The translations under genes and the position numbers were made by a program. From Nemertoderma westbladi (taxonomy: Eukaryota > Animalia > Xenacoelomorpha), in assembly GCA_032718475.1 (NCBI GenBank), contig JAUCBJ010000941.1:26043-90042 (forward strand): a stretch of DNA of 64,000 bases, given 5' to 3'. Shown here piece after piece: positions 1 to 64,000 of this stretch; the stretch's first letter is position 1, and every line of letters begins with the position of its first letter. The notes under the pieces are model-generated. The model was not told where the DNA came from and ran no database searches. It saw only the letters and a list, made by a program, of their open reading frames with translations.

Positions 1-870
1 TACAGTGCACTAATATAATCGCCATTTTAATGGTAAAGTATGGGACAATTTTCAATTGGCCGCCATGAAAATTCTGAGGGAGTGAAGATGAAACTAATTG
101 TTTTATACGATGACGCAACACAAACGTACTTTGCATTCCACTGGGTGATTAGGCTGAGTTACATCTCTGTGAATAAACTAAAAATTTCACTATTTTAGGT
201 AAAGTATGGGACATCACATGATTAACTTTATCGATTTCATTACAAAGGAATGAAACACTGGTGAAATTAAATGAAACCAAAAAAATTCGAAAATGGGTTT
301 GTTTTTGATTTGGTACATGCTCAGAAATGTTAATTTATTGGTCATAGGAAGTGCCTACAGGAAACGAAACTTTTGCACACTTTTATTCACATTTTGTGCA
401 GAGCAGGTGCATAATTTGTAATTCGACTATTTTTGAGAAACCACCTGTGTTGATACAATTTTTAGCACTGAATTCATAAAGTACGATAAATTTCGACCTA
501 AAATAAGTATAAATTAAAAGCTAGATCTAATTTTTCGAAATTAGTGGGGAGGTTGACCTTTTCATGGAATGAGCCTATTATGAAATATTTCATCAATTCG
601 CTTTCACTCCATCGTGTTAATATTCCCACGAGAGCAGGATTCGGAATATGTACAGTGTACAGTGTACACACCATCCCTGTTAGTACAACTATAATAGGAA
701 CTACTATAACGAACAAACGTTGTATAACAATTATTATTATGAATATTATTACAAACCAAATTGACATGACACCAAATCCAGGGGTAACAACCACACTACA
801 GGGGGCTAATGACGGTGAAATCCCGGTGAAATAATATTTTCTCGGCGAAATAACATTGACATTACCATTA

Positions 871-1663
871 ACTGTTTTTTTGCGCAATAGGGGTTATTTG
901 GGGTTCTGGTTTCGATGGAATATATACGGGTTGCACCAGGCGTATCAAACTTGTATTTTTCGGTGCTGTGTGTAAAATTTGGTGCCAGCATGAAATTTTT
1001 AAAATCCATTCAATAGATTAAATTGCTTGTGACAACTTATTTCCTGCGTTTTAGAGGTTTATGGCGGTTCTGAATACAATGGAATAAATAATTATCTAAC
1101 GAGACATCTTAAACCTGTATTTTTCGGAAGTGGGTGCAAAATTTGGCGCTAGCACCAAATTTTGAAAACCATCAAATATATCAATTGATTGTGTAACCGT
1201 TTCTTGCGTTACAAGGGTTTGTAAGGGTTCTGAATTCAATGGTATATGTAAAAATTGCATAAGAGTATTCAAACTTGTATTTTTCGCCGGTGGGTGAAAA
1301 TTGTTGTAACAGCGGCACCAAAATTTTGAAAATAAGAAAATTTTCAAGAAAATTCAGTAGATAGTATCATCTTGTTTCTTGCGTTATACGGGTTTGTGGG
1401 GGTCCTGAATCCGATGGAATCAATAAAAACTACACTGGACATCTCAAACTTGTACTTTTTGGTTATCGGTACGAAATTTGGTGCTAGCACCAAAATTTGC
1501 CATATTACGCCGAAAAATACAAGTAGCAATGATCTGGCAAATTAGGAATGTATTCCATTAGAATCAGCGCCGCAGAAAACCTATAAATGTGAATTTATAG
1601 CATCGTATAAGTGAATTAAAAATTTTGTGTACAAACCGAAAAGTGCTGGTTTACTTTTTTTTT
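871..1663 (+). mobile_element. Internal fragment of the piggyBac-like non-autonomous element also found at 49274-50824
   Basis: Colinear similarity to about 49687-50470, including the recurring AAACTTGTATTTTTCG...GGTGCTAGCACCAAA subrepeats; the termini are missing. Confidence 0.8.
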
Positions 1664-2330
1664 TTACTAGATTTTACTACTTTTACTCTATTTATTTTTC
1701 TACTAGGATTTACTAGAGTTTCTAAATTACCTGTCGAATATATAAACTGGTCATTCACGGTGGTGAATTTATCTCAATTTTATAACAAAACACCAACGCT
1801 TGCGATCTGGGATAATATAATAATTATTTACTAGTTATAATTAGTATATGGTCAATGGGCAGGGCATAACGTGTACTATATTATATAAATTAAGTGTTTA
1901 GTGAGGCTGAACCCAACCAAATGCAAATATTCTGGGAAAAAAGTAGTCAGTCAGTTCAGCATATAGATACTCATAAAATTATAGCTCTGCTTTAGACTCT
2001 ATCATATTCATAATATGAATGAATATGATACAAACTATGAAAACATTAATTGTATTGTATTCCATTACATTTGCTTATGTTTAAATTTGTTTGAATTTAA
2101 AAGAAAATTTAAATTGATGTTTTTTTTTTTAATTTACATTAATTGTAAATTTTGTCAACAATTAGTTGAAATCAATAGCCGGCCAAAAAAATGAAATCCG
2201 GCCGGAGCCGGAACCGGATTTTTTTTTCACAAAATTCGTAAAACCCCTAGTTTTTGCCAATAGCAGCCCTCCCCTTAATATCTGCTGTACCAAATATTCC
2301 CGTCCAACATATTAAATACTAATAACTTAC

Positions 2331-2527
2331 AGCGTAGTTATCTTCCTCGTCTCCCTCTATAACGGCTTCCTGAACACAGAAGATTTGCCCAAGGAAGTGG
2401 AGGACAAAACGTTTCAGCCATAATGGGACCGGAGTGTCGTACTGGCCTCTATAGTGAATGTCGAGAACCACAACAGTGAGGACAGTAGACATGGTAATAA
2501 GTACAATTACTGCGAAATAGTACTGAG
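2331..2527 (-). CDS. Exon 11: M3 and start of the intracellular loop (MX helix)
   Basis: (A)[65 protein letters not shown]; acceptor tttcag|, donor |GTAAGT. Confidence 0.95.
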
Positions 2528-5500
2528 CTGAAATATAATAAAACGACTGCAGTTAATGGGATACAAAGTCAACTTGAGATAGAAGGGTAAGGCTATTTTT
2601 ATTTTAATCGGCTATTCTGCATATATTATGAAAATACAAATATCTGTCTGTATGAGCTAACAGAAAGATTTACAATATGAAAATACTCAACTAGTCCGTA
2701 TTGTAATCTACGATGCACAAATATAAAAGGAAAGTCCAACTAACCCAAATATGGAACAGATTCGGATGTGGAAGGCATCTTATCAGCAACCATAAGCAGA
2801 AACACAGTTAGTGCTAACAGCACCGTTAGTTGCATTCCGATCTACAGTAAATCCCGAGAAAAACAGAACGTTGAATTAAGTGAAAACATACCAGCAGCTC
2901 TGGTTGAAAACCAGAAATAAATAGAATACTCTAATACAATCCTCGTTACGTTCGGTTGGCAATATAAACAAATAAAAATATAAACGGATGATGTCGGATG
3001 ACATCTACGGCCACATCTACAGCCACATCTACGGCTACATCTACGGCCACATCTACGGCCACATCTACGGCCACATCTACGGCTACATATACGGCCACAT
3101 CTACGGCTACATCTACGGCCACATCTACGGCCACATCTACGGCCGCATCTACGGCCACATCTACGGCTACATCTACGGCTACATCTACGGCCACATCTAC
3201 GGCCACATCTACGGCCACATCTACGGCTACATCTACGGCCACATCTACGGCCACATCTACGGCCACATCTACGGCCACATCTACGGCCACATCTACGGCC
3301 ACATCTACGGCTACATCTACGGCTACATCTACGGCTACATCTACGGCCACATCTACGGCCACATCTACGGCCACATCTACGGCCACGTCTACGGCCACAT
3401 CTACGGCCACATCTACGGCCACATCTACGGCTACATCTACGGGCATATCTACGGCCACATCTACGGCCACATCTTCGGCTACATCTACGGCTACATCTAC
3501 GGCCACATCTACGGCCACATCTACGGCCACATCTACGGCCACATCTACGGCCACATCTACGGCTACATCTACGGCCACATCTATGGCCACATCTACGCCT
3601 CATCTACGGCCACATCTACGGCTACATCTACGGCCACATCTACGGCCACATCTACGGCTACATCTACGGGTACGGCCACATCTACGGCTACATCTACGGC
3701 CACATCTACGGCTACATCTACGGGCACATCTACGGCCACATATACGGCCACATCTACGGCTACATCTACGGCTACATCTACGGCCACATCTACGGCCACA
3801 TCTACGGCTACATCTACGGCCACATCTACGGCCACATCTACAGCCACATCTACGGCCACATCTACAGGCACATCTACAGCCACATCTACGGCCACATATA
3901 CAGCCACATCTACGGCCACATATACGGCCACATCTACGGCCACATATACGGCCACATCTACGGCTACATCTACGGCCACATCTACGGCCACATCTACGGC
4001 TACATCTAAGGCCACATCTACGGCCACATCTACGGCTACATCTACGGCCATATCTACGGCCACATCTACGGCCACATCTACGACCACATCTACGGCTACA
4101 TCTACGGCCACATCTACGGCCACATCTACAGCCACATCTACGGCCACATCTACAGCCACATCTACGGCTACATCTACGGCCATATCTACGGCTACATCTA
4201 CGGCCACATCTACGGCCACATCAACGGCCACATCTACGGCCACATCTACGGCCACATCTACGACCACATCTATGGCCACATCTATGGCCACATCTATGGC
4301 CATGCTGTCCCTATCGAAAATTGGAACCGTTCTAGTTGTAAGCGATGCTTTGTATTTATAATTTAAATTAAATACGAATAGGCCTAATACTAACCTTCTC
4401 CCCACTGTCTGCTGGTAGATAGAATCCGATAAGAGCAAGGAATGTGATGAGGATACAAGGGAGGATGATGTTGAAGAAATAATAGGTAGACCGGCGCCGG
4501 ATCTGCATAACGAAGTTCACCTCGGGATAAGGATTAACGCAACAGTCGTAGTTCCGATCTATAAGACTCGACTAAAAAAACAATGGATCCCAGGGTATAG
4601 CCTTCTATACACAATGGATCCCAAGGTATAGCCTCCTATACACAATGGATCCCAGGGTACCGCCTCCTATACACAATGGATCCCAGGGTATTGCCTTCTA
4701 TACACAATGGATCCCAGGGTATCGCATTCTATACACAATGGATCCCAGGGTATCGCATCCTATACACAATGGATCCCAGGGTATCGCCTCCTATACACAA
4801 TGGATACCAGGATATTGCATCCTATACACAATGGATCCCAGGGTATCGCATCCTATACACAATGGATCCCAGGGTATCGCCTCCTATACACAATGGATCC
4901 CAGGGTATCGTATCCTATACACAATGGATCCCAGAGTATCGCATCCTATACACAATGGATCCCAGGGTATCGCATCCTATACACAATGGATCCCAGGGTA
5001 TCGCATCCTATACACAATGGATCCCAGGGTATCGCCTCCTATACACAATGGATCCCAGGGTAGATCTCCTATACACAATGGATCCCAGGGTATCGCATCC
5101 TATACACAATGGATCCCAGGGTATCGCCTCCTATACACAATGGATCCCAGGGTATCGCCTCCTATACACAATGGATCCCAGGGTATCGCATCCTATACAC
5201 AATGGATCCCAGGGTATCGCCTCCTATACACAATGGTTCCCAGGGTATCGTATCCTATACATAATGGATCCAGGGTATCGTATCCTATGCACAATGGATC
5301 CCAGGGTATCGCATCCTATACACAATGGATCCCAGGGTATCGCCTCCTATACACAATGGTTCCCAGGGTATCGTATCCTATACATAATGGATCCCAGGGC
5401 CAGAGTATCGTCTCCTATACACAATGGATCCCAGGGTATCGCCTCTTAACACAATGGATCCCAGGGTATCGCACCCTATACACAATGGATCCCAGGGTAT

Positions 5501-8500
5501 CACATCCTATACACAATGGATCCCAGGGTATCGCATCCTATACACAATGGATCCCAGGGTATCGCCTCCTATACACAATGGTTCCCAGGGTATCGCCTCC
5601 TATACACAATGGTTCCCAGGGTATCGTATCCTATACATAATGGATCCCAGGGCCAGAGTATCGTCTCCTATACACAATGGATCCCAGGGTATCGCCTCCT
5701 ATACACAATGGATCCCAGGGTATCGCCTCCTATACACAATGGTTCCCAGGGTATCGTATCCTATACATAATGGATCCCAGGGCCAGAGTATCGTCTCCTA
5801 TACACAATGGATCCCAGGGTATCGCCTCTTAACACAATGGATCCCAGGGTATCGCACCCTATACACAATGGATCCCAGGGTATCACATCCTATACATAAT
5901 GGATCCAGGGTACCGTATCCTATACACAAGGGATCCCAGGGTACCGCTTCCTATACACAATGGATACCAGGGTATCGCATCCTATACAGAATGGATCCCA
6001 GGGTATCGCATCCTATACACAATGGATCCCAGGGTATCGAATCATATACACCATGGATCCCAGGGTATCGCATCCTAAACACAATGGATCCCAGGGTATC
6101 GCCTCCTATACACAATGGATCCCAGGGTATCGCATCCTATACACAATAGATCCCAGGGTATCGCCTCCTATACACAATGGATCCCATAGTATCGCATCCT
6201 ATACACAATGGATCCCAGGGTACCGCCTCCTATACACAATGGATCCCATGGTATCGCATCCTATACACAATGGATCCCAAGGTATAGCCTCCTATACACA
6301 ATGGATCCCAGGGTATCGCATCCTATACACAATGGATCCCAAAGGCATCGCATCCTATACACCATGGATCCGAGGGTACCGCATCCTATACACCATGGAT
6401 CCCAGGGTACCGCCTCCTATACACAATGGATCCCAGGGTATCGCATCCTATACACAATGGATCCCAGGGTATCGAATCATATACACCATGGATCCCAGGG
6501 TATCGCATCCTATACACAATGGATCCCAGGGTATCGCATCCTATACACAATGGATCCCAGGGTATCGAATCATATACACCATGGATCCCAGGGTATCGCA
6601 TCCTAAACACAATGGATCCCAGGGTATCGCCTCCTATACACAATGGATCCCAGGGTATCGCATCCTATACACAATAGATCCCAGGGTATCGCCTCCTATA
6701 CACAATGGATCCCATAGTATCGCCCCTATACACAATGGATCCCAGGGTATCGCCTCCTATACACAATGGATCCCAGGGTATCGCATCCTATACACAATGG
6801 ATCCCAAGGTATAGCCTCCTATACACAATGGATCCCAGGGTATCGCATCCTATACACAATGGATCCCAAAGGCATCGCATCCTATACACCATGGATCCGA
6901 GGGTACCGCATCCTATACACCATGGATCCCAGGGTACCGCCTCCTATACACAATGGATCCCAGGGTATCGCATCCTATACACAATGGATCCCAGGGTATC
7001 GCATCCTATACACAATGGATCCCAGGGTAGATCTCCTATACACAATGGATCCCAGGGTATCGCCTCCTATACACAATGGATCCCAGGGTAACGCATCCTA
7101 TACACCATGGATCCCAGGGTACCGCTTCCTATACACAATGGATCCCAGGGTATCGCATCCTATACACAATGGATCCCAGGGTATCGCATCCTATACACAA
7201 TGGATCCCAGGGTATCGCATCATATACACAATGGATCCCAGGGTAACGCATCCTATACACAATGGATCCCAGGGTAACGCATCCTATACACCATGGATCC
7301 CAGGATACCGCTTCCTATACACAATGGATCCCAGGGTATCGCATCCTATACACAATGGATCCCAGGGTATCGCCCCCTATACACCATGGATCCCATAGTA
7401 TCGCATCATATACACCATGGATCCCAGGGTATCGCATCCTAAACACAATGGATCCCAGGGTATCGCCTCCTATACACAATGGATCCCAGGGTATCGCATC
7501 CTATACACAATAGATCCCAGGGTATCGCCTCCTATACACAATGGATCCCAGGGTATCGCCTCCTATACACAATGGATCCCAGGGTATCGCATCCTATACA
7601 CAATGGATCCCAAGGTATAGCCTCCTATACACAATGGATCCCAGGGTATCGCATCCTATACACAATGGATACCAAATGCATCGCATCCTATACACCATGG
7701 ATCCCAGGGTATCGCATCCTAAACACAATGGATCCCAGGGTATCGCCTCCTATACACAATGGATCCCAGGGTAGATCTCCTATACACAATGGATCCCAGG
7801 GTATCGTATCCTATACACAAAGGATCCCAGGGTATCGTATCCTATACACAATGGATCCCAGGGTACCGCCTCCTATACACAATGGATCCCAGGGTATCGC
7901 CTCTTATACACAATGGATCCCAGGGTATCGCATCCTATACACACTGGACCCCAGGGTATCGCATCCTATACACAATGGATCCCAGGGTACAGCCTCCTAT
8001 ACACAATGGATCCAAAGGTATCGCATCCTATACACAATGGATCCTAGGGTACCGCCTCCTATACACAATGGATCCCAGGGTATCGCCTCCTATACACAAT
8101 GGATCCCAGGGTATTGCATCCTATACACAATGGACCCCAGGGTATCGCATCCTATACACAATGGATCCCAGGGTACCGCCTCCTATACACAATGAATCCC
8201 AGGGTATCGCTTCCTATACACAATGGATCCCAGGGTATCGCCCCCTATACACCATGGATCCCATAGTATCGCATCCTATACACAATGGATCCCAGGGTAC
8301 CGCCTCCTATACACAATGGATCCCAGGGTATCGCATCCTATACACAATGGATCCCAGGGTAGATCTCCTATACACAATGGATCCCAGGGTATCGCCTCCT
8401 ATACACAATGGATCCCAGGGTATCGCCTCCTCTTACACAATGGATCCCAGGGTATCGCATCCTATAAACAATGGATCCCAAGGTATAGCCTCCTATACAC

Positions 8501-11500
8501 AATGGATCCCAGGGTATCGCATCCTATAAACAATGGATCCCAAGGTATAGCCTCATATACACAATGGATCCCAGGGTATCGCATCCTATACACAATGGAT
8601 CCCAAGGTATTGCATCCTATACACAATGGATCCCAGGGAATCGCATCCTATACACAATGGATCCCAGGGTACCGCCTCCTATACACAATGGATCCCAGGG
8701 TATCGCATCCTATACACAATGGATCCCAGGGTATCGCCTCCTATACACAATGGATCCCAGGGTATCGCATCCTATACACAATGGATCCCAGGGTACAGCC
8801 TCCTATACACAATGGACCCCAGGGTATCGCCTCCTATACACAATGGATCCCAGGGTATCGCATCCTATACACAATGGATCCCAGGGTATCGCCTCCTATA
8901 CACAATTGATCCCAGGGTATCGCATCCTATACACAATGGATCCCTGGGTATCGCCTCCTATACACAATGGATCCCAAGGTATCGCATCCTATAAACAATG
9001 GATCCCAGGGAATCGCATCCTATACACAATGGATCCCAGGGTAGATCTCCTCTACACAATGGATCCCAGGGTATCGCATCCTATACACAATGGATCCCAA
9101 GGTATCGCATCCTATACACAATGGATCCCAGGGTATCGCATCCTATACACAATGGATCCCATAGTATCGCATCCTATACACAATGGATCCCAGGGTACCG
9201 CCTCCTATACACAATGGATCCCAGGGTAACGCATCCTATACACCATGGATCCCAGGGTATCGCATCCTATACACAATGGATCCCATAGTATCGCATCCTA
9301 TACACAATGGATCCCAGGGTACCGCCTCCTATACACAATGGATCCCAGGGTAAATCTCCTGTACACAATGGATCCAGGGTAGATATCTCCTATACACAAT
9401 GGATCCAGGGTAGATATATCCTATACACAATGGATCCAGGGTAGATATATCCTATACACAATGGATCCAGGGTAGATATATCCTATACACAATGGATCCC
9501 TGGGTAGATATCTCCTATACACAATGGATCCCAGGGTAGATCTCCTATACACAATGGATCCCAGGGTAGATCTCCTATACACAATGAATCTAGTAGTAGG
9601 CCTTGATCTGAAATATGTTAGAAATTAACTAAACTAAAAGCTTCGATTATTTAGTTTAAAAATCAACAAAAGCCGTTGTGAGTTTACCGGAAGTTGGTTG
9701 GTATAATTTTTATCTTCCTGGGAAATTAGCAATCACGTCATCCCTAAATATGGTGAAAAACAACGAAAAAACAAGATTACAACATATTATTGCCTCACGT
9801 TTTCTGACTTACATTGAAAAATTCAAGATCCCACTCCCCATTTGGCACGTAGAGTTCTGTATCTCCCTCTAACACCTCGAAATCAATACCAGTTTTATCG
9901 AAATCCCACGAGGTCATTGTAATAGCACAGTGTTGTACATCGAATGGGAAGTGGAGTGTGTTCACTTTACATGAAGTCCTGATGACATCCGGTCGCATCC
10001 ATGATAGTGTTCCGTCGTACGTCGCCCAGATTCGAGTTGGCCAAATTTCTGGAATCTCGAAAGGCGCTGCCCTGAGTAATTAATAAACTTATTATTTATT
10101 ATTTCTTATTTATTTATTTCCTCCAAAATTATAAAATAAAAATAACGCACAATACCCTACAAAATAAACATTTACATACAACAATAATAAACATTTACTT
10201 ATGATTCTCAAATTTTTCGCTTAAACAAAAACGTATAAACAATAAAAAACGTTAAAATAATCACAAACTAAAAATAAATAATATATCTATTTATTAGATG
10301 GAAAACAAACAATTTGCGACTTTTCCCGTTGATCTCGAGACATAATTTATCAAGCGAATGTCTGCGATCGATGTCAATTCTCTGAGTCTTAAGGGAAATA
10401 AAGGGAAATTGTTTTACATCAAATACGTAATTTTATTCATAAAAGTACAAAATTTTCGTTCACTGAACTCCATCCCCTCGACTCGTTTATTCTGAATAAT
10501 ATATATATATATTATCTCAAATATCAATAAGAAATATTTATATTGATCGTTTGTAATCAATAAATATTTAGCTTCAACAAACAATACACAAACTGGACGG
10601 ATTATTTTGTCTTGCTATATTGGTGGTTGTGTCCTTCCCTTCCTGCGCTCTTTAGCGGGATAGCAAGGCACTTCTTGTAATAATAAATCAATTTTATATT
10701 ATTAAATTGAAATTACTTACGAGTTAATAATGATAATATCAGGCCTCCAAACATTGTTAGGCGGAAGAAGTACGGCAGTTATTCCACCATGTTTCAAAGG
10801 GTTCCATGATAAATATGGATCTCTCCATTTCTACATATTAAATATAATAATATAACAACTACTTACTATTAATTAATCAACTTTTCGTAATTTACATACA
10901 CCCAGTAGTAGGTAGTAGGTATAGTCTTAGCAAATCATGTTTTGAGCCTGTTTCAAAATTCGATTTGGTAACGTATGAAAAATTAGCAACTTTGGACAGC
11001 ATTAGCTCAAACAGATGTGGCTTTAAATCAAACAAAGTTTGTGATAGGACATAGCTGGGAGTGTCGGCTTTCCACAAAGTGAAACATTTGATTATATGCA
11101 TATAGGCATTCTCATTTGCTTGAGCTTAGAATGCAAAGTATCGCATGGAACGCAGAAAAATGGCTTATCAATAAAACCTCTAACTCTACCGTTAAACTTA
11201 TTTTAACCAAGACAAGTAGCTGTGCTAATCACCGGTACAACAGTCACACCATAGATCGATTTACACTATACAGTATGCACTACTGTACTAACTCGGTACA
11301 GTACACAACAACTAATTAGAACATTAATTATTGTTTTTTGCTACGATTGGTTTTATATTTTCATATTGCACTTTGTTAATAGCACAATTGTATAACACAG
11401 GTAGCTTCAATCCTCTCAAAATTATTAAATTTAGAATCCTGTTAAAAATTTATTTAATTTAAAATGTTGACCTTAAAAACAGTAGAATCTCGATGTAACA

Positions 11501-14500
11501 AATGTTACAAGATGTTTTAATTTGTTAATAAATTTAGTAACGTATGGAAAAACGTTAGGTATGGAAAATAACTTTGAACTCCAATAAATCTGCTGGCATC
11601 CAGAATGACGGACTGATATTTTATACAGTTGTGGACCATGACATAAATTACAACTTTTGAAGGTTACAAAGCCTTCCCTTTCCATTTACCACTTCTGTGA
11701 TAAAGATTCGAAGTCAAAGTAACGTATGGAAGTAACGTATGGACTGAAAATTGGACAAGCCATTGCATTATTGAAATGTACATCAGAGTTTGGAACATTT
11801 GTGTTTTGGACTTGGTATCTGGTATCATGCCATAATACATTCTTACTTTGGATTAGATACAAGGACTACTTCTGTTAATAGTTTTTTCAATGTTGTTTGT
11901 AATTCTTGAAATTCTATGAAATTTTTTCCCTAATACAGCTGCTCAGCTTATTACTGTTAATTATCAGCTTAGATAAACAATCACTAATGGTTTCCCACAC
12001 TTTAATCTATTATCTACAGTACAACATTCTATCATAAAAAATAAACAGTGTCGGCGTACCCAGCAACTTAGCGCCCCCCAGATATCACGGTTAGCCACAC
12101 ATAGTGCCGGCGTACCCAGCAACATACCGGACCCACATCTCGCGGTCCGCCACACACAGTGTCGGCGGACTCAGCAACATAGCGCCCCAGATCTCGCGGT
12201 CAGCCACACACAGTGCCGGCGGACCCAGCAACATAGCGCCCCCAGATCTCGCGGTCAGCCACGGCGGACCCAGCAACATAGCGCCCCAGATCTAACGGTC
12301 AGCCACACACAGTGTCGGCGGACCCAGCAACATAGCGCCCCAGATCTCGCGGTCAGCCACACACAGTGCCGGCGGACCCAGCAACATAGCGCCCCCAAAT
12401 CTCGCGGTCAGCCACGGCGGACCCAGCAACATAGCGCCCCAGATCTCGCGGTCAGCCACACACAGTGCCGGCGGACCCAGCAACATAGCGCCCCCAGATC
12501 TCGCGGTCAGCCACGGCGGACCCAGCAACATAGCGCCCCAGATCTAACGGTCAGCCACACACAGTGTCGGCGGACCCAGCAACATAGCGCCCCCAGATCT
12601 CGCGGTCCGCCATACATAGTGCCGGCGTACCCAGCAATATAGCGGCCCTAGATCTCACGGTCAGCCACACACAGTGCCGGCGGACCCAGCAATATAGCGA
12701 CCCCAGATCTCGCGGCCAGCCACACACAGTGTCGGCGGACCCAGCAACATAGCGCCCCCAGATCTCGCGGTCCGCCATACATAGTGCCGGCGTACCCAGC
12801 AACTTAGCGCCCCCCAGATCTCGCGGTAAGCCACACACAGTGTCGGCGTACCCTGCAACATAGCGACCCCAGATCTCACGGTCAGCCACACACAGTGCCG
12901 GCGGACCCAGCAACATAGCGCCCCCAGATCTCGCGGTCCGCCATACATAGTGCCGGCGTACCCAGCAACTTAGCGCCCCCCAGATCTCACGGTTAGCCAC
13001 ACACAGTGCCGGCGTACCCAGCAACTTAGCGCCCCCCAGATCTCACGGTCAGCCACACACAGTGCCGGCGGACCCAGCAACATAGCGCCCCCAGATCTCA
13101 CGGTCAGCCACACACAGTGCCGGTGGACCCAGCAACATAGCGATCCCAGATCCCACGGTCAGCCACACAGTGTAACACTCGACGATATAACACTTCATTG
13201 CTTATGTGTGAATCATAAACAAAGTTGTTCACCCTGCGCAGCATCCTGGTGTATGTAACATCCAGAGACAGGGTGTCTTCAAGCAGTTTGAGCCCCGCAT
13301 ACTGCCTTAGAGCAGCACATTTCCCACCGCTGCACGGAAAAGGCGCACCCTTAAAGTGCTCTTCCTGCATATCACAGCTCTTCCAGATCCTGCATAGTTG
13401 GTGGATGGCAGACCAGGCTTTCCGGCGATCAGGCTTTGAGATCTTGACCAGACCTCCGAACTCATAATCCAAGGTGGCAGAAAGTTATTCACAGGACTAA
13501 CCAGTCCATTCAGCGATTGAATGTTATTAAGATTAATTTTCTGGTGGTCTGAGTCCAAATGTTTACTGTCAGATTCCTCTACGGTAGATAACAGCTTCTG
13601 TGCTCCTTCCAGTGCCTCTGTCAGTAGACCAACGTCATAAGAAGAGTCACGATCGGTTAGGTGTTCTGATGGAGACACACGACAACGACTACCTGATTTA
13701 AAGGATTACCTATATTTCAACCCCATCAGCAATATTAATATCGAGGGTTCATTGCACTTTAGAACCAGACTTCAAAAGAACCATATCGAGAGATGTCCGC
13801 AGCACATTCATGACGTACTTGAGATACGAACCGCCTAACCGCTGCAGACCTCCGAAATTTAGTGGGCCATATATATTTATCTTAGTTAAAATCCCTAAAA
13901 CAGTAGGTCTAGCGTGGCGAAAGTACTTGGCCATAACTATAATTATGTCCTCTTTCAGATGAGGCAAATAAAATTAATTAGTTCCAGCAGTTTTCGAATT
14001 ATGGGGAGTTCATGGCACCCATTTCAGCACCTTCCGGAAATGAAAAAATATACACAAAATGCGCGTGAAGACTTTGGTAATAACCATTATGATTTTTTGG
14101 TGTGTTGAATTGATTTCATTATTAATAATCAAAGGTGAGATTAGAAGTCAAAACACCGACTTAAAATAGACAGTAGACACTAGGTTATTATTAATAATGA
14201 ATTATTCAACACAACAAAAATCATATGATTATATCAAAGTCTTTAAAGGAAGGGGTACTTTTTTCAATTCCAAAAGGCGCTGATATTGGTGCTAGGAACT
14301 CCTCATATCTCGAAAACTGCTGGAGCTATTCAATTTTTATTTGCCTCATCTGAAAGAGGAGATAATTCTAGTTATGGCCAAGTACTTTCGACGCGCTAGA
14401 CCTACTGTTTTAGGGACTCTAACTAAGATAAATAACTGGAACACTAAATTTAGGAGCTGTACAGCGGCTTGGCGGGTCGTATGTAGGTCATGACACATAG

Positions 14501-17500
14501 TCCACCACAATATTGAAGAGGAAGTGGTCTAATGTCTCCTTGAAGGACCCCAGCGAACCTCAAATGGGTCTGTGTCTCCATCGGTGATGGATACAAAGGT
14601 CGTGGAACCGTCATAAACAGATCTGATTGCATTAGTGATCTCATTGGGAATCCCATATGCCAAAAGAATTTGGAACATGCGTGGGAGTTCACAGAACGAA
14701 GGCTTTGAAGAAGTCCTGAAATAAGTCCTCTTTCTTTGTAGACACTTCTTCAATAATCCTTGGATGGCATCAACGGCACCTTTACCTTTTCGAAACCCAT
14801 TCTGAATCCCACGGAACACATTAATTGATAAATTTAATTTATTTTTTCTCACGAGAATAATAAACTAAAATCACGAACAATGCTTAAATTATATATTCAA
14901 CAAAAATCAAATTAATTGTATATTCACAAAAAGGGATTGAAGCCAGTGATCTTCATTTTAACTTCGGAACTATATTATTCGCTAGCATTATTTGCCTGAG
15001 CTGTTTTGTTCTTGTTAATTCTTTATAGAGCTACAACTTTTATTGATTAATATGGTCGGGGCCGGGCGAACTCAACACTAACTAATTATAACACATCAAT
15101 AATATTATATTAGGTACATAAGATTAATTAAGATCAAATTGCCAAACGAACCTGTCTAAAGAAAACAACTGTTGTAATAATTTGTTGAGCTTCGTCCTGT
15201 AATTGCAAAAAAATATCATTTAATTTGGAAATAAATAAATATAATTAGTAGACACTATACAATAATTCACAGTGTTAGTATAAAAAAATTTAATAAATAA
15301 ATAAATAAAATAAATTAATCTTCCCGATTCTTTATTAAGGGTAGACAGAGAGTTTTGCGCGGGAAAGTTCAAACTTTGAAGGCAAATAATAATTATCGCC
15401 TACAATTATTGTGGCTAATTGTGTCTTTCGTGAAATTAAGATTATCCCTGGTGGTCGCTACAGGGCGAAGTAATATGTCAAGCCTTTTAGAAGACCACAA
15501 GGTCGAGGTGGGAGTGGGTCTGTACCCCCCCCCCCCCCCCCCACCCCCAACTTTAAATCAGTAAAAATTTGACTTACCATTTCCAGAACTCTCCTCAGGG
15601 CCAACTGTATTTGAACCAATACCGGCCCCGTACCGGTTATTGTGGGTTTCATAAGGTATGAGTAAGTAGACTCATCCAACAGCATGTTGGTTAATCTTGT
15701 ATACGCGGCCAGTTTAGATAAACCTAATCAAATCAATTGCGAATAGCGAATAAATAGGGCCTAAGGCAATAAATTGTGGTGCGAGGCAGCCACGTACTAA
15801 TCGAAGCGGTGGCCTCACGATGCGAGGCAGCCACGTACTAATCGAAGCGCTGGCCTCACGATAAAAAAGCAGCTATTTTACCTGCCGAAAACGAACTGAT
15901 TAATTTTCCTATCGAGCTTCTGCCATCAAGGTTAATTACACATCAAGAAAAGGAAATTTACCTATTTTTCGTGAAGGACAAGGCACAATCATAATCTTAA
16001 AATGTAATTCATTGACTTCCCCCCTCTAGAAATCACTGCATCTCAAAGTCTAAGTGAAATCTACAGTGTTTACGAGTTCCGCGTCTCCCAGTACCGACCA
16101 TTGATCGAACGGGCCGATTTCCATTTCGGCTCGGCTCGGCTCTACATTATCCCGCCATCCGGGTTGCCGCATTTCTCACGACTCGTCTCCATATGGGCAG
16201 CTATCCATGAGGTAGAATGCGCGGCTAGATGCACGGCTCGCTTCAGGTATAGTTTACGATAAGATATAATCAATACTTTGTTGGCAGGAGTACGGTCTGA
16301 TAAAGCTGTCCCGTGTAGTGTCACTATTGTTCCACTCCCATCGGGACAAAAGGTTAAGTCTTGAATTCTTAAATACTAAAGTTTCATGCCCGGTACTATG
16401 TACCTCACGTTGTCTTGGATGTCTGTTTGATTGTTACGATAAGTTCCATTGGGGAGTAAGACCCGCCACCTGCGCTCAAGTTCGACCGCGAATGTCACCA
16501 GGAGAGATAGGTTCCAGGAGAAATAGGCCTCGTAACAGAAAGGATCAGGTTTGTAAAGTTGCATGACACAGAGGAAGCGTTCACGCAACCAAACTAACAA
16601 ACGAAAGTTAACAGGTTAGTAAAGGACCAATTACCAAAGGATCTAAATGACGCGTTACCATTTAAAGCTGCAGTGGGACCTAATGCGAAAGGTAGGTAGG
16701 TTATTTTTAGTAAAAATGGATTAAATTTTTATAATTTCTAGGGAAATGTGATGATTACATGTAATGGATGCAAAATTAATAGTAGTTATTATTTTAAGTG
16801 GAAATACAATTAAACATAAATAGTGGAGAATAAACTATTCCAAAATAAATATATTCGACTAATTTTCTGATTTGAAATGGAACAATAAATAATTCTGTTT
16901 ACGAGTTCCTGGTTACGAATCTGAGTGACCAGTTACATATTGTTGTAGACAAAATACGTTTTAAATATTTATTTTCTCCTAAATCTTTTCATTTTCCTAC
17001 ATTTTAGAACTTTCTAAAATAATAATTTTGTTTATTAATATATAATTTCAATCATGAAGTGAAAAATTAGCGCCACAATATGATGGTTATATACACTTAT
17101 TCAGTTAAAATTATAATTATATTTTTAATTGACAAACCTTTATATTTGCAGACGTATGAATTATTTGTGTCGTCAGAACAATCTGAGTATCCCATTATTA
17201 CTGGCGGGTTTTGAGATATATCTAAATCCTGTTGACATCCTTCGAATTGGCCAAGTCTACTCCAAGAAAACTTTGAATCCTAGAAAAATATAAAATAATT
17301 GTAAACCCAGCGACAGTGTTGAGAGTTTGATAAACCATGTTGCAACGCAGACGAGAACACCGCAAAGATAAAACTCGGAAAAAATGTTATAATCCCATAC
17401 ATTTCTAAAGGGGTCATTTTTTCCGTCAGGACAAAAAGGGTAACCTTAAGGGGGGTGGGGGGTGGTGGGGTGGTGGTGGTATACCACTAAAACTAAACTA

Positions 17501-20470
17501 AAGGTAAACTTAATTAAAAGTAAACTAATTTATTTCTTGTATTTTGTTGATTATTTATAAGTTGCAACTTAAAAACAAAAGAAGGAAAATATTTAAAAAA
17601 TTAAAAAACATTTTGAGGACGACATTGCTTACTCATATGGTTCGATTGTAATAATATACAGGTACTAATATTCCCCTGATACTTACCATTGTGGTTCCAT
17701 CAGACCAAGTGTTTCTGTTTTTTAGAATATTCACCCAAATCTTTGATAATCCTTTGCTCTCCAATAATTCTAAAAAAATAACGAAAATTTTAAATTTGTA
17801 AGGTGCGGGTGCGGTTGGGTATCATAACATAACAGAACTTAACGCAAACCTCTTGAACTAATTAAAAACTATAATGGAATGGGATGTGGGCTTTCCAGCT
17901 GTATAATAATTTGTAAGTATATACAATTAATTTACTAAATGTACTCTTATAAATTTATTATAATAGAAAATAATTAATTACCATGAATGAACACGCTTAA
18001 AATGCCATCTTTTACATACTTGTGTGTAACGTAGCACTTTACAGTGTGATGATCCGAGTGGCTTTGTTACACGAACGAACGTTAGTGAGTGAGTGAAAAT
18101 AAAGCCACGAGGATCTGAACACTGTAAAAGTACTTTGCAACAAGTATGTATGTAGTTTTATTCCAAAATTATAACATTACGAAATGATTGTATATATATT
18201 ATAAGTGATAGAAACTGCACAAATTAAATTAGTTGCTGTATAAATAAATGTAAAAATGACATAAATTATGTTATAAATAAGTTAGCTTATACTTTATTTG
18301 GAGCCATGTTATAATGATATAGCTAGGCCCTACTGGTTATTAATAGCTATACCGCCTACCGGTAGGTATTGCAGTAGCCCTATCTGGCTGTCAGGCAAAT
18401 TTCCACCTATTGTTTACGTGGTAACCCATATCGACATTAAGTAATGTCCCCTTAGTAGACATTACTTAACGCCGCCAATGGTTTCCACGTAAACAATAAC
18501 ACCAATACAATACTAATTGGACAGGCCAATACAATGCTGCAATGTCCTCTAAAGTTGTAAAGTGCTAAATAACAACTCGCTGTTAATACTAACGGCGATG
18601 AGTAATGTTACAATTTTGGAATAAAATATATTTATTAATAATAAGATAACAAAAACAGACAGGACAAAAACAATGAACGTAGGACTGGCCCACCTTTAAT
18701 AAAGTCAGCCTCCCCTTGCTCTTCATTATTGATAGTAAGCAAACTCGCATCGTAAAGTTCACAAGCCGATGCGGCCCCTGTGTATGTTAAGGCGGATTCA
18801 AATAGTTTGTAACAGTAGCCCTCGTAAAGTTGCCAACCCTCCAGACATTCAACTGCAGGTAAACAATTATTGTTAACAATAAATATAAGTACTAGTCTTA
18901 AAAAATAATGATTTATTCGGCCATTAAGCCAGGGATTACAAACAAAATTAGTCTCACGACTAATTTCCAGCCAAAATGTATCAGGTACTCATTTAGCTAC
19001 CATTTAAAGATGTAATGCAGAGATGCGGCGGCTGCGACCTGGCTGGTTCCTTTATAGCATTCGTGCCGAAACGAAAACTACCCAGCCCCCCACCCCCCCC
19101 CCCATGCGGGGACCGAACTCAGAAGATATTCGAACCGATTAAAATCCTAAATTTATTTTCGATAGTGTAGTTTAGTTTAATAACGTAGGAGAAACAAAGC
19201 TAGATACATGATGCGTTAATTTTACAATCTTGATACGCATGGCAGATGTTATTTTGTGATTTCCAATCACAACTAATAGAATACGCACTGTTATAAGACT
19301 TAAAGTTCCCTGAAAATTATAAGAGATTTTGAAGATATCCGATAATTTGTATATTCCGTGCCGAGTTCAAGTTTGAGTGCGAATATTGTAGCGGGGCATA
19401 AAGTGGGTTCATACACTGATCTTATCCTGACCTTATGATATCATACAATTCAACCATTCGTTAAACTATACAATAGTTGGAAAAAGGTTTGTAAATTAAT
19501 TTGAAATTCGGTCGGTATCAGATAGGGTATATTTCGAAAACTATTCTCAAAACTTTGTGGTCGCAAACGAGCCCCCCCCCTCACCCCCCGGGGGGGGGGG
19601 GGGGGGGGGGGGGGGGAATTGCGCGCATTCCACACATCCGAAAATTCAGTGTTGCTTCTGGAGCCTGTACTCTGTACTCTGTAGTCTCACAAAGCTGTAC
19701 TCTGTGAGTTATAAAGGCATATAAAAGGATAAATAAACAGTTCTGCCCTGCCCTTCATGCCATACCCACCATTAAAGCGGAAAATTTGAATTCATCAAAG
19801 AACAAACAAGTTTCTGAATGTTGTTTTTCTAAATAGCTATTGTATATGAACGAAATTCAAAACAGATCACTCGCACTCAATAATTAATTTGAATAATTAA
19901 TTAATATTGACTTAAATTAAATATAAAATACTCAAGAACATTATTCCTACATCATTATATTTTTCTTAAAATTGCATTGCATAAAATTTACAGATAGGGG
20001 GGGGGGGGGGGGGGGGGGACTTTCGACGCAAGCAAAATTAATCCCTCTCCAGGGCAATTCTAAGCAAATATTAATTGTTTACTCCCAAAAGTAAAGGTGT
20101 AACCTGTTCTATTGACTTTAGTTTATTGCTTTGGTTAGAATAATGTGCCAGGTGCCACTGTAACCTGCTCCTTTCCCAAAATTGATAATTTAAAATTGAG
20201 GCAGGACAATAATTCGCCGAGATTAGATTTGCTACCAGTTACCCTCCTGTCTCAAAAATTAAGACGCAATTTTCCTAATGTTATTGTGAAAAGTGTAGGT
20301 TTTTGAATAATATTGAATAATATAAGCTATTCAGTATTTTTGTGTAATAAGTTTCACTTACCTAATGGTCTGTTATCTATTGCCTCAAACTTTTCAAGCT
20401 CCTCATTAGTATACTCACAAACAGCAATAAGTGCTGATGAAAACAACAAAATATATCCAAAAAATAACAT
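2331..20470 (-). CDS. Multi-exon gene (3'-partial): signal peptide + C-type lectin-like domain + Cys-loop nicotinic acetylcholine receptor alpha subunit (alpha9/alpha10-like)
   Basis: Manually assembled exons 20362-20470, 18694-18852, 17687-17769, 17138-17279, 15578-15723, 15152-15196, 10721-10830, 9813-10071, 4395-4571, 2745-2841, 2331-2527. All introns are GT..AG with phases 1,1,0,1,0,0,2,0,0,1. They join into 1524 nt = 508 codons with no stop. The product has the Cys-loop [15 protein letters not shown], loop C YDCC, and M1-M3. M4 was not found in the window. Confidence 0.88.
2745..2841 (-). CDS. Exon 10: pore-lining M2 and M2-M3 loop
   Basis: [32 protein letters not shown]; acceptor ctgtag|, donor G|GTTAGT. 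Confidence 0.97.
3001..4302. repeat. 12-bp minisatellite (ACATCTACGGCC/T)n in receptor intron 9
   Basis: Directly visible over about 1.3 kb; it explains the TSTA/VDVA/GHIY pseudo-ORFs. Confidence 0.97.
4395..4571 (-). CDS. Exon 9: loop C (YDCC) and M1
   Basis: [59 protein letters not shown]. Vicinal cysteines mark an alpha subunit; GEK marks the cation-selective M1-M2 linker. Confidence 0.97.
4581..9587. repeat. 31-bp minisatellite (CAATGGATCCCAGGGTATCGCATCCTATACA)n, about 5 kb, in receptor intron 8
   Basis: Directly visible; GGATCC in most units; recurring shorter variants (GGTAGATCTCC). Confidence 0.97.
9813..10071 (-). CDS. Exon 8: loop E, Cys-loop, loop B and loop F
   Basis: ...[70 protein letters not shown]. 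Has the C-x13-C Cys-loop with FPFD and the NGEW motif. Confidence 0.97.
10721..10830 (-). CDS. Exon 7 (110 nt): [36 protein letters not shown], loop A
   Basis: Canonical W.D..L.W.P...GGI....P...W.PDI motif; TAG| acceptor, |GTAAGT donor, phase 2. Confidence 0.95.
12045..13170. repeat. GC-rich ~54-56-bp minisatellite (GGACCCAGCAACATAGCGCCCCAGATCTCGCGGTCAGCCACACACAGTGCCGGC) in intron 6
   Basis: About 20 copies, some internally deleted; directly abuts the LINE fragment. Confidence 0.93.
13170..14700 (-). mobile_element. Decayed non-LTR retrotransposon (LINE) reverse transcriptase fragment, interrupted by a MITE
   Basis: Frameshifted RT motifs [11 protein letters not shown]..., GVLQGD, ...[34 protein letters not shown]. 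Confidence 0.8.
13874..14434. mobile_element. Palindromic MITE with long imperfect terminal inverted repeats
   Basis: TATTTATCTTAGTTAAAATCCCTAAAACAGTAGGTCTAGCG... is mirrored by ...CGCTAGACCTACTGTTTTAGGGACTCTAACTAAGATAAATA; the arms pair over roughly 250 bp. Confidence 0.85.
15152..15196 (-). CDS. Exon 6 (45 nt): [15 protein letters not shown], loop D region
   Basis: Acceptor ttacag|, donor CAG|GT. Equivalent of the conserved DEKNQxxTTNxWLxQ 45-nt exon of nAChR genes. Confidence 0.88.
15578..15723 (-). CDS. Exon 5: nAChR extracellular domain N-terminus
   Basis: (G)[48 protein letters not shown]; phase-1 acceptor and ATG|GTAAGT donor. Matches the RL...LL...Y...(R/K)P...V.V pattern of Cys-loop receptors. 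Confidence 0.9.
17138..17279 (-). CDS. Exon 4: C-type lectin-like domain, C-terminal part
   Basis: Acceptor tttttctag|, donor AAG|GT. Translates [47 protein letters not shown], supplying the last three CTLD cysteines and the YVCK end motif. Confidence 0.85.
17687..17769 (-). CDS. Exon 3: C-type lectin-like domain, middle part
   Basis: Acceptor tttttttag|, donor ATG|GTAAGT. Translates (E)[27 protein letters not shown], with a WIGL-equivalent (WVNI) and the WSDG motif. Confidence 0.88.
18016..18625. mobile_element. Unclassified non-autonomous element with a terminal hairpin plus inverted repeat (Crypton-like architecture), in intron 2
   Basis: ~130-bp hairpin at 18016-18147 (ATACTTG...TTTACAGTGT...GTGGCTTT / AAAGCCAC...ACACTGTAAA...CAAGTAT), plus IR TTATTCCAAAATTATAACATTAC (about 18158) versus GTAATGTTACAATTTTGGAATAA (about 18602). 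Confidence 0.55.
18694..18852 (-). CDS. Exon 2: C-type lectin-like domain, N-terminal part
   Basis: Acceptor ctgcag|, donor AAG|GT. Translates (V)[52 protein letters not shown], the long-form CTLD start (C-x2-GW...CY...A-x3-C...L-x2-I...E-x2-FI). Confidence 0.9.
18918..19120 (-). mobile_element. tRNA-derived SINE, family B (partial)
   Basis: Similar to 52141-52421 (GCCAGGGATTAC...GTACTCATTTAGCTACC...GCATTCGTGCCGAAACGAAAACT). Confidence 0.65.
20362..20470 (-). CDS. Exon 1: signal peptide/leader [36 protein letters not shown]
   Basis: ATG at 20470, hydrophobic N-terminus, strong donor G|GTAAGT, phase 1 matching the next exon. Confidence 0.75.
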
Positions 20471-21017
20471 AATAAAATATTTAAAAATAGTTTTATATAC
20501 GTAAATTGAGAATAAAACCGAAATATTTGTACCAATGTAGTTACAGTTCTTGGTAGAGGCTAACAGCTGATGGAAGTGAGTCGGAAATTACTTAATTCCT
20601 GTTGGTTGATAGCAGGGAGCACTTACTTACTCAGTACCCTGTCTGTACTCAGTACTGTTGTAGTTAATTTTACTCCGTGAAGGATTAAGGGGTGGGTGGG
20701 GGGAGATGGGTGTCATTCGTTATGTATGTGCTTTCATATATTATATTTTTTAATCAACACAAACAGTTGTGTGGGAAATCAAGCGAATGGTCGAGAACCC
20801 ATAACGCACAATCTCCCAAAACAGAGGGGATCAACCCCACCAATATCTAAGCCAAGGGTTTTTGGAAAAAATATAAATATACATACATCAAAAAGCCACG
20901 TATAGAATTAGAAAAGACATGTAGACACTAGTCAGTAGTGGCGTAAATAGGATTTGCGATGGGGGTGGGCAAACACAAAAATAAATTTTTTAAAACACCA
21001 ATAATTGGAGTGTGTGT

Positions 21018-21307
21018 GCAAAGGTATAGCACATGAAGACAGAAGACAATGATAGGTGCGTAAACGTATAGCACATGAAGACAGAAGACAATGATAGGTG
21101 CGCAAACGTATAGCACATGAAGACAGAAGACAATGATAGGTGCGCAAAGGTATAGCACATGAAGACAGAAGACAATGATAGGTGCGCAAACGTATAGCAC
21201 ATGAAGACAGAAGACAATGATAGGTGCGCAAACGTATAGCACATGAAGACAGAAGACAATGATAGGTGCGCAAACGTATAGCACATGAAGACAGAAGACA
21301 ATGATAG
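21018..21307. repeat. 42-bp tandem repeat, about 7 copies, ~550 bp upstream of the receptor ATG
   Basis: (GCAAACGTATAGCACATGAAGACAGAAGACAATGATAGGTGC)n. Confidence 0.95.
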
Positions 21308-22070
21308 GAGGACATTATAGCGTATGAAGGTACGGCTATATATAGTGGAATGCGGCTCAAGAGATCGAAATTAAAATTTATACAACATTTATACTGAAAC
21401 AAATTTATACTGGATATATTATTACATTTTTATATTACAGTAGTACTCAATTTATAATTTTTAATATTTTTAATTTTTAATTAATTTATTTATTATTTCT
21501 AATTTTTAATTAATTTATTTATTATTTTTATTTATTTTTTTGGTATTTTTGTGACGTGCCTCCGGTTGCGGTATACCTAATAAAGCCGTTGCCCCTCACG
21601 CATCCCCTGGTTACGCACTGATTAGGAAGGTTGTATTATTTTTAAACGAATCTTTCTAAAGATCAGCACGATAATCCGATGTATACAAGTTATTTTGTAC
21701 CATCCACCAGCATTTTATCGATTTATGAAATTGTTAAGATCGATCCCCAAAGTGTATTGTTCGGTAAGTAGGGCGCTACCCAGGGAAGTCAGTCACAGAT
21801 GGCTGGATTTATTAGTACGAGAGCAAAACTGGAAGCCCACATTACAATACATTGCAATACACACTAAGTTTTATATTGCTAAAGCCATGTTCTGTAAACA
21901 ACTAGCGCACTGTTGAGTATGACAGCCCCACCAGAAAGCGAGCGGTAAATGAGCTTGGTAACTGGTACGGCCACTGTGAACGCAGGTAATTGAGCGGTAA
22001 GTCGGTAGTATTTTGACTGCAGCGCCAGTATACCCCTAATTATCATCAGTTTTCTTTTGGTACAGCTATT

Positions 22071-22161
22071 CAAATTCGGCAATGACGTCCTCCAGGTGGG
22101 ATCGAACTGGTGACCTCCGGGTTGGAAGTCTGACGCTCTAACCATTCCGCTAGGGGCTCAG
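22071..22161 (-). mobile_element. tRNA-derived SINE, family A, head
   Basis: Reverse strand CTGAGCCCCTAGCGGAATGGTTAGAGCGTCAGACTTCCAACCCGGAGGTCACCAGTTCGATCCCACC carries Pol III A and B boxes. Confidence 0.75.
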
Positions 22162-22357
22162 GTAATAGGTAGACCTGGAAATACTACCTGATACCTCGTA
22201 TGTCCGCAATTAACCTCCTCGTGGCCTCCCATCTGTCAATACCATCATCTTAATGATGATGGTATCCAATGGTATCATCTTAATGATGATGGTATTCCAT
22301 ACCCTCATCTTAATGATGGCATTGACAGATGAGAGGCGAGGAGGACGTAAATTGAAT

Positions 22358-22505
22358 GGCTTGACGGAATGGTTAGACTTCCAACACTAGAGGTCACAAG
22401 TTCGATCCCACCTGGATGTCATTGCCGACTTTGTAAAGCTGTGCCCAACGAAAGGGATAATAATATGAAACCACTCATTCACACAAAACACCAGAATAGC
22501 AATAA
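22358..22505 (+). mobile_element. tRNA-derived SINE, family A
   Basis: CGGAATGGTTAGA...GTTCGATCCCACCTGGATGTCATTGCCGACTTTG...; the body is shared with the 23407 copy. Confidence 0.7.
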
Positions 22506-22879
22506 TTATGATTACTATACATCCAAATACCCTTTGTCCTTATTGGCGGCCATTAAGGACACTTAATAAAGACCTCAATATACAGGGTGAAAACTTTATC
22601 GTCAACTGGAGTTACTGTGAAGAAATCAAAAAATCGATTTGTCATTTAAAGTCATCAGAAGCTAAATTGCAAACTTTGTATTTTAATCGGATTGGACATA
22701 AATTGTGTGTCCTGAATATAGATGGCCACTGAAGCTGTTATCTATTTGGAGTATAAATAAACAGGGCATTAGCATTTAGCCTCCTGTTTAAGGTTTTTTA
22801 GTGGATGTAATACAAATTTCTAAAAAGTTGCCCTACCCCCACCCAACATTATCTACCCCCAATCGGTGGTAGTAAAAAT

Positions 22880-23360
22880 AACGGAAACCACCAATACACT
22901 GTGATGCACCTCGACTTTGCTGATGATCTGGGTTTAATGTTGGAAACATTGGTTGTGTACATTAACATGGAAAGACAACTCAGCAACCTAGAACATGCAG
23001 CATCCAATGTTTGTATATTTGTAAATGCCACGAAGACCAAAATGTTAACTGTAAACTTGTTTCCCCCAGTCATTGACGGTTAGTGTGTTCAGTCGTTGGC
23101 CTGAGTTGAGTAGAAGGAGACTTTTACTGGAAGGAGACTTTTGCTACATAGGCTCTGGGATACAAGAATCAGCTAAAGAATATGCAAGGCGGGGTTGCAT
23201 TGAATAAACTATCAAGGGGTTTGGATTCACCTGGAAACAAACCTGATCTGGAAGTAAATTTATTCCGGGTAGCAGTAGAGCCTGTGCTGCTGCTATACTG
23301 TAGTAGTCATCTTACTGCAGAATACACCGATACCTTGACGGCCAGGTACAGTAGGATTGA
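22880..23360 (+). mobile_element. Decayed LINE RT fragment
   Basis: HLDFADDLGLM (RT catalytic YADD/FADD motif), NATKTKML, LFRVAVEPVLL; stops and frameshifts. Confidence 0.75.
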
Positions 23361-23406
23361 GCGGACACACGAGGTATCAGGTAGTATTTCCAGGTCTATC
23401 TTTTAC

Positions 23407-23582
23407 CTGAGCCGCTAGCTGAATGGTTAGAGCGTCAGACTTCCAACCCGGAGGTCACCAGTTCAATCTCACCTGGACGTCATTACCGACTTTGCAAAGG
23501 TGTGCCCAACGAAAGTTAAATAGGCCCAGTAAAAGTTATAATAATATTAAACCACTCATTCACCCATAACACCAATAATAAA
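23407..23582 (+). mobile_element. tRNA-derived SINE, family A
   Basis: CTGAGCCGCTAGCTGAATGGTTAGAGCGTCAGACTTCCAACCCGGAGGTCACCAGTTCAATCTC... followed by a non-tRNA body and an AT-rich tail. Confidence 0.75.
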
Positions 23583-23765
23583 TTATAAAAAATATACCGG
23601 TCGCATTTCTCTATGGGTGTAACTATCCTACCTAAATTAGTAATTAGAGTGCATAATTAATCATTGTGGCCATGATGGTTCATGGTTAATATACACTACC
23701 CCTTCATTGTAGCGAGTGGTATGGTTAAAGAGGGCCAAGTACGGTAGGATTTAAAATTAAACATT

Positions 23766-26700
23766 AGACACTCACTGGTCGCCTGGAAGACACGCATGGG
23801 TCGCCTGGAAGACACTCACTGGACGTCTGGAAAACACTCACTGGTCGTCTGGAAGACACTCACTGGACGTCTGGAAAACACTCACTGGTCGTCTGGAAGA
23901 CACTCACTGGACGTCTGGAAAACACTCACTGGTCGTCTGGAAAACACTCACTGGACGTCTGGAAAACACTCACTGGTCGTCTGGAATACACTCACTGGTC
24001 GTCTGGAAGACACTCACTGGACGTCTGGAAAACACTCACTGGTCGTCTGGAAGACACTCACTGGACGTCTGGAAAACACTCACTGGTCGTCTGGAATACA
24101 CTCACTGGTCGTCTGGAAGACACTCACTGGGCGTCTCGAAAATACTCACTGGTCGTCTGGAAGACACGCACTGGTCGTCTGGAACACACTCACTGGACGT
24201 CTGGAAGACACTCACTGGTCGTCTGGAAGACACTCACTGGTCGTCTGGAAGACACTCATTGGTCGCTTGGAAGACACTCACTGGTCGTCTGGAAGACACT
24301 CACTGGACGTCAGGAAGATACTCCACTCACTGGTCGTCTGGAAGATACGACACTCACTGGTCGCCTGGAAGACACTCACTGGTCGTCTGGAAGACACTCA
24401 CTGGTCGCCTGGAAGACACTCACTGGACGTCTGGAAGACACTCACTGGTCGCCTGGAAGACAGTCACTGGTCGTCTGGAAGACACTCACTGGTCGTCTGG
24501 AAGACACGCACTGGTCGTCTGTAACACACTCACGGGACGTCTGGAAGACACTCATTGGTCGTCTGGAAAATACTCACTGGTCGCCTGGAAGACACTCATT
24601 GGTCGCCTGGAAGACACTCACTGGTCGTCTGGAAGACACTCACTGGACGTCAGGAAGACACTACACACACTGGTCGTCTGGAAGATACGACACTCACTGG
24701 TCGCCTGGAAGACACTCACTGGTCGCCTGGAAGACACTCACTGGTCGCCTGGAAGACACTCACTGGACGTCTGGAAGACACTCACTGGTCGTCTGGAAGA
24801 CACTCACTGGTCGTCTGGAAGACACACACTAGTCGTCTGGAAGACACTCACTGGTCGTCTGGAAAACACTCACTGGTCGCCTGGAAGACACTCACTGGTC
24901 GCCTGGAAGACACTCACTGGTCGCCTGGAAGACACTCACTGGACGTCTGGAAGACACTCACTGGTCGTCTGGAAGACACTCACTGGTCGTCTGGAAGACA
25001 CACACTAGTCGTCTGGAAGACACTCACTGGTCGTCTGGAAGACACTCACTGGACGTCTGGAAAACACTCACTGGTCGTCTGGAAGACACTCACTGGACGT
25101 CTGGAAAACACTCACTGGTCGTCTGGAATACACTCACTGGTCGTCTGGAAGACACTCACTGGACGTCTGGAAAACACTCACTGGTCGTCTGGAATACACT
25201 CACTGGTCGTCTGGAAGTCACTCACTGGACGTCTGGAAAACACTCACTGGTCGCCTGGAAGACACTCACTGGACGTCTGGAAAACACTCACTGGTCGTCT
25301 GGAAGACACGCACTGGTCGCCTGGAAGACACTCACTGGTCGTCTGGAATACATTCACTGGTCGTCTGGAAGAAACTCACTGGACGTTTCGAAAACACTCA
25401 CTGGTCGTCTGGAAGACACTCACTGGTCGTCTGGAAGACACTCACTGGACGTCAGGAAGACACTACACTCACTGGCTGTCTGGAAGATACGACACTCACT
25501 GGTCGCCTGGAAGACACTCACTGGTCGCCTGGAAGAAACTCACTGGTCGCCTGGAAGACACTCACTGGTCGCCTGGAAGACACTCACTGGACGTCTGGAA
25601 GACACTCACTGGTCGCCTGGAAGACACTCACTGGTCGTCTGGAAGACACTCACTGGTCGTCTGGAAGACACACACTAGTCGTCTGGAAGACACTCACTGG
25701 TCGTCTGGAAGACACTCACTGGACGTCTGGAAAACACTCACTGGTCGTCAGGAAGACACTCACTGGACGTCTGGAAAACACTCACTGGTCGTCTGGAATA
25801 CACTCACTGGTCGTCTGGAAGACACTCACTGGACGTCTGGAAAACACTCACTGGTCGTCTGGAATACACTCACTGGTCGTCTGGAAGACACTCACTGGAC
25901 GTCTGGAAAACACTCACTGGTCGTCTGGAAGACACTCACTGGACGTCTGGAAAACACTCACTGGTCGTCTGGAAGACACGCACTGGTCGCCTGGAAGACA
26001 CTCACTGGTCGTCTGGAATACATTCACTGGTCGTCTGGAAGAAACTCACTGGACGTCTCGAAAACACTCACTGGTCGTCTGGAAGACACGCACTGGTCGT
26101 CTGGAACACATTCACTGGACGTCTGGAAGACACTCACTGGTCGTCTGGAAGACACTCACTGGTCGTCTGGAAGACACACATTGGTCGCCTGGAAAACACT
26201 CACTGGTCGTCTGGAAGACACTCATTGGTCGTCTGGAAGACACGCACTGGTCGTCTGGAAAACACTCACTGGACGTCTGGAAGACACTCACTGGTCGTCT
26301 GGAAAACACTCACTGGTCGTCTGGAAGACACTCATTGGTCGCCTGGAAGACACTCACTGGTCGTCTGGAAGACACTCACTTGACGTCAGGAAGATACTAC
26401 ACTCACTGGTCGTCTGGAAGATACGACACTCACTGGTCGCCTGGAAGACACTCACTGGTCGCCTGGAATACACTCACTGGTCGCCTGGAAGACACTCACT
26501 GGTCGCCTGGAAGACACTCACTGGACGTCTGGAAGAACTCACTGGTCGCCTGGAAGACACTCACTGGTCGTCTGGAAGACACTCACTGGTCGTCTGGAAG
26601 ACACACACTAGTCGTCTGGAAGACACTCACTGGTCGTCTGGAAGATACGACACTCACTGGTCGTCTGGAAGACACTCACTGGACATCTGGAAGACACTCA

Positions 26701-27317
26701 CTGGTCGTCTGGAAGATACGACACTCACTGGTCGTCTGGAAGACACTCACTGGTCGCCTGGAAGACACTCACTGGTCGTCTGGAAGACACTCACTGGTCG
26801 TCTGGAAGACACTCACTGGACGTCTGGAAAACACTCACTGGTCGCCTGGAAAACAAGCACTGGTCGCCTGGAAGACACTCACTGGTCGTCTGGAATACAC
26901 TCACTGGTCGTCTTGAAGACACTCACTGGACGTCTGGAAAACACTCACTGGTCGTCTGGAAGACACGCACTGGTCGTCTGGAAGACACTCACTGGTCGTC
27001 TGGAAGACACTCAGTGGTCGCCTGGAAGAAACTCACGGGTCGTCTGGAAGACACACACTAGTCGTCTGGAAGACACTCACTGGTCCTCTGGAATACACTC
27101 ACTGGTCGTCTGGAAGACACTCACTGGACGTCTGGAAGACACTCACTGGTCGTCTGGAAGATACGATACTCACTGGTCGTCTGGAAGACACTCACTGGGC
27201 GTCTGTTAGACTCGACACTACTTGGTCGTCTGGAAGACACTCACTAGTCGTCTGGAAGAGACTCATTTGTCGTCTGGAAGACACTCACTATGGTCGTCTG
27301 TTAGACACTCACTGGTC
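23766..27317. repeat. 22-bp minisatellite (CTGGAAGACACTCACTGGTCGT)n, about 3.5 kb
   Basis: Directly visible; explains the LEDTHWSSGRHSLVVWKTLTGR pseudo-ORFs. Confidence 0.97.
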
Positions 27318-27779
27318 TTAATAATGCAGAAAATGGCTGATCGCAAACTGTGGCGGTGTTGCGTTGATGAAATAAAATATATGTAAATAAATATTAAATA
27401 ATAGCGAAAATGTGAATAGGCAGTCATATGTAATAACATGGTAATACCAATTATAAAGACTAAGAAATACAACAGTTATCTATAAAGGAGCGAAGTAACT
27501 CATTCAAGGCTCTACTTAATTGCTTATTAGTCGTAATCCGGCGAATGGTGGCATATGTGTAGATGAGTGACACTTTAGTGCAATAAGTAATAACCCTAAC
27601 AACCAAAACTTGGCTTCAACTTCTACTTAAGTATATTACCTAAAACCAACAATAACATAAAAACTAACCCTACATTATAGATCAATATATTACAACGCAT
27701 ACTAGATGTATATAATAAAACAACGACGATAGGGAAAATTTTAATAACATAACTAACGATGTTTAAGTTAGGCTACTGA

Positions 27780-30700
27780 AACAGATAGAAATGAAATGCA
27801 TAATATACTGTGGATATACCCACAAAAGGGGCGTCAGGTTTTGCCAAGCATTTGGTAAACAATGTTACAGTTGTTGTGGACGTATCGTAATCACACAGCT
27901 CAGGTTTGTATTGCAAGGTGTAATCCACAAATTCGCCGAAATCTCAAGCCTAAGTGAGATGAAGAAATTGAAGATGACTTCAATTGCGATACATTATTCA
28001 TCGATAGAGTTGACATTAGACCAATGGAGGATCAATATGACTGGTAAGATAATGTGTTAATGGGTTCAACTTAACATTTAAACTCGATCCAGATGCGCAA
28101 TGTAACGTGATGTCACTACAAACATATATGGACATAAAAGGAAATTTAACGCGACTCAACAAATCAAAAAGCATATTTAAGGGATTCACCAATCATGCCA
28201 GTGCGACCAATAGGTTTCATAACACTACCTTCTTTAATAAGAAATAGTGAATATCCCATTCAATAATAAAATTCAAAAATCATAAATCATAATATCCCAT
28301 TCAAAAATAAAACTGTAACCTGTTCTATTGTGCTTAGTTTATTGTTTTGGTTAAAATAACGTGCAACTGTAACCTGCTCCTTTCCCTAAATTGAGAATTT
28401 AACATTGAGGCGGGATTTGCGTCCAGTTTCCCCCCTGTCTCAGAACCACTTCTCCCTCATGCGATACCAGATCAAGCTTGGCAAAAGATTGGTAGTGACT
28501 TCATGGAGTTTGAAGGTAAGTAAGTAATGGTTATTTGTTGCTGATTATTACAGCAACTGGATTGAAATGATTAGTATGGGGGAAAAAACACATGCAGCTG
28601 CTCTTATCCATGAACTGAAGTCCTTATTTGCTATTCACGGAATACGAGAGGAAATTGTTTCAGATAATGGTCCTCCATTTGATTCATTTGAATATTCTAA
28701 CTTCGCAAGCGATGATGGAATCTTCCTTAATAGAGTTAGTTCGAAACATCCAAGAAGTAATGCCTGAGTTGAAACGGCAGTTGATATTGCAAAGAATATT
28801 CTACGAAAGAATACAGATTGGCGCTCAGCACTAATGGAGTACAGGGCTATGCCATTATCTGGAATACATAAGTCTCCCGGTGAATTAATGTTTGGAAGAC
28901 TTACCCGCACGAAAATTCCAAGTTCTAGTACATTGTTAACACCAAAGACCAGTCGCCACGATCGCGATCTTCAGTTAAATAATAAAATTAGACAGAAACA
29001 CTACAACGATCAATCAGCGGGACCAAATTTATCTCAATTATATCGAACGACCAATCTACCATGAACACTGAGAAGGACACAACAGTACCTCTGAACGACC
29101 ACTCTACCAGGACCACTGAGAAGGACACAACAGTACCTCTGAACGACCACTCTACCAGGACCACTGAGAAGGACACAACAGTACCTCTGAACGACCACTC
29201 TACCAGGACCACTGAGAAGGACCTAACAATACCTCTGAACGACCACTCTACCATGACCACTGAGAAGGACACAACAGTACCTCTGAACGACCACTCTACC
29301 AGGACCACTGAGAAGGACACAACAGTACCTCTGAACGACCACTCTACCAGGACCACTGAGAAGGACACAACAGTACCTCTGAACGACCACTCTACCAGGA
29401 CCACTGAGAAGGACACAACAGTACCTCTGAACGACCACTCTACCAGGACCACTGAGAAGGACCTAACAATACCTCTGAACGACCACTCTACCATGACCAC
29501 TGATCAGGACACAACAGTACCTCTGAGCGACCACTCTACCAGGACCACTGAGAAGGACCTAACAATACCTCTGAACGACCACTCTACCATGACCACTGAC
29601 CAAGTCACAACCGTACCTATGAACTACCACTCTACCATGACCACTGAGAAGGACACAACAGTACCTCTGAACGACCACTCTACCAGGACCACTGAGAAGG
29701 ACCTAACAATACCTCTGAACGACCACTCTACCATGACCACTGAGAAGGACACAACAGTACCTCTGAACGACCACTCTACCAGAACCACTGAGAAGGACAC
29801 AACAGTACCTCTGAACGACCACTCTACCAGGACCACTGAGAAGGACACAACAGTACCTCTGAACGACCACTCTACCAGGACCACTGAGAAGGACCTAACA
29901 ATACCTCTGAACGACCACTCTACCATGACCACTGAGAAGGACACAACAGTACCTCTGAACGACCACTCTACCAGAACCACTGAGAAGGACACAACAGTAC
30001 CTCTGAACGACCACTCTACCAGGACCACTGAGAAGGACACAACCGTACCTATGAACTACCACTCTACCAGGACCACTGAGAAGGACACAACAGTACCTCT
30101 GAACGACCACTCTACCAGGACCACTGAGAAAGACACAACAGTACCTCTGAACGACCACTCTACCAGGACCACTGAGAAGGACACAACAGTACCTCTGAAC
30201 GACCACTCTACCAGGACCACTGAGAAGGACACAACAGTACCTCTGAACGACCACTCTACCAGGACCACTGAGAAGGACACAACAGTACCTCTGAACGACC
30301 ACTCTACCATGACCACTGAGAAGGACACAACAGTACCTCTGAACGACCACTCTACCAGGACCACTGAGAAGGACACAACAGTACCTCTGAACGACCACTC
30401 TACCATGACCACTGAGAAGGACACAACAGTACCTCTGAACGACCACTCTACCAGAACCACTGAGAAGGACACAACAGTACCTCTGAACGACCACTCTACC
30501 ATGACCACTGAGAAGGACACAACAGTACCTCTGAACGACCACTCTACCAGAACCACTGAGAAGGACACAACAGCACCTCTGAACGACCACTCTACCAGGA
30601 CCACTGAGAAGGACACAACAGTACCTCTGAACGACCACTCTACCAGGACCACTGAGAAGGACACAACAGTACCTCTGAACGACCACTCTACCATGACCAC

Positions 30701-33700
30701 TGAGAAGGACACAACAGTACCTCTGAACGACCACTCTACCATGACCACTGAGAAGGACACAACAGTACCTCTGAACGACCACTCTACCAGAACCACTGAG
30801 AAGGACACAACAGTACCTCTGTACGACCACTCTACCAGGACCACTGAGAAGGACACAACAGTACCTCTGAACGACCACTCTACCAGAACCACTGAGAAGG
30901 ACACAACAGTACCTCTGAACGACCACTCTACCAGGACCACTGAGAAGGACACAACAGTACCTCTGAACGACCACTCTACCAGGACCACTGAGAAGGACAC
31001 AACAGTACCTCTGAACGACCACTCTACCAGGACCACTGAGAAGGACACAACAGTACCTCTGAACGACCACTCTACCAGGACCACTGAGAAGGACCTAACA
31101 ATACCTCTGAACGACCACTCTACCATGACCACTGACCAGGACACAACAGTACCTCTGAGCGACCACTCTACCAGGACCACTGAGAAGGACCTAACAATAC
31201 CTCTGAACGACCACTCTACCATGACCACTGACCAGGACACAACAGTACCTCTGAGCGACCACTCTACCAGGACCACTGAGAAGGACCTAACAATACCTCT
31301 GAACGACCACTCTACCATGACCACTGAGAAGGACACAACAGTACCTCTGAACGACCACTCTACCAGAACCACTGAGAAGGACACAACAGTACCTCTGAAC
31401 GACCACTCTACCAGGACCACTGAGAAGGACACAACCGTACCTATGAACTACCACTCTACCAGAACCACTGAGAAGGACACAACAGTACCTCTGAACGACC
31501 ACTCTACCAGGACCACTGAGAAGGACACAACAGTACCTCTGAACGACCACTCTACCAGGACCACTGAGAAGGACACAACAGTACCTCTGAACGACCACTC
31601 TACCAGGACCACTGAGAAGGACACAACAGTACCTCTGAACGACCACTCTACCAGGACCACTGAGAAGGACCTAACAATACCTCTGAACGACCACTCTACC
31701 ATGACCACTGACCAGGACACAACAGTACCTCTGAGCGACCACTCTACCAGGACCACTGAGAAGGACCTAACAATACCTCTGAACGACCACTCTACCATGA
31801 CCACTGACCAAGTCACAACCGTACCTATGAACTACCACTCTACCATGACCACTGAGAAGGACACAACAGTACCTCTCAACGACCACTCTACCAGGACCAC
31901 TGAGAAGGACCTAACAATACCTCTGAACGACCACTCTACCATGACCACTGAGAAGGACACAACAGTACCTCTGAACGACCACTCTACCAGGACCACTGAG
32001 AAGGACCTAACAATACCTCTGAACGACCACTCTACCATGACCACTGACCAGGACACAACCGTACCTATGAACGATCACTCTACCATGACCACTGACCAGG
32101 ACACAACCGTACCTATGAACGACCACTGACCAGGACACAACAGCACCTCTGAACGACCACTCTACCATGACCACTGACCAGGACACAACCGTACCTATGA
32201 ACGACCACTGACCAGGACACAACAGCACCTCTGAACGACCACTCTACCATGACCACTGACCAGGACACAACCGTACCTATGAACGACCACTGACCAAGAC
32301 ACAACCGTACTTATGAACTACCACTCTACCATGACCACTGACCAGGACACAACCGTACCTCTGAACGACCACTGACCAAGACACAACCGTACCTATGAAC
32401 GACCACTCTACCATGACCACTGACCAGGACACAACCGTACCTATGAACGACCACTCTACCATGACCACTGACCAAGACACAACCGTACCTATGAGCTACC
32501 ACTCTACCATGACCACTGACCAGGACACAACCGTACCTCTGAACTACCACTCTACCATGACCACTGACCAGGACACAACCGTACCTATGAACGACCACTC
32601 TACCATGACCACTGACCAAGACACAACCGTACCTATGAACTACCACTCTACCTTGACCACTGACCAGGACACAACCGTACCTCTGAACGACCACTCTACC
32701 ATGACCACTGACCAAGACACAACCGTACCTATGAACTACCACTCTACCATGACCACTGACCAAGACACAACCGTACCTCTGAACGACCACTCTACCATGA
32801 CCACTGACCAGGACACAACCGTACCTATGAACGACCACTGACCAGGACACAACAGCACCTCTGAACGACCACTCTACCATGACCACTGACCAGGACACAA
32901 CCATACCTATGAACGACCACTGACCAAGACACAACCGTACCTATGAACTACCACTCTACCATGACCACTGACCAGGACACAACCGTACCTCTGAACGACC
33001 ACTGACCAAGACACAACCGTACCTATGAACGACCACTCTACCATGACCACTGACCAGGACACAACCGTACCTATGAACGACCACTCTACCATGACCACTG
33101 ACCAAGACACAACCGTACCTATGAACTACCACTCTACCATGACCACTGACCAGGACACAACCGTACCTCTGAACTACCACTCTACCATGACCACTGACCA
33201 GGACACAACCGTACCTATGAACGACCACTCTACCATGACCACTGACCAAGACACAACCGTACCTATGAACTACCACTCTACCTTGACCACTGACCAGGAC
33301 ACAACCGTACCTCTGAACGACCACTCTACCATGACCACTGACCAAGACACAACCGTACCTATGAACTACCACTCTACCATGACCACTGACCAGGACACAA
33401 CCGTACCTCTGAACTACCACTCTACCATGACCACTGACCAGGACACAACCGTACCTATGAACGACCACTCTACCATGACCACTGACCAAGACACAACCGT
33501 ACCTATGAACTACCACTCTACCTTGACCACTGACCAGGACACAACCGTACCTCTGAACGACCACTCTACCATGACCACTGACCAGGACACAACCGTACCT
33601 ATGAACGACCACTCTACCATGACCACTGACCAAGACACAACCGTACCTATGAACTACCACTCTACCTTGACCACTGACCAGGACACAACCGTACCTCTGA

Positions 33701-35389
33701 ACGACCACTCTACCATGACCACTGACCAAGACACAACCGTACCTATGAACTACCACTCTACCATGACCACTGACCAAGACACAACCGTACCTATGAACGA
33801 CCACTGACCAGGATACAACCGTACCTCTGAACGACCACTCTACCATGACCACTGACCAGGACACAACCGTACCTATGAACGACCACTCTACCATGACCAC
33901 TGACCAAGACACAACCGTACCTATGAACTACCACTCTACCTTGACCACTGACCAGGACACAACCGTACCTCTGAACGACCACTCTACCATGACCACTGAC
34001 CAAGACACAACCGTACCTATGAACTACCACTCTACCTTGACCACTGACCAGGACACAACCGTACCTCTGAACGACCACTCTACCATGACCACTGACCAAG
34101 ACACAACCGTACCTATGAACTACCACTCTACCATGACCACTGACCAAGACACAACCGTACCTATGAACGACCACTGACCAGGATACAACCGTACCTCTGA
34201 ACGACCACTCTACCATGACCACTGACCAGGACACAACCGTACCTATGAACGACCACTCTACCATGACCACTGACCAAGACACAACCGTACCTATGAACTA
34301 CCACTCTACCTTGACCACTGACCAGGACACAACCGTACCTCTGAACGACCACTCTACCATGACCACTGACCAAGACACAACCGTACCTATGAACTACCAC
34401 TCTACCTTGACCACTGACCAGGACACAACCGTACCTCTGAACGACCACTCTACCATGACCACTGACCAAGACACAACCGTACCTATGAACTACCACTCTA
34501 CCATGACCACTGACCAAGACACAACCGTACCTATGAACGACCACTGACCAGGATACAACCGTACCTCTGAACGACCACTCTACCATGACCACTGACCAGG
34601 ACACAACCGTACCTATGAACGACCACTCTACCATGACCACTGACCAAGACACAACCGTACCTATGAACTACCACTCTACCTTGACCACTGACCAGGACAC
34701 AACCGTACCTCTGAACGACCACTCTACCATGACCACTGACCAAGACACAACCGTACCTATGAACGACCACTCTACCATGACCACTGACCAAGACACAACC
34801 GTACCTATGAACTACCACTCTACCTTGACCACTGACCAGGACACAACCGTACCTCTGAACGACCACTCTACCATGACCACTGACCAAGACACAACCGTAC
34901 CTATGAACTACCACTCTACCATGACCACTGACCAAGACACAACCGTACCTATGAACGACCACTGACCAGGATACAACCGTACCTCTGAACGACCACTCTA
35001 CCATGACCACTGACCAAGACACAACCGTACCTCTGAACGACCACTCTACCAATACAACTAATACATCAGGAGGAGCGGCATTACGAAGTACTGAAAGAAT
35101 TCGATTACAAGGTGAAAAGGAGTCTTGAAGAAAGGAGGATGTAACATTAGTATTCATTCTTAATGAAAGTTATATAGTTAACTGAGCTACATCACTAACT
35201 ATATTATTAATTGAACTATTAGTTGCGTACCGTGATCGGTTTGACCTTTATATTAATTAGTAGTGTTAGACCTAGAGTTATGAGGTGGAGGGGGACTAGT
35301 GTGTACAAGAGTACAGTAAGAGAGCTAATTGTATTGCATTATCTATTGAGCTTATTATACAGAATAGATTGCAAACTCATTTTTTAACA
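27780..35389 (+). mobile_element. Decayed Gypsy-type LTR retrotransposon (gag knuckle, protease and integrase remnants; RT/RNase H not seen) with PPT and 3' LTR
   Basis: C..CGYTH...CQAFGKQCYSC; FKLDPDAQCNV; WQKIGSD..., DYYSNWIE, LFAIHGIREEIVSDNGPPF, SPGELMFGR. PPT GAAGAAAGGAGGA is followed by TGTAAC (35140)...TTAACA (35389). Confidence 0.82.
29056..35050. repeat. 48-bp minisatellite, about 6 kb, expanded inside the Gypsy integrase tail
   Basis: (ACCACTGAGAAGGACACAACAGTACCTCTGAACGACCACTCTACCAGG)n with a GACCAG/ATG variant in the right half and 34-bp truncated units. Confidence 0.97.
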
Positions 35390-35944
35390 CTATATAAAAA
35401 AAATACTGCAAATTTATTACAGAATATTCATTAATGATGGGTGTGGGGACGTTAACACGTATTTATATTTGTAATGGAATATTAATAAATATAAATAATA
35501 GCCTAACTTAACAATTCGATTCTAATTAAACGATTCCTAAATTTAAATAAACTAACTTGGTGATGTTTAAGGAATAACAGCTTTCTTATAAGTATAAAAA
35601 TAGTGCAAATATTATTTGGCAGTCTATTCAATGTTGATATAAATTCTAAGAGGATGGGCGGAGGGCGGAGACAATGGCGGTTGGCTGGTTCAATACGTCT
35701 AATATAATCATATGAATACAGTTTGGCATGGCTGCCCAATTGGATTAGTCAGAATATTAAGTATATGGCAACACACCAGCAGCGGTATTGCAGCAGTATG
35801 TAGTTCATTATGTGTAGGTAGAGACATGTAAGGGGGAACCGATACGTAGAGACATGTAAGGGGGAACCGATACGTAGAGACTTGCAAGGGGGAACCGATA
35901 AGTTAACATTATTTAATTAATGGTTTGTTGGGTTGAGTGGAAAA

Positions 35945-38346
35945 TACGGAAGCCCACAAGTGCCAGTCAACTTTACACATAAAATCTGATTTTTTATGTG
36001 TGTGTAGTTGGCACATGTGTGTAGTTGGCACGTGTGTGTAGTTGGCATATGTGTGTAGTTGGCATGTGTGTGTAGTTGGCATGTGTAGTTGGCATGTGTG
36101 TGTAGTTGGCACGTGTGTGTAGTTGGCATATGTGTGTAGTTGGCATGTGTGTGTAGTTGGCATGTGTAGTTGGCATGTGTGTGTAGTTGGCATGTGTGTG
36201 TAGTTGGCACGTGTGTTGTTGGCATGTGTGTAGTTGGCATATGTGTGTATTTGGCATGTGTGTGTAGTTGGCATGTGTAGTTGGCATATGTGTGTAGTTG
36301 GCACGTGTGTGTAGTTGGCATGTGTGTGTAGTTGGCATATGTGTAGTTGGCATGTGTGTGTAGTTGGCATGAGATTCGATTGCTTAGCAACCATCTTCAA
36401 GGTTGCTTAGCAACCCATTTATTAGCTAGTATCAGTACAACAGTAGAGTGTAGCAGGCCTACTGTAGTAGTGTCAGTGCCCGTTCACCTTTGCTACTTAG
36501 CTCATAGGCCGCCGTCGTTGTCGGTAGCCCCCATACCTGATGCGGTATCTGATTATTTTACAACTACTGGTGTAGCAGAAAATTACCACCCCCCTAAAAA
36601 TTCACCCCCGGTTAGAATTCACTAGGGTACGGTATTTTAACCGGGGGTGAAACTAGGCTTACTCTGGGTGATTTTTTAGTGAAATTTAACCCCCCTCAGT
36701 GTATTCTTACCCCCATATTTTAAATTTCAATATTACATGAAAATATATTTTATTATTATATGAAAAAACATATATTGTTAGGGTTATTGTTAGAAATGAC
36801 GACTTTTAGCCACAAAATATAGCGCGACCAACCATCAATAGCACCGTGGATTGGAAATCCATAAGGTTTAAGTTTATCATGTCCATCCACGTGCCAAACT
36901 GAATTAGGTCCGATATTGAAGTACTGGCGGCGCTGAAGTCGATGACGACGCCGGAGTTCGGTTGCCTCAGGACAAAGTGTACGTAATATAAAGGCTACTG
37001 TTGATCGGGGAACATGAATGCCCATAAGTTTAATTGATGCCAGACACTCCGATATCCCGCACGAGGTCACGCAATTGACGACAGAGTGTTCGTCTACTTG
37101 AAATTATTATGCCATGATTATTTGACAAAATATTTAGTAATTCTCGGTGAGTGTGGCCTTCTTTGTAGTAATGTGTTATAATATAGTATATATCCTACCG
37201 TAATAAATATATAGATACACTCTATGGCCCTTCGCGCAGTACGTGAGTTACATGAAATAAATGTACAGTATTGTCACTTCGCGTAGGTAGTGAGGATTAG
37301 GAGAGTAGTAGGACTGGGATATACATGCTGATATGGTAAATTGACACACATCCAGCCTTGTGCAGCAGACTAGAAAATAAAGCAGGCTTATATCGTATTC
37401 AAAGTAATATTGAAATTTAAAATATGGGGGTAAGAATATACTGAGGGGGGTTGACGACAGCAGGCAATCATCCCAGGCATGAAAATCGATCAATTTGCTT
37501 ACTGGGCGGAAAAGCCAACCAACCACCAAGGTTAAGGCTGAATCACCAGCCGATCGCCTCAATGGTTGGAAAGCCCACTTTGAAAAGCTCCTCAATAATG
37601 ACAGGGTATTGCCTGATAACTTTATAGAAGTAAAAGTGTCTGAGTCTGTACTCCCAGATATTCCCATTGGCGATATATCCTTTGCAGAAGTGAAGGCTGC
37701 TGCAATTTTGTTGACAAGCCGGCACAGCATTCTTAAAAATGCAGCTGCAATGCAGCATGCCGATCCTAGTATTAGTACGTCGGCGGCCTATGAGCTAAGT
37801 AGCAAAGGTGAACGGACACTGACACTACTACAGTAGGCCTGCTACACTCTACTGTTGTACTGATACTAGCTAATAAACCTTGAAGATGGTTGCTAAGCAA
37901 TCGAATCTCATGCCAACTACACACACATGCCAACTACACATATGCCAACTACACACATATGCCAACTACACACATATGCCAACTACACATGCCAACTACA
38001 CACACATGCCAACTACACATGCCAACTACACACACATGCCAACTACACACATATGCCAACTACACACACATACCAACTACACACACGTGCTAACTACACA
38101 TATGCCAACTACACACATATGCCAACTACACACATATGCCAACTACACATGCCAACTACACATATGCCAACTACACACATATGCCAACTACACACATATG
38201 CCAACTACACATGCCAACAACACACACATGCCAACTACACATGCCAACTACACACACATGCCAACTACACACACATGTGCCAACTACACACACATAAAAA
38301 ATCAGATTTTATGTGTAAAGTTGACTGGCACTTGTGGGCTTCCGTA
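35945..38346 (-). mobile_element. IS3EU-type DNA transposon (internally deleted) with ~570-bp TIRs and 6-bp TSD
   Basis: Termini TACGGAAGCCCAC...GTGGGCTTCCGTA; flanking direct repeat GGAAAA at 35939-35944 and 38347-38352. Internal integrase-like fragment 36756-37070 (GPNSVWHVDGHDKLKPYGFPIHGAIDGWSR). A LINE scrap lies at about 37440-37720. Confidence 0.85.
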
Positions 38347-38791
38347 GGAAAATGTTTGCCAGATGCAATGCCACAAAAAACGAGAAAAAACAATTGTTAA
38401 AAAGTTACCAGACGTACTGACGTACAACTGATATTCGTTATCGGCGTTATAACTCAAAAAGGCAGTGCTTTTTTTATAAAGTCCATAACCTGACTGTGAG
38501 AGATATCCAATCACAAATTCCTTTCCTTTACAAATTCTGTACTCATTTGTATGAAGGGGAGAGTTGGTACAGGGGCCAGGCTGCTGACTAGTTTAATACT
38601 GCAGACATATTGAGTGGAAATAGCTGGACGTGACGTACCTTTCGTTGTAAAGTAATTAGATTTCTTGATACAAAGACGTGTCCGGATTTGGGAAGTGCCG
38701 CCCATATCGCACGCGGTATCCCTACGACTTTGCTTTGGACGTGTGCGACATTAGCGCAGATCCGGACGAGGAAATCGCACGACTATACCAT

Positions 38792-41700
38792 ATGAATATG
38801 TATTTACGACACGAGGAGCCTCTACCTGCAGTCCGAGACCAGTTCGACGGAATGCATCTGTATCGGAGGACTCGAGGCGAGGATCAGGAGACGCCGAAGG
38901 TCTTCAGCGTATACAAGCTCTTCTACAAGTGTGGTGAATGCATGAATAAACAGGACGTGGCGATTCCCGACCGACTAGACGAGCAACATCCGGAACCGAT
39001 ATTAACGCGATGTCCAGCTCACCAATTCCTTAGATACAACGAGGGAGGTTATCCGATGAGCAACCCGATGATCAGTATCGACTTCAGCGGAAAGCGACCT
39101 CCGAGACCCATTACGCCGACCGTTACGACATTAGATCCGTATACGGAGATTAAACCCTGTTCGACACCCAGTTTGATAGAGACGGCAGCGGCCATTTCGC
39201 TATACCGAGCCTACAAGGATCTAGAGGCGCGGCGCGAAGCGGCGCGGGACTCGGGTACCAAACCCGCGGGTTTGGAGCTCTCGAGTCCCTGGACTACGTT
39301 TACTTCACCTCACCGAGTGAGAAGCCTCACGCCTGAGCATCAGGACGACATAGACGCGTTGCGGCAGGAGGAGCGAGCGGCGAAGGCGAAGGAGTTATTT
39401 GAGAACAGGATAGCGGAGTATAATAAGACCGCGGATAGACATCAAGAGGAGACGAGGAGAGTGACCGGATTTGTTCCACAGGTCGTATCTCAACCCGGAC
39501 CGGTGTATTATTCCGACGGCACCGAACCTGCGATATTAGTAGATCATCCGGAGTCGCGAGAAGCGATACGATTCTTGCCGATGGTAAGAATGGCGGACCA
39601 TTGGAACGTTGACTGTTTACGGGAAGTTTTATGCGCGAAGTTCTTGCGTGATGTCCCAATGCAGATCACAGATTACGACACGTTGGATAAGATTGGAGCT
39701 CCGGGGAAGGAGAGTAAGTTATTCGGATGGTTGGATAAGTACATCAAGGTATGGGTCGCGGTGGCTACATTCCCAGACGACGAGGAGGTAGACCAGACGT
39801 GGCTGAGGAGGAAGGGTTCTTATACCCGATATGATGACCACAAGGCGATCGAGCGCATGTGGACCCCATCAGATGAGATTCAGCGTCAGTGGAGGAAAAC
39901 GGAGGAATCACTGCAAGATTGGAGGGTGATGTTCTACGACAATGAAGGAGGGTCCCATCAAGAATGCTTGACCAGCAAGTGTATTCAGATTCGTGCGGCC
40001 GATGGTGTGACTCATGTGTTTATGCGTGTGAGGGCGGATCGAGAGAGACCGGAGCCCATCATAACGACACAATATCGGAAGGGAAAGGATCCTAGGGAAC
40101 AGATTTTGGAGGTATGCAGGCGAGGAGGTATGCACGGAGCGGAGCGTATCGACGCCAGGATGTTACCCAAGAAAGTTAGAGAGGCTATTCTCAACCAAGA
40201 TTACGTCAAGGTGGGATCGGGAGTCCAGAGCGATTTGGAGAGCGACTTCAACGCCATGACTGATCTGGAAGATAGATTGCCTAGACCGTTTGTCGACACC
40301 AAGCTATTGTTGCTATGGGCACAGGATATTGGAATTTATAGGGAGTATCCCAACTCTGCCAAGACTGGTATGGGCTTTATAGCACACTTGTTGTATAATT
40401 GGGACTTTAAGTTAAAGACGCAAAAGAAGTACGAGGAGGCGTACGGCGAATACAACACGCCACCGGGAGCGGAGTTCAAATCCCACTTCAAGCGGCAAGC
40501 GTTAGTGTATTGGAACATTTGCGCGCCACCCCGTGCGTCGCTACAATATTATTTGGTGCTTGAGTCGAACACGGTGACTTGTTTATTAGCGGATATCGTT
40601 GCGCGAGTTTTGAAGCGTCATCCATTGGTATTCGGAGGAGATCAATACGTTCGCTCGAAAGGGGGAATCCAATCCGACGTGATGAAGCGTTTCTTAACCC
40701 CGTTCTTCAACCAATCGTTAGAGAATACGTCGATGGTGAGGAGAGGATTAGCGATATTCGAAGGAATATATCGACAGAATATCGGAGATTTGGGAGACCG
40801 ACCGTCGATGGAATATCCGACGCCAGAAGCTTTGGAGAAGTGGTTCGGGAATCAAACCCGCGGGTTTGGTACTCCCTTCCACTCGGAGGCTGATAAACCT
40901 GTTAAGGAGGGCTGGCCGGAGACTTTAGTAGAGGTGTTCGGAGTAGATCTTCCGGTGGAGAAGACATATCCGAAACGAACGCGGGAGGAAATATTGGAGA
41001 TAGAGGATAAGGGCGAGGATGTTTACTTTGTTCCGGATCGACAACCGTTGACTGGAGAGGACGACATCGTATTAGACATTGGGAAAGAAGGAAGTGCGAA
41101 ACCGATTGGAGACCTCATATACGAGAGGGCCTGGTTTCCACAAGCGCGTAGGTGCAAATTGTGCGGCAGCACAAGGCACAATCTAAAGTCGTGCGACGCG
41201 GTAATAGAGGCGGCGCATAAGGTCTGCCGTTGGTGTAATGAGACCGACCATTCGTTTCATACGTGCACCGTCTTCATTTCTCAATGCGGATATTGCGGGG
41301 TAAAGGGACATCGTAGCGCAAGATGTCAGCTACGAGATGATTCCTTTCAAAACCATAGCGCTAACCTACTTCGGGAGATGTTAGATAAGTGGGAGGGTGT
41401 GGCCGATTACCATATCCAAGCGCAGATGCGTTGGTTACCATTTAAAGCGGGATATGGGTTTTGGGCGGTAGACCCATCGCATGTTGCGTACGAGCCATAT
41501 TTACAATCGCTACCACAATATCAGGAGCTCATCCTAACTGCTCAAGACCTTCCACAGAACACTGGAGTTATCGTAGTTCGAGAGTACTTCAGACAATTGA
41601 ACATGGACAATAAGTACACATGGAACTTCGTTGCCATTTGCGATCGCATTACGAAGGGTGTATTTACGGAGACTAGAAAGGTGGTACGCGGGCGAGGAGA

Positions 41701-42193
41701 TTGGAGGATGGCGGCTATACAGTACCGCAACGAATTCTTGTTGACTCATGTGCCAGTGGGTTCATTGACCGCTGAGAGGATACAAGAGCAAAGGATCGCA
41801 GCGACCACAGCGACGACCGCTGGAGCGCGAGGCTCGCGGAAAGAACCAGGAGGAGAGGTCCAAGACAAGCGTCAAGTCAAGGACGACCACTACCATTCGA
41901 TTATAGAAGCGCAGCGGTTGCAGCGCAAGGCGCAGGGGGCGTCTGAGAAAGCGCGTGTGCAACTGCAGAAGGAAGAGTTGGCGGAAGCGACCACGGGAGC
42001 GCGACAATTGGGACGAGGCCGAGGGAGAAGTGCGAGCCGGGAGTCTGTCGGGGCTCAGGGAACGTCGTCACCGGTTCCGGGGAGTGACGCCTCACGGACG
42101 CCGTCAACGGAGTCGACTGGAGGTAGATTAGTGTATCTGGGAAGGGGGCGAAAGAGAGGAGCGAGCCCAAAGAACCCAGGAGCGGGTCGATAA
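38792..42193 (+). CDS. Intronless protein with a DnaQ-like (WRN/Mut-7/EXD-type) 3'-5' exonuclease domain, 3 CCHC zinc knuckles and an RG-rich tail; probably TE-encoded
   Basis: Frame is open from GTG 38678; first ATG 38792 gives 1133 aa. ExoI FYDNEG (D at 39938), CIQIR, ExoII LPKKVREAILNQDYVKVGSGVQSD, FVDT, ExoIII-like YYLVLE. Three C-x2-C-x4-H-x4-C at 41153-41326. GC/CpG content is visibly higher than the flanks. Confidence 0.85.
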   Translation: MNMYLRHEEPLPAVRDQFDGMHLYRRTRGEDQETPKVFSVYKLFYKCGECMNKQDVAIPDRLDEQHPEPILTRCPAHQFLRYNEGGYPMSNPMISIDFSGKRPPRPITPTVTTLDPYTEIKPCSTPSLIETAAAISLYRAYKDLEARREAARDSGTKPAGLELSSPWTTFTSPHRVRSLTPEHQDDIDALRQEERAAKAKELFENRIAEYNKTADRHQEETRRVTGFVPQVVSQPGPVYYSDGTEPAILVDHPESREAIRFLPMVRMADHWNVDCLREVLCAKFLRDVPMQITDYDTLDKIGAPGKESKLFGWLDKYIKVWVAVATFPDDEEVDQTWLRRKGSYTRYDDHKAIERMWTPSDEIQRQWRKTEESLQDWRVMFYDNEGGSHQECLTSKCIQIRAADGVTHVFMRVRADRERPEPIITTQYRKGKDPREQILEVCRRGGMHGAERIDARMLPKKVREAILNQDYVKVGSGVQSDLESDFNAMTDLEDRLPRPFVDTKLLLLWAQDIGIYREYPNSAKTGMGFIAHLLYNWDFKLKTQKKYEEAYGEYNTPPGAEFKSHFKRQALVYWNICAPPRASLQYYLVLESNTVTCLLADIVARVLKRHPLVFGGDQYVRSKGGIQSDVMKRFLTPFFNQSLENTSMVRRGLAIFEGIYRQNIGDLGDRPSMEYPTPEALEKWFGNQTRGFGTPFHSEADKPVKEGWPETLVEVFGVDLPVEKTYPKRTREEILEIEDKGEDVYFVPDRQPLTGEDDIVLDIGKEGSAKPIGDLIYERAWFPQARRCKLCGSTRHNLKSCDAVIEAAHKVCRWCNETDHSFHTCTVFISQCGYCGVKGHRSARCQLRDDSFQNHSANLLREMLDKWEGVADYHIQAQMRWLPFKAGYGFWAVDPSHVAYEPYLQSLPQYQELILTAQDLPQNTGVIVVREYFRQLNMDNKYTWNFVAICDRITKGVFTETRKVVRGRGDWRMAAIQYRNEFLLTHVPVGSLTAERIQEQRIAATTATTAGARGSRKEPGGEVQDKRQVKDDHYHSIIEAQRLQRKAQGASEKARVQLQKEELAEATTGARQLGRGRGRSASRESVGAQGTSSPVPGSDASRTPSTESTGGRLVYLGRGRKRGASPKNPGAGR

Positions 42194-43369
42194 TACATTA
42201 TGGCACAGGGCGACAGACTCTAGATATATACATCATCGTCGCTCTGATGTATATTGTAGCATTTTAGAAATATCCGACTAGACTCATATACACTAGTTGC
42301 ATAATTATTTGAATTTATATTATGAGAGAGGCGAAGGAAGTGATTGGGGAGACAAACCTGCGGGTTTGGCTTACTCCTTTCACTTGTCCTAGCAATCATC
42401 AAACCAAGATGATTTGCGTTTTTTATAAGAAATTAAGTAAAGTCCGAAAATGAAAGAAATTATTACGTATTTTATATTTAATTTGATTATCGGCCTTTAA
42501 TGCAATTTAGTTAAAAATTTAGCCTCAAATACGTTTATATTTAGTTTATCTTGTTAATATTGCTTGTTAATTTGAGATGGGAAATGGGGGACATTGTCCT
42601 AGCCATGTTTCATTTCAATATGTAGATCGTCAATTTGTAAGTAAATAAAGGAAGTAATATTTTGTAATTTAATTTTGTATGTAGTAATCATTATGTAGAA
42701 CGAACGAGAAACAGTATTTTGTAATTTTAATTTGTATGTAAATTCATTATACAATATCTATGGCAATATTTGTAAATAGTAGAATTATTATGTTATTTAG
42801 ATTGGTTGGAAGAAATTTATTTTGTTTTGTATACATCACCTTATACTCTTCTACAATTGGAGGGAAACATTGTATGATTTCCCTTGGAGCGGTGTTACGG
42901 TATATGGCGCTGTATCCATATTATTAGTCATCATGCAGTATGCAATATTAGTCCGTTATGCAGTATGCAATATTAGTCCGTTATACTGTATGTAATATTA
43001 GTCCGTTGTGCAGCATGATATTTTAGATAAGGCATAATAACGCAGTGGTATTTAGATAGGGAAATCGAAACACCCATATATTTGAATCCATCCATTTTGT
43101 ATAGTATGTAGCCCTACCTACGTAATTTTGTATTAGGTTATATGTAGATAGTTCCAGGGTAAGTTTATTCGGACCCTGGATTCCGTGCTTGCTGATATTA
43201 GTTTTAGTAGGGCTAGCATATAGGGACGCTGTCCTGGCCATTCAGCAGCCAGAGACGTGAACCATTACCATATATGGTAATAATTCGAGGAAGGGGAGCA
43301 AATAGGGCTACAATCCGGCCTCCTTATTGGACTAGCTGCTTCCAGGTTGGTCTAGTGCTAGCACGGACT

Positions 43370-43465
43370 GGAGAGCCAATAAGAAAGCGATTGAGTCACC
43401 CTATTGCATCACCCCATCCGGATCACCTATAAATTGGCGGTGTGCCGGTAGAGCCTCACTCTCAT
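43370..43465 (+). promoter_or_regulatory. Pol II promoter motif cluster: CCAAT, AP-1-like TGAGTCA, TATAAAT and Inr-like TCACTCT
   Basis: CCAAT about 43376, TGAGTCA 43392-43398, TATAAAT at 43428, TCACTCT at 43456 (about 30 bp after TATA). Confidence 0.5.
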
Positions 43466-44859
43466 CACATGACACCTAGCCCTAGCACCTGTCTTACTGT
43501 TTTCTTGATACTTGTATTTTCTGCAATTTGCTAATTTGATTAATTTCTTGAAATGATTTGCTAGTGCGATTACTTGCTTGTGTTTCTCAATAATTCCTTT
43601 GATTGCTGCTAATTACAACTGAACTATGATTTCTACCTTTTGATTAATGGTTCTATGTGATTCTTTTCTGCGCAATAATCCTAAGGGATTCCTGAGACTG
43701 TCAGACTTTGTGATTTGCATGCGCCGCTACGGTAGCTATTAGCATAATGGAGGGCTAAGGCGCCAGTGGGCGGTGGGCACATCGGGGGGTTGAGCGACTA
43801 AGGGAGAGCAGAGGATTCAAAGGCAGGCAACGCTGGCGGGGGTCAACGTTGCGGTCGGGCAACTTGCGTGCAACGGGCAGACCTATCGCCGGTACAGTAA
43901 TTAAGGGGCTGATGATCCAGGTTTCGTCTCTATTTAGTATTAGGGGGCAGGAATCAGGTTAGTTAGGAGTCCCATATGTACCCGGGAGAGGCCTGCACGT
44001 GTTACAGCGTATTAGAGCGTACAACGTTAAATGTAGAGTACGAATAGTGAGTCGCATAATTGTGGACTATACAGTAGTTAACTGCATAATTGCGAACTGT
44101 AATTTCTGACGCTGATTGGGGTGTTATTGAAGTGTGCCTATGATTATGAATGTTTAGGTAGGCGCCCCCCTTTCTTTGATTGATTTCTATTTCTTAGTTA
44201 CAATAATTGGTTACTGATTAGGTCAAAGTAATACGGCAAATTTAGGCTATTACTAGCGAAACTTGTTGCGTAATAAATTAGAATTACGTATTCTGGAACT
44301 CTTAGTAATTAGTACGCTGTTAAATATTTGTGACTGTAATTAATTAGTAAAAATTAAGAATTAGTACGCAGCATAGCGGAGAGTAGCTAAAGTAATAATT
44401 AGAGTACTGTAAACTATTCACGCTGAGCGGTTATTTGCATTAGCGGGCAATCAGCTAGATTGTACTATTCGGTACGCACGATACGCTAGTAATTTGCTGG
44501 TCTAAAGCCAGCTGCAGGCGATTTTAGACCCGGAGTGATGTTATTTACGTAGGAACAGATACTGTACCGTTTTGATATTTAAATATTCTCGCATTCACAC
44601 ATTACGTTAGGGAACCTCCAGTATTCGCGATTAGAAAGACGTAGGTAATAGCGTGCTTTAATAGTGATAAAATTAGGCGTAAGAATACTCTGAGTGCAAG
44701 GCCTCTCGCACTCGTCTTAAGTAAGCTTAGGGAGCCGACTCGGGTTTATTGTTTTGGTTATTCCCGCGTGGCTCATAGATTCGAACAGTTAGCTCTCTAT
44801 CGAGCGATCGGTAGAGAAAGGAACAAGCGATTTTGCAGGAGTTGTGTAAATTTAGTAAA

Positions 44860-45698
44860 TGTGGCTGGCCACGAGAAAAGGGACCTTATGTCGCAAAACC
44901 TGATACTGAGATAATCGCGTTTAAAGTTTCCCTCTATTTTTGGACAAATTTAATTGGATTATCAATTTAGAAATGTATAAAACGATGAGGGAAATTCAAA
45001 TTGGTTCTGATATTCAATATACCTAGGAAATAACTAATTACAGGAAGCAATATAAGATGTTGCAGTGTTGTATATAACACTGTCTTAGGGTTTTCATGTC
45101 TTAATTTAGGACTGTAATAAATTGTAATTGTACTACTGTAATATGTAGCTGTACTGTAGGCCTACAGTTATTTTTTAAATGCAATATGGCTGTCATTTTC
45201 TTAATTTATCTTCGTTAGTTCTTAAATTTTGTAATCCCAATAAAGAATTCAAAATACAAATAATTTTAAATTTTGTTAAAAAAATTTATCTTTTTGAAAA
45301 AATTTTAAATTAAAAAAAAAATTTTTTGGTTACATGTTTTTTTGGAAATTTTGCAAAATTTTGTTAAAATAGTTCATAAACAATATTAGTTTCAAAGTGT
45401 TAAAAGTTCTATAAAATGCTGAATAACATTGAGCTGCCTAACTATATAGTAAGAATTGGTATGATATAATTAATATTTTCCATTTTTTTAAATAATCGCT
45501 TATTATAACCGCTATTAATAAATTTTTTTTTGCTACCCGATTCACCTTCACATAAATCGCTATAACTTTTTTTTGGAAATAGATATTGAGACACCGTTTT
45601 TTTTGTTAAAATCTCTGGAAAATTCTGCATCTCATATACCTAATAACTCAAAATCGACCTCCGGTGACATAAGGTCCCTTTTCTCGTGGCCAGCCACA
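44860..45698. mobile_element. MITE with perfect 33-bp TIRs
   Basis: TGTGGCTGGCCACGAGAAAAGGGACCTTATGTC at 44860 and its exact reverse complement ending at 45698; AT-rich non-coding interior. Confidence 0.9.
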
Positions 45699-45949
45699 AA
45701 TATATTAGCGTACGGCAGATTAGCGCCATCTAACGATAAGTAGCGGTTTTGTATTTAGCAACCCTTACAATTTAGTAATATCACGCTCCTGATCCCCTTT
45801 ACTTAACAGTAGAGCAGTCTTTGTGTCTTATTCTGTTATTGGTTAGGCGAGAGCTCATTACAGTCATTAGGTTGGCAGAGAGGTATACGGGTATTTGTCT
45901 GTTCAACAGTTCTGCTGTTAGTATAGAGGTCGCGGTTGTTTATCACTTT

Positions 45950-46145
45950 TTCTGGAAGGAACCATCCGAAAAATTCCATGCCATTAATTCAAAACATAAG
46001 AATATAAAATTCACAGCAGAACCAGAATCAGAAGTTTTATACCATTTTTAGATGTACTTATATGAAAAACTGAAGCAAATACTTTCGAAACATCTGTATA
46101 CACTAAATCAACATACACAGGCCAATATACCAACTTCAATAATTC
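45950..46145 (+). mobile_element. Penelope-like RT C-terminal fragment
   Basis: INSKHKNIKFTAEPE...FLDVLI...FETSVYTKSTYTGQYTNFN, with a stop; typical of the Penelope RT thumb region. Confidence 0.7.
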
Positions 46146-46243
46146 ATAAAATTTTAAAGTTTTATAGCACTGGTATTAATTTTCATAATAATTTTTCGAT
46201 TCCCCGCATCTATCTTCTTATCACAAATCCACCTTTCTTATCA

Positions 46244-47578
46244 CTATTCCTTACACCAATTAAACAGACATATGATCAAAGCAAAAATACAAAGTAATGC
46301 AAAGAAGCTGGTAGTCCAAGCAAAACCCCAGTAGTGGGATAATGCTCCTCCAATAAATGAGCCCAAACATTCCCCTATTGAATATGTGCTCATGAAGAAT
46401 CCTGCTAGGAGTGATGATGTGGCAAAGTCATCTGGCATTCCATGGTTTACTGCAGCCTTATTTAGAGCCGGTAGAATTGGTACCAAAGTGGAAATGCTTC
46501 CCAGACCAAGGAGTGCTAAGCAAATAACAGTGATAGAGTAAATAGCAGGTAAATTGAAGAATGGCAATGGTCCTAAAAAAAGAAGGGAAAACACCAATAT
46601 TCCCTGACCAAATACCAAAAAGAGGGATTCCGAATTTGACTTTGTGCAGAAACGTCCAACTATAGGAGAGAATAAAGTGTATACTGCCGATAACCCCATC
46701 AGAGGAAGGCCTATCTCCTGTGGAGTGAGATTGTATGTGGCCTGTAAATGTGGTGTTGCGATCGCCAATATTCCACTGACTACTAGCGCGCTTACACAAC
46801 AACACAATCCGATCGCATGGATTGAAGGAATTCGAAGCAAAGCAAACAGATTGGCAGATTCATGGGAATGAACAACCAGATTGTTTGGGACCAGCCAGTA
46901 ATACAGTGGTACAGATAGTATCGTCAATGAGCCCATGGATACTAGAGGCAGACTGAACCCGCCAACATTGTACAACCAACCAGAAATGGGCGGTGCTAGC
47001 ATAGACCCCACACCAGTAGCAAATTCAGTTATACCAATTGCCAAAGCGCTGTGATCTTTAAATGTTTCCCCTCCCATAATTGCAAAACTTGAAATTAATG
47101 CTGTGCATAATCCCAAACCAACCAAAGCCCGCAAAAGAATAGCTAATGACAAAAAGGTATCATGCCATACAATATAGTCCAGACAAGCCATAACCAGAGT
47201 GGCAAGACCCACTGCAGTTACACCGGACAGGTAGCCAATTCGAGGACCGATTTTAATTAAATTCCTTGAAAATATCGGTGACACTATTATTGCCACTAGT
47301 GAATGTATTGCAAATACAATACCAACTTCTAATAAATTTATATTCCGTTTAATCAGTTCTTCACTACTTGCAAAGAAGGTTGTTATTGAGTGAAGACACA
47401 TGAAAATGAGAAGATTACTGCTGAAAAAAGAAAATATCAATACAATTTGTTCTAAATTAAATCCATTTCGATTGTTTGATCGTTGTTTACTCAATAGATT
47501 GTCTTTATCGGTACCATCAGTGTCTGTACTGCCATCAATGATGCCAAATACATTTTGTAGGCGTTTGTTGTTCAACAT
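46244..47578 (-). CDS. SLC18B1: MFS transporter, SLC18B1-like (vesicular amine/polyamine transporter family), copy A, intronless
   Basis: 444 aa with about 12 hydrophobic segments. Motifs EFATGVGSMLAPPISGWLYNVGGFSLP, GMPDDFATSSLLAGFF and SIGECLGSFIGGAL..YWGFAW resemble SLC18B1. The family is assigned by recall, not by search. Confidence 0.8.
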   Translation of the reverse strand: MLNNKRLQNVFGIIDGSTDTDGTDKDNLLSKQRSNNRNGFNLEQIVLIFSFFSSNLLIFMCLHSITTFFASSEELIKRNINLLEVGIVFAIHSLVAIIVSPIFSRNLIKIGPRIGYLSGVTAVGLATLVMACLDYIVWHDTFLSLAILLRALVGLGLCTALISSFAIMGGETFKDHSALAIGITEFATGVGSMLAPPISGWLYNVGGFSLPLVSMGSLTILSVPLYYWLVPNNLVVHSHESANLFALLRIPSIHAIGLCCCVSALVVSGILAIATPHLQATYNLTPQEIGLPLMGLSAVYTLFSPIVGRFCTKSNSESLFLVFGQGILVFSLLFLGPLPFFNLPAIYSITVICLALLGLGSISTLVPILPALNKAAVNHGMPDDFATSSLLAGFFMSTYSIGECLGSFIGGALSHYWGFAWTTSFFALLCIFALIICLFNWCKE

Positions 47579-49273
47579 TGCGAATTATTAAGAATGTAGA
47601 ATCATTAAGAATATTGCAAAACTTTACATTATTGTAATAATAGAACAGTTAGAAAACATCAAATTCTGCATCACCGTAAATTTTTGATACATAGAAATAT
47701 TTTTTATGATTTATATACCATGAAGATCCCTATGAAATCATCTACTCTGGGAAACATTCTGCATTTCATCTAATAATGGACATTCAAATATTTACAATGT
47801 TAAGTCAAAAACGTTTTCAAATATCGAACCTTGGAAAATTGACTGCTGAATATTTATTATACATCTATTCACTCTATTACTTTTTATTACATATTATATC
47901 TATTCTATATAAATTATGTTACTTAACTTATTATACTACAAATCATAGACATCTTATGCCACGAAATGAAAATGGTCATTTTCATTTCGGACACATGACA
48001 CAAATTTCAGCTGGAGATAATTATGTAACTCAAGTATTGTAATTGAAAATGATTAATTTGAACTCGAATACATAGGACCCCTTTAATTAATATGTGTTGG
48101 TGGATGGTGTTTGCCCAAATTTAAGAAACATACAGAAAATAAAAATTGAATCATTGCAACAGGTAAGCATAGACGTACAGAAGTCATCTTCATAGGGGGG
48201 CTGTAACAATATCTCATATTTTAGCCCCCCCCCAACCCATTTTCACCACAAAAAAAAAACATTCCCACATCCAATAAAATTAACTTCCCCAAACCAAACA
48301 ATATTCAACATCTATCCCAAAAAATTCCCTGTTCCTCAAACTAAAATCGGGGGATGTAACAATTCGTAGAAACACAAATTAATACTGCAGTAAATAGACT
48401 GGATTAATAATAACAACACTTCTATAAACGAGGCGATATGACGTAGAGGTGAATGTACATTGAGAATAAACTATAATTGTTTAACAATTAAAAAAACTGT
48501 ATAAAAAAACTGTGATTATTTTTGTGATTATAAAAAGTGATTATTTAACATTTTTAGTAAATGGTGTACCTGTAACATTCTAAGTAAATATTTGTCGGAC
48601 AAATAATTGTGTTTGCATTGTACAATATTAAAAATTTATATTCTTATTATGTACTGTATAAATGCAATACTGTATGTACTGTATTTCTTAAAATTTGTGT
48701 AAACACCATTATTTATGCTGCTGCCAGATTTATGGGTTTTATGTTTTCATGACAGCAATCCCGTGTCATATATATAAAATATATACATCGGATTAAGGGT
48801 TCCATTTGATCTCTATCTTATAAATTATAAATTATTAAATATAATTTATTATACTTATTGCAAGTGACTGTTTCAGACTAGAACTATAACTAGAACAAGA
48901 ACTATTTGATGCCGTTGTAAATCCATAATTCATATCTTTCTTTCATATCTGAAATAATAATAAAATTATGCAAAACAGTATCTTTGTATACGACCACATA
49001 TTATCATAGGATATGTATTCTAATTAGAATACACAAAACAACACACACTTGTTCTCAATATATTTTTGTTAACATAGGTGCCGGTAAATGATTGATATAG
49101 CTATGCTGTGTAAGATATACGATTCAGTGAATCAATTCAGTCTCTTGTTATTCAGATAATTTATCAATTAGTTGCACATTGATTCTCTGTGGGTGCATCA
49201 TTTGTGTTTTCAAGGCAGGTAGTTCAATCAAAGGTTTAGGGCCGGGACTGCAATCTATTGGTTGAAGGTTTAA

Positions 49274-50824
49274 CCCTATTAAACCCGGGGGGGGGTCAAT
49301 ATGACCCCTCCCGTGGTTTTTTTATTATAATTCTGAAACAAACGCAGTTGGGAATCTGAAATTTTATGACTTTTCCTAAAAATCTATTGTCTTCCTAGTA
49401 GTGAAAACCGTTTTCAAAAATATTGGGTACTTTTCGAGTTATAGCGCCATTTTTTAACCCTACTTTTGGCACTTTTTTTGAGACGTTTTTTGAAAATTAC
49501 ATTTCATTAAATATGAATTGTAACATCTCTATTTTTTATTTACACGGTTTTTTTGGTGTTAGAAATTTGATGGAATTCATATAAATTGATTTAGAAATTT
49601 CAAACTTGTTTTTTTCGGTGGGTGCCAAATTTTGGTGCCAGCACCAAATTTTGAAATAAGTCAATTTTGTAAATTGATCGTTTGAAACTTGTTTTTTACG
49701 CAATTGGGGTTTTTTGGGTTTCTGGATTCGAAGAAATATATACGAGTTGCACCAAGCGTATCAAACTTGTATTTTTCGGTGCTGTGTGCAAATTTTGGTG
49801 CTAGCACGAAATTTTGAAAATCCATTCAATAGATAAAATTGCTTGTGAGAATTTATTTCTTGCGTTTTAGAGGTTTATGGCTGTTCTGAATTCAATGGAA
49901 AATATAATTATCGAACTAGACATCTCAAACTTGTATTTTTCGGATGTGGGTGCTAAATGTGGTGCTAGCACCAAATTTTGAAAACCATCAAATATATCAA
50001 TTGATTGTGTCACCTTGTTTCTTGCGTTATACGGGTTTGTGATGGTTCTGAATTCAATAGAATCAGTAAAAATTTCATAAGAGTTGTCAAACTTGTATTT
50101 TTCGCCGGTGGGTGAAAATTGTTGTGCCAGCACCAAATTTTGGAAAATATGCAAATTGATAAGTAGATAGTATCACCTTGTTTCTTGCGTTATACGGGTT
50201 TATGAGGGTCCTGAATCCGATGGAATCAATAAAAACTGCACTGGACATCGCAAACTTTTACTTTTTGGTGATGGGTACGAAATTTGGTGCTAGCACCAAA
50301 ATTTCCCAAATTACACCGAAAAATACAAGTAGCAATGATCTAGCATATTAGAAATGTATTCCATTAGAATCAGCGCCCTCGAAAACCTGAAAATGTGAAT
50401 TTATAGCATCGTATAAGTGAATTAAAAATTTTGAGTTCTAACTGAAAAGTGCTGGTTACTTGTTTTTTTCATTTTTTCCTACGCAGAGAGGACTAAACAG
50501 CCATTTATAGTAATCATATCATTTTTTAATATTTTCCAATGTATTTTACACCCCAGAAAACCTGTATTGAAAAATAATTAGCCGAAAATGTAACTTTCAA
50601 ATTTGGTGAAAATTGTGCACTACTTGTAATTTTGGTGCTGCAATATAACCACCCCAGTACATTTTTTCGAAAATTTTTTTTTTCGGTCGGATCCAGACAA
50701 GTGATACCTACGTACAAACAAAAAATCAGACGTTTTCGTAAATATTTGTAGATTTTAGAGGGGGGGGTCAATATGACCCCCTCCCGGTATTTGTACAACA
50801 TTTTATAGCCCGGTACTAATAGGG
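49274..50824. mobile_element. piggyBac-like non-autonomous DNA transposon
   Basis: TTAA|CCCTATTAAACCCGGG ... CCCGGTACTAATAGGG|TTAA. Subterminal GGGGGGTCAATATGACCCC palindrome at both ends; internal ~120-bp subrepeats; no transposase ORF. Confidence 0.88.
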
Positions 50825-51302
50825 TTAAGACCCGTGTATTGCAGTCAAACGCACTGACAAATATGTTAATTTGGGGGCTGTAATTACCTTAGATGGCAAA
50901 CAAACAACACTATTGAATGAAATGTGCAGTATGAAACAAAAACAACTCCTTAAATATTCAGAATTTATATTAACAAATTCAAGTGAAATGAAAAGTAGTG
51001 GAGGCCGCATTATTCTCATCTATACTTTACAGCTCAGAAACATGGCTAACATATAATCTAAACACCATCAACACTATAAATATCAAGTAATCAAACAACT
51101 CTAAGTGTCTTCCAGAATAACCGAATAACCTGTGTCTGTTGGAAATTGGAATGGAACCCATAACCACTATCATATCTACTGTCATCCAACCATCAATGCT
51201 TCTAAAAAAATTAAACGTTATGTTATGTAATGAAACGCCTTTCATGCAAGTATTAAATATTTGCAAACAAAAATGCATTCGAAAACTGCGAAAATTTCGC
51301 AA

Positions 51303-51538
51303 CAAAGTGGAATGTTAAGGACGAAGTGGAACGTTACGGACGAAGTGGAACGTTAAGGACGAAGTGGAACGTTACGGACGAAGTGGAACGTTAAGGACGA
51401 AGTGGAACGTTACGGACGAAGTGGAACGTTAAGGTCGAAGTGGAATTTTATGGACAAAGTGGAACGTTATGGACAAAGTGGAACGTGACGGACAAAGTGG
51501 AACGTTATGGACATTGTGGAACGTTACGGACAAAGTGG
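51303..51538. repeat. 19-bp tandem repeat, about 12 copies
   Basis: (AAGTGGAACGTTACGGACG)n with alternating A/C variants. Confidence 0.93.
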
Positions 51539-52140
51539 TTGGACAACTCTCAGATATTGCTGAGAGGTGAGGTGAATAACCTCAACAAGGGTAACCACCT
51601 ATATGAAATTCAATCCAGAACTGACATTTCATCCCATATACATGCTGAACGATGTTTCATTTATCTTCACACCATTTGAAGGTCCATGATGTGGGGAGAT
51701 GATCCGCCCACCTTCGCCACAAGATGACCGGTTCTATTTATTTATTTATTGTGCATCTTGCTATCTAATGAATTTATTATTTGTTTATAATGCAACATTA
51801 CTAGTGAAATCAAATTATAGGACAGGAGAAGCCAATCAAACTAACTAACTATAGTCTCAGAGGTTTCACCACCTAGGAACATCGTACTTATAAGTGCAAA
51901 GTTGAATCCTCTGACATCTTTATAATTGGTCTAACAATTACATCTATATCGCGTATAAATAATTTAATCGCAGCTGTTGTTGCACTCAACAGAATATGTG
52001 CAAAATATATTGCATTTATAGGAGACCCTTTTTCATACTGTAGTTCCTTTAGTTATTTGGTGATTACTGGTAGGCCTATAGTTAGTCAGATCACTGCAAT
52101 GCAGTATCTGAATTCTGTTAGTACTTCAGTTATGTGATAT

Positions 52141-52421
52141 AAAGTAAAGTAAAGTAAAAGTAAATTTTCTTCGGCCGCTAGGCCAGGGATTACGCACAAA
52201 GTCTGACGAATTATTTCCAGTGCGGTCCCCCCAGAACTTTACTCCCCAGAGGAAACTCCAGTACTCATTTAGCTACCACTTAAGGATGCAAGGCAGAGAT
52301 GCGCCCTGGCTGGTCCCTTTAAAGCATTCGTGCCGAAACGAAAACTGCCCTGGCCCATGTGAGGATCAAACCCACGACCTACGGGAGATGTGAATTCAAT
52401 GCGACCACTACACCAAGGTGG
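52141..52421 (-). mobile_element. tRNA-derived SINE, family B, with (TTTAC)n tail
   Basis: Reverse-strand head TGGTGTAGTGG...GGTTTGATCC (A/B boxes); body shared with 18918-19120; simple-repeat tail. Confidence 0.7.
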
Positions 52422-52534
52422 AACCTTACTAATACTAAAATATACTGATTTATGAAATGAAGTATGCTCGGTATTCTCGGAAAATATAATAAGATTTTAT
52501 ATATCTATTTATTTTCATGTTTTGGTAATATCCA

Positions 52535-53640
52535 TAACATTTTGGTGCCTGGACCCTTAAATTTTGAAGGGCAATAGTGAATATAGGATGTGACGGAATA
52601 TCACTTCATGAATACTGGTTCCGAATACTTAATGTTTATTGCTGTATTGTTGTCAGGCAGTAGCAGTAGGGCGTGTTATGGCGGATAAGCGCCAGACTTT
52701 GAAACACCAGCAAGGCAGTCACTGATCAGTTGTGACTCGTCTTACCGGAGAGTTAAATGCACTCTTATATGAGGATTTAACTCAGCAGATATATATTGAA
52801 GAACTTAATGTGTCCAGGAGATCCTGGGAAAGATTAACTCTCTCAAAATCCAGAGAAACAAACTTAAGGAATTCGATGAAGAGATCGAGGTTCTCGTAAT
52901 GGACGAGGATGTTCTTGAGGACAAGATTGATGTGGTTAGTCGTTAGGATGAGCGATTCCATAGGCCAATCCGTTCTGGAAATTACCTAATTGGGGATCAA
53001 ATCCGAAATTCTAGTATTGGAGGTGGCCTACCGGTAGTCACTCATCCTGTATATGTAGGTCAACCGTCGTCTCCTGTAAACGTTATTAATAAGTAGTATA
53101 AGCTGCCTAATCTAAAACTACCTACGTTTTCTGACGTTTTAGACGTTTTAGACTGGCCCAATTTTTGTGACCGCTTTTGTGACGCAGTGTACTGCCGTTC
53201 TGAAATTGGTGGTGCCACCAAGTTCAATTATTTAGAAGGCCAGCTAAGCGGCAGTGCTGCCAAAATGGTCGCTGGCTTTCAACGGACAGACTCAGACTAT
53301 GTCGAGGCTGTTAAATTATTAGAGGCAACGTATGGTAAGAAAGAGCATCTTATCCAAGCTCGCTTAAATTTAAAGTGTTGTGTTTCCTGTGTATTGGTAA
53401 CCCTAACCATGTATTACTTAATTGTAGTATATATAATACTCATCAGAATAGATATTACCGTGTTAAAGAAATAAAATTATGCACTAATTGCTTGCAACCC
53501 AATCATGAAAGAGGAACTTCATGTCCCAATTCAAATGTTTGTAGAATTTGTCATAAAAACCACCATAAATTATGACACTTTGATCATAACAGTTGACCTA
53601 AACCACATAATAAAGTCGCAAGCAATAGAAGTTCTACTGC
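52535..53640 (+). mobile_element. Decayed BEL/Pao LTR retrotransposon, gag region
   Basis: AACA-TTT-TGGTGCC (LTR end and PBS-like). KLPNLKLPTFS...DWPNF...ATKFNYLEGQLSGSA...YVEAVKLLEATYG (DUF1759-type gag). Pao-type triple knuckle C..C...H...C / CTNCL...H...C / CRICHKNHH. Confidence 0.82.
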
Positions 53641-53684
53641 AAATAACATAATAAATAATAATAAATAATAGTGTGAAGCTGGAT

Positions 53685-55260
53685 CTCACACTTGGCTGTT
53701 GCAACAGAGAGGACCAGTCATGCCACACGGCAAGGCAGATTTCGTTGTTCTGCTAGCACGCAGACTAAATCTTACCTTGACCATAATAAGGCGGTGATCA
53801 CTGGAGAAGGGTCGAAGTGTAAATGCATTACAGTCTTGTATAGAGCTCCCGTATTTCCTACGAAACAGAATATGGTCTATCTGAGACTTGTGATCACTGG
53901 GTCCACTATGAGTCCATAGCTTTCCAGTTCACTTCTTAAACTGGGTTCCAGCCGAAAACAATCCATTTCCAGAGATAAAATCCTGAAGATGGACGGAATT
54001 TCGGTTAACACTATTGCTATAGACCCAGGGTGATGTAGGTGATTGATGCAGACTTGCATTAAAGTCTTCCAGGAATGTTAAGAATGCATGCTGATCCAAT
54101 CCATCAGTAGCTGCTTGTAGATTGTGGTAGAAATTTTCCATCTCCTCTACAGGGGAAACACTAGTTGGAGAGTAGCACACAATCAGAACCACCTTAGGAA
54201 ACTTCTTAGCCAGTCTTCCAGAACATGAGAAGTGGCAACGGATTATGCGGTTAGAGATTTGGTCTATTTTGTCCAATGCTGCATGTGCAGTTGGATTCAT
54301 CAATATTGCTGACTGCTGACGCAAGGGCGAGTCGCCAACCACCCCATGTCCTTAATCAGAACCTCATCACTCTGTCCAGTCTGCATTCGGTGCTCTTGAA
54401 CACCCATTGCGCTAAGAGAAAGCTTATCTGCCAAGGCAGTCAGCTCACCTTGTCGCATTGGGGACCCGAGTGTTAGGGTGTTTACTGAGGCTAGACTAGT
54501 GACCTACAGACTCTAGACTATTCACCAATGGTTTTGTTGGTCGGGGTGGAACATGAGAGTAGCCTCCAACTCCAGAATCCCTCTCCCCCTCACAATCTGC
54601 CCTCCCTGGTGACCCAGGGTTTGGGCCAGAAAGGTCATCAGGAAAGGGACTCAAAGAATTGTTAGCTGCTCTCTCTCTCCAGTAGGGGGTCAGACAGGCA
54701 GCCAGTCAGGAGATAAGAGTTCAGTCAGTGAGGCCGATTGTGTCCGGTAATTCCACTTGCCTCTAGTGGCTGGACCTCCGCATTACTAATGTAATCCATA
54801 GTGGGGGTTGGGGGTGCTTTTTTGCCGAGTCAGCTCTCGGGGCAAATACCACACCCTGGTTTGCCATTCCACAGGGTGGGTGTCGCAGTGGAGTCAGATA
54901 TGAGGCCCATCACCCATATCTACTCTAGCGTACATGACCCACCATTGGCTGTGCAGCTCATCTGCTGGGTCATGCCCTGTACCCCTGCTGCCAGGTGCAG
55001 GTTGCAGTGAAGTGCCCTCAGAGTGGATATGAGAACACTCTACTCCTGACCAGCCATTGGTAGATCACCATCTGTCTGGCCAGGCCATATACCCCTGCAG
55101 TCAAGTATATGGGTCTTTAATCCAGGACCAAGGGCGTCCTTATCCCAGAACGAAAGGGGTCCTAGTTACAGGACCAGATTTGCCCTAGTAAGAGGGTCTA
55201 TACAGCTACAGGTGGCACCTCCTTTATGCTGCATGGAGGTGGCAAGTTTTCTTTATCGTT
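53685..55260 (-). mobile_element. LINE 5' portion: 5' UTR and APE endonuclease fragment
   Basis: ISNRII...LIVCYSPT...ENFYHNLQ...DFNA motifs at 53929-54342. The 5' segment is repeated in inverted orientation at 58995-59381. Confidence 0.8.
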
Positions 55261-55289
55261 GACCTAGAATACTTGACCTGACCTGAATA

Positions 55290-55545
55290 CCCATAAAGAC
55301 ATTAAGAAGGCGAAAAAGGGTGAGGTAAATTATCTACCCGATGTTAGCAATAAAGATGCCGAAGACAGTACAAAGTTTGGCAGGGGAGTTAAACAGCTGT
55401 TCACTCAACCTAAATACAGAAGGCATTTGTGAACAAATGTTACAGACATTTCCATTGCAGAGGCGGGAGGTCGTAGATAGAACACCTGTTGCCAAACTGA
55501 TGAAAGAGTGGCCTGCACTGCAGGATTTTTCTGTTGTTAGTATTT
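55290..55545 (+). pseudogene. Fragment resembling SAMD3-like transposon accessory proteins
   Basis: IKKAKKGEVNYLP...MLQTFPLQRREVVDRTPVAKLMKEWPAL, frameshifted; motif recognised from memory. Confidence 0.4.
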
Positions 55546-55887
55546 ACGATATATTTTAAAATTTATATAATTTAATTATGTTACTGGTACTTAAAATATA
55601 TATATTGTGATTAGATTTTGAATTTCTCTAATTTCTCTATATGTGTGAAACTGGACAAAGTACCGGTTTGTCATATTGGAATTGTTATAGTCCATATATA
55701 TATATATTATATATATTCCTAAATTATTGTAGGAAGATATATTACTTGAATATATAAGAAACCGCCGCGTGGGATAAGGGATCTTGTTTAGTGTTTATAT
55801 ATTTATAAGCATAAAATAATAAATAAATAAAATATTATTTTAAATAAACCTAGATCGACCTCAGATAAAATTCATATATAACTTTAT

Positions 55888-55926
55888 CACTAGCTTTCGA
55901 TATAATATGTATATCTTTTTCAAGTG
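55888..55926 (-). ncRNA. Minimal hammerhead-ribozyme-like motif (U3-A8 core variant) at the end of a Penelope element
   Basis: Minus strand CAC-TTGAAAA-A-GATATA-catat-TATATC-GAAA-GC-TA-GTG: stem I CAC/GTG, perfect 6-bp stem II, GAAA, palindromic stem III. Confidence 0.55.
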
Positions 55927-56025
55927 TTGACAATCAACTATTTATAATTTAAATAAATTAATAACAATATAAGCACAATTTAAAATTATAGAACGTTTGT
56001 ATACGTCTTTCCTATTTCGTGTTTC

Positions 56026-56406
56026 TCAGGCGATCCGATTTAACTTTGGGTTGAATACATCTACACCGAAATCATTCACTACTGCCTCGTTGATGGTGTT
56101 CAACCCGAATGGTTTTACTGTTAGCAGAGTACATCGCCAAAAGCCCTCCCTGTTCCTTAGTTCGACGGTTTGATCTTTTTTGTTTCTTGATTTAAATTTG
56201 ACATTCTCAATGGGTGTAACTTTGAAGTCCGCAAAGTTGTGTCCAACCTGTTCACAGAAATGACGTTCAATTGAAGTCATGGGTTTATTGTTTACTATCT
56301 TGCTTTTATAATTTCTAATTCTTGCTTTTAGTTTGGTTGTCGATCCTACCCCTTGTAAGTTGCATTTTATATTGCAGTTTGTATTGTTGCAGTTTATATT
56401 AATCAC
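56026..56406 (-). mobile_element. Penelope-like GIY-YIG endonuclease fragment
   Basis: C...C....VGSTTKLKARIRNYKSKI...IERHF...H...DFKVTPIE...LRNREGFWRCTLLTVKPFGLN. Confidence 0.82.
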
Positions 56407-56420
56407 CTATTTGGCACTCG

Positions 56421-57755
56421 CTATTCCTTATAACAATTGCACAAGCATACGATCAAAGCAACAATACATAATAAGGAAAAGAAGCTGGTAGTCCAAGCAA
56501 AACCCCAGTAGTGGGATAATGCTCCTCCGATAAATGAGCCCAAACATTCCCCTATTGAATATGTGCTCATGAAGAATCCTGCTAGGAGTGATGATGTGGC
56601 AAAGTCATCTGGCATTCCATGGTTTACTGCAGCCTTATTTAGAGCCGGTAGAATTGGTACCAAAGTGGAAATGCTTCCCAGACCAAGGAGTGCTAAGCAA
56701 ATAACAGTGATAGAGTAAATAGCAGGTAAATTGAAGAATGGCAATGGTCCTAAAAAAAGAAGGGAAAACACCAATATTCCCTGACCAAATACCAAAAAGA
56801 GGGATTCCGAATTTGACTTTGTGCAGAAACGTCCAACTATAGGAGAGAATAAAGTGTATACTGCCGATAACCCCATCAGAGGAAGGCCTATCTCCTGTGG
56901 AGTGAGATTGTATGTGGCCTGTAAATGTGGTGTTGCGATCGCCAATATTCCACTGACTACTAGCGCGCTTACACAACAACACAATCCGATCGCATGGATT
57001 GAAGGAATTCGAAGCAAAGCAAACAGATTGGCAGATTCATGGGAATGAACAACCAGATTGTTTGGGACCAGCCAGTAATACAGTGGTACAGATAGTATCG
57101 TCAATGAGCCCATGGATACTAGAGGCAGACTGAACCCGCCAACATTGTACAACCAACCAGAAATGGGCGGTGCTAGCATAGACCCCACACCAGTAGCAAA
57201 TTCAGTTATACCAATTGCCAAAGCGCTGTGATCTTTAAATGTGTCCCCTCCCATTATTGCAAAACTTGAAATTAATGCTGTGCATAATCCCAAACCAACC
57301 AAAGCCCGCAAAAGAATAGCTAATGATAAAAAGGTATCATGCAATACAATATAATCCAGACAAGCCATAACCATAGTGGCAAGACCCACTGCAGTTACAC
57401 CGGACAGGTAGCCAATTCGAGGACCTATTTTAACTAAATTCCTTGAAAATATCGGTGACACTATGATTGCCACTAGTGAATGTATTGCAAATACAATACC
57501 AACTTCTAATAAATTTATATTCCGTTTAATCAGTTCTTCACTACTTGCAAAGAAGGTTGCTATTGAGTGAAGACACATGAAAATGAGAAGATTACTGCTG
57601 AAAAAAGAAAATATCAATCCAATTTGTTCTAAACTAAATCCAGTTCGATTGTTTGATAGTTGTTTACTCAATAGATTGTCTTTATCGGTACCATCAGTGT
57701 CTGTACTGCCATCAATGATGCCAAATACATTTTGTAGGCGTTTGTTGTTCAACAT
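56421..57755 (-). CDS. SLC18B1: MFS transporter, SLC18B1-like, copy B, intronless
   Basis: 444 aa, nearly identical to copy A; upstream sequence is also duplicated (about 57755-58950 versus 47578-49025). Confidence 0.8.
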   Translation of the reverse strand: MLNNKRLQNVFGIIDGSTDTDGTDKDNLLSKQLSNNRTGFSLEQIGLIFSFFSSNLLIFMCLHSIATFFASSEELIKRNINLLEVGIVFAIHSLVAIIVSPIFSRNLVKIGPRIGYLSGVTAVGLATMVMACLDYIVLHDTFLSLAILLRALVGLGLCTALISSFAIMGGDTFKDHSALAIGITEFATGVGSMLAPPISGWLYNVGGFSLPLVSMGSLTILSVPLYYWLVPNNLVVHSHESANLFALLRIPSIHAIGLCCCVSALVVSGILAIATPHLQATYNLTPQEIGLPLMGLSAVYTLFSPIVGRFCTKSNSESLFLVFGQGILVFSLLFLGPLPFFNLPAIYSITVICLALLGLGSISTLVPILPALNKAAVNHGMPDDFATSSLLAGFFMSTYSIGECLGSFIGGALSHYWGFAWTTSFFSLLCIVALIVCLCNCYKE

Positions 57756-58994
57756 TGCGAATTATTAACAATGTAGAATCATTAAGAATATTGCAAAACT
57801 TTACATTATTGTAATAATAGAACAGTTAGAAAACATCAAATTCTGCATCACCGTAAATTTTTAATACATAGAAATATTTTTTATGATTTATATACCATGA
57901 AGATCCCTATGAAGTATAATGGACATTCAAATATTTACAATGTTAAGTCAAAAACGTTTTCAAATATCGAACCTTGGAAAATTGACTGCTGAATATTTTA
58001 CATCTATTCTCTCTATTACTCTTTATTACATTTTACATCTATTCTATCAAATATACATAAATGTGTACTATTCAAGTCATGACATCCTAAGCCACGAAAC
58101 GAAAATTGGCATTTTAGTTTCGGACACATGACACAATTATATAACTCAAGTATTATAATTGAAAATGATTAATTTGAACTCGAATACATAGGATCCCTTT
58201 AATTAATATGTGTTGGTGGATGGTGTTTGCCCAAATTTAAGAAACATCCAGAAAATAAAAATTGAATCATTGCAACAGGTAAGCATAGACGTACAGAAGT
58301 CATCTTCATAGGGGGGCTGTAACAATCTCATATTTTAGCCACCCCCCCCCCCCCCCAACCCATTTTCGCCACAAAAAAAACATTCCCACATCCAATAAAA
58401 TTAACTTCCCCAAACCAAACAATTATTCAACATCTATCCCAAAAATTCCCTGTTCCTCAAACTAAAATCGGGGGATGTAACAATTCGTAGAAACACAAAT
58501 TAATACTGTAGTAAATAGACTGGATTAATAATAACAACACTTCTATAAACGAGGCGATATGACGTAGAGGTAAATGTACATTGAGAATAAACTATGATTG
58601 TTTAACGATTAAAAAAAACTGTATAAAAAAAGCCTATTTTTATTGGCTGCCAGCAACCAGGTGTAATATATATAAACTATATACATCTGATTAAGGGTTC
58701 CATTTGGTATCACCTTTTAAATTCTAATTGCAAGTGACTGTTTCATTTTATGTTGTCGATATTATATAGAAAATATATCAAATAAAACCACATGTTTTGA
58801 ATTGTTTTGGTGGAAATAGCTAGAACTATTTGATGCCGTTGTAAATCCATAATTCATATCTTTCTTTCATATCTGAAGTAATAATATATTATGCAATGCA
58901 GTATCTTTGTATGCGACCATGCCTATTATCATAGAATATGTATTCTAATTAGTAATTACTATTAGTAATTAGTATTTATTCTAAATAATTCTGC

Positions 58995-59381
58995 AACCTG
59001 CACCTGGCAGCAGGGGTACAGGGCATGGCCCAGCAGATGAGCTGCACAGCCAATGCTGGGTCATGTGCGTCAGAGTAGATATGGGTGATGGGACTATATC
59101 TGACTCCACTGCGACACCCACCCTGTGGAATGGCAAACCAGGGTGTGGTATTTACCCCAAGAGCTGACTCGGAAAAAAAAGCACCCCCAACCCCCCACTA
59201 TGGATTACATTAGTAATGCGGAGGTCCGGCCACTTGAGGCCAGTGGAATTACCGGACACAATTGGCCTCACAGGCGTCAGTTATCTCCTGACCAGCTGCC
59301 TGTCTCACTCCCTACTGGAGAGAGAGCAGCCAACAATTCTGTGAGTCCCTTTCCTGATGACCTTTCTGGCCCAAGCCCTGG
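58995..59381 (+). mobile_element. LINE 5' UTR copy, truncated by an insertion
   Basis: Reverse complement of about 54614-55006; similarity ends abruptly at CCCTGG|TGTAAAAGC. Confidence 0.75.
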
Positions 59382-62300
59382 TGTAAAAGCTTTTGCGTAA
59401 TTAGCCGGTTATTTTCCCTTAAAGTACTCTGTAGTTGGTTTGCCAGGCATAAAAAGGCCGTGTCCTTGCTGTACTGGTGTTTTAGAGGACATAAAAGTCA
59501 TTTCTTATGTATTTTTACTGTATTTGTACTTTAGAGGACATAATCCACAATCTCGTGACGCAATAGCTGGATACTTTGAAAACAGTGTCGCTACCATGAC
59601 GACGGCTAGCAGCTGATATTGCCACGTCGACGTTTCTTTGTTTCTTTGTTCTCTCGTTGTTCAGGTTGACCAATCAGAGCGTTTGTTGTCTCTGTGTTGG
59701 AGGTATATACAGAAACTCAGTAGTTCAGTGTTATGTTTTTTGCCCAGAGCCTAAGAACCGGCTTTTGGCACCTCCGTGTTTTCAGTTTTTAGTCTTACAC
59801 TAGTAGGTTTAATTATAAGGGCATATATCCTTTAACTGACATACCGATCGAACTCATGGAATCACTGATCTGGGAATACACTGACTGCTGACAAACGGCT
59901 TTTAATAACTGCTGAAACTGCTAAAATTACCTGCTCAATCGATACTGTGTACTGCTATTTGTTGTCGGTTATTCATTATATTTGTTGATGAATTATTATA
60001 TTGGAATAACGAGAAATAACCCCGAAAACCCAATATTCTTGATATACCGAAGGTAAGAGAGAAAGGTTACCAATAACGATTGTGACTTATGTTAAAGTGG
60101 TTTGAAGTGAATCTAATGTTATTTGATAGACCCTACATGAGACAGTCTGTGTTCCTTTTATATGTGACTAAAATCAGTGAAGATTGGCAGATTAGTGTGC
60201 AGTATTGTGCAGCATTGTGTATGAGTGAGTCTGTTAAAGAAGCAATTCCTAAAGAATGCGCCATATATGTGAATTATAATTAAGCCATATCGTTGTGAGT
60301 AGTTTAAGTCATAACTCTGTTTATATAGATAAAGCGCCACGTCCTAAAGGAACTGTTAATATTCCCCGAAGGTGAATAATATTGTCAGAGATTATATAAT
60401 ACTGTCAGTCGAATAATACATTAGGCTTACATAGCAATAAAATTAAACCATCGAACCCAATCTCCCGGGAATATCCAGCAGGTGAATGATCGCGCACAGA
60501 TTGGTTTTGACTAGTGTAGTGAATCAAATATTTGTCATAGGCTAAAAAGCGATTTAATATCTAGAAGACATCCTAATTTGGCGGGTTAAACTGCCAAAGG
60601 TCTGAAAGCGCGAACATTAAAGGATATAGCTTCTGTATTGCAGTAGGCAATAAAGCTGAAGTACCGGCAACCGGTACCCAGTAGGCCTGACTACCTAACC
60701 ACCCGGACCGGTACCTACAGCAGTACAGGTACAGCAGTATTATTCGATTTTGATAATTATATACCGGTAGGCCTTAATAATTAATCAGGGAGGGCCCGCC
60801 CTGGTTTTTTATTGAGATTTTTACTTATTTCTGTCAAGTTTTATTTGTTTGTAGGCCAGTATTGAACAGAAGGCGTGTAAGCCTGATCAGATTGTACAGA
60901 CAATTTGTAGGCTGAGCTGTTGTCTGATTGCTGTTAAGTCTGAACGGATTGCAGTGTGTGTAGATCACCTGTCCGATTAAGTACGGTTAGGAAGTAGGGG
61001 CAGCGAACGCTGTAAGGTAAACCCCCAACTAAAGAATAAGTCGCACTACTGGGTTAGAGCGCATACTCCCTAATCATTTCGGAGTCTGCATGTCCTGCAG
61101 TTTATTTAGGCTTGAGAGTAGTCTGCCATCGTTTGGTCTGTACTTTGTTTGTGTAAGTCTGTACGGGTAGCGTATAATTTTATTTAGATAATTTGTAGGC
61201 TGGATAGTTGTCTGGCTGTTATTAGGTCTGAACGGATTGCCGCGTGTGTAGATCATCTGTCCGATTAAGTACGGTTAGGCAGTAGGGGCAGCGAACGCTG
61301 TAAGGTAAACCCCCAACTAAAGAATAAGTCGCACTACTGGGTTAGAGCGCATACTCCCTAATCATTTCGGAGTCTGCATATACCGTAGTTTGTTTAGGCT
61401 TGATAGTAGTCTGTCAGTGTTCGGTCTGTATTTTGTTTGAGTAGTTTGTACGCGTAGCGTAATATTTATTATTCAGAGTTTATGCGATTATCCGCAACAT
61501 TCATTCCCCAAGTTTGTTCCTACAATAATTGTGTTTGTTATACATACCGTTATAGTTAAATTAACCCCGGTACTACACGGGCTGTTTGGCGTAGGTAAAG
61601 ACTGGTGATTTTGTGCACCGGTTACTCCAGCAGATGCCGTGGTTCTTTTAGCTGTTCAAGTATATTTAACTACTGATTATCTGTTGTACAAGTACTCGTA
61701 CCTAATTTAGGGTTTAGTGTACAGTGCTTTCCGAAAGTAATTAGTGTAGGCATTATATTTGTGTTGTAAAGTGGTTGATAGGCACGTTCGATTAGCTCTA
61801 TTAACTTCTAGGTAGGAACACTCCGTGATACATAACGTAGAACCTATAGCGATACGGCTATAGGTCGTCAGGCGGTGGTATTTTCCTATCTGGACAACGC
61901 AGTGTATTTACTACTACTTATTATTTCAAATACCGTAGTACCCTGTCCGTTGTAATAACCAGAATTCTAACCCTTTGTTAGGCTGGTTTGTAGACTTCTT
62001 GTAAAATTACCCTAAAAATTCGTATTTTGTGTTTTTTGTAAATTTTTGTGTTTATTTAGAGATTGTAATCTCACCCGAATTGTACGTAATTTGTAGTATT
62101 AAGTAACTTAGGTAAATTAGAATTATTTGTTTTAGTGTCTTATAAGTAACACTTCATTGAAAGCGCACCGCTTTGTGTAGTGATTACCCCCCAGAAATAA
62201 TAACATTTATTTCAAACATTGACAAAACCCATTAAAACGGGTATATATATATTATAAATCAAATCTAACGATTTATAAATAGTAGGCCTACCATATAACA

Positions 62301-64000
62301 ATTAGGTCTCAATATCAGTTGGACTACTGCTTCAATAACGGTAATAAAGTAAGTTAAAGCAACCAAGTAACCCTAAAGTTCAGAAATTCAATTATTCTAA
62401 AATAATTGACATACCGGTATTTACGATAGGCCTATTATCTTTATTTCTGTAAATTTTAGGCTTACATTATACCAGTACTTGTAATTAATTCTAGTCCAGA
62501 ATTATATATACTATAAACTGTAAGCTGTGTACCGGTATTCCCGATAGGCCTATTATATATTTATATATACTTGTGCTAAAATTATACCGGTATTCTGCGA
62601 TAAACCTAGTCTGTAATAATACTTATATATACTATAAGCATACCGGTATTCTAATATATTATATATACCACGCTGCGTTGAGTAGCAGTACCGGTAATTA
62701 ATTACTAGGCTAGCAGTTAATACTGAATTACTAGACTTGCTCAGACTGTAATACAGCAGTAGACATTCAACGGTATACATAGTCATGTCTGATACTAAGC
62801 AGAACCTGTCAGACAGTTTATTAGATGTAACTATCTGCGACTCAGATAGAGACGTACAACCGTCTGGTCGTAATTTCAGTTCACCTCCCACTGTGAGGAA
62901 AGTCATCCCTCCAGTAGTAATAAAAGAACCTAGGCTAGTCCAACATCGTAGGTCTATCATAGGCACCCGAGCTCAGGTCAAGCGGGACCAAGAAGCAGCG
63001 GAACAGCAACAACCCGCTAGTCAAGAACTTATTCCTCAGCGGCCCAGCAGCTCCAGTAGTGAGGATACTGTAGAGCTGACACCCGAGCGCGGAGCAGAGA
63101 TGACGGATGCGGTTTATACGGATCCCCTTCTCATCCTTCCTGCAGCCGTACTCACTAGGTTATTGATCGCGGTGGAAGAACACCAGATCGATTGGGCGAG
63201 AAGTCAACGGTCAACTAGAGATAGTTATGCGGGATACACGAGTGAAGAACTGAAGTCTATTGTCGAGTCGCAATGGAACTTCCCCGGACCCGGACTCCCG
63301 TTTGATTTATCAGAAGCTGCCTGGGAAGACATACACCGGATGGGAGTAGCCAAGGAAACCATCGATCCAGCTGTGTGGAAGAGGTCCGCAGCCGGATACG
63401 CACAGGGATTCTTCAGCTCTATAGAGCGATTAAAAGAACAACTGTTTCAACAACCTCAAGGACCTCAAGAGCAGGGATTGCTGCTTTATCAAGTTAGAGA
63501 AAGAATTCTACGAATCAGGCTAATATTATTGGCCTTTGAGGAGGCTTCTAAACGAAGGCAAGACACGTCGTTGCAAGTTGCCGTAAAGACTTGGTTTCAA
63601 CGGGTGAGTCTCCAGGTTCAAGGAACAGCTCAGTGGAAAGCTCAGCTAGAGGAGCGCTCAACCCATGGAGAATCAACAGACGCTACTTTTTCCCAAGTGG
63701 AAAGTGAAGCGACGGCAGAGAAACCGCATAAGAGGGATGCCATTGACATCTATCTGTCAGACTATCAACGTTTTTTAGGTGATGACGAGTTGAGGAGAAG
63801 GTTAGAGGGACTTAGCCCTAATAGTGAAGGAACCAAGCTTGTGTTGGATGCCATCGATGTGGAAATGAGGGCTGCGAATCAGGCTAAATTCGATGAACAA
63901 CTCCGCATCACACGAGTTCAAGAAGAACAAGTAAAGAAAAAACGTATAGAAGACAGAAAGAAAGCAGCAGTGGTAGCTGCAGAAGCAGAAAGAAAGGCGG
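59382..64000 (+). mobile_element. 5' end of a probable LTR retroelement (TG start, promoter motifs, long leader with a 288-bp duplication, ORF running off the window)
   Basis: Begins with TG exactly where the LINE copy breaks. CCAAT about 59671 and TATATA about 59704. Direct repeat 60902-61189 / 61190-~61470. LTR end and PBS not identified. Confidence 0.5.
62785..64000 (+). CDS. Open 405-codon ORF (partial, no stop in window), possible gag-like protein
   Basis: ATG at 62785: MSDTKQNLSDSLLDVTICDSDRDVQPSGRNFSSPPTVRKVIPP...EEQVKKKRIEDRKKAAVVAAEAERKA, uninterrupted to the window end. It is absent from the ORF track, probably because it lacks a stop. No domain was recognised. Confidence 0.65.
   Translation, partial: MSDTKQNLSDSLLDVTICDSDRDVQPSGRNFSSPPTVRKVIPPVVIKEPRLVQHRRSIIGTRAQVKRDQEAAEQQQPASQELIPQRPSSSSSEDTVELTPERGAEMTDAVYTDPLLILPAAVLTRLLIAVEEHQIDWARSQRSTRDSYAGYTSEELKSIVESQWNFPGPGLPFDLSEAAWEDIHRMGVAKETIDPAVWKRSAAGYAQGFFSSIERLKEQLFQQPQGPQEQGLLLYQVRERILRIRLILLAFEEASKRRQDTSLQVAVKTWFQRVSLQVQGTAQWKAQLEERSTHGESTDATFSQVESEATAEKPHKRDAIDIYLSDYQRFLGDDELRRRLEGLSPNSEGTKLVLDAIDVEMRAANQAKFDEQLRITRVQEEQVKKKRIEDRKKAAVVAAEAERKA

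Follow-up and report, generated by a model that had tools for sequence, protein, structure and literature searches.

The window, i.e. the whole 64,000-nt stretch of DNA that was analysed, carries a split gene on its minus strand. Splicing and translation of the window DNA gave 11 exons (20470-2331) comprising 1524 nt, or 508 codons with 0 stops, and all 10 introns show GT-AG borders, with phases 1, 1, 0, 1, 0, 0, 2, 0, 0 and 1. The predicted protein starts with a signal peptide, followed by a C-type lectin-like domain (CTLD), a nicotinic ligand-binding domain with a Cys-loop and vicinal cysteines, and the segments M1-M3. An initial annotation of this DNA had described three lectin-like exons joined to a nicotinic alpha subunit in a single continuous frame through the Cys-loop, the YDCC motif and M1-M3. 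This frame was recovered stop-free with its GT-AG introns, and the coordinates of the three exons (exon 2, 18694-18852; exon 3, 17687-17769; exon 4, 17138-17279), all on the minus strand and each flanked by AG and GT, proved correct.

Exon 1 (20362..20470) contains the ATG, a signal peptide of about 16-18 aa, judged from hydropathy (best 8-residue mean 2.48), and an acidic spacer, and it ends at the phase-1 donor GTAAGT. Use of another phase-1 donor, GTGAGT at 20418, would yield a 52-nt signal-only exon, which leaves the 3' end of exon 1 ambiguous. At the other end of the model, exon 11 (2331..2527) encodes M3 and the start of the cytoplasmic loop and terminates with a GTAAGT donor, past which the gene would continue. 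The 508-aa translation given by the initial annotation was thus reproduced, although as a partial protein only, since a C-terminal profile of the homologs detected no M4 exon in the window; the gene probably runs beyond window position 1. A hydrophobic frame at 893-501 that might have encoded M4 was dismissed, as it matched neither this profile nor Pfam. No second copy of the CTLD or of the receptor was found in the window.

The lectin-like domain

The six cysteines of the CTLD, at positions 39, 50, 67, 132, 151 and 161, follow the long-form order. Exon 2 encodes the N-terminal half of the domain, with C39, C50, C67 and both helices. In a phmmer search of the PDB its best single-domain CTLD chain had E 1.8e-8 and 129 sequences were found at E<=1, while the match to Pfam Lectin_C (E 0.073) was below the cut-off. 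Exon 3 supplies the core, with WVNI, which we take to be the WIGL-type core, and WSDGT, presumably the corresponding CTLD motif; across the six frames of the window (127,996 codons) the pattern W.DG[ST] has a single occurrence, which lies in this exon. Exon 4, recognised by its cysteines (C132, C151 and C161) and by donor statistics, encodes the C-terminal part, and its phase-1 donor is placed three codons past the last cysteine. Searched singly, exons 3 and 4 gave no match in Pfam, PDB or NCBIfam, and a single-sequence structure model of exon 4 (pLDDT 54.7) was too poor for use. Of the complete six-cysteine CTLD claimed earlier, the cysteines and the homology of exon 2 to solved CTLDs were confirmed; for exons 3 and 4, which lack a database match, the spacing of the cysteines and the core motifs suggest that the domain is complete.

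The domain resembles the long-form CTLDs of snaclecs, LY75, PLA2R and NKG2D in the match of exon 2 to their N-terminal half and in the order of the six cysteines. Unlike in these proteins, its C-terminal half is undetected by sequence search, WIGL reads WVNI, and the motifs EPN or QPD and WND are absent from the exon 4 translation. EPN or QPD, together with WND, are the calcium- and sugar-binding motifs of C-type lectins, and their absence leaves sugar or microbe recognition unsupported by the CTLD sequence. As only 38 residues precede the CTLD and about 10 follow it, the model has no pentraxin or LDLa domain.

The receptor part and its relatives

The ligand-binding domain begins in exon 5 (15578..15723) with helix alpha1 and strand beta1, as indicated by alignment and by profile matches with E 0.27 and E 0.021. 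The remaining exons were assigned by alignment with homologs, supported by Pfam for exons 7-10: exon 6 (15152..15196, 45 nt) carries loop D; exon 7 (10721..10830, 110 nt) loop A; exon 8 (9813..10071) loop E, the Cys-loop and loop B; exon 9 (4395..4571) loop C, M1 and the PADSGEK linker; and exon 10 (2745..2841) the M2 pore helix. Exons 7 (2.4e-9) and 8 (1.7e-13) passed the Pfam cut-off for Neur_chan_LBD and exon 9 (3.3e-7) that for Neur_chan_memb, which exons 10 and 11 matched just below the cut-off. Lectin_C, Neur_chan_LBD and Neur_chan_memb had all been expected; in this per-exon scan both receptor domains were found above the cut-off and Lectin_C under it. An Atlas search with exon 8 returned Neur_chan_LBD clusters only.

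The Cys-loop (C299-C313, C-x13-C) is aligned in 82/82 homologs, and the loop B tryptophan, Trp320, is shared by 77 of the 82. Loop C retains Tyr359, Cys361, Cys362 and Tyr366 (YDCC at 359-362) and aligns with pig alpha7 without gaps. By contrast, Ile263 occupies the loop A position at which 57/82 homologs have Tyr, and Phe225 the loop D position at which 61/82 have Trp. These two residues are typical of the aromatic box and are not used to define alpha subunits. Two of the five aromatic residues of the pocket are therefore changed, which the initial annotation overlooked, as it did the in-frame skipping of the CTLD exons considered below. A cation-selective M2 is characterised by Glu at -1', absence of Pro at -2' and an acidic residue at 20', and the M2 found here has E409, G408 and D430 (Asp 20') at these positions. 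Glu -1' is conserved in 77/82 homologs, and the pore residues Leu 9' and Val 13', likewise present, in 79/82 and 64/82, respectively. Taken together, the residues point to a divergent nicotinic subunit of the alpha type with an alpha7-like M2 region.

The best matches listed are alpha10-like nicotinic subunits, with 38-41% identity over 308-336 residues. Like the alpha9/alpha10-like subunits of Antedon (XP_071953265.1), Lingula (XP_013406738.1) and Ptychodera (XP_070544889.1), the predicted protein has the Cys-loop, the vicinal cysteines, the loop B Trp and a cation-type M2; none of the three bears a CTLD, and the window's subunit has neither Tyr in loop A nor Trp in loop D at the usual positions. 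The vertebrate alpha7 gene (CHRNA7) has a first intron of phase 1, and its exons 3 and 4 measure 45 and 110 nt. These features are matched here by the phase-1 first intron and by exons 6 and 7, and the PADSGEK linker is identical to that of alpha7, M2 is near-identical and loop C ungapped. However, alpha7 has no N-terminal accessory domain and keeps the full aromatic box. In a quick tree of 83 rows, built from 178 proteins plus the window with rows of <240 aligned residues left out, alpha7 belongs to a group of 39 rows with an SH-aLRT of 95, outside which the row of the window falls. The receptor of the window has a long branch, with 1.2 changes per column, and joins no well-supported group.

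Lectin_C was not found on any of 72 Pfam-scanned receptor matches, taken from the best 150 of 2101 in searches outside which most nicotinic subunits of 550-900 aa fall. It was equally absent from 22 long receptor matches of an alignment search covering 906-2585 aa, a range above the expected size of 600-650 aa. The CTLD of the model, compared with the best 150 of the 2101 receptor matches, gave no match (best E 0.14). Within this scope no homolog combined the two domains, which counts against the spliced chimera. Neither exon 8 nor exon 2 gave a match in word-index searches of proteins, and there were no matches in metagenome scans (with exon 8 and with an MFS gene), a prokaryote genome scan or a plasmid search with exon 2. 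The sole viral match (L001) lies in a shadow frame of the structural operon of a phage and was rejected as due to chance; Lectin_C is absent there and in 14 control genomes.

In the literature searched, no alpha subunit with vicinal cysteines is described as bearing a CTLD. To this extent the novelty proposed by the initial annotation is upheld, but lectin-bearing Cys-loop channels as a class are not new, since a 2021 paper described them in the American lobster. According to the available text of Polinski et al. (PMC8221624), this animal has 66 Cys-loop receptors that also carry domains of the lectin, pentraxin or LDLa type; these 'immune-LGIC' genes form a cluster of their own, apart from 24 nicotinic subunits, and the chimeric class is called unique to lobster and related crustaceans. 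Some of the chimeric receptors are highly expressed in antennules and brain, and a neuro-immune link combining pattern recognition with neurotransmitter-type gating is proposed; the same text covers domain content, phylogeny and expression but does not report channel function (PMC8221624). The gene described here would likewise unite CLECT, PF02931 and PF02932 in one protein, in this case by predicted splicing. It differs from the lobster class, as that text describes it, in having a single CTLD on a vicinal-cysteine subunit without pentraxin or LDLa, although it is not stated that every lobster member has the latter. Since, by the tree statement of that paper, the lobster receptors cluster apart from nicotinic subunits, whereas the best matches here are nicotinic, the CTLD was probably acquired independently of the lobster fusions, by what would be a true alpha subunit.

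Another pentameric channel with an extra N-terminal domain is the bacterial DeCLIC, in which this mobile domain affects gating kinetics (PMC9897478). DeCLIC, however, is a prokaryotic Pro-loop channel whose additional domain consists of two jelly-roll lobes and includes no CTLD; the 2022 paper describing it states that such N-terminal domains are not seen in eukaryotes (PMC9897478).

The predicted exon 4-to-5 junction and the possible role of the CTLD

The splice joining exon 4 to exon 5 (17138 to 15723) is likely, judging from the DNA, and would remove intron 4 (15724..17137), a phase-1 intron of 1414 nt. An in-frame stop lies two codons upstream of the exon 5 acceptor, so exon 5 cannot start alone and needs an upstream phase-1 donor. 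The first codon of this exon aligns ungapped to the final signal-peptide residues of pig alpha7; its acceptor is among the less pyrimidine-rich (pyrimidine fraction 0.59). The exon 4 donor scores 7.45, which is equalled by 15 of the 1262 GT sites in the gene region, and GC content falls from 0.33 to 0.17 across it. By a rule picked after the site had been seen, a donor of this class, of which there are 2 in 6369 intronic nt, would fall within ten in-phase positions with a chance of about 0.003. No convincing signal exon was found in intron 4, where the 3 ATG-to-phase-1-GT mini-frames are not signal-peptide-like and have donor scores of 0.96-1.31 versus 10.0 for exon 1. The donor matrix was built from 7 training sites only and the required exon 2 donor itself scores just 1.37, so that a hidden signal exon in this intron is compatible with low scores. 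Together the three CTLD exons constitute a phase 1-1 cassette in the position of the usual first intron of the receptor, a pattern that points to exon shuffling, and such a symmetric cassette could be skipped in frame. We consider with good confidence that one gene, comprising the CTLD and the nicotinic alpha subunit, is the best reading of the DNA.

Based on these observations we suggest, as slightly the better part of the probability, that a divergent nicotinic alpha-type gene splices in the CTLD exons of its first intron and encodes a putative cation channel with a lectin-fold cap, which would anchor or tune the channel and not open it. The cassette may have entered the phase-1 intron between the signal exon and the ligand-binding domain by exon shuffling. 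The spliced protein would form pentamers; its CTLD, placed some 10 residues before helix alpha1, would sit at the top, away from the membrane. The pore would still be gated via loops B and C by a small cationic agonist, be it acetylcholine, choline or a different amine, with an affinity or specificity that is probably altered, because Tyr in loop A and Trp in loop D are replaced. The CTLD might bind a protein or matrix partner without calcium and thereby cluster the channel or alter its kinetics, and the same gene could also yield an ordinary subunit when exons 2-4 are skipped. The lack of calcium and sugar motifs in the CTLD, from which alone its role is deduced, and the changes in the agonist pocket make an anchoring or modulating cap likelier than a sugar-gated sensor. 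Of the functions offered by the initial annotation, anchoring fits better, and recognition of sugars or microbes is not supported by the sequence of the CTLD. The CLECT-bearing Cys-loop receptors of the lobster, as far as described in the available text (PMC8221624), and the N-terminal domain of DeCLIC (PMC9897478) were counted as precedents in favour of the cap.

It is unlikely, though worth setting against the spliced chimera, that exons 1-4 encode a small secreted CTLD protein ending in intron 4, and that the receptor is an ordinary one, whose signal peptide comes from an unseen exon or, with exons 2-4 skipped, from exon 1. Exons 1 and 5 are both of phase 1, so that such skipping would stay in frame, and exon 1 in its short form of 52 nt, if spliced to exon 5, would give a canonical receptor N-terminus. 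Intron 3 also holds a signal-like mini-frame (17417/17402) with a weak donor (score 2.64). Read-through past the exon 4 donor yields a tidy secreted lectin ending 13 residues on, at a stop at 17099-17097, and an AATAAA follows about 60 nt later, at 17036. Nevertheless, this hexamer is frequent in the introns, with 19 copies in 6369 nt, and the 2 in intron 4 are no enrichment; none of the 9 other acceptors listed in intron 4 stood out as belonging to an alternative terminal or transmembrane exon, and a good phase-1 donor three codons past the last cysteine is improbable by chance. A decaying or mis-assembled locus, in which a lectin gene and a receptor fragment were juxtaposed by chance, would agree with the long receptor branch and with the M4 exon not found in the window, yet we regard it as very improbable. 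The stop-free 508 codons, the ten GT-AG introns and the conserved Cys-loop and pore residues all speak against it, as do the 0 N in the window, the lack of any repeat shared between intron 4 and the rest of the window, and a join that falls, in the correct phase, where the first intron of homologs lies.

Other alternatives concern what the cap does. A CTLD that acts as a sensor, an idea of the initial annotation that was also put forward for the lobster receptors, so that surface, matrix or microbial ligands bound by up to five heads open or prime the channel, appears to us a poor prospect. The short linker of about 10 residues could transmit movement, and the Ile263 and Phe225 changes may mean a relaxed dependence on acetylcholine. 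On the other hand, EPN/QPD and WND are absent and the loop B Trp, both loop C Tyr and the Cys pair are retained; moreover, helix alpha1 is distant from the gating interface of Cys-loop receptors. The high expression of some lobster receptors of a similar kind in antennules and brain would suit a sensor, although the available text of that report shows no channel function (PMC8221624). It is more doubtful still that an independently exon-shuffled lectin-fold sensor rides on a nicotinic alpha subunit whose pocket is under remodelling, with a surface or matrix ligand that gates or primes it and alternative splicing by which the one gene makes a capped receptor, a plain receptor or a secreted lectin.

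Should the splice be real, Cys-loop channels with a lectin cap would have arisen at least twice among animals, here on a textbook nicotinic alpha subunit. The gene would then constitute a clean test case, with one accessory domain on a well-understood scaffold and removable at exon borders, and would make it possible to study how an N-terminal domain affects a pentameric channel of animals, which the available text of the lobster report left open. Its phase 1-1 cassette at the first intron would likewise offer a clear case of an ion channel altered by exon shuffling.

Gene model and receptor part

The gene model joins, by coordinates, 11 exons of the minus strand (20470-20362, 18852-18694, 17769-17687, 17279-17138, 15723-15578, 15196-15152, 10830-10721, 10071-9813, 4571-4395, 2841-2745 and 2527-2331). 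All ten introns have GT-AG borders, their phases in order being 1,1,0,1,0,0,2,0,0,1, and the re-joined exons (1524 nt) form a single open frame of 508 codons without stops, the same length as the translation of the initial annotation. The model is a partial protein, as exon 11 is closed by a GTAAGT donor and profiles from 25 full-length homologs did not find M4 in the window. A hydrophobic frame of 131 codons lies downstream of exon 11 (501-893, minus strand); considered as M4, it matched neither Pfam nor the M4 profiles. Large minisatellite arrays occupy the receptor introns, i.e. a 31-nt unit repeated 161 times (4580-9590), which starts about 9 nt from the exon 9 acceptor, a 12-nt unit repeated 109 times (3001-4302) and a 55-nt unit repeated 21 times (12045-13169).

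That this is a receptor is beyond doubt. Exons 7 and 8 are above the Pfam cut-off of Neur_chan_LBD, exon 9 is above that of Neur_chan_memb, which exons 10 and 11 match just below cut-off, and exon 8 matches 88 sequences of solved structures, with nicotinic beta2 and alpha7 at the top. With HMMER, 1.84 billion representatives were searched in full and 2101 proteins matched; identity is at most 49% among the best 150, and a close relative is therefore not among recorded proteins. When the entire receptor part is compared, the top matches among these 150 are 38-41% identical; by name (checked for 20 of the 150) they are alpha10-like subunits from a crinoid, a brachiopod, hemichordates and molluscs. 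The window's row stands on a long branch (1.2) in a quick 83-row tree, and the 39-row group with alpha7 and beta2 (SH-aLRT 95) excludes it. As it sits in an open fork with alpha10-like rows, ‘alpha9/10-like’ should be read as a best-hit label only, not as a placement in the tree.

In a residue comparison with 82 homologs, the Cys-loop cysteines C299 and C313 are present in all 82, and W320 of loop B is retained (Trp in 77/82). Y359, C361, C362 and Y366 of loop C are also retained, gap-free against pig alpha7; by the vicinal-cysteine definition the predicted subunit is an alpha. Ile263 replaces the loop A Tyr (found in 57 of the 82) and Phe225 the loop D Trp (61 of the 82), and the best agonist need not be acetylcholine. 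The M1-M2 linker is identical to that of alpha7, and the pore carries Glu at -1', Leu at 9', Val at 13' and Asp at 20', which together with an alpha7-type linker are marks of a cation channel.

C-type lectin-like domain

Exons 2-4 were described in the initial annotation as a complete six-cysteine C-type lectin-like domain (CTLD). The first half is well supported, exon 2 matching solved CTLDs (E 1.8e-8, best single-domain chain) and, weakly, Pfam Lectin_C (E 0.073). The second half is suggested by motifs only: exons 3 and 4 hold three cysteines in the expected order, WVNI, which we take to be WIGL-like, and WSDGT, a form of the CTLD core pattern W.DG[ST], which occurs once in the 127,996 six-frame codons of the window. 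Exons 3 and 4, each alone, had no match in Pfam, PDB or NCBIfam.

QPD and WND are, besides EPN, marks of calcium-dependent sugar binding. As EPN/QPD and WND motifs are absent from this CTLD, such binding is not expected, and recognition of sugars or microbes by the lectin head is not backed by its sequence. In the consulted part of a Fugu CTLD survey, mannose binding is linked to EPN (PMC514892).

Exon 4-exon 5 junction and mode of action

Exon 5 has no signal sequence and is preceded by an in-frame stop two codons upstream of its acceptor, therefore splicing to an upstream phase-1 donor is required. Intron 4 (15724-17137) offers only three ATG-to-phase-1-GT mini-frames (12-45 codons), with donor scores near 1; the donors of exons 1 and 4 score 10.0 and 7.45, respectively. 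In the region, 15 of 1262 GT sites score at least as well as the latter, by a matrix which is a weak filter, as it was derived from 7 receptor donors and gives the required exon 2 donor only 1.37. The AG|GTnnG donor form occurs twice in 6369 intronic bases, i.e. about 0.003 for ten in-phase positions, by a rule picked after the site had been seen.

Exon 5 aligns gap-free with pig alpha7 such that its first codon falls on the last residues of the signal peptide there. Exons 1-4 of CHRNA7 measure 55, 140, 45 and 110 nt, the first intron being in phase 1; exons 5-7 of the window measure 146, 45 and 110 nt. Opening and closing in phase 1, the CTLD exons make up a symmetric cassette, placed where the receptor usually has its first intron, and the arrangement reads as exon shuffling. 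Within exon 1, a phase-1 donor (GTGAGT, 20418) directly after the signal peptide would yield a 52-nt signal-only exon and may mark where the older exon 1 of the receptor ended.

The chimera that the predicted 17138 to 15723 splice would give is quite probably a real product, and the symmetry of the cassette means that a plain receptor and a secreted lectin could also come from this locus. A rival reading, in which no chimera is made, is unlikely. In its favour, read-through past the exon 4 donor would stop after 13 residues (17099), with AATAAA at 17036 and 16973, although this signal is common in these introns (3 per kb). Somewhat favoured is the joint reading that the subunit, once spliced and assembled, would form a cation channel opened through a remodelled orthosteric site, and that the CTLD, atop the extracellular domain, would serve independently of calcium to tether the receptor or modulate its kinetics. 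The DNA itself shows the open frame, its splice sites and phases and the key residues, from which splicing, assembly, the agonist and the part played by the CTLD are inferred. That the CTLD itself drives gating seems improbable, and a decaying or mis-assembled locus very improbable.

Read on the minus strand, the first nine bases of intron 4 (17137-17129) match those of exon 5 (15723-15715) in 7 places. Both stretches code for identical residues, three in each, and read-through and spliced products therefore begin alike after the CTLD. This likeness is either chance or a relic of the junction's origin.

Relatives, precedent and neighbouring sequences

No relative with both domains was found in limited searches, which covered a minority of the subunits of 550-900 aa. 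Lectin_C was present in none of the 72 Pfam-scanned proteins (from the best 150 of 2101 receptor matches), the model's CTLD matched none of those 150, and Lectin_C was not listed for any of 22 longer proteins (906-2585 aa). An Auanema gene model of 619 aa (CAI4228193.1, a single-member cluster) has a phospholipase A2-like domain before the nicotinic ligand-binding domain; it may be a gene-prediction merge.

As far as the consulted text goes, Polinski et al. 2021 (PMC8221624) report 116 Cys-loop proteins in the lobster, among them 24 nicotinic ones and a ‘novel class’ of 66 in which CLECT, pentraxin and LDLa domains occur. Each class clusters by itself, and expression of some of the 66 is high in brain and antennules. 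The novel class was not found in Drosophila or in the lophotrochozoan, cnidarian and vertebrate genomes checked by its authors; our comparison with it covers domain content, clustering and expression. Its publication takes away part of the claimed novelty. In the literature searched (mostly outside subscription journals), no description of a nicotinic alpha subunit with a CTLD was found. By sequence, then, the feature is real and unusual, of a class with published precedent, its key splice being predicted.

Among 33 nicotinic receptor domain combinations of molluscs, annelids and cnidarians (Jiao et al. 2019, PMC6896357), ‘lectin’ and ‘CLECT’ do not occur in the consulted text, including 6 of the 7 supplements. 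Jaiteh et al. 2016 (PMC4795631), in whose consulted portion lectins are not mentioned, warn that the evidence for extra domains comes from genomes alone. According to the consulted sections of the DeCLIC paper (PMC9897478), no eukaryotic channel had been observed with N-terminal domains; the one in DeCLIC is mobile and affects gating kinetics.

Elsewhere in the window, a 416-codon open frame without a Pfam match reaches the right edge (62752-63999, plus strand), and integrase remnants (rve, E 1.7e-6; rva_4, E 7.6e-12) lie at 28528-28764 (plus) and 36759-37103 (minus). Two intronless MFS transporter genes on the minus strand (57761-56424, Pfam MFS_1, E 2.2e-29; 47584-46247, Pfam MFS_1), each open for 446 codons and 15 residues apart, belong to a local duplication of about 2.5 kb.
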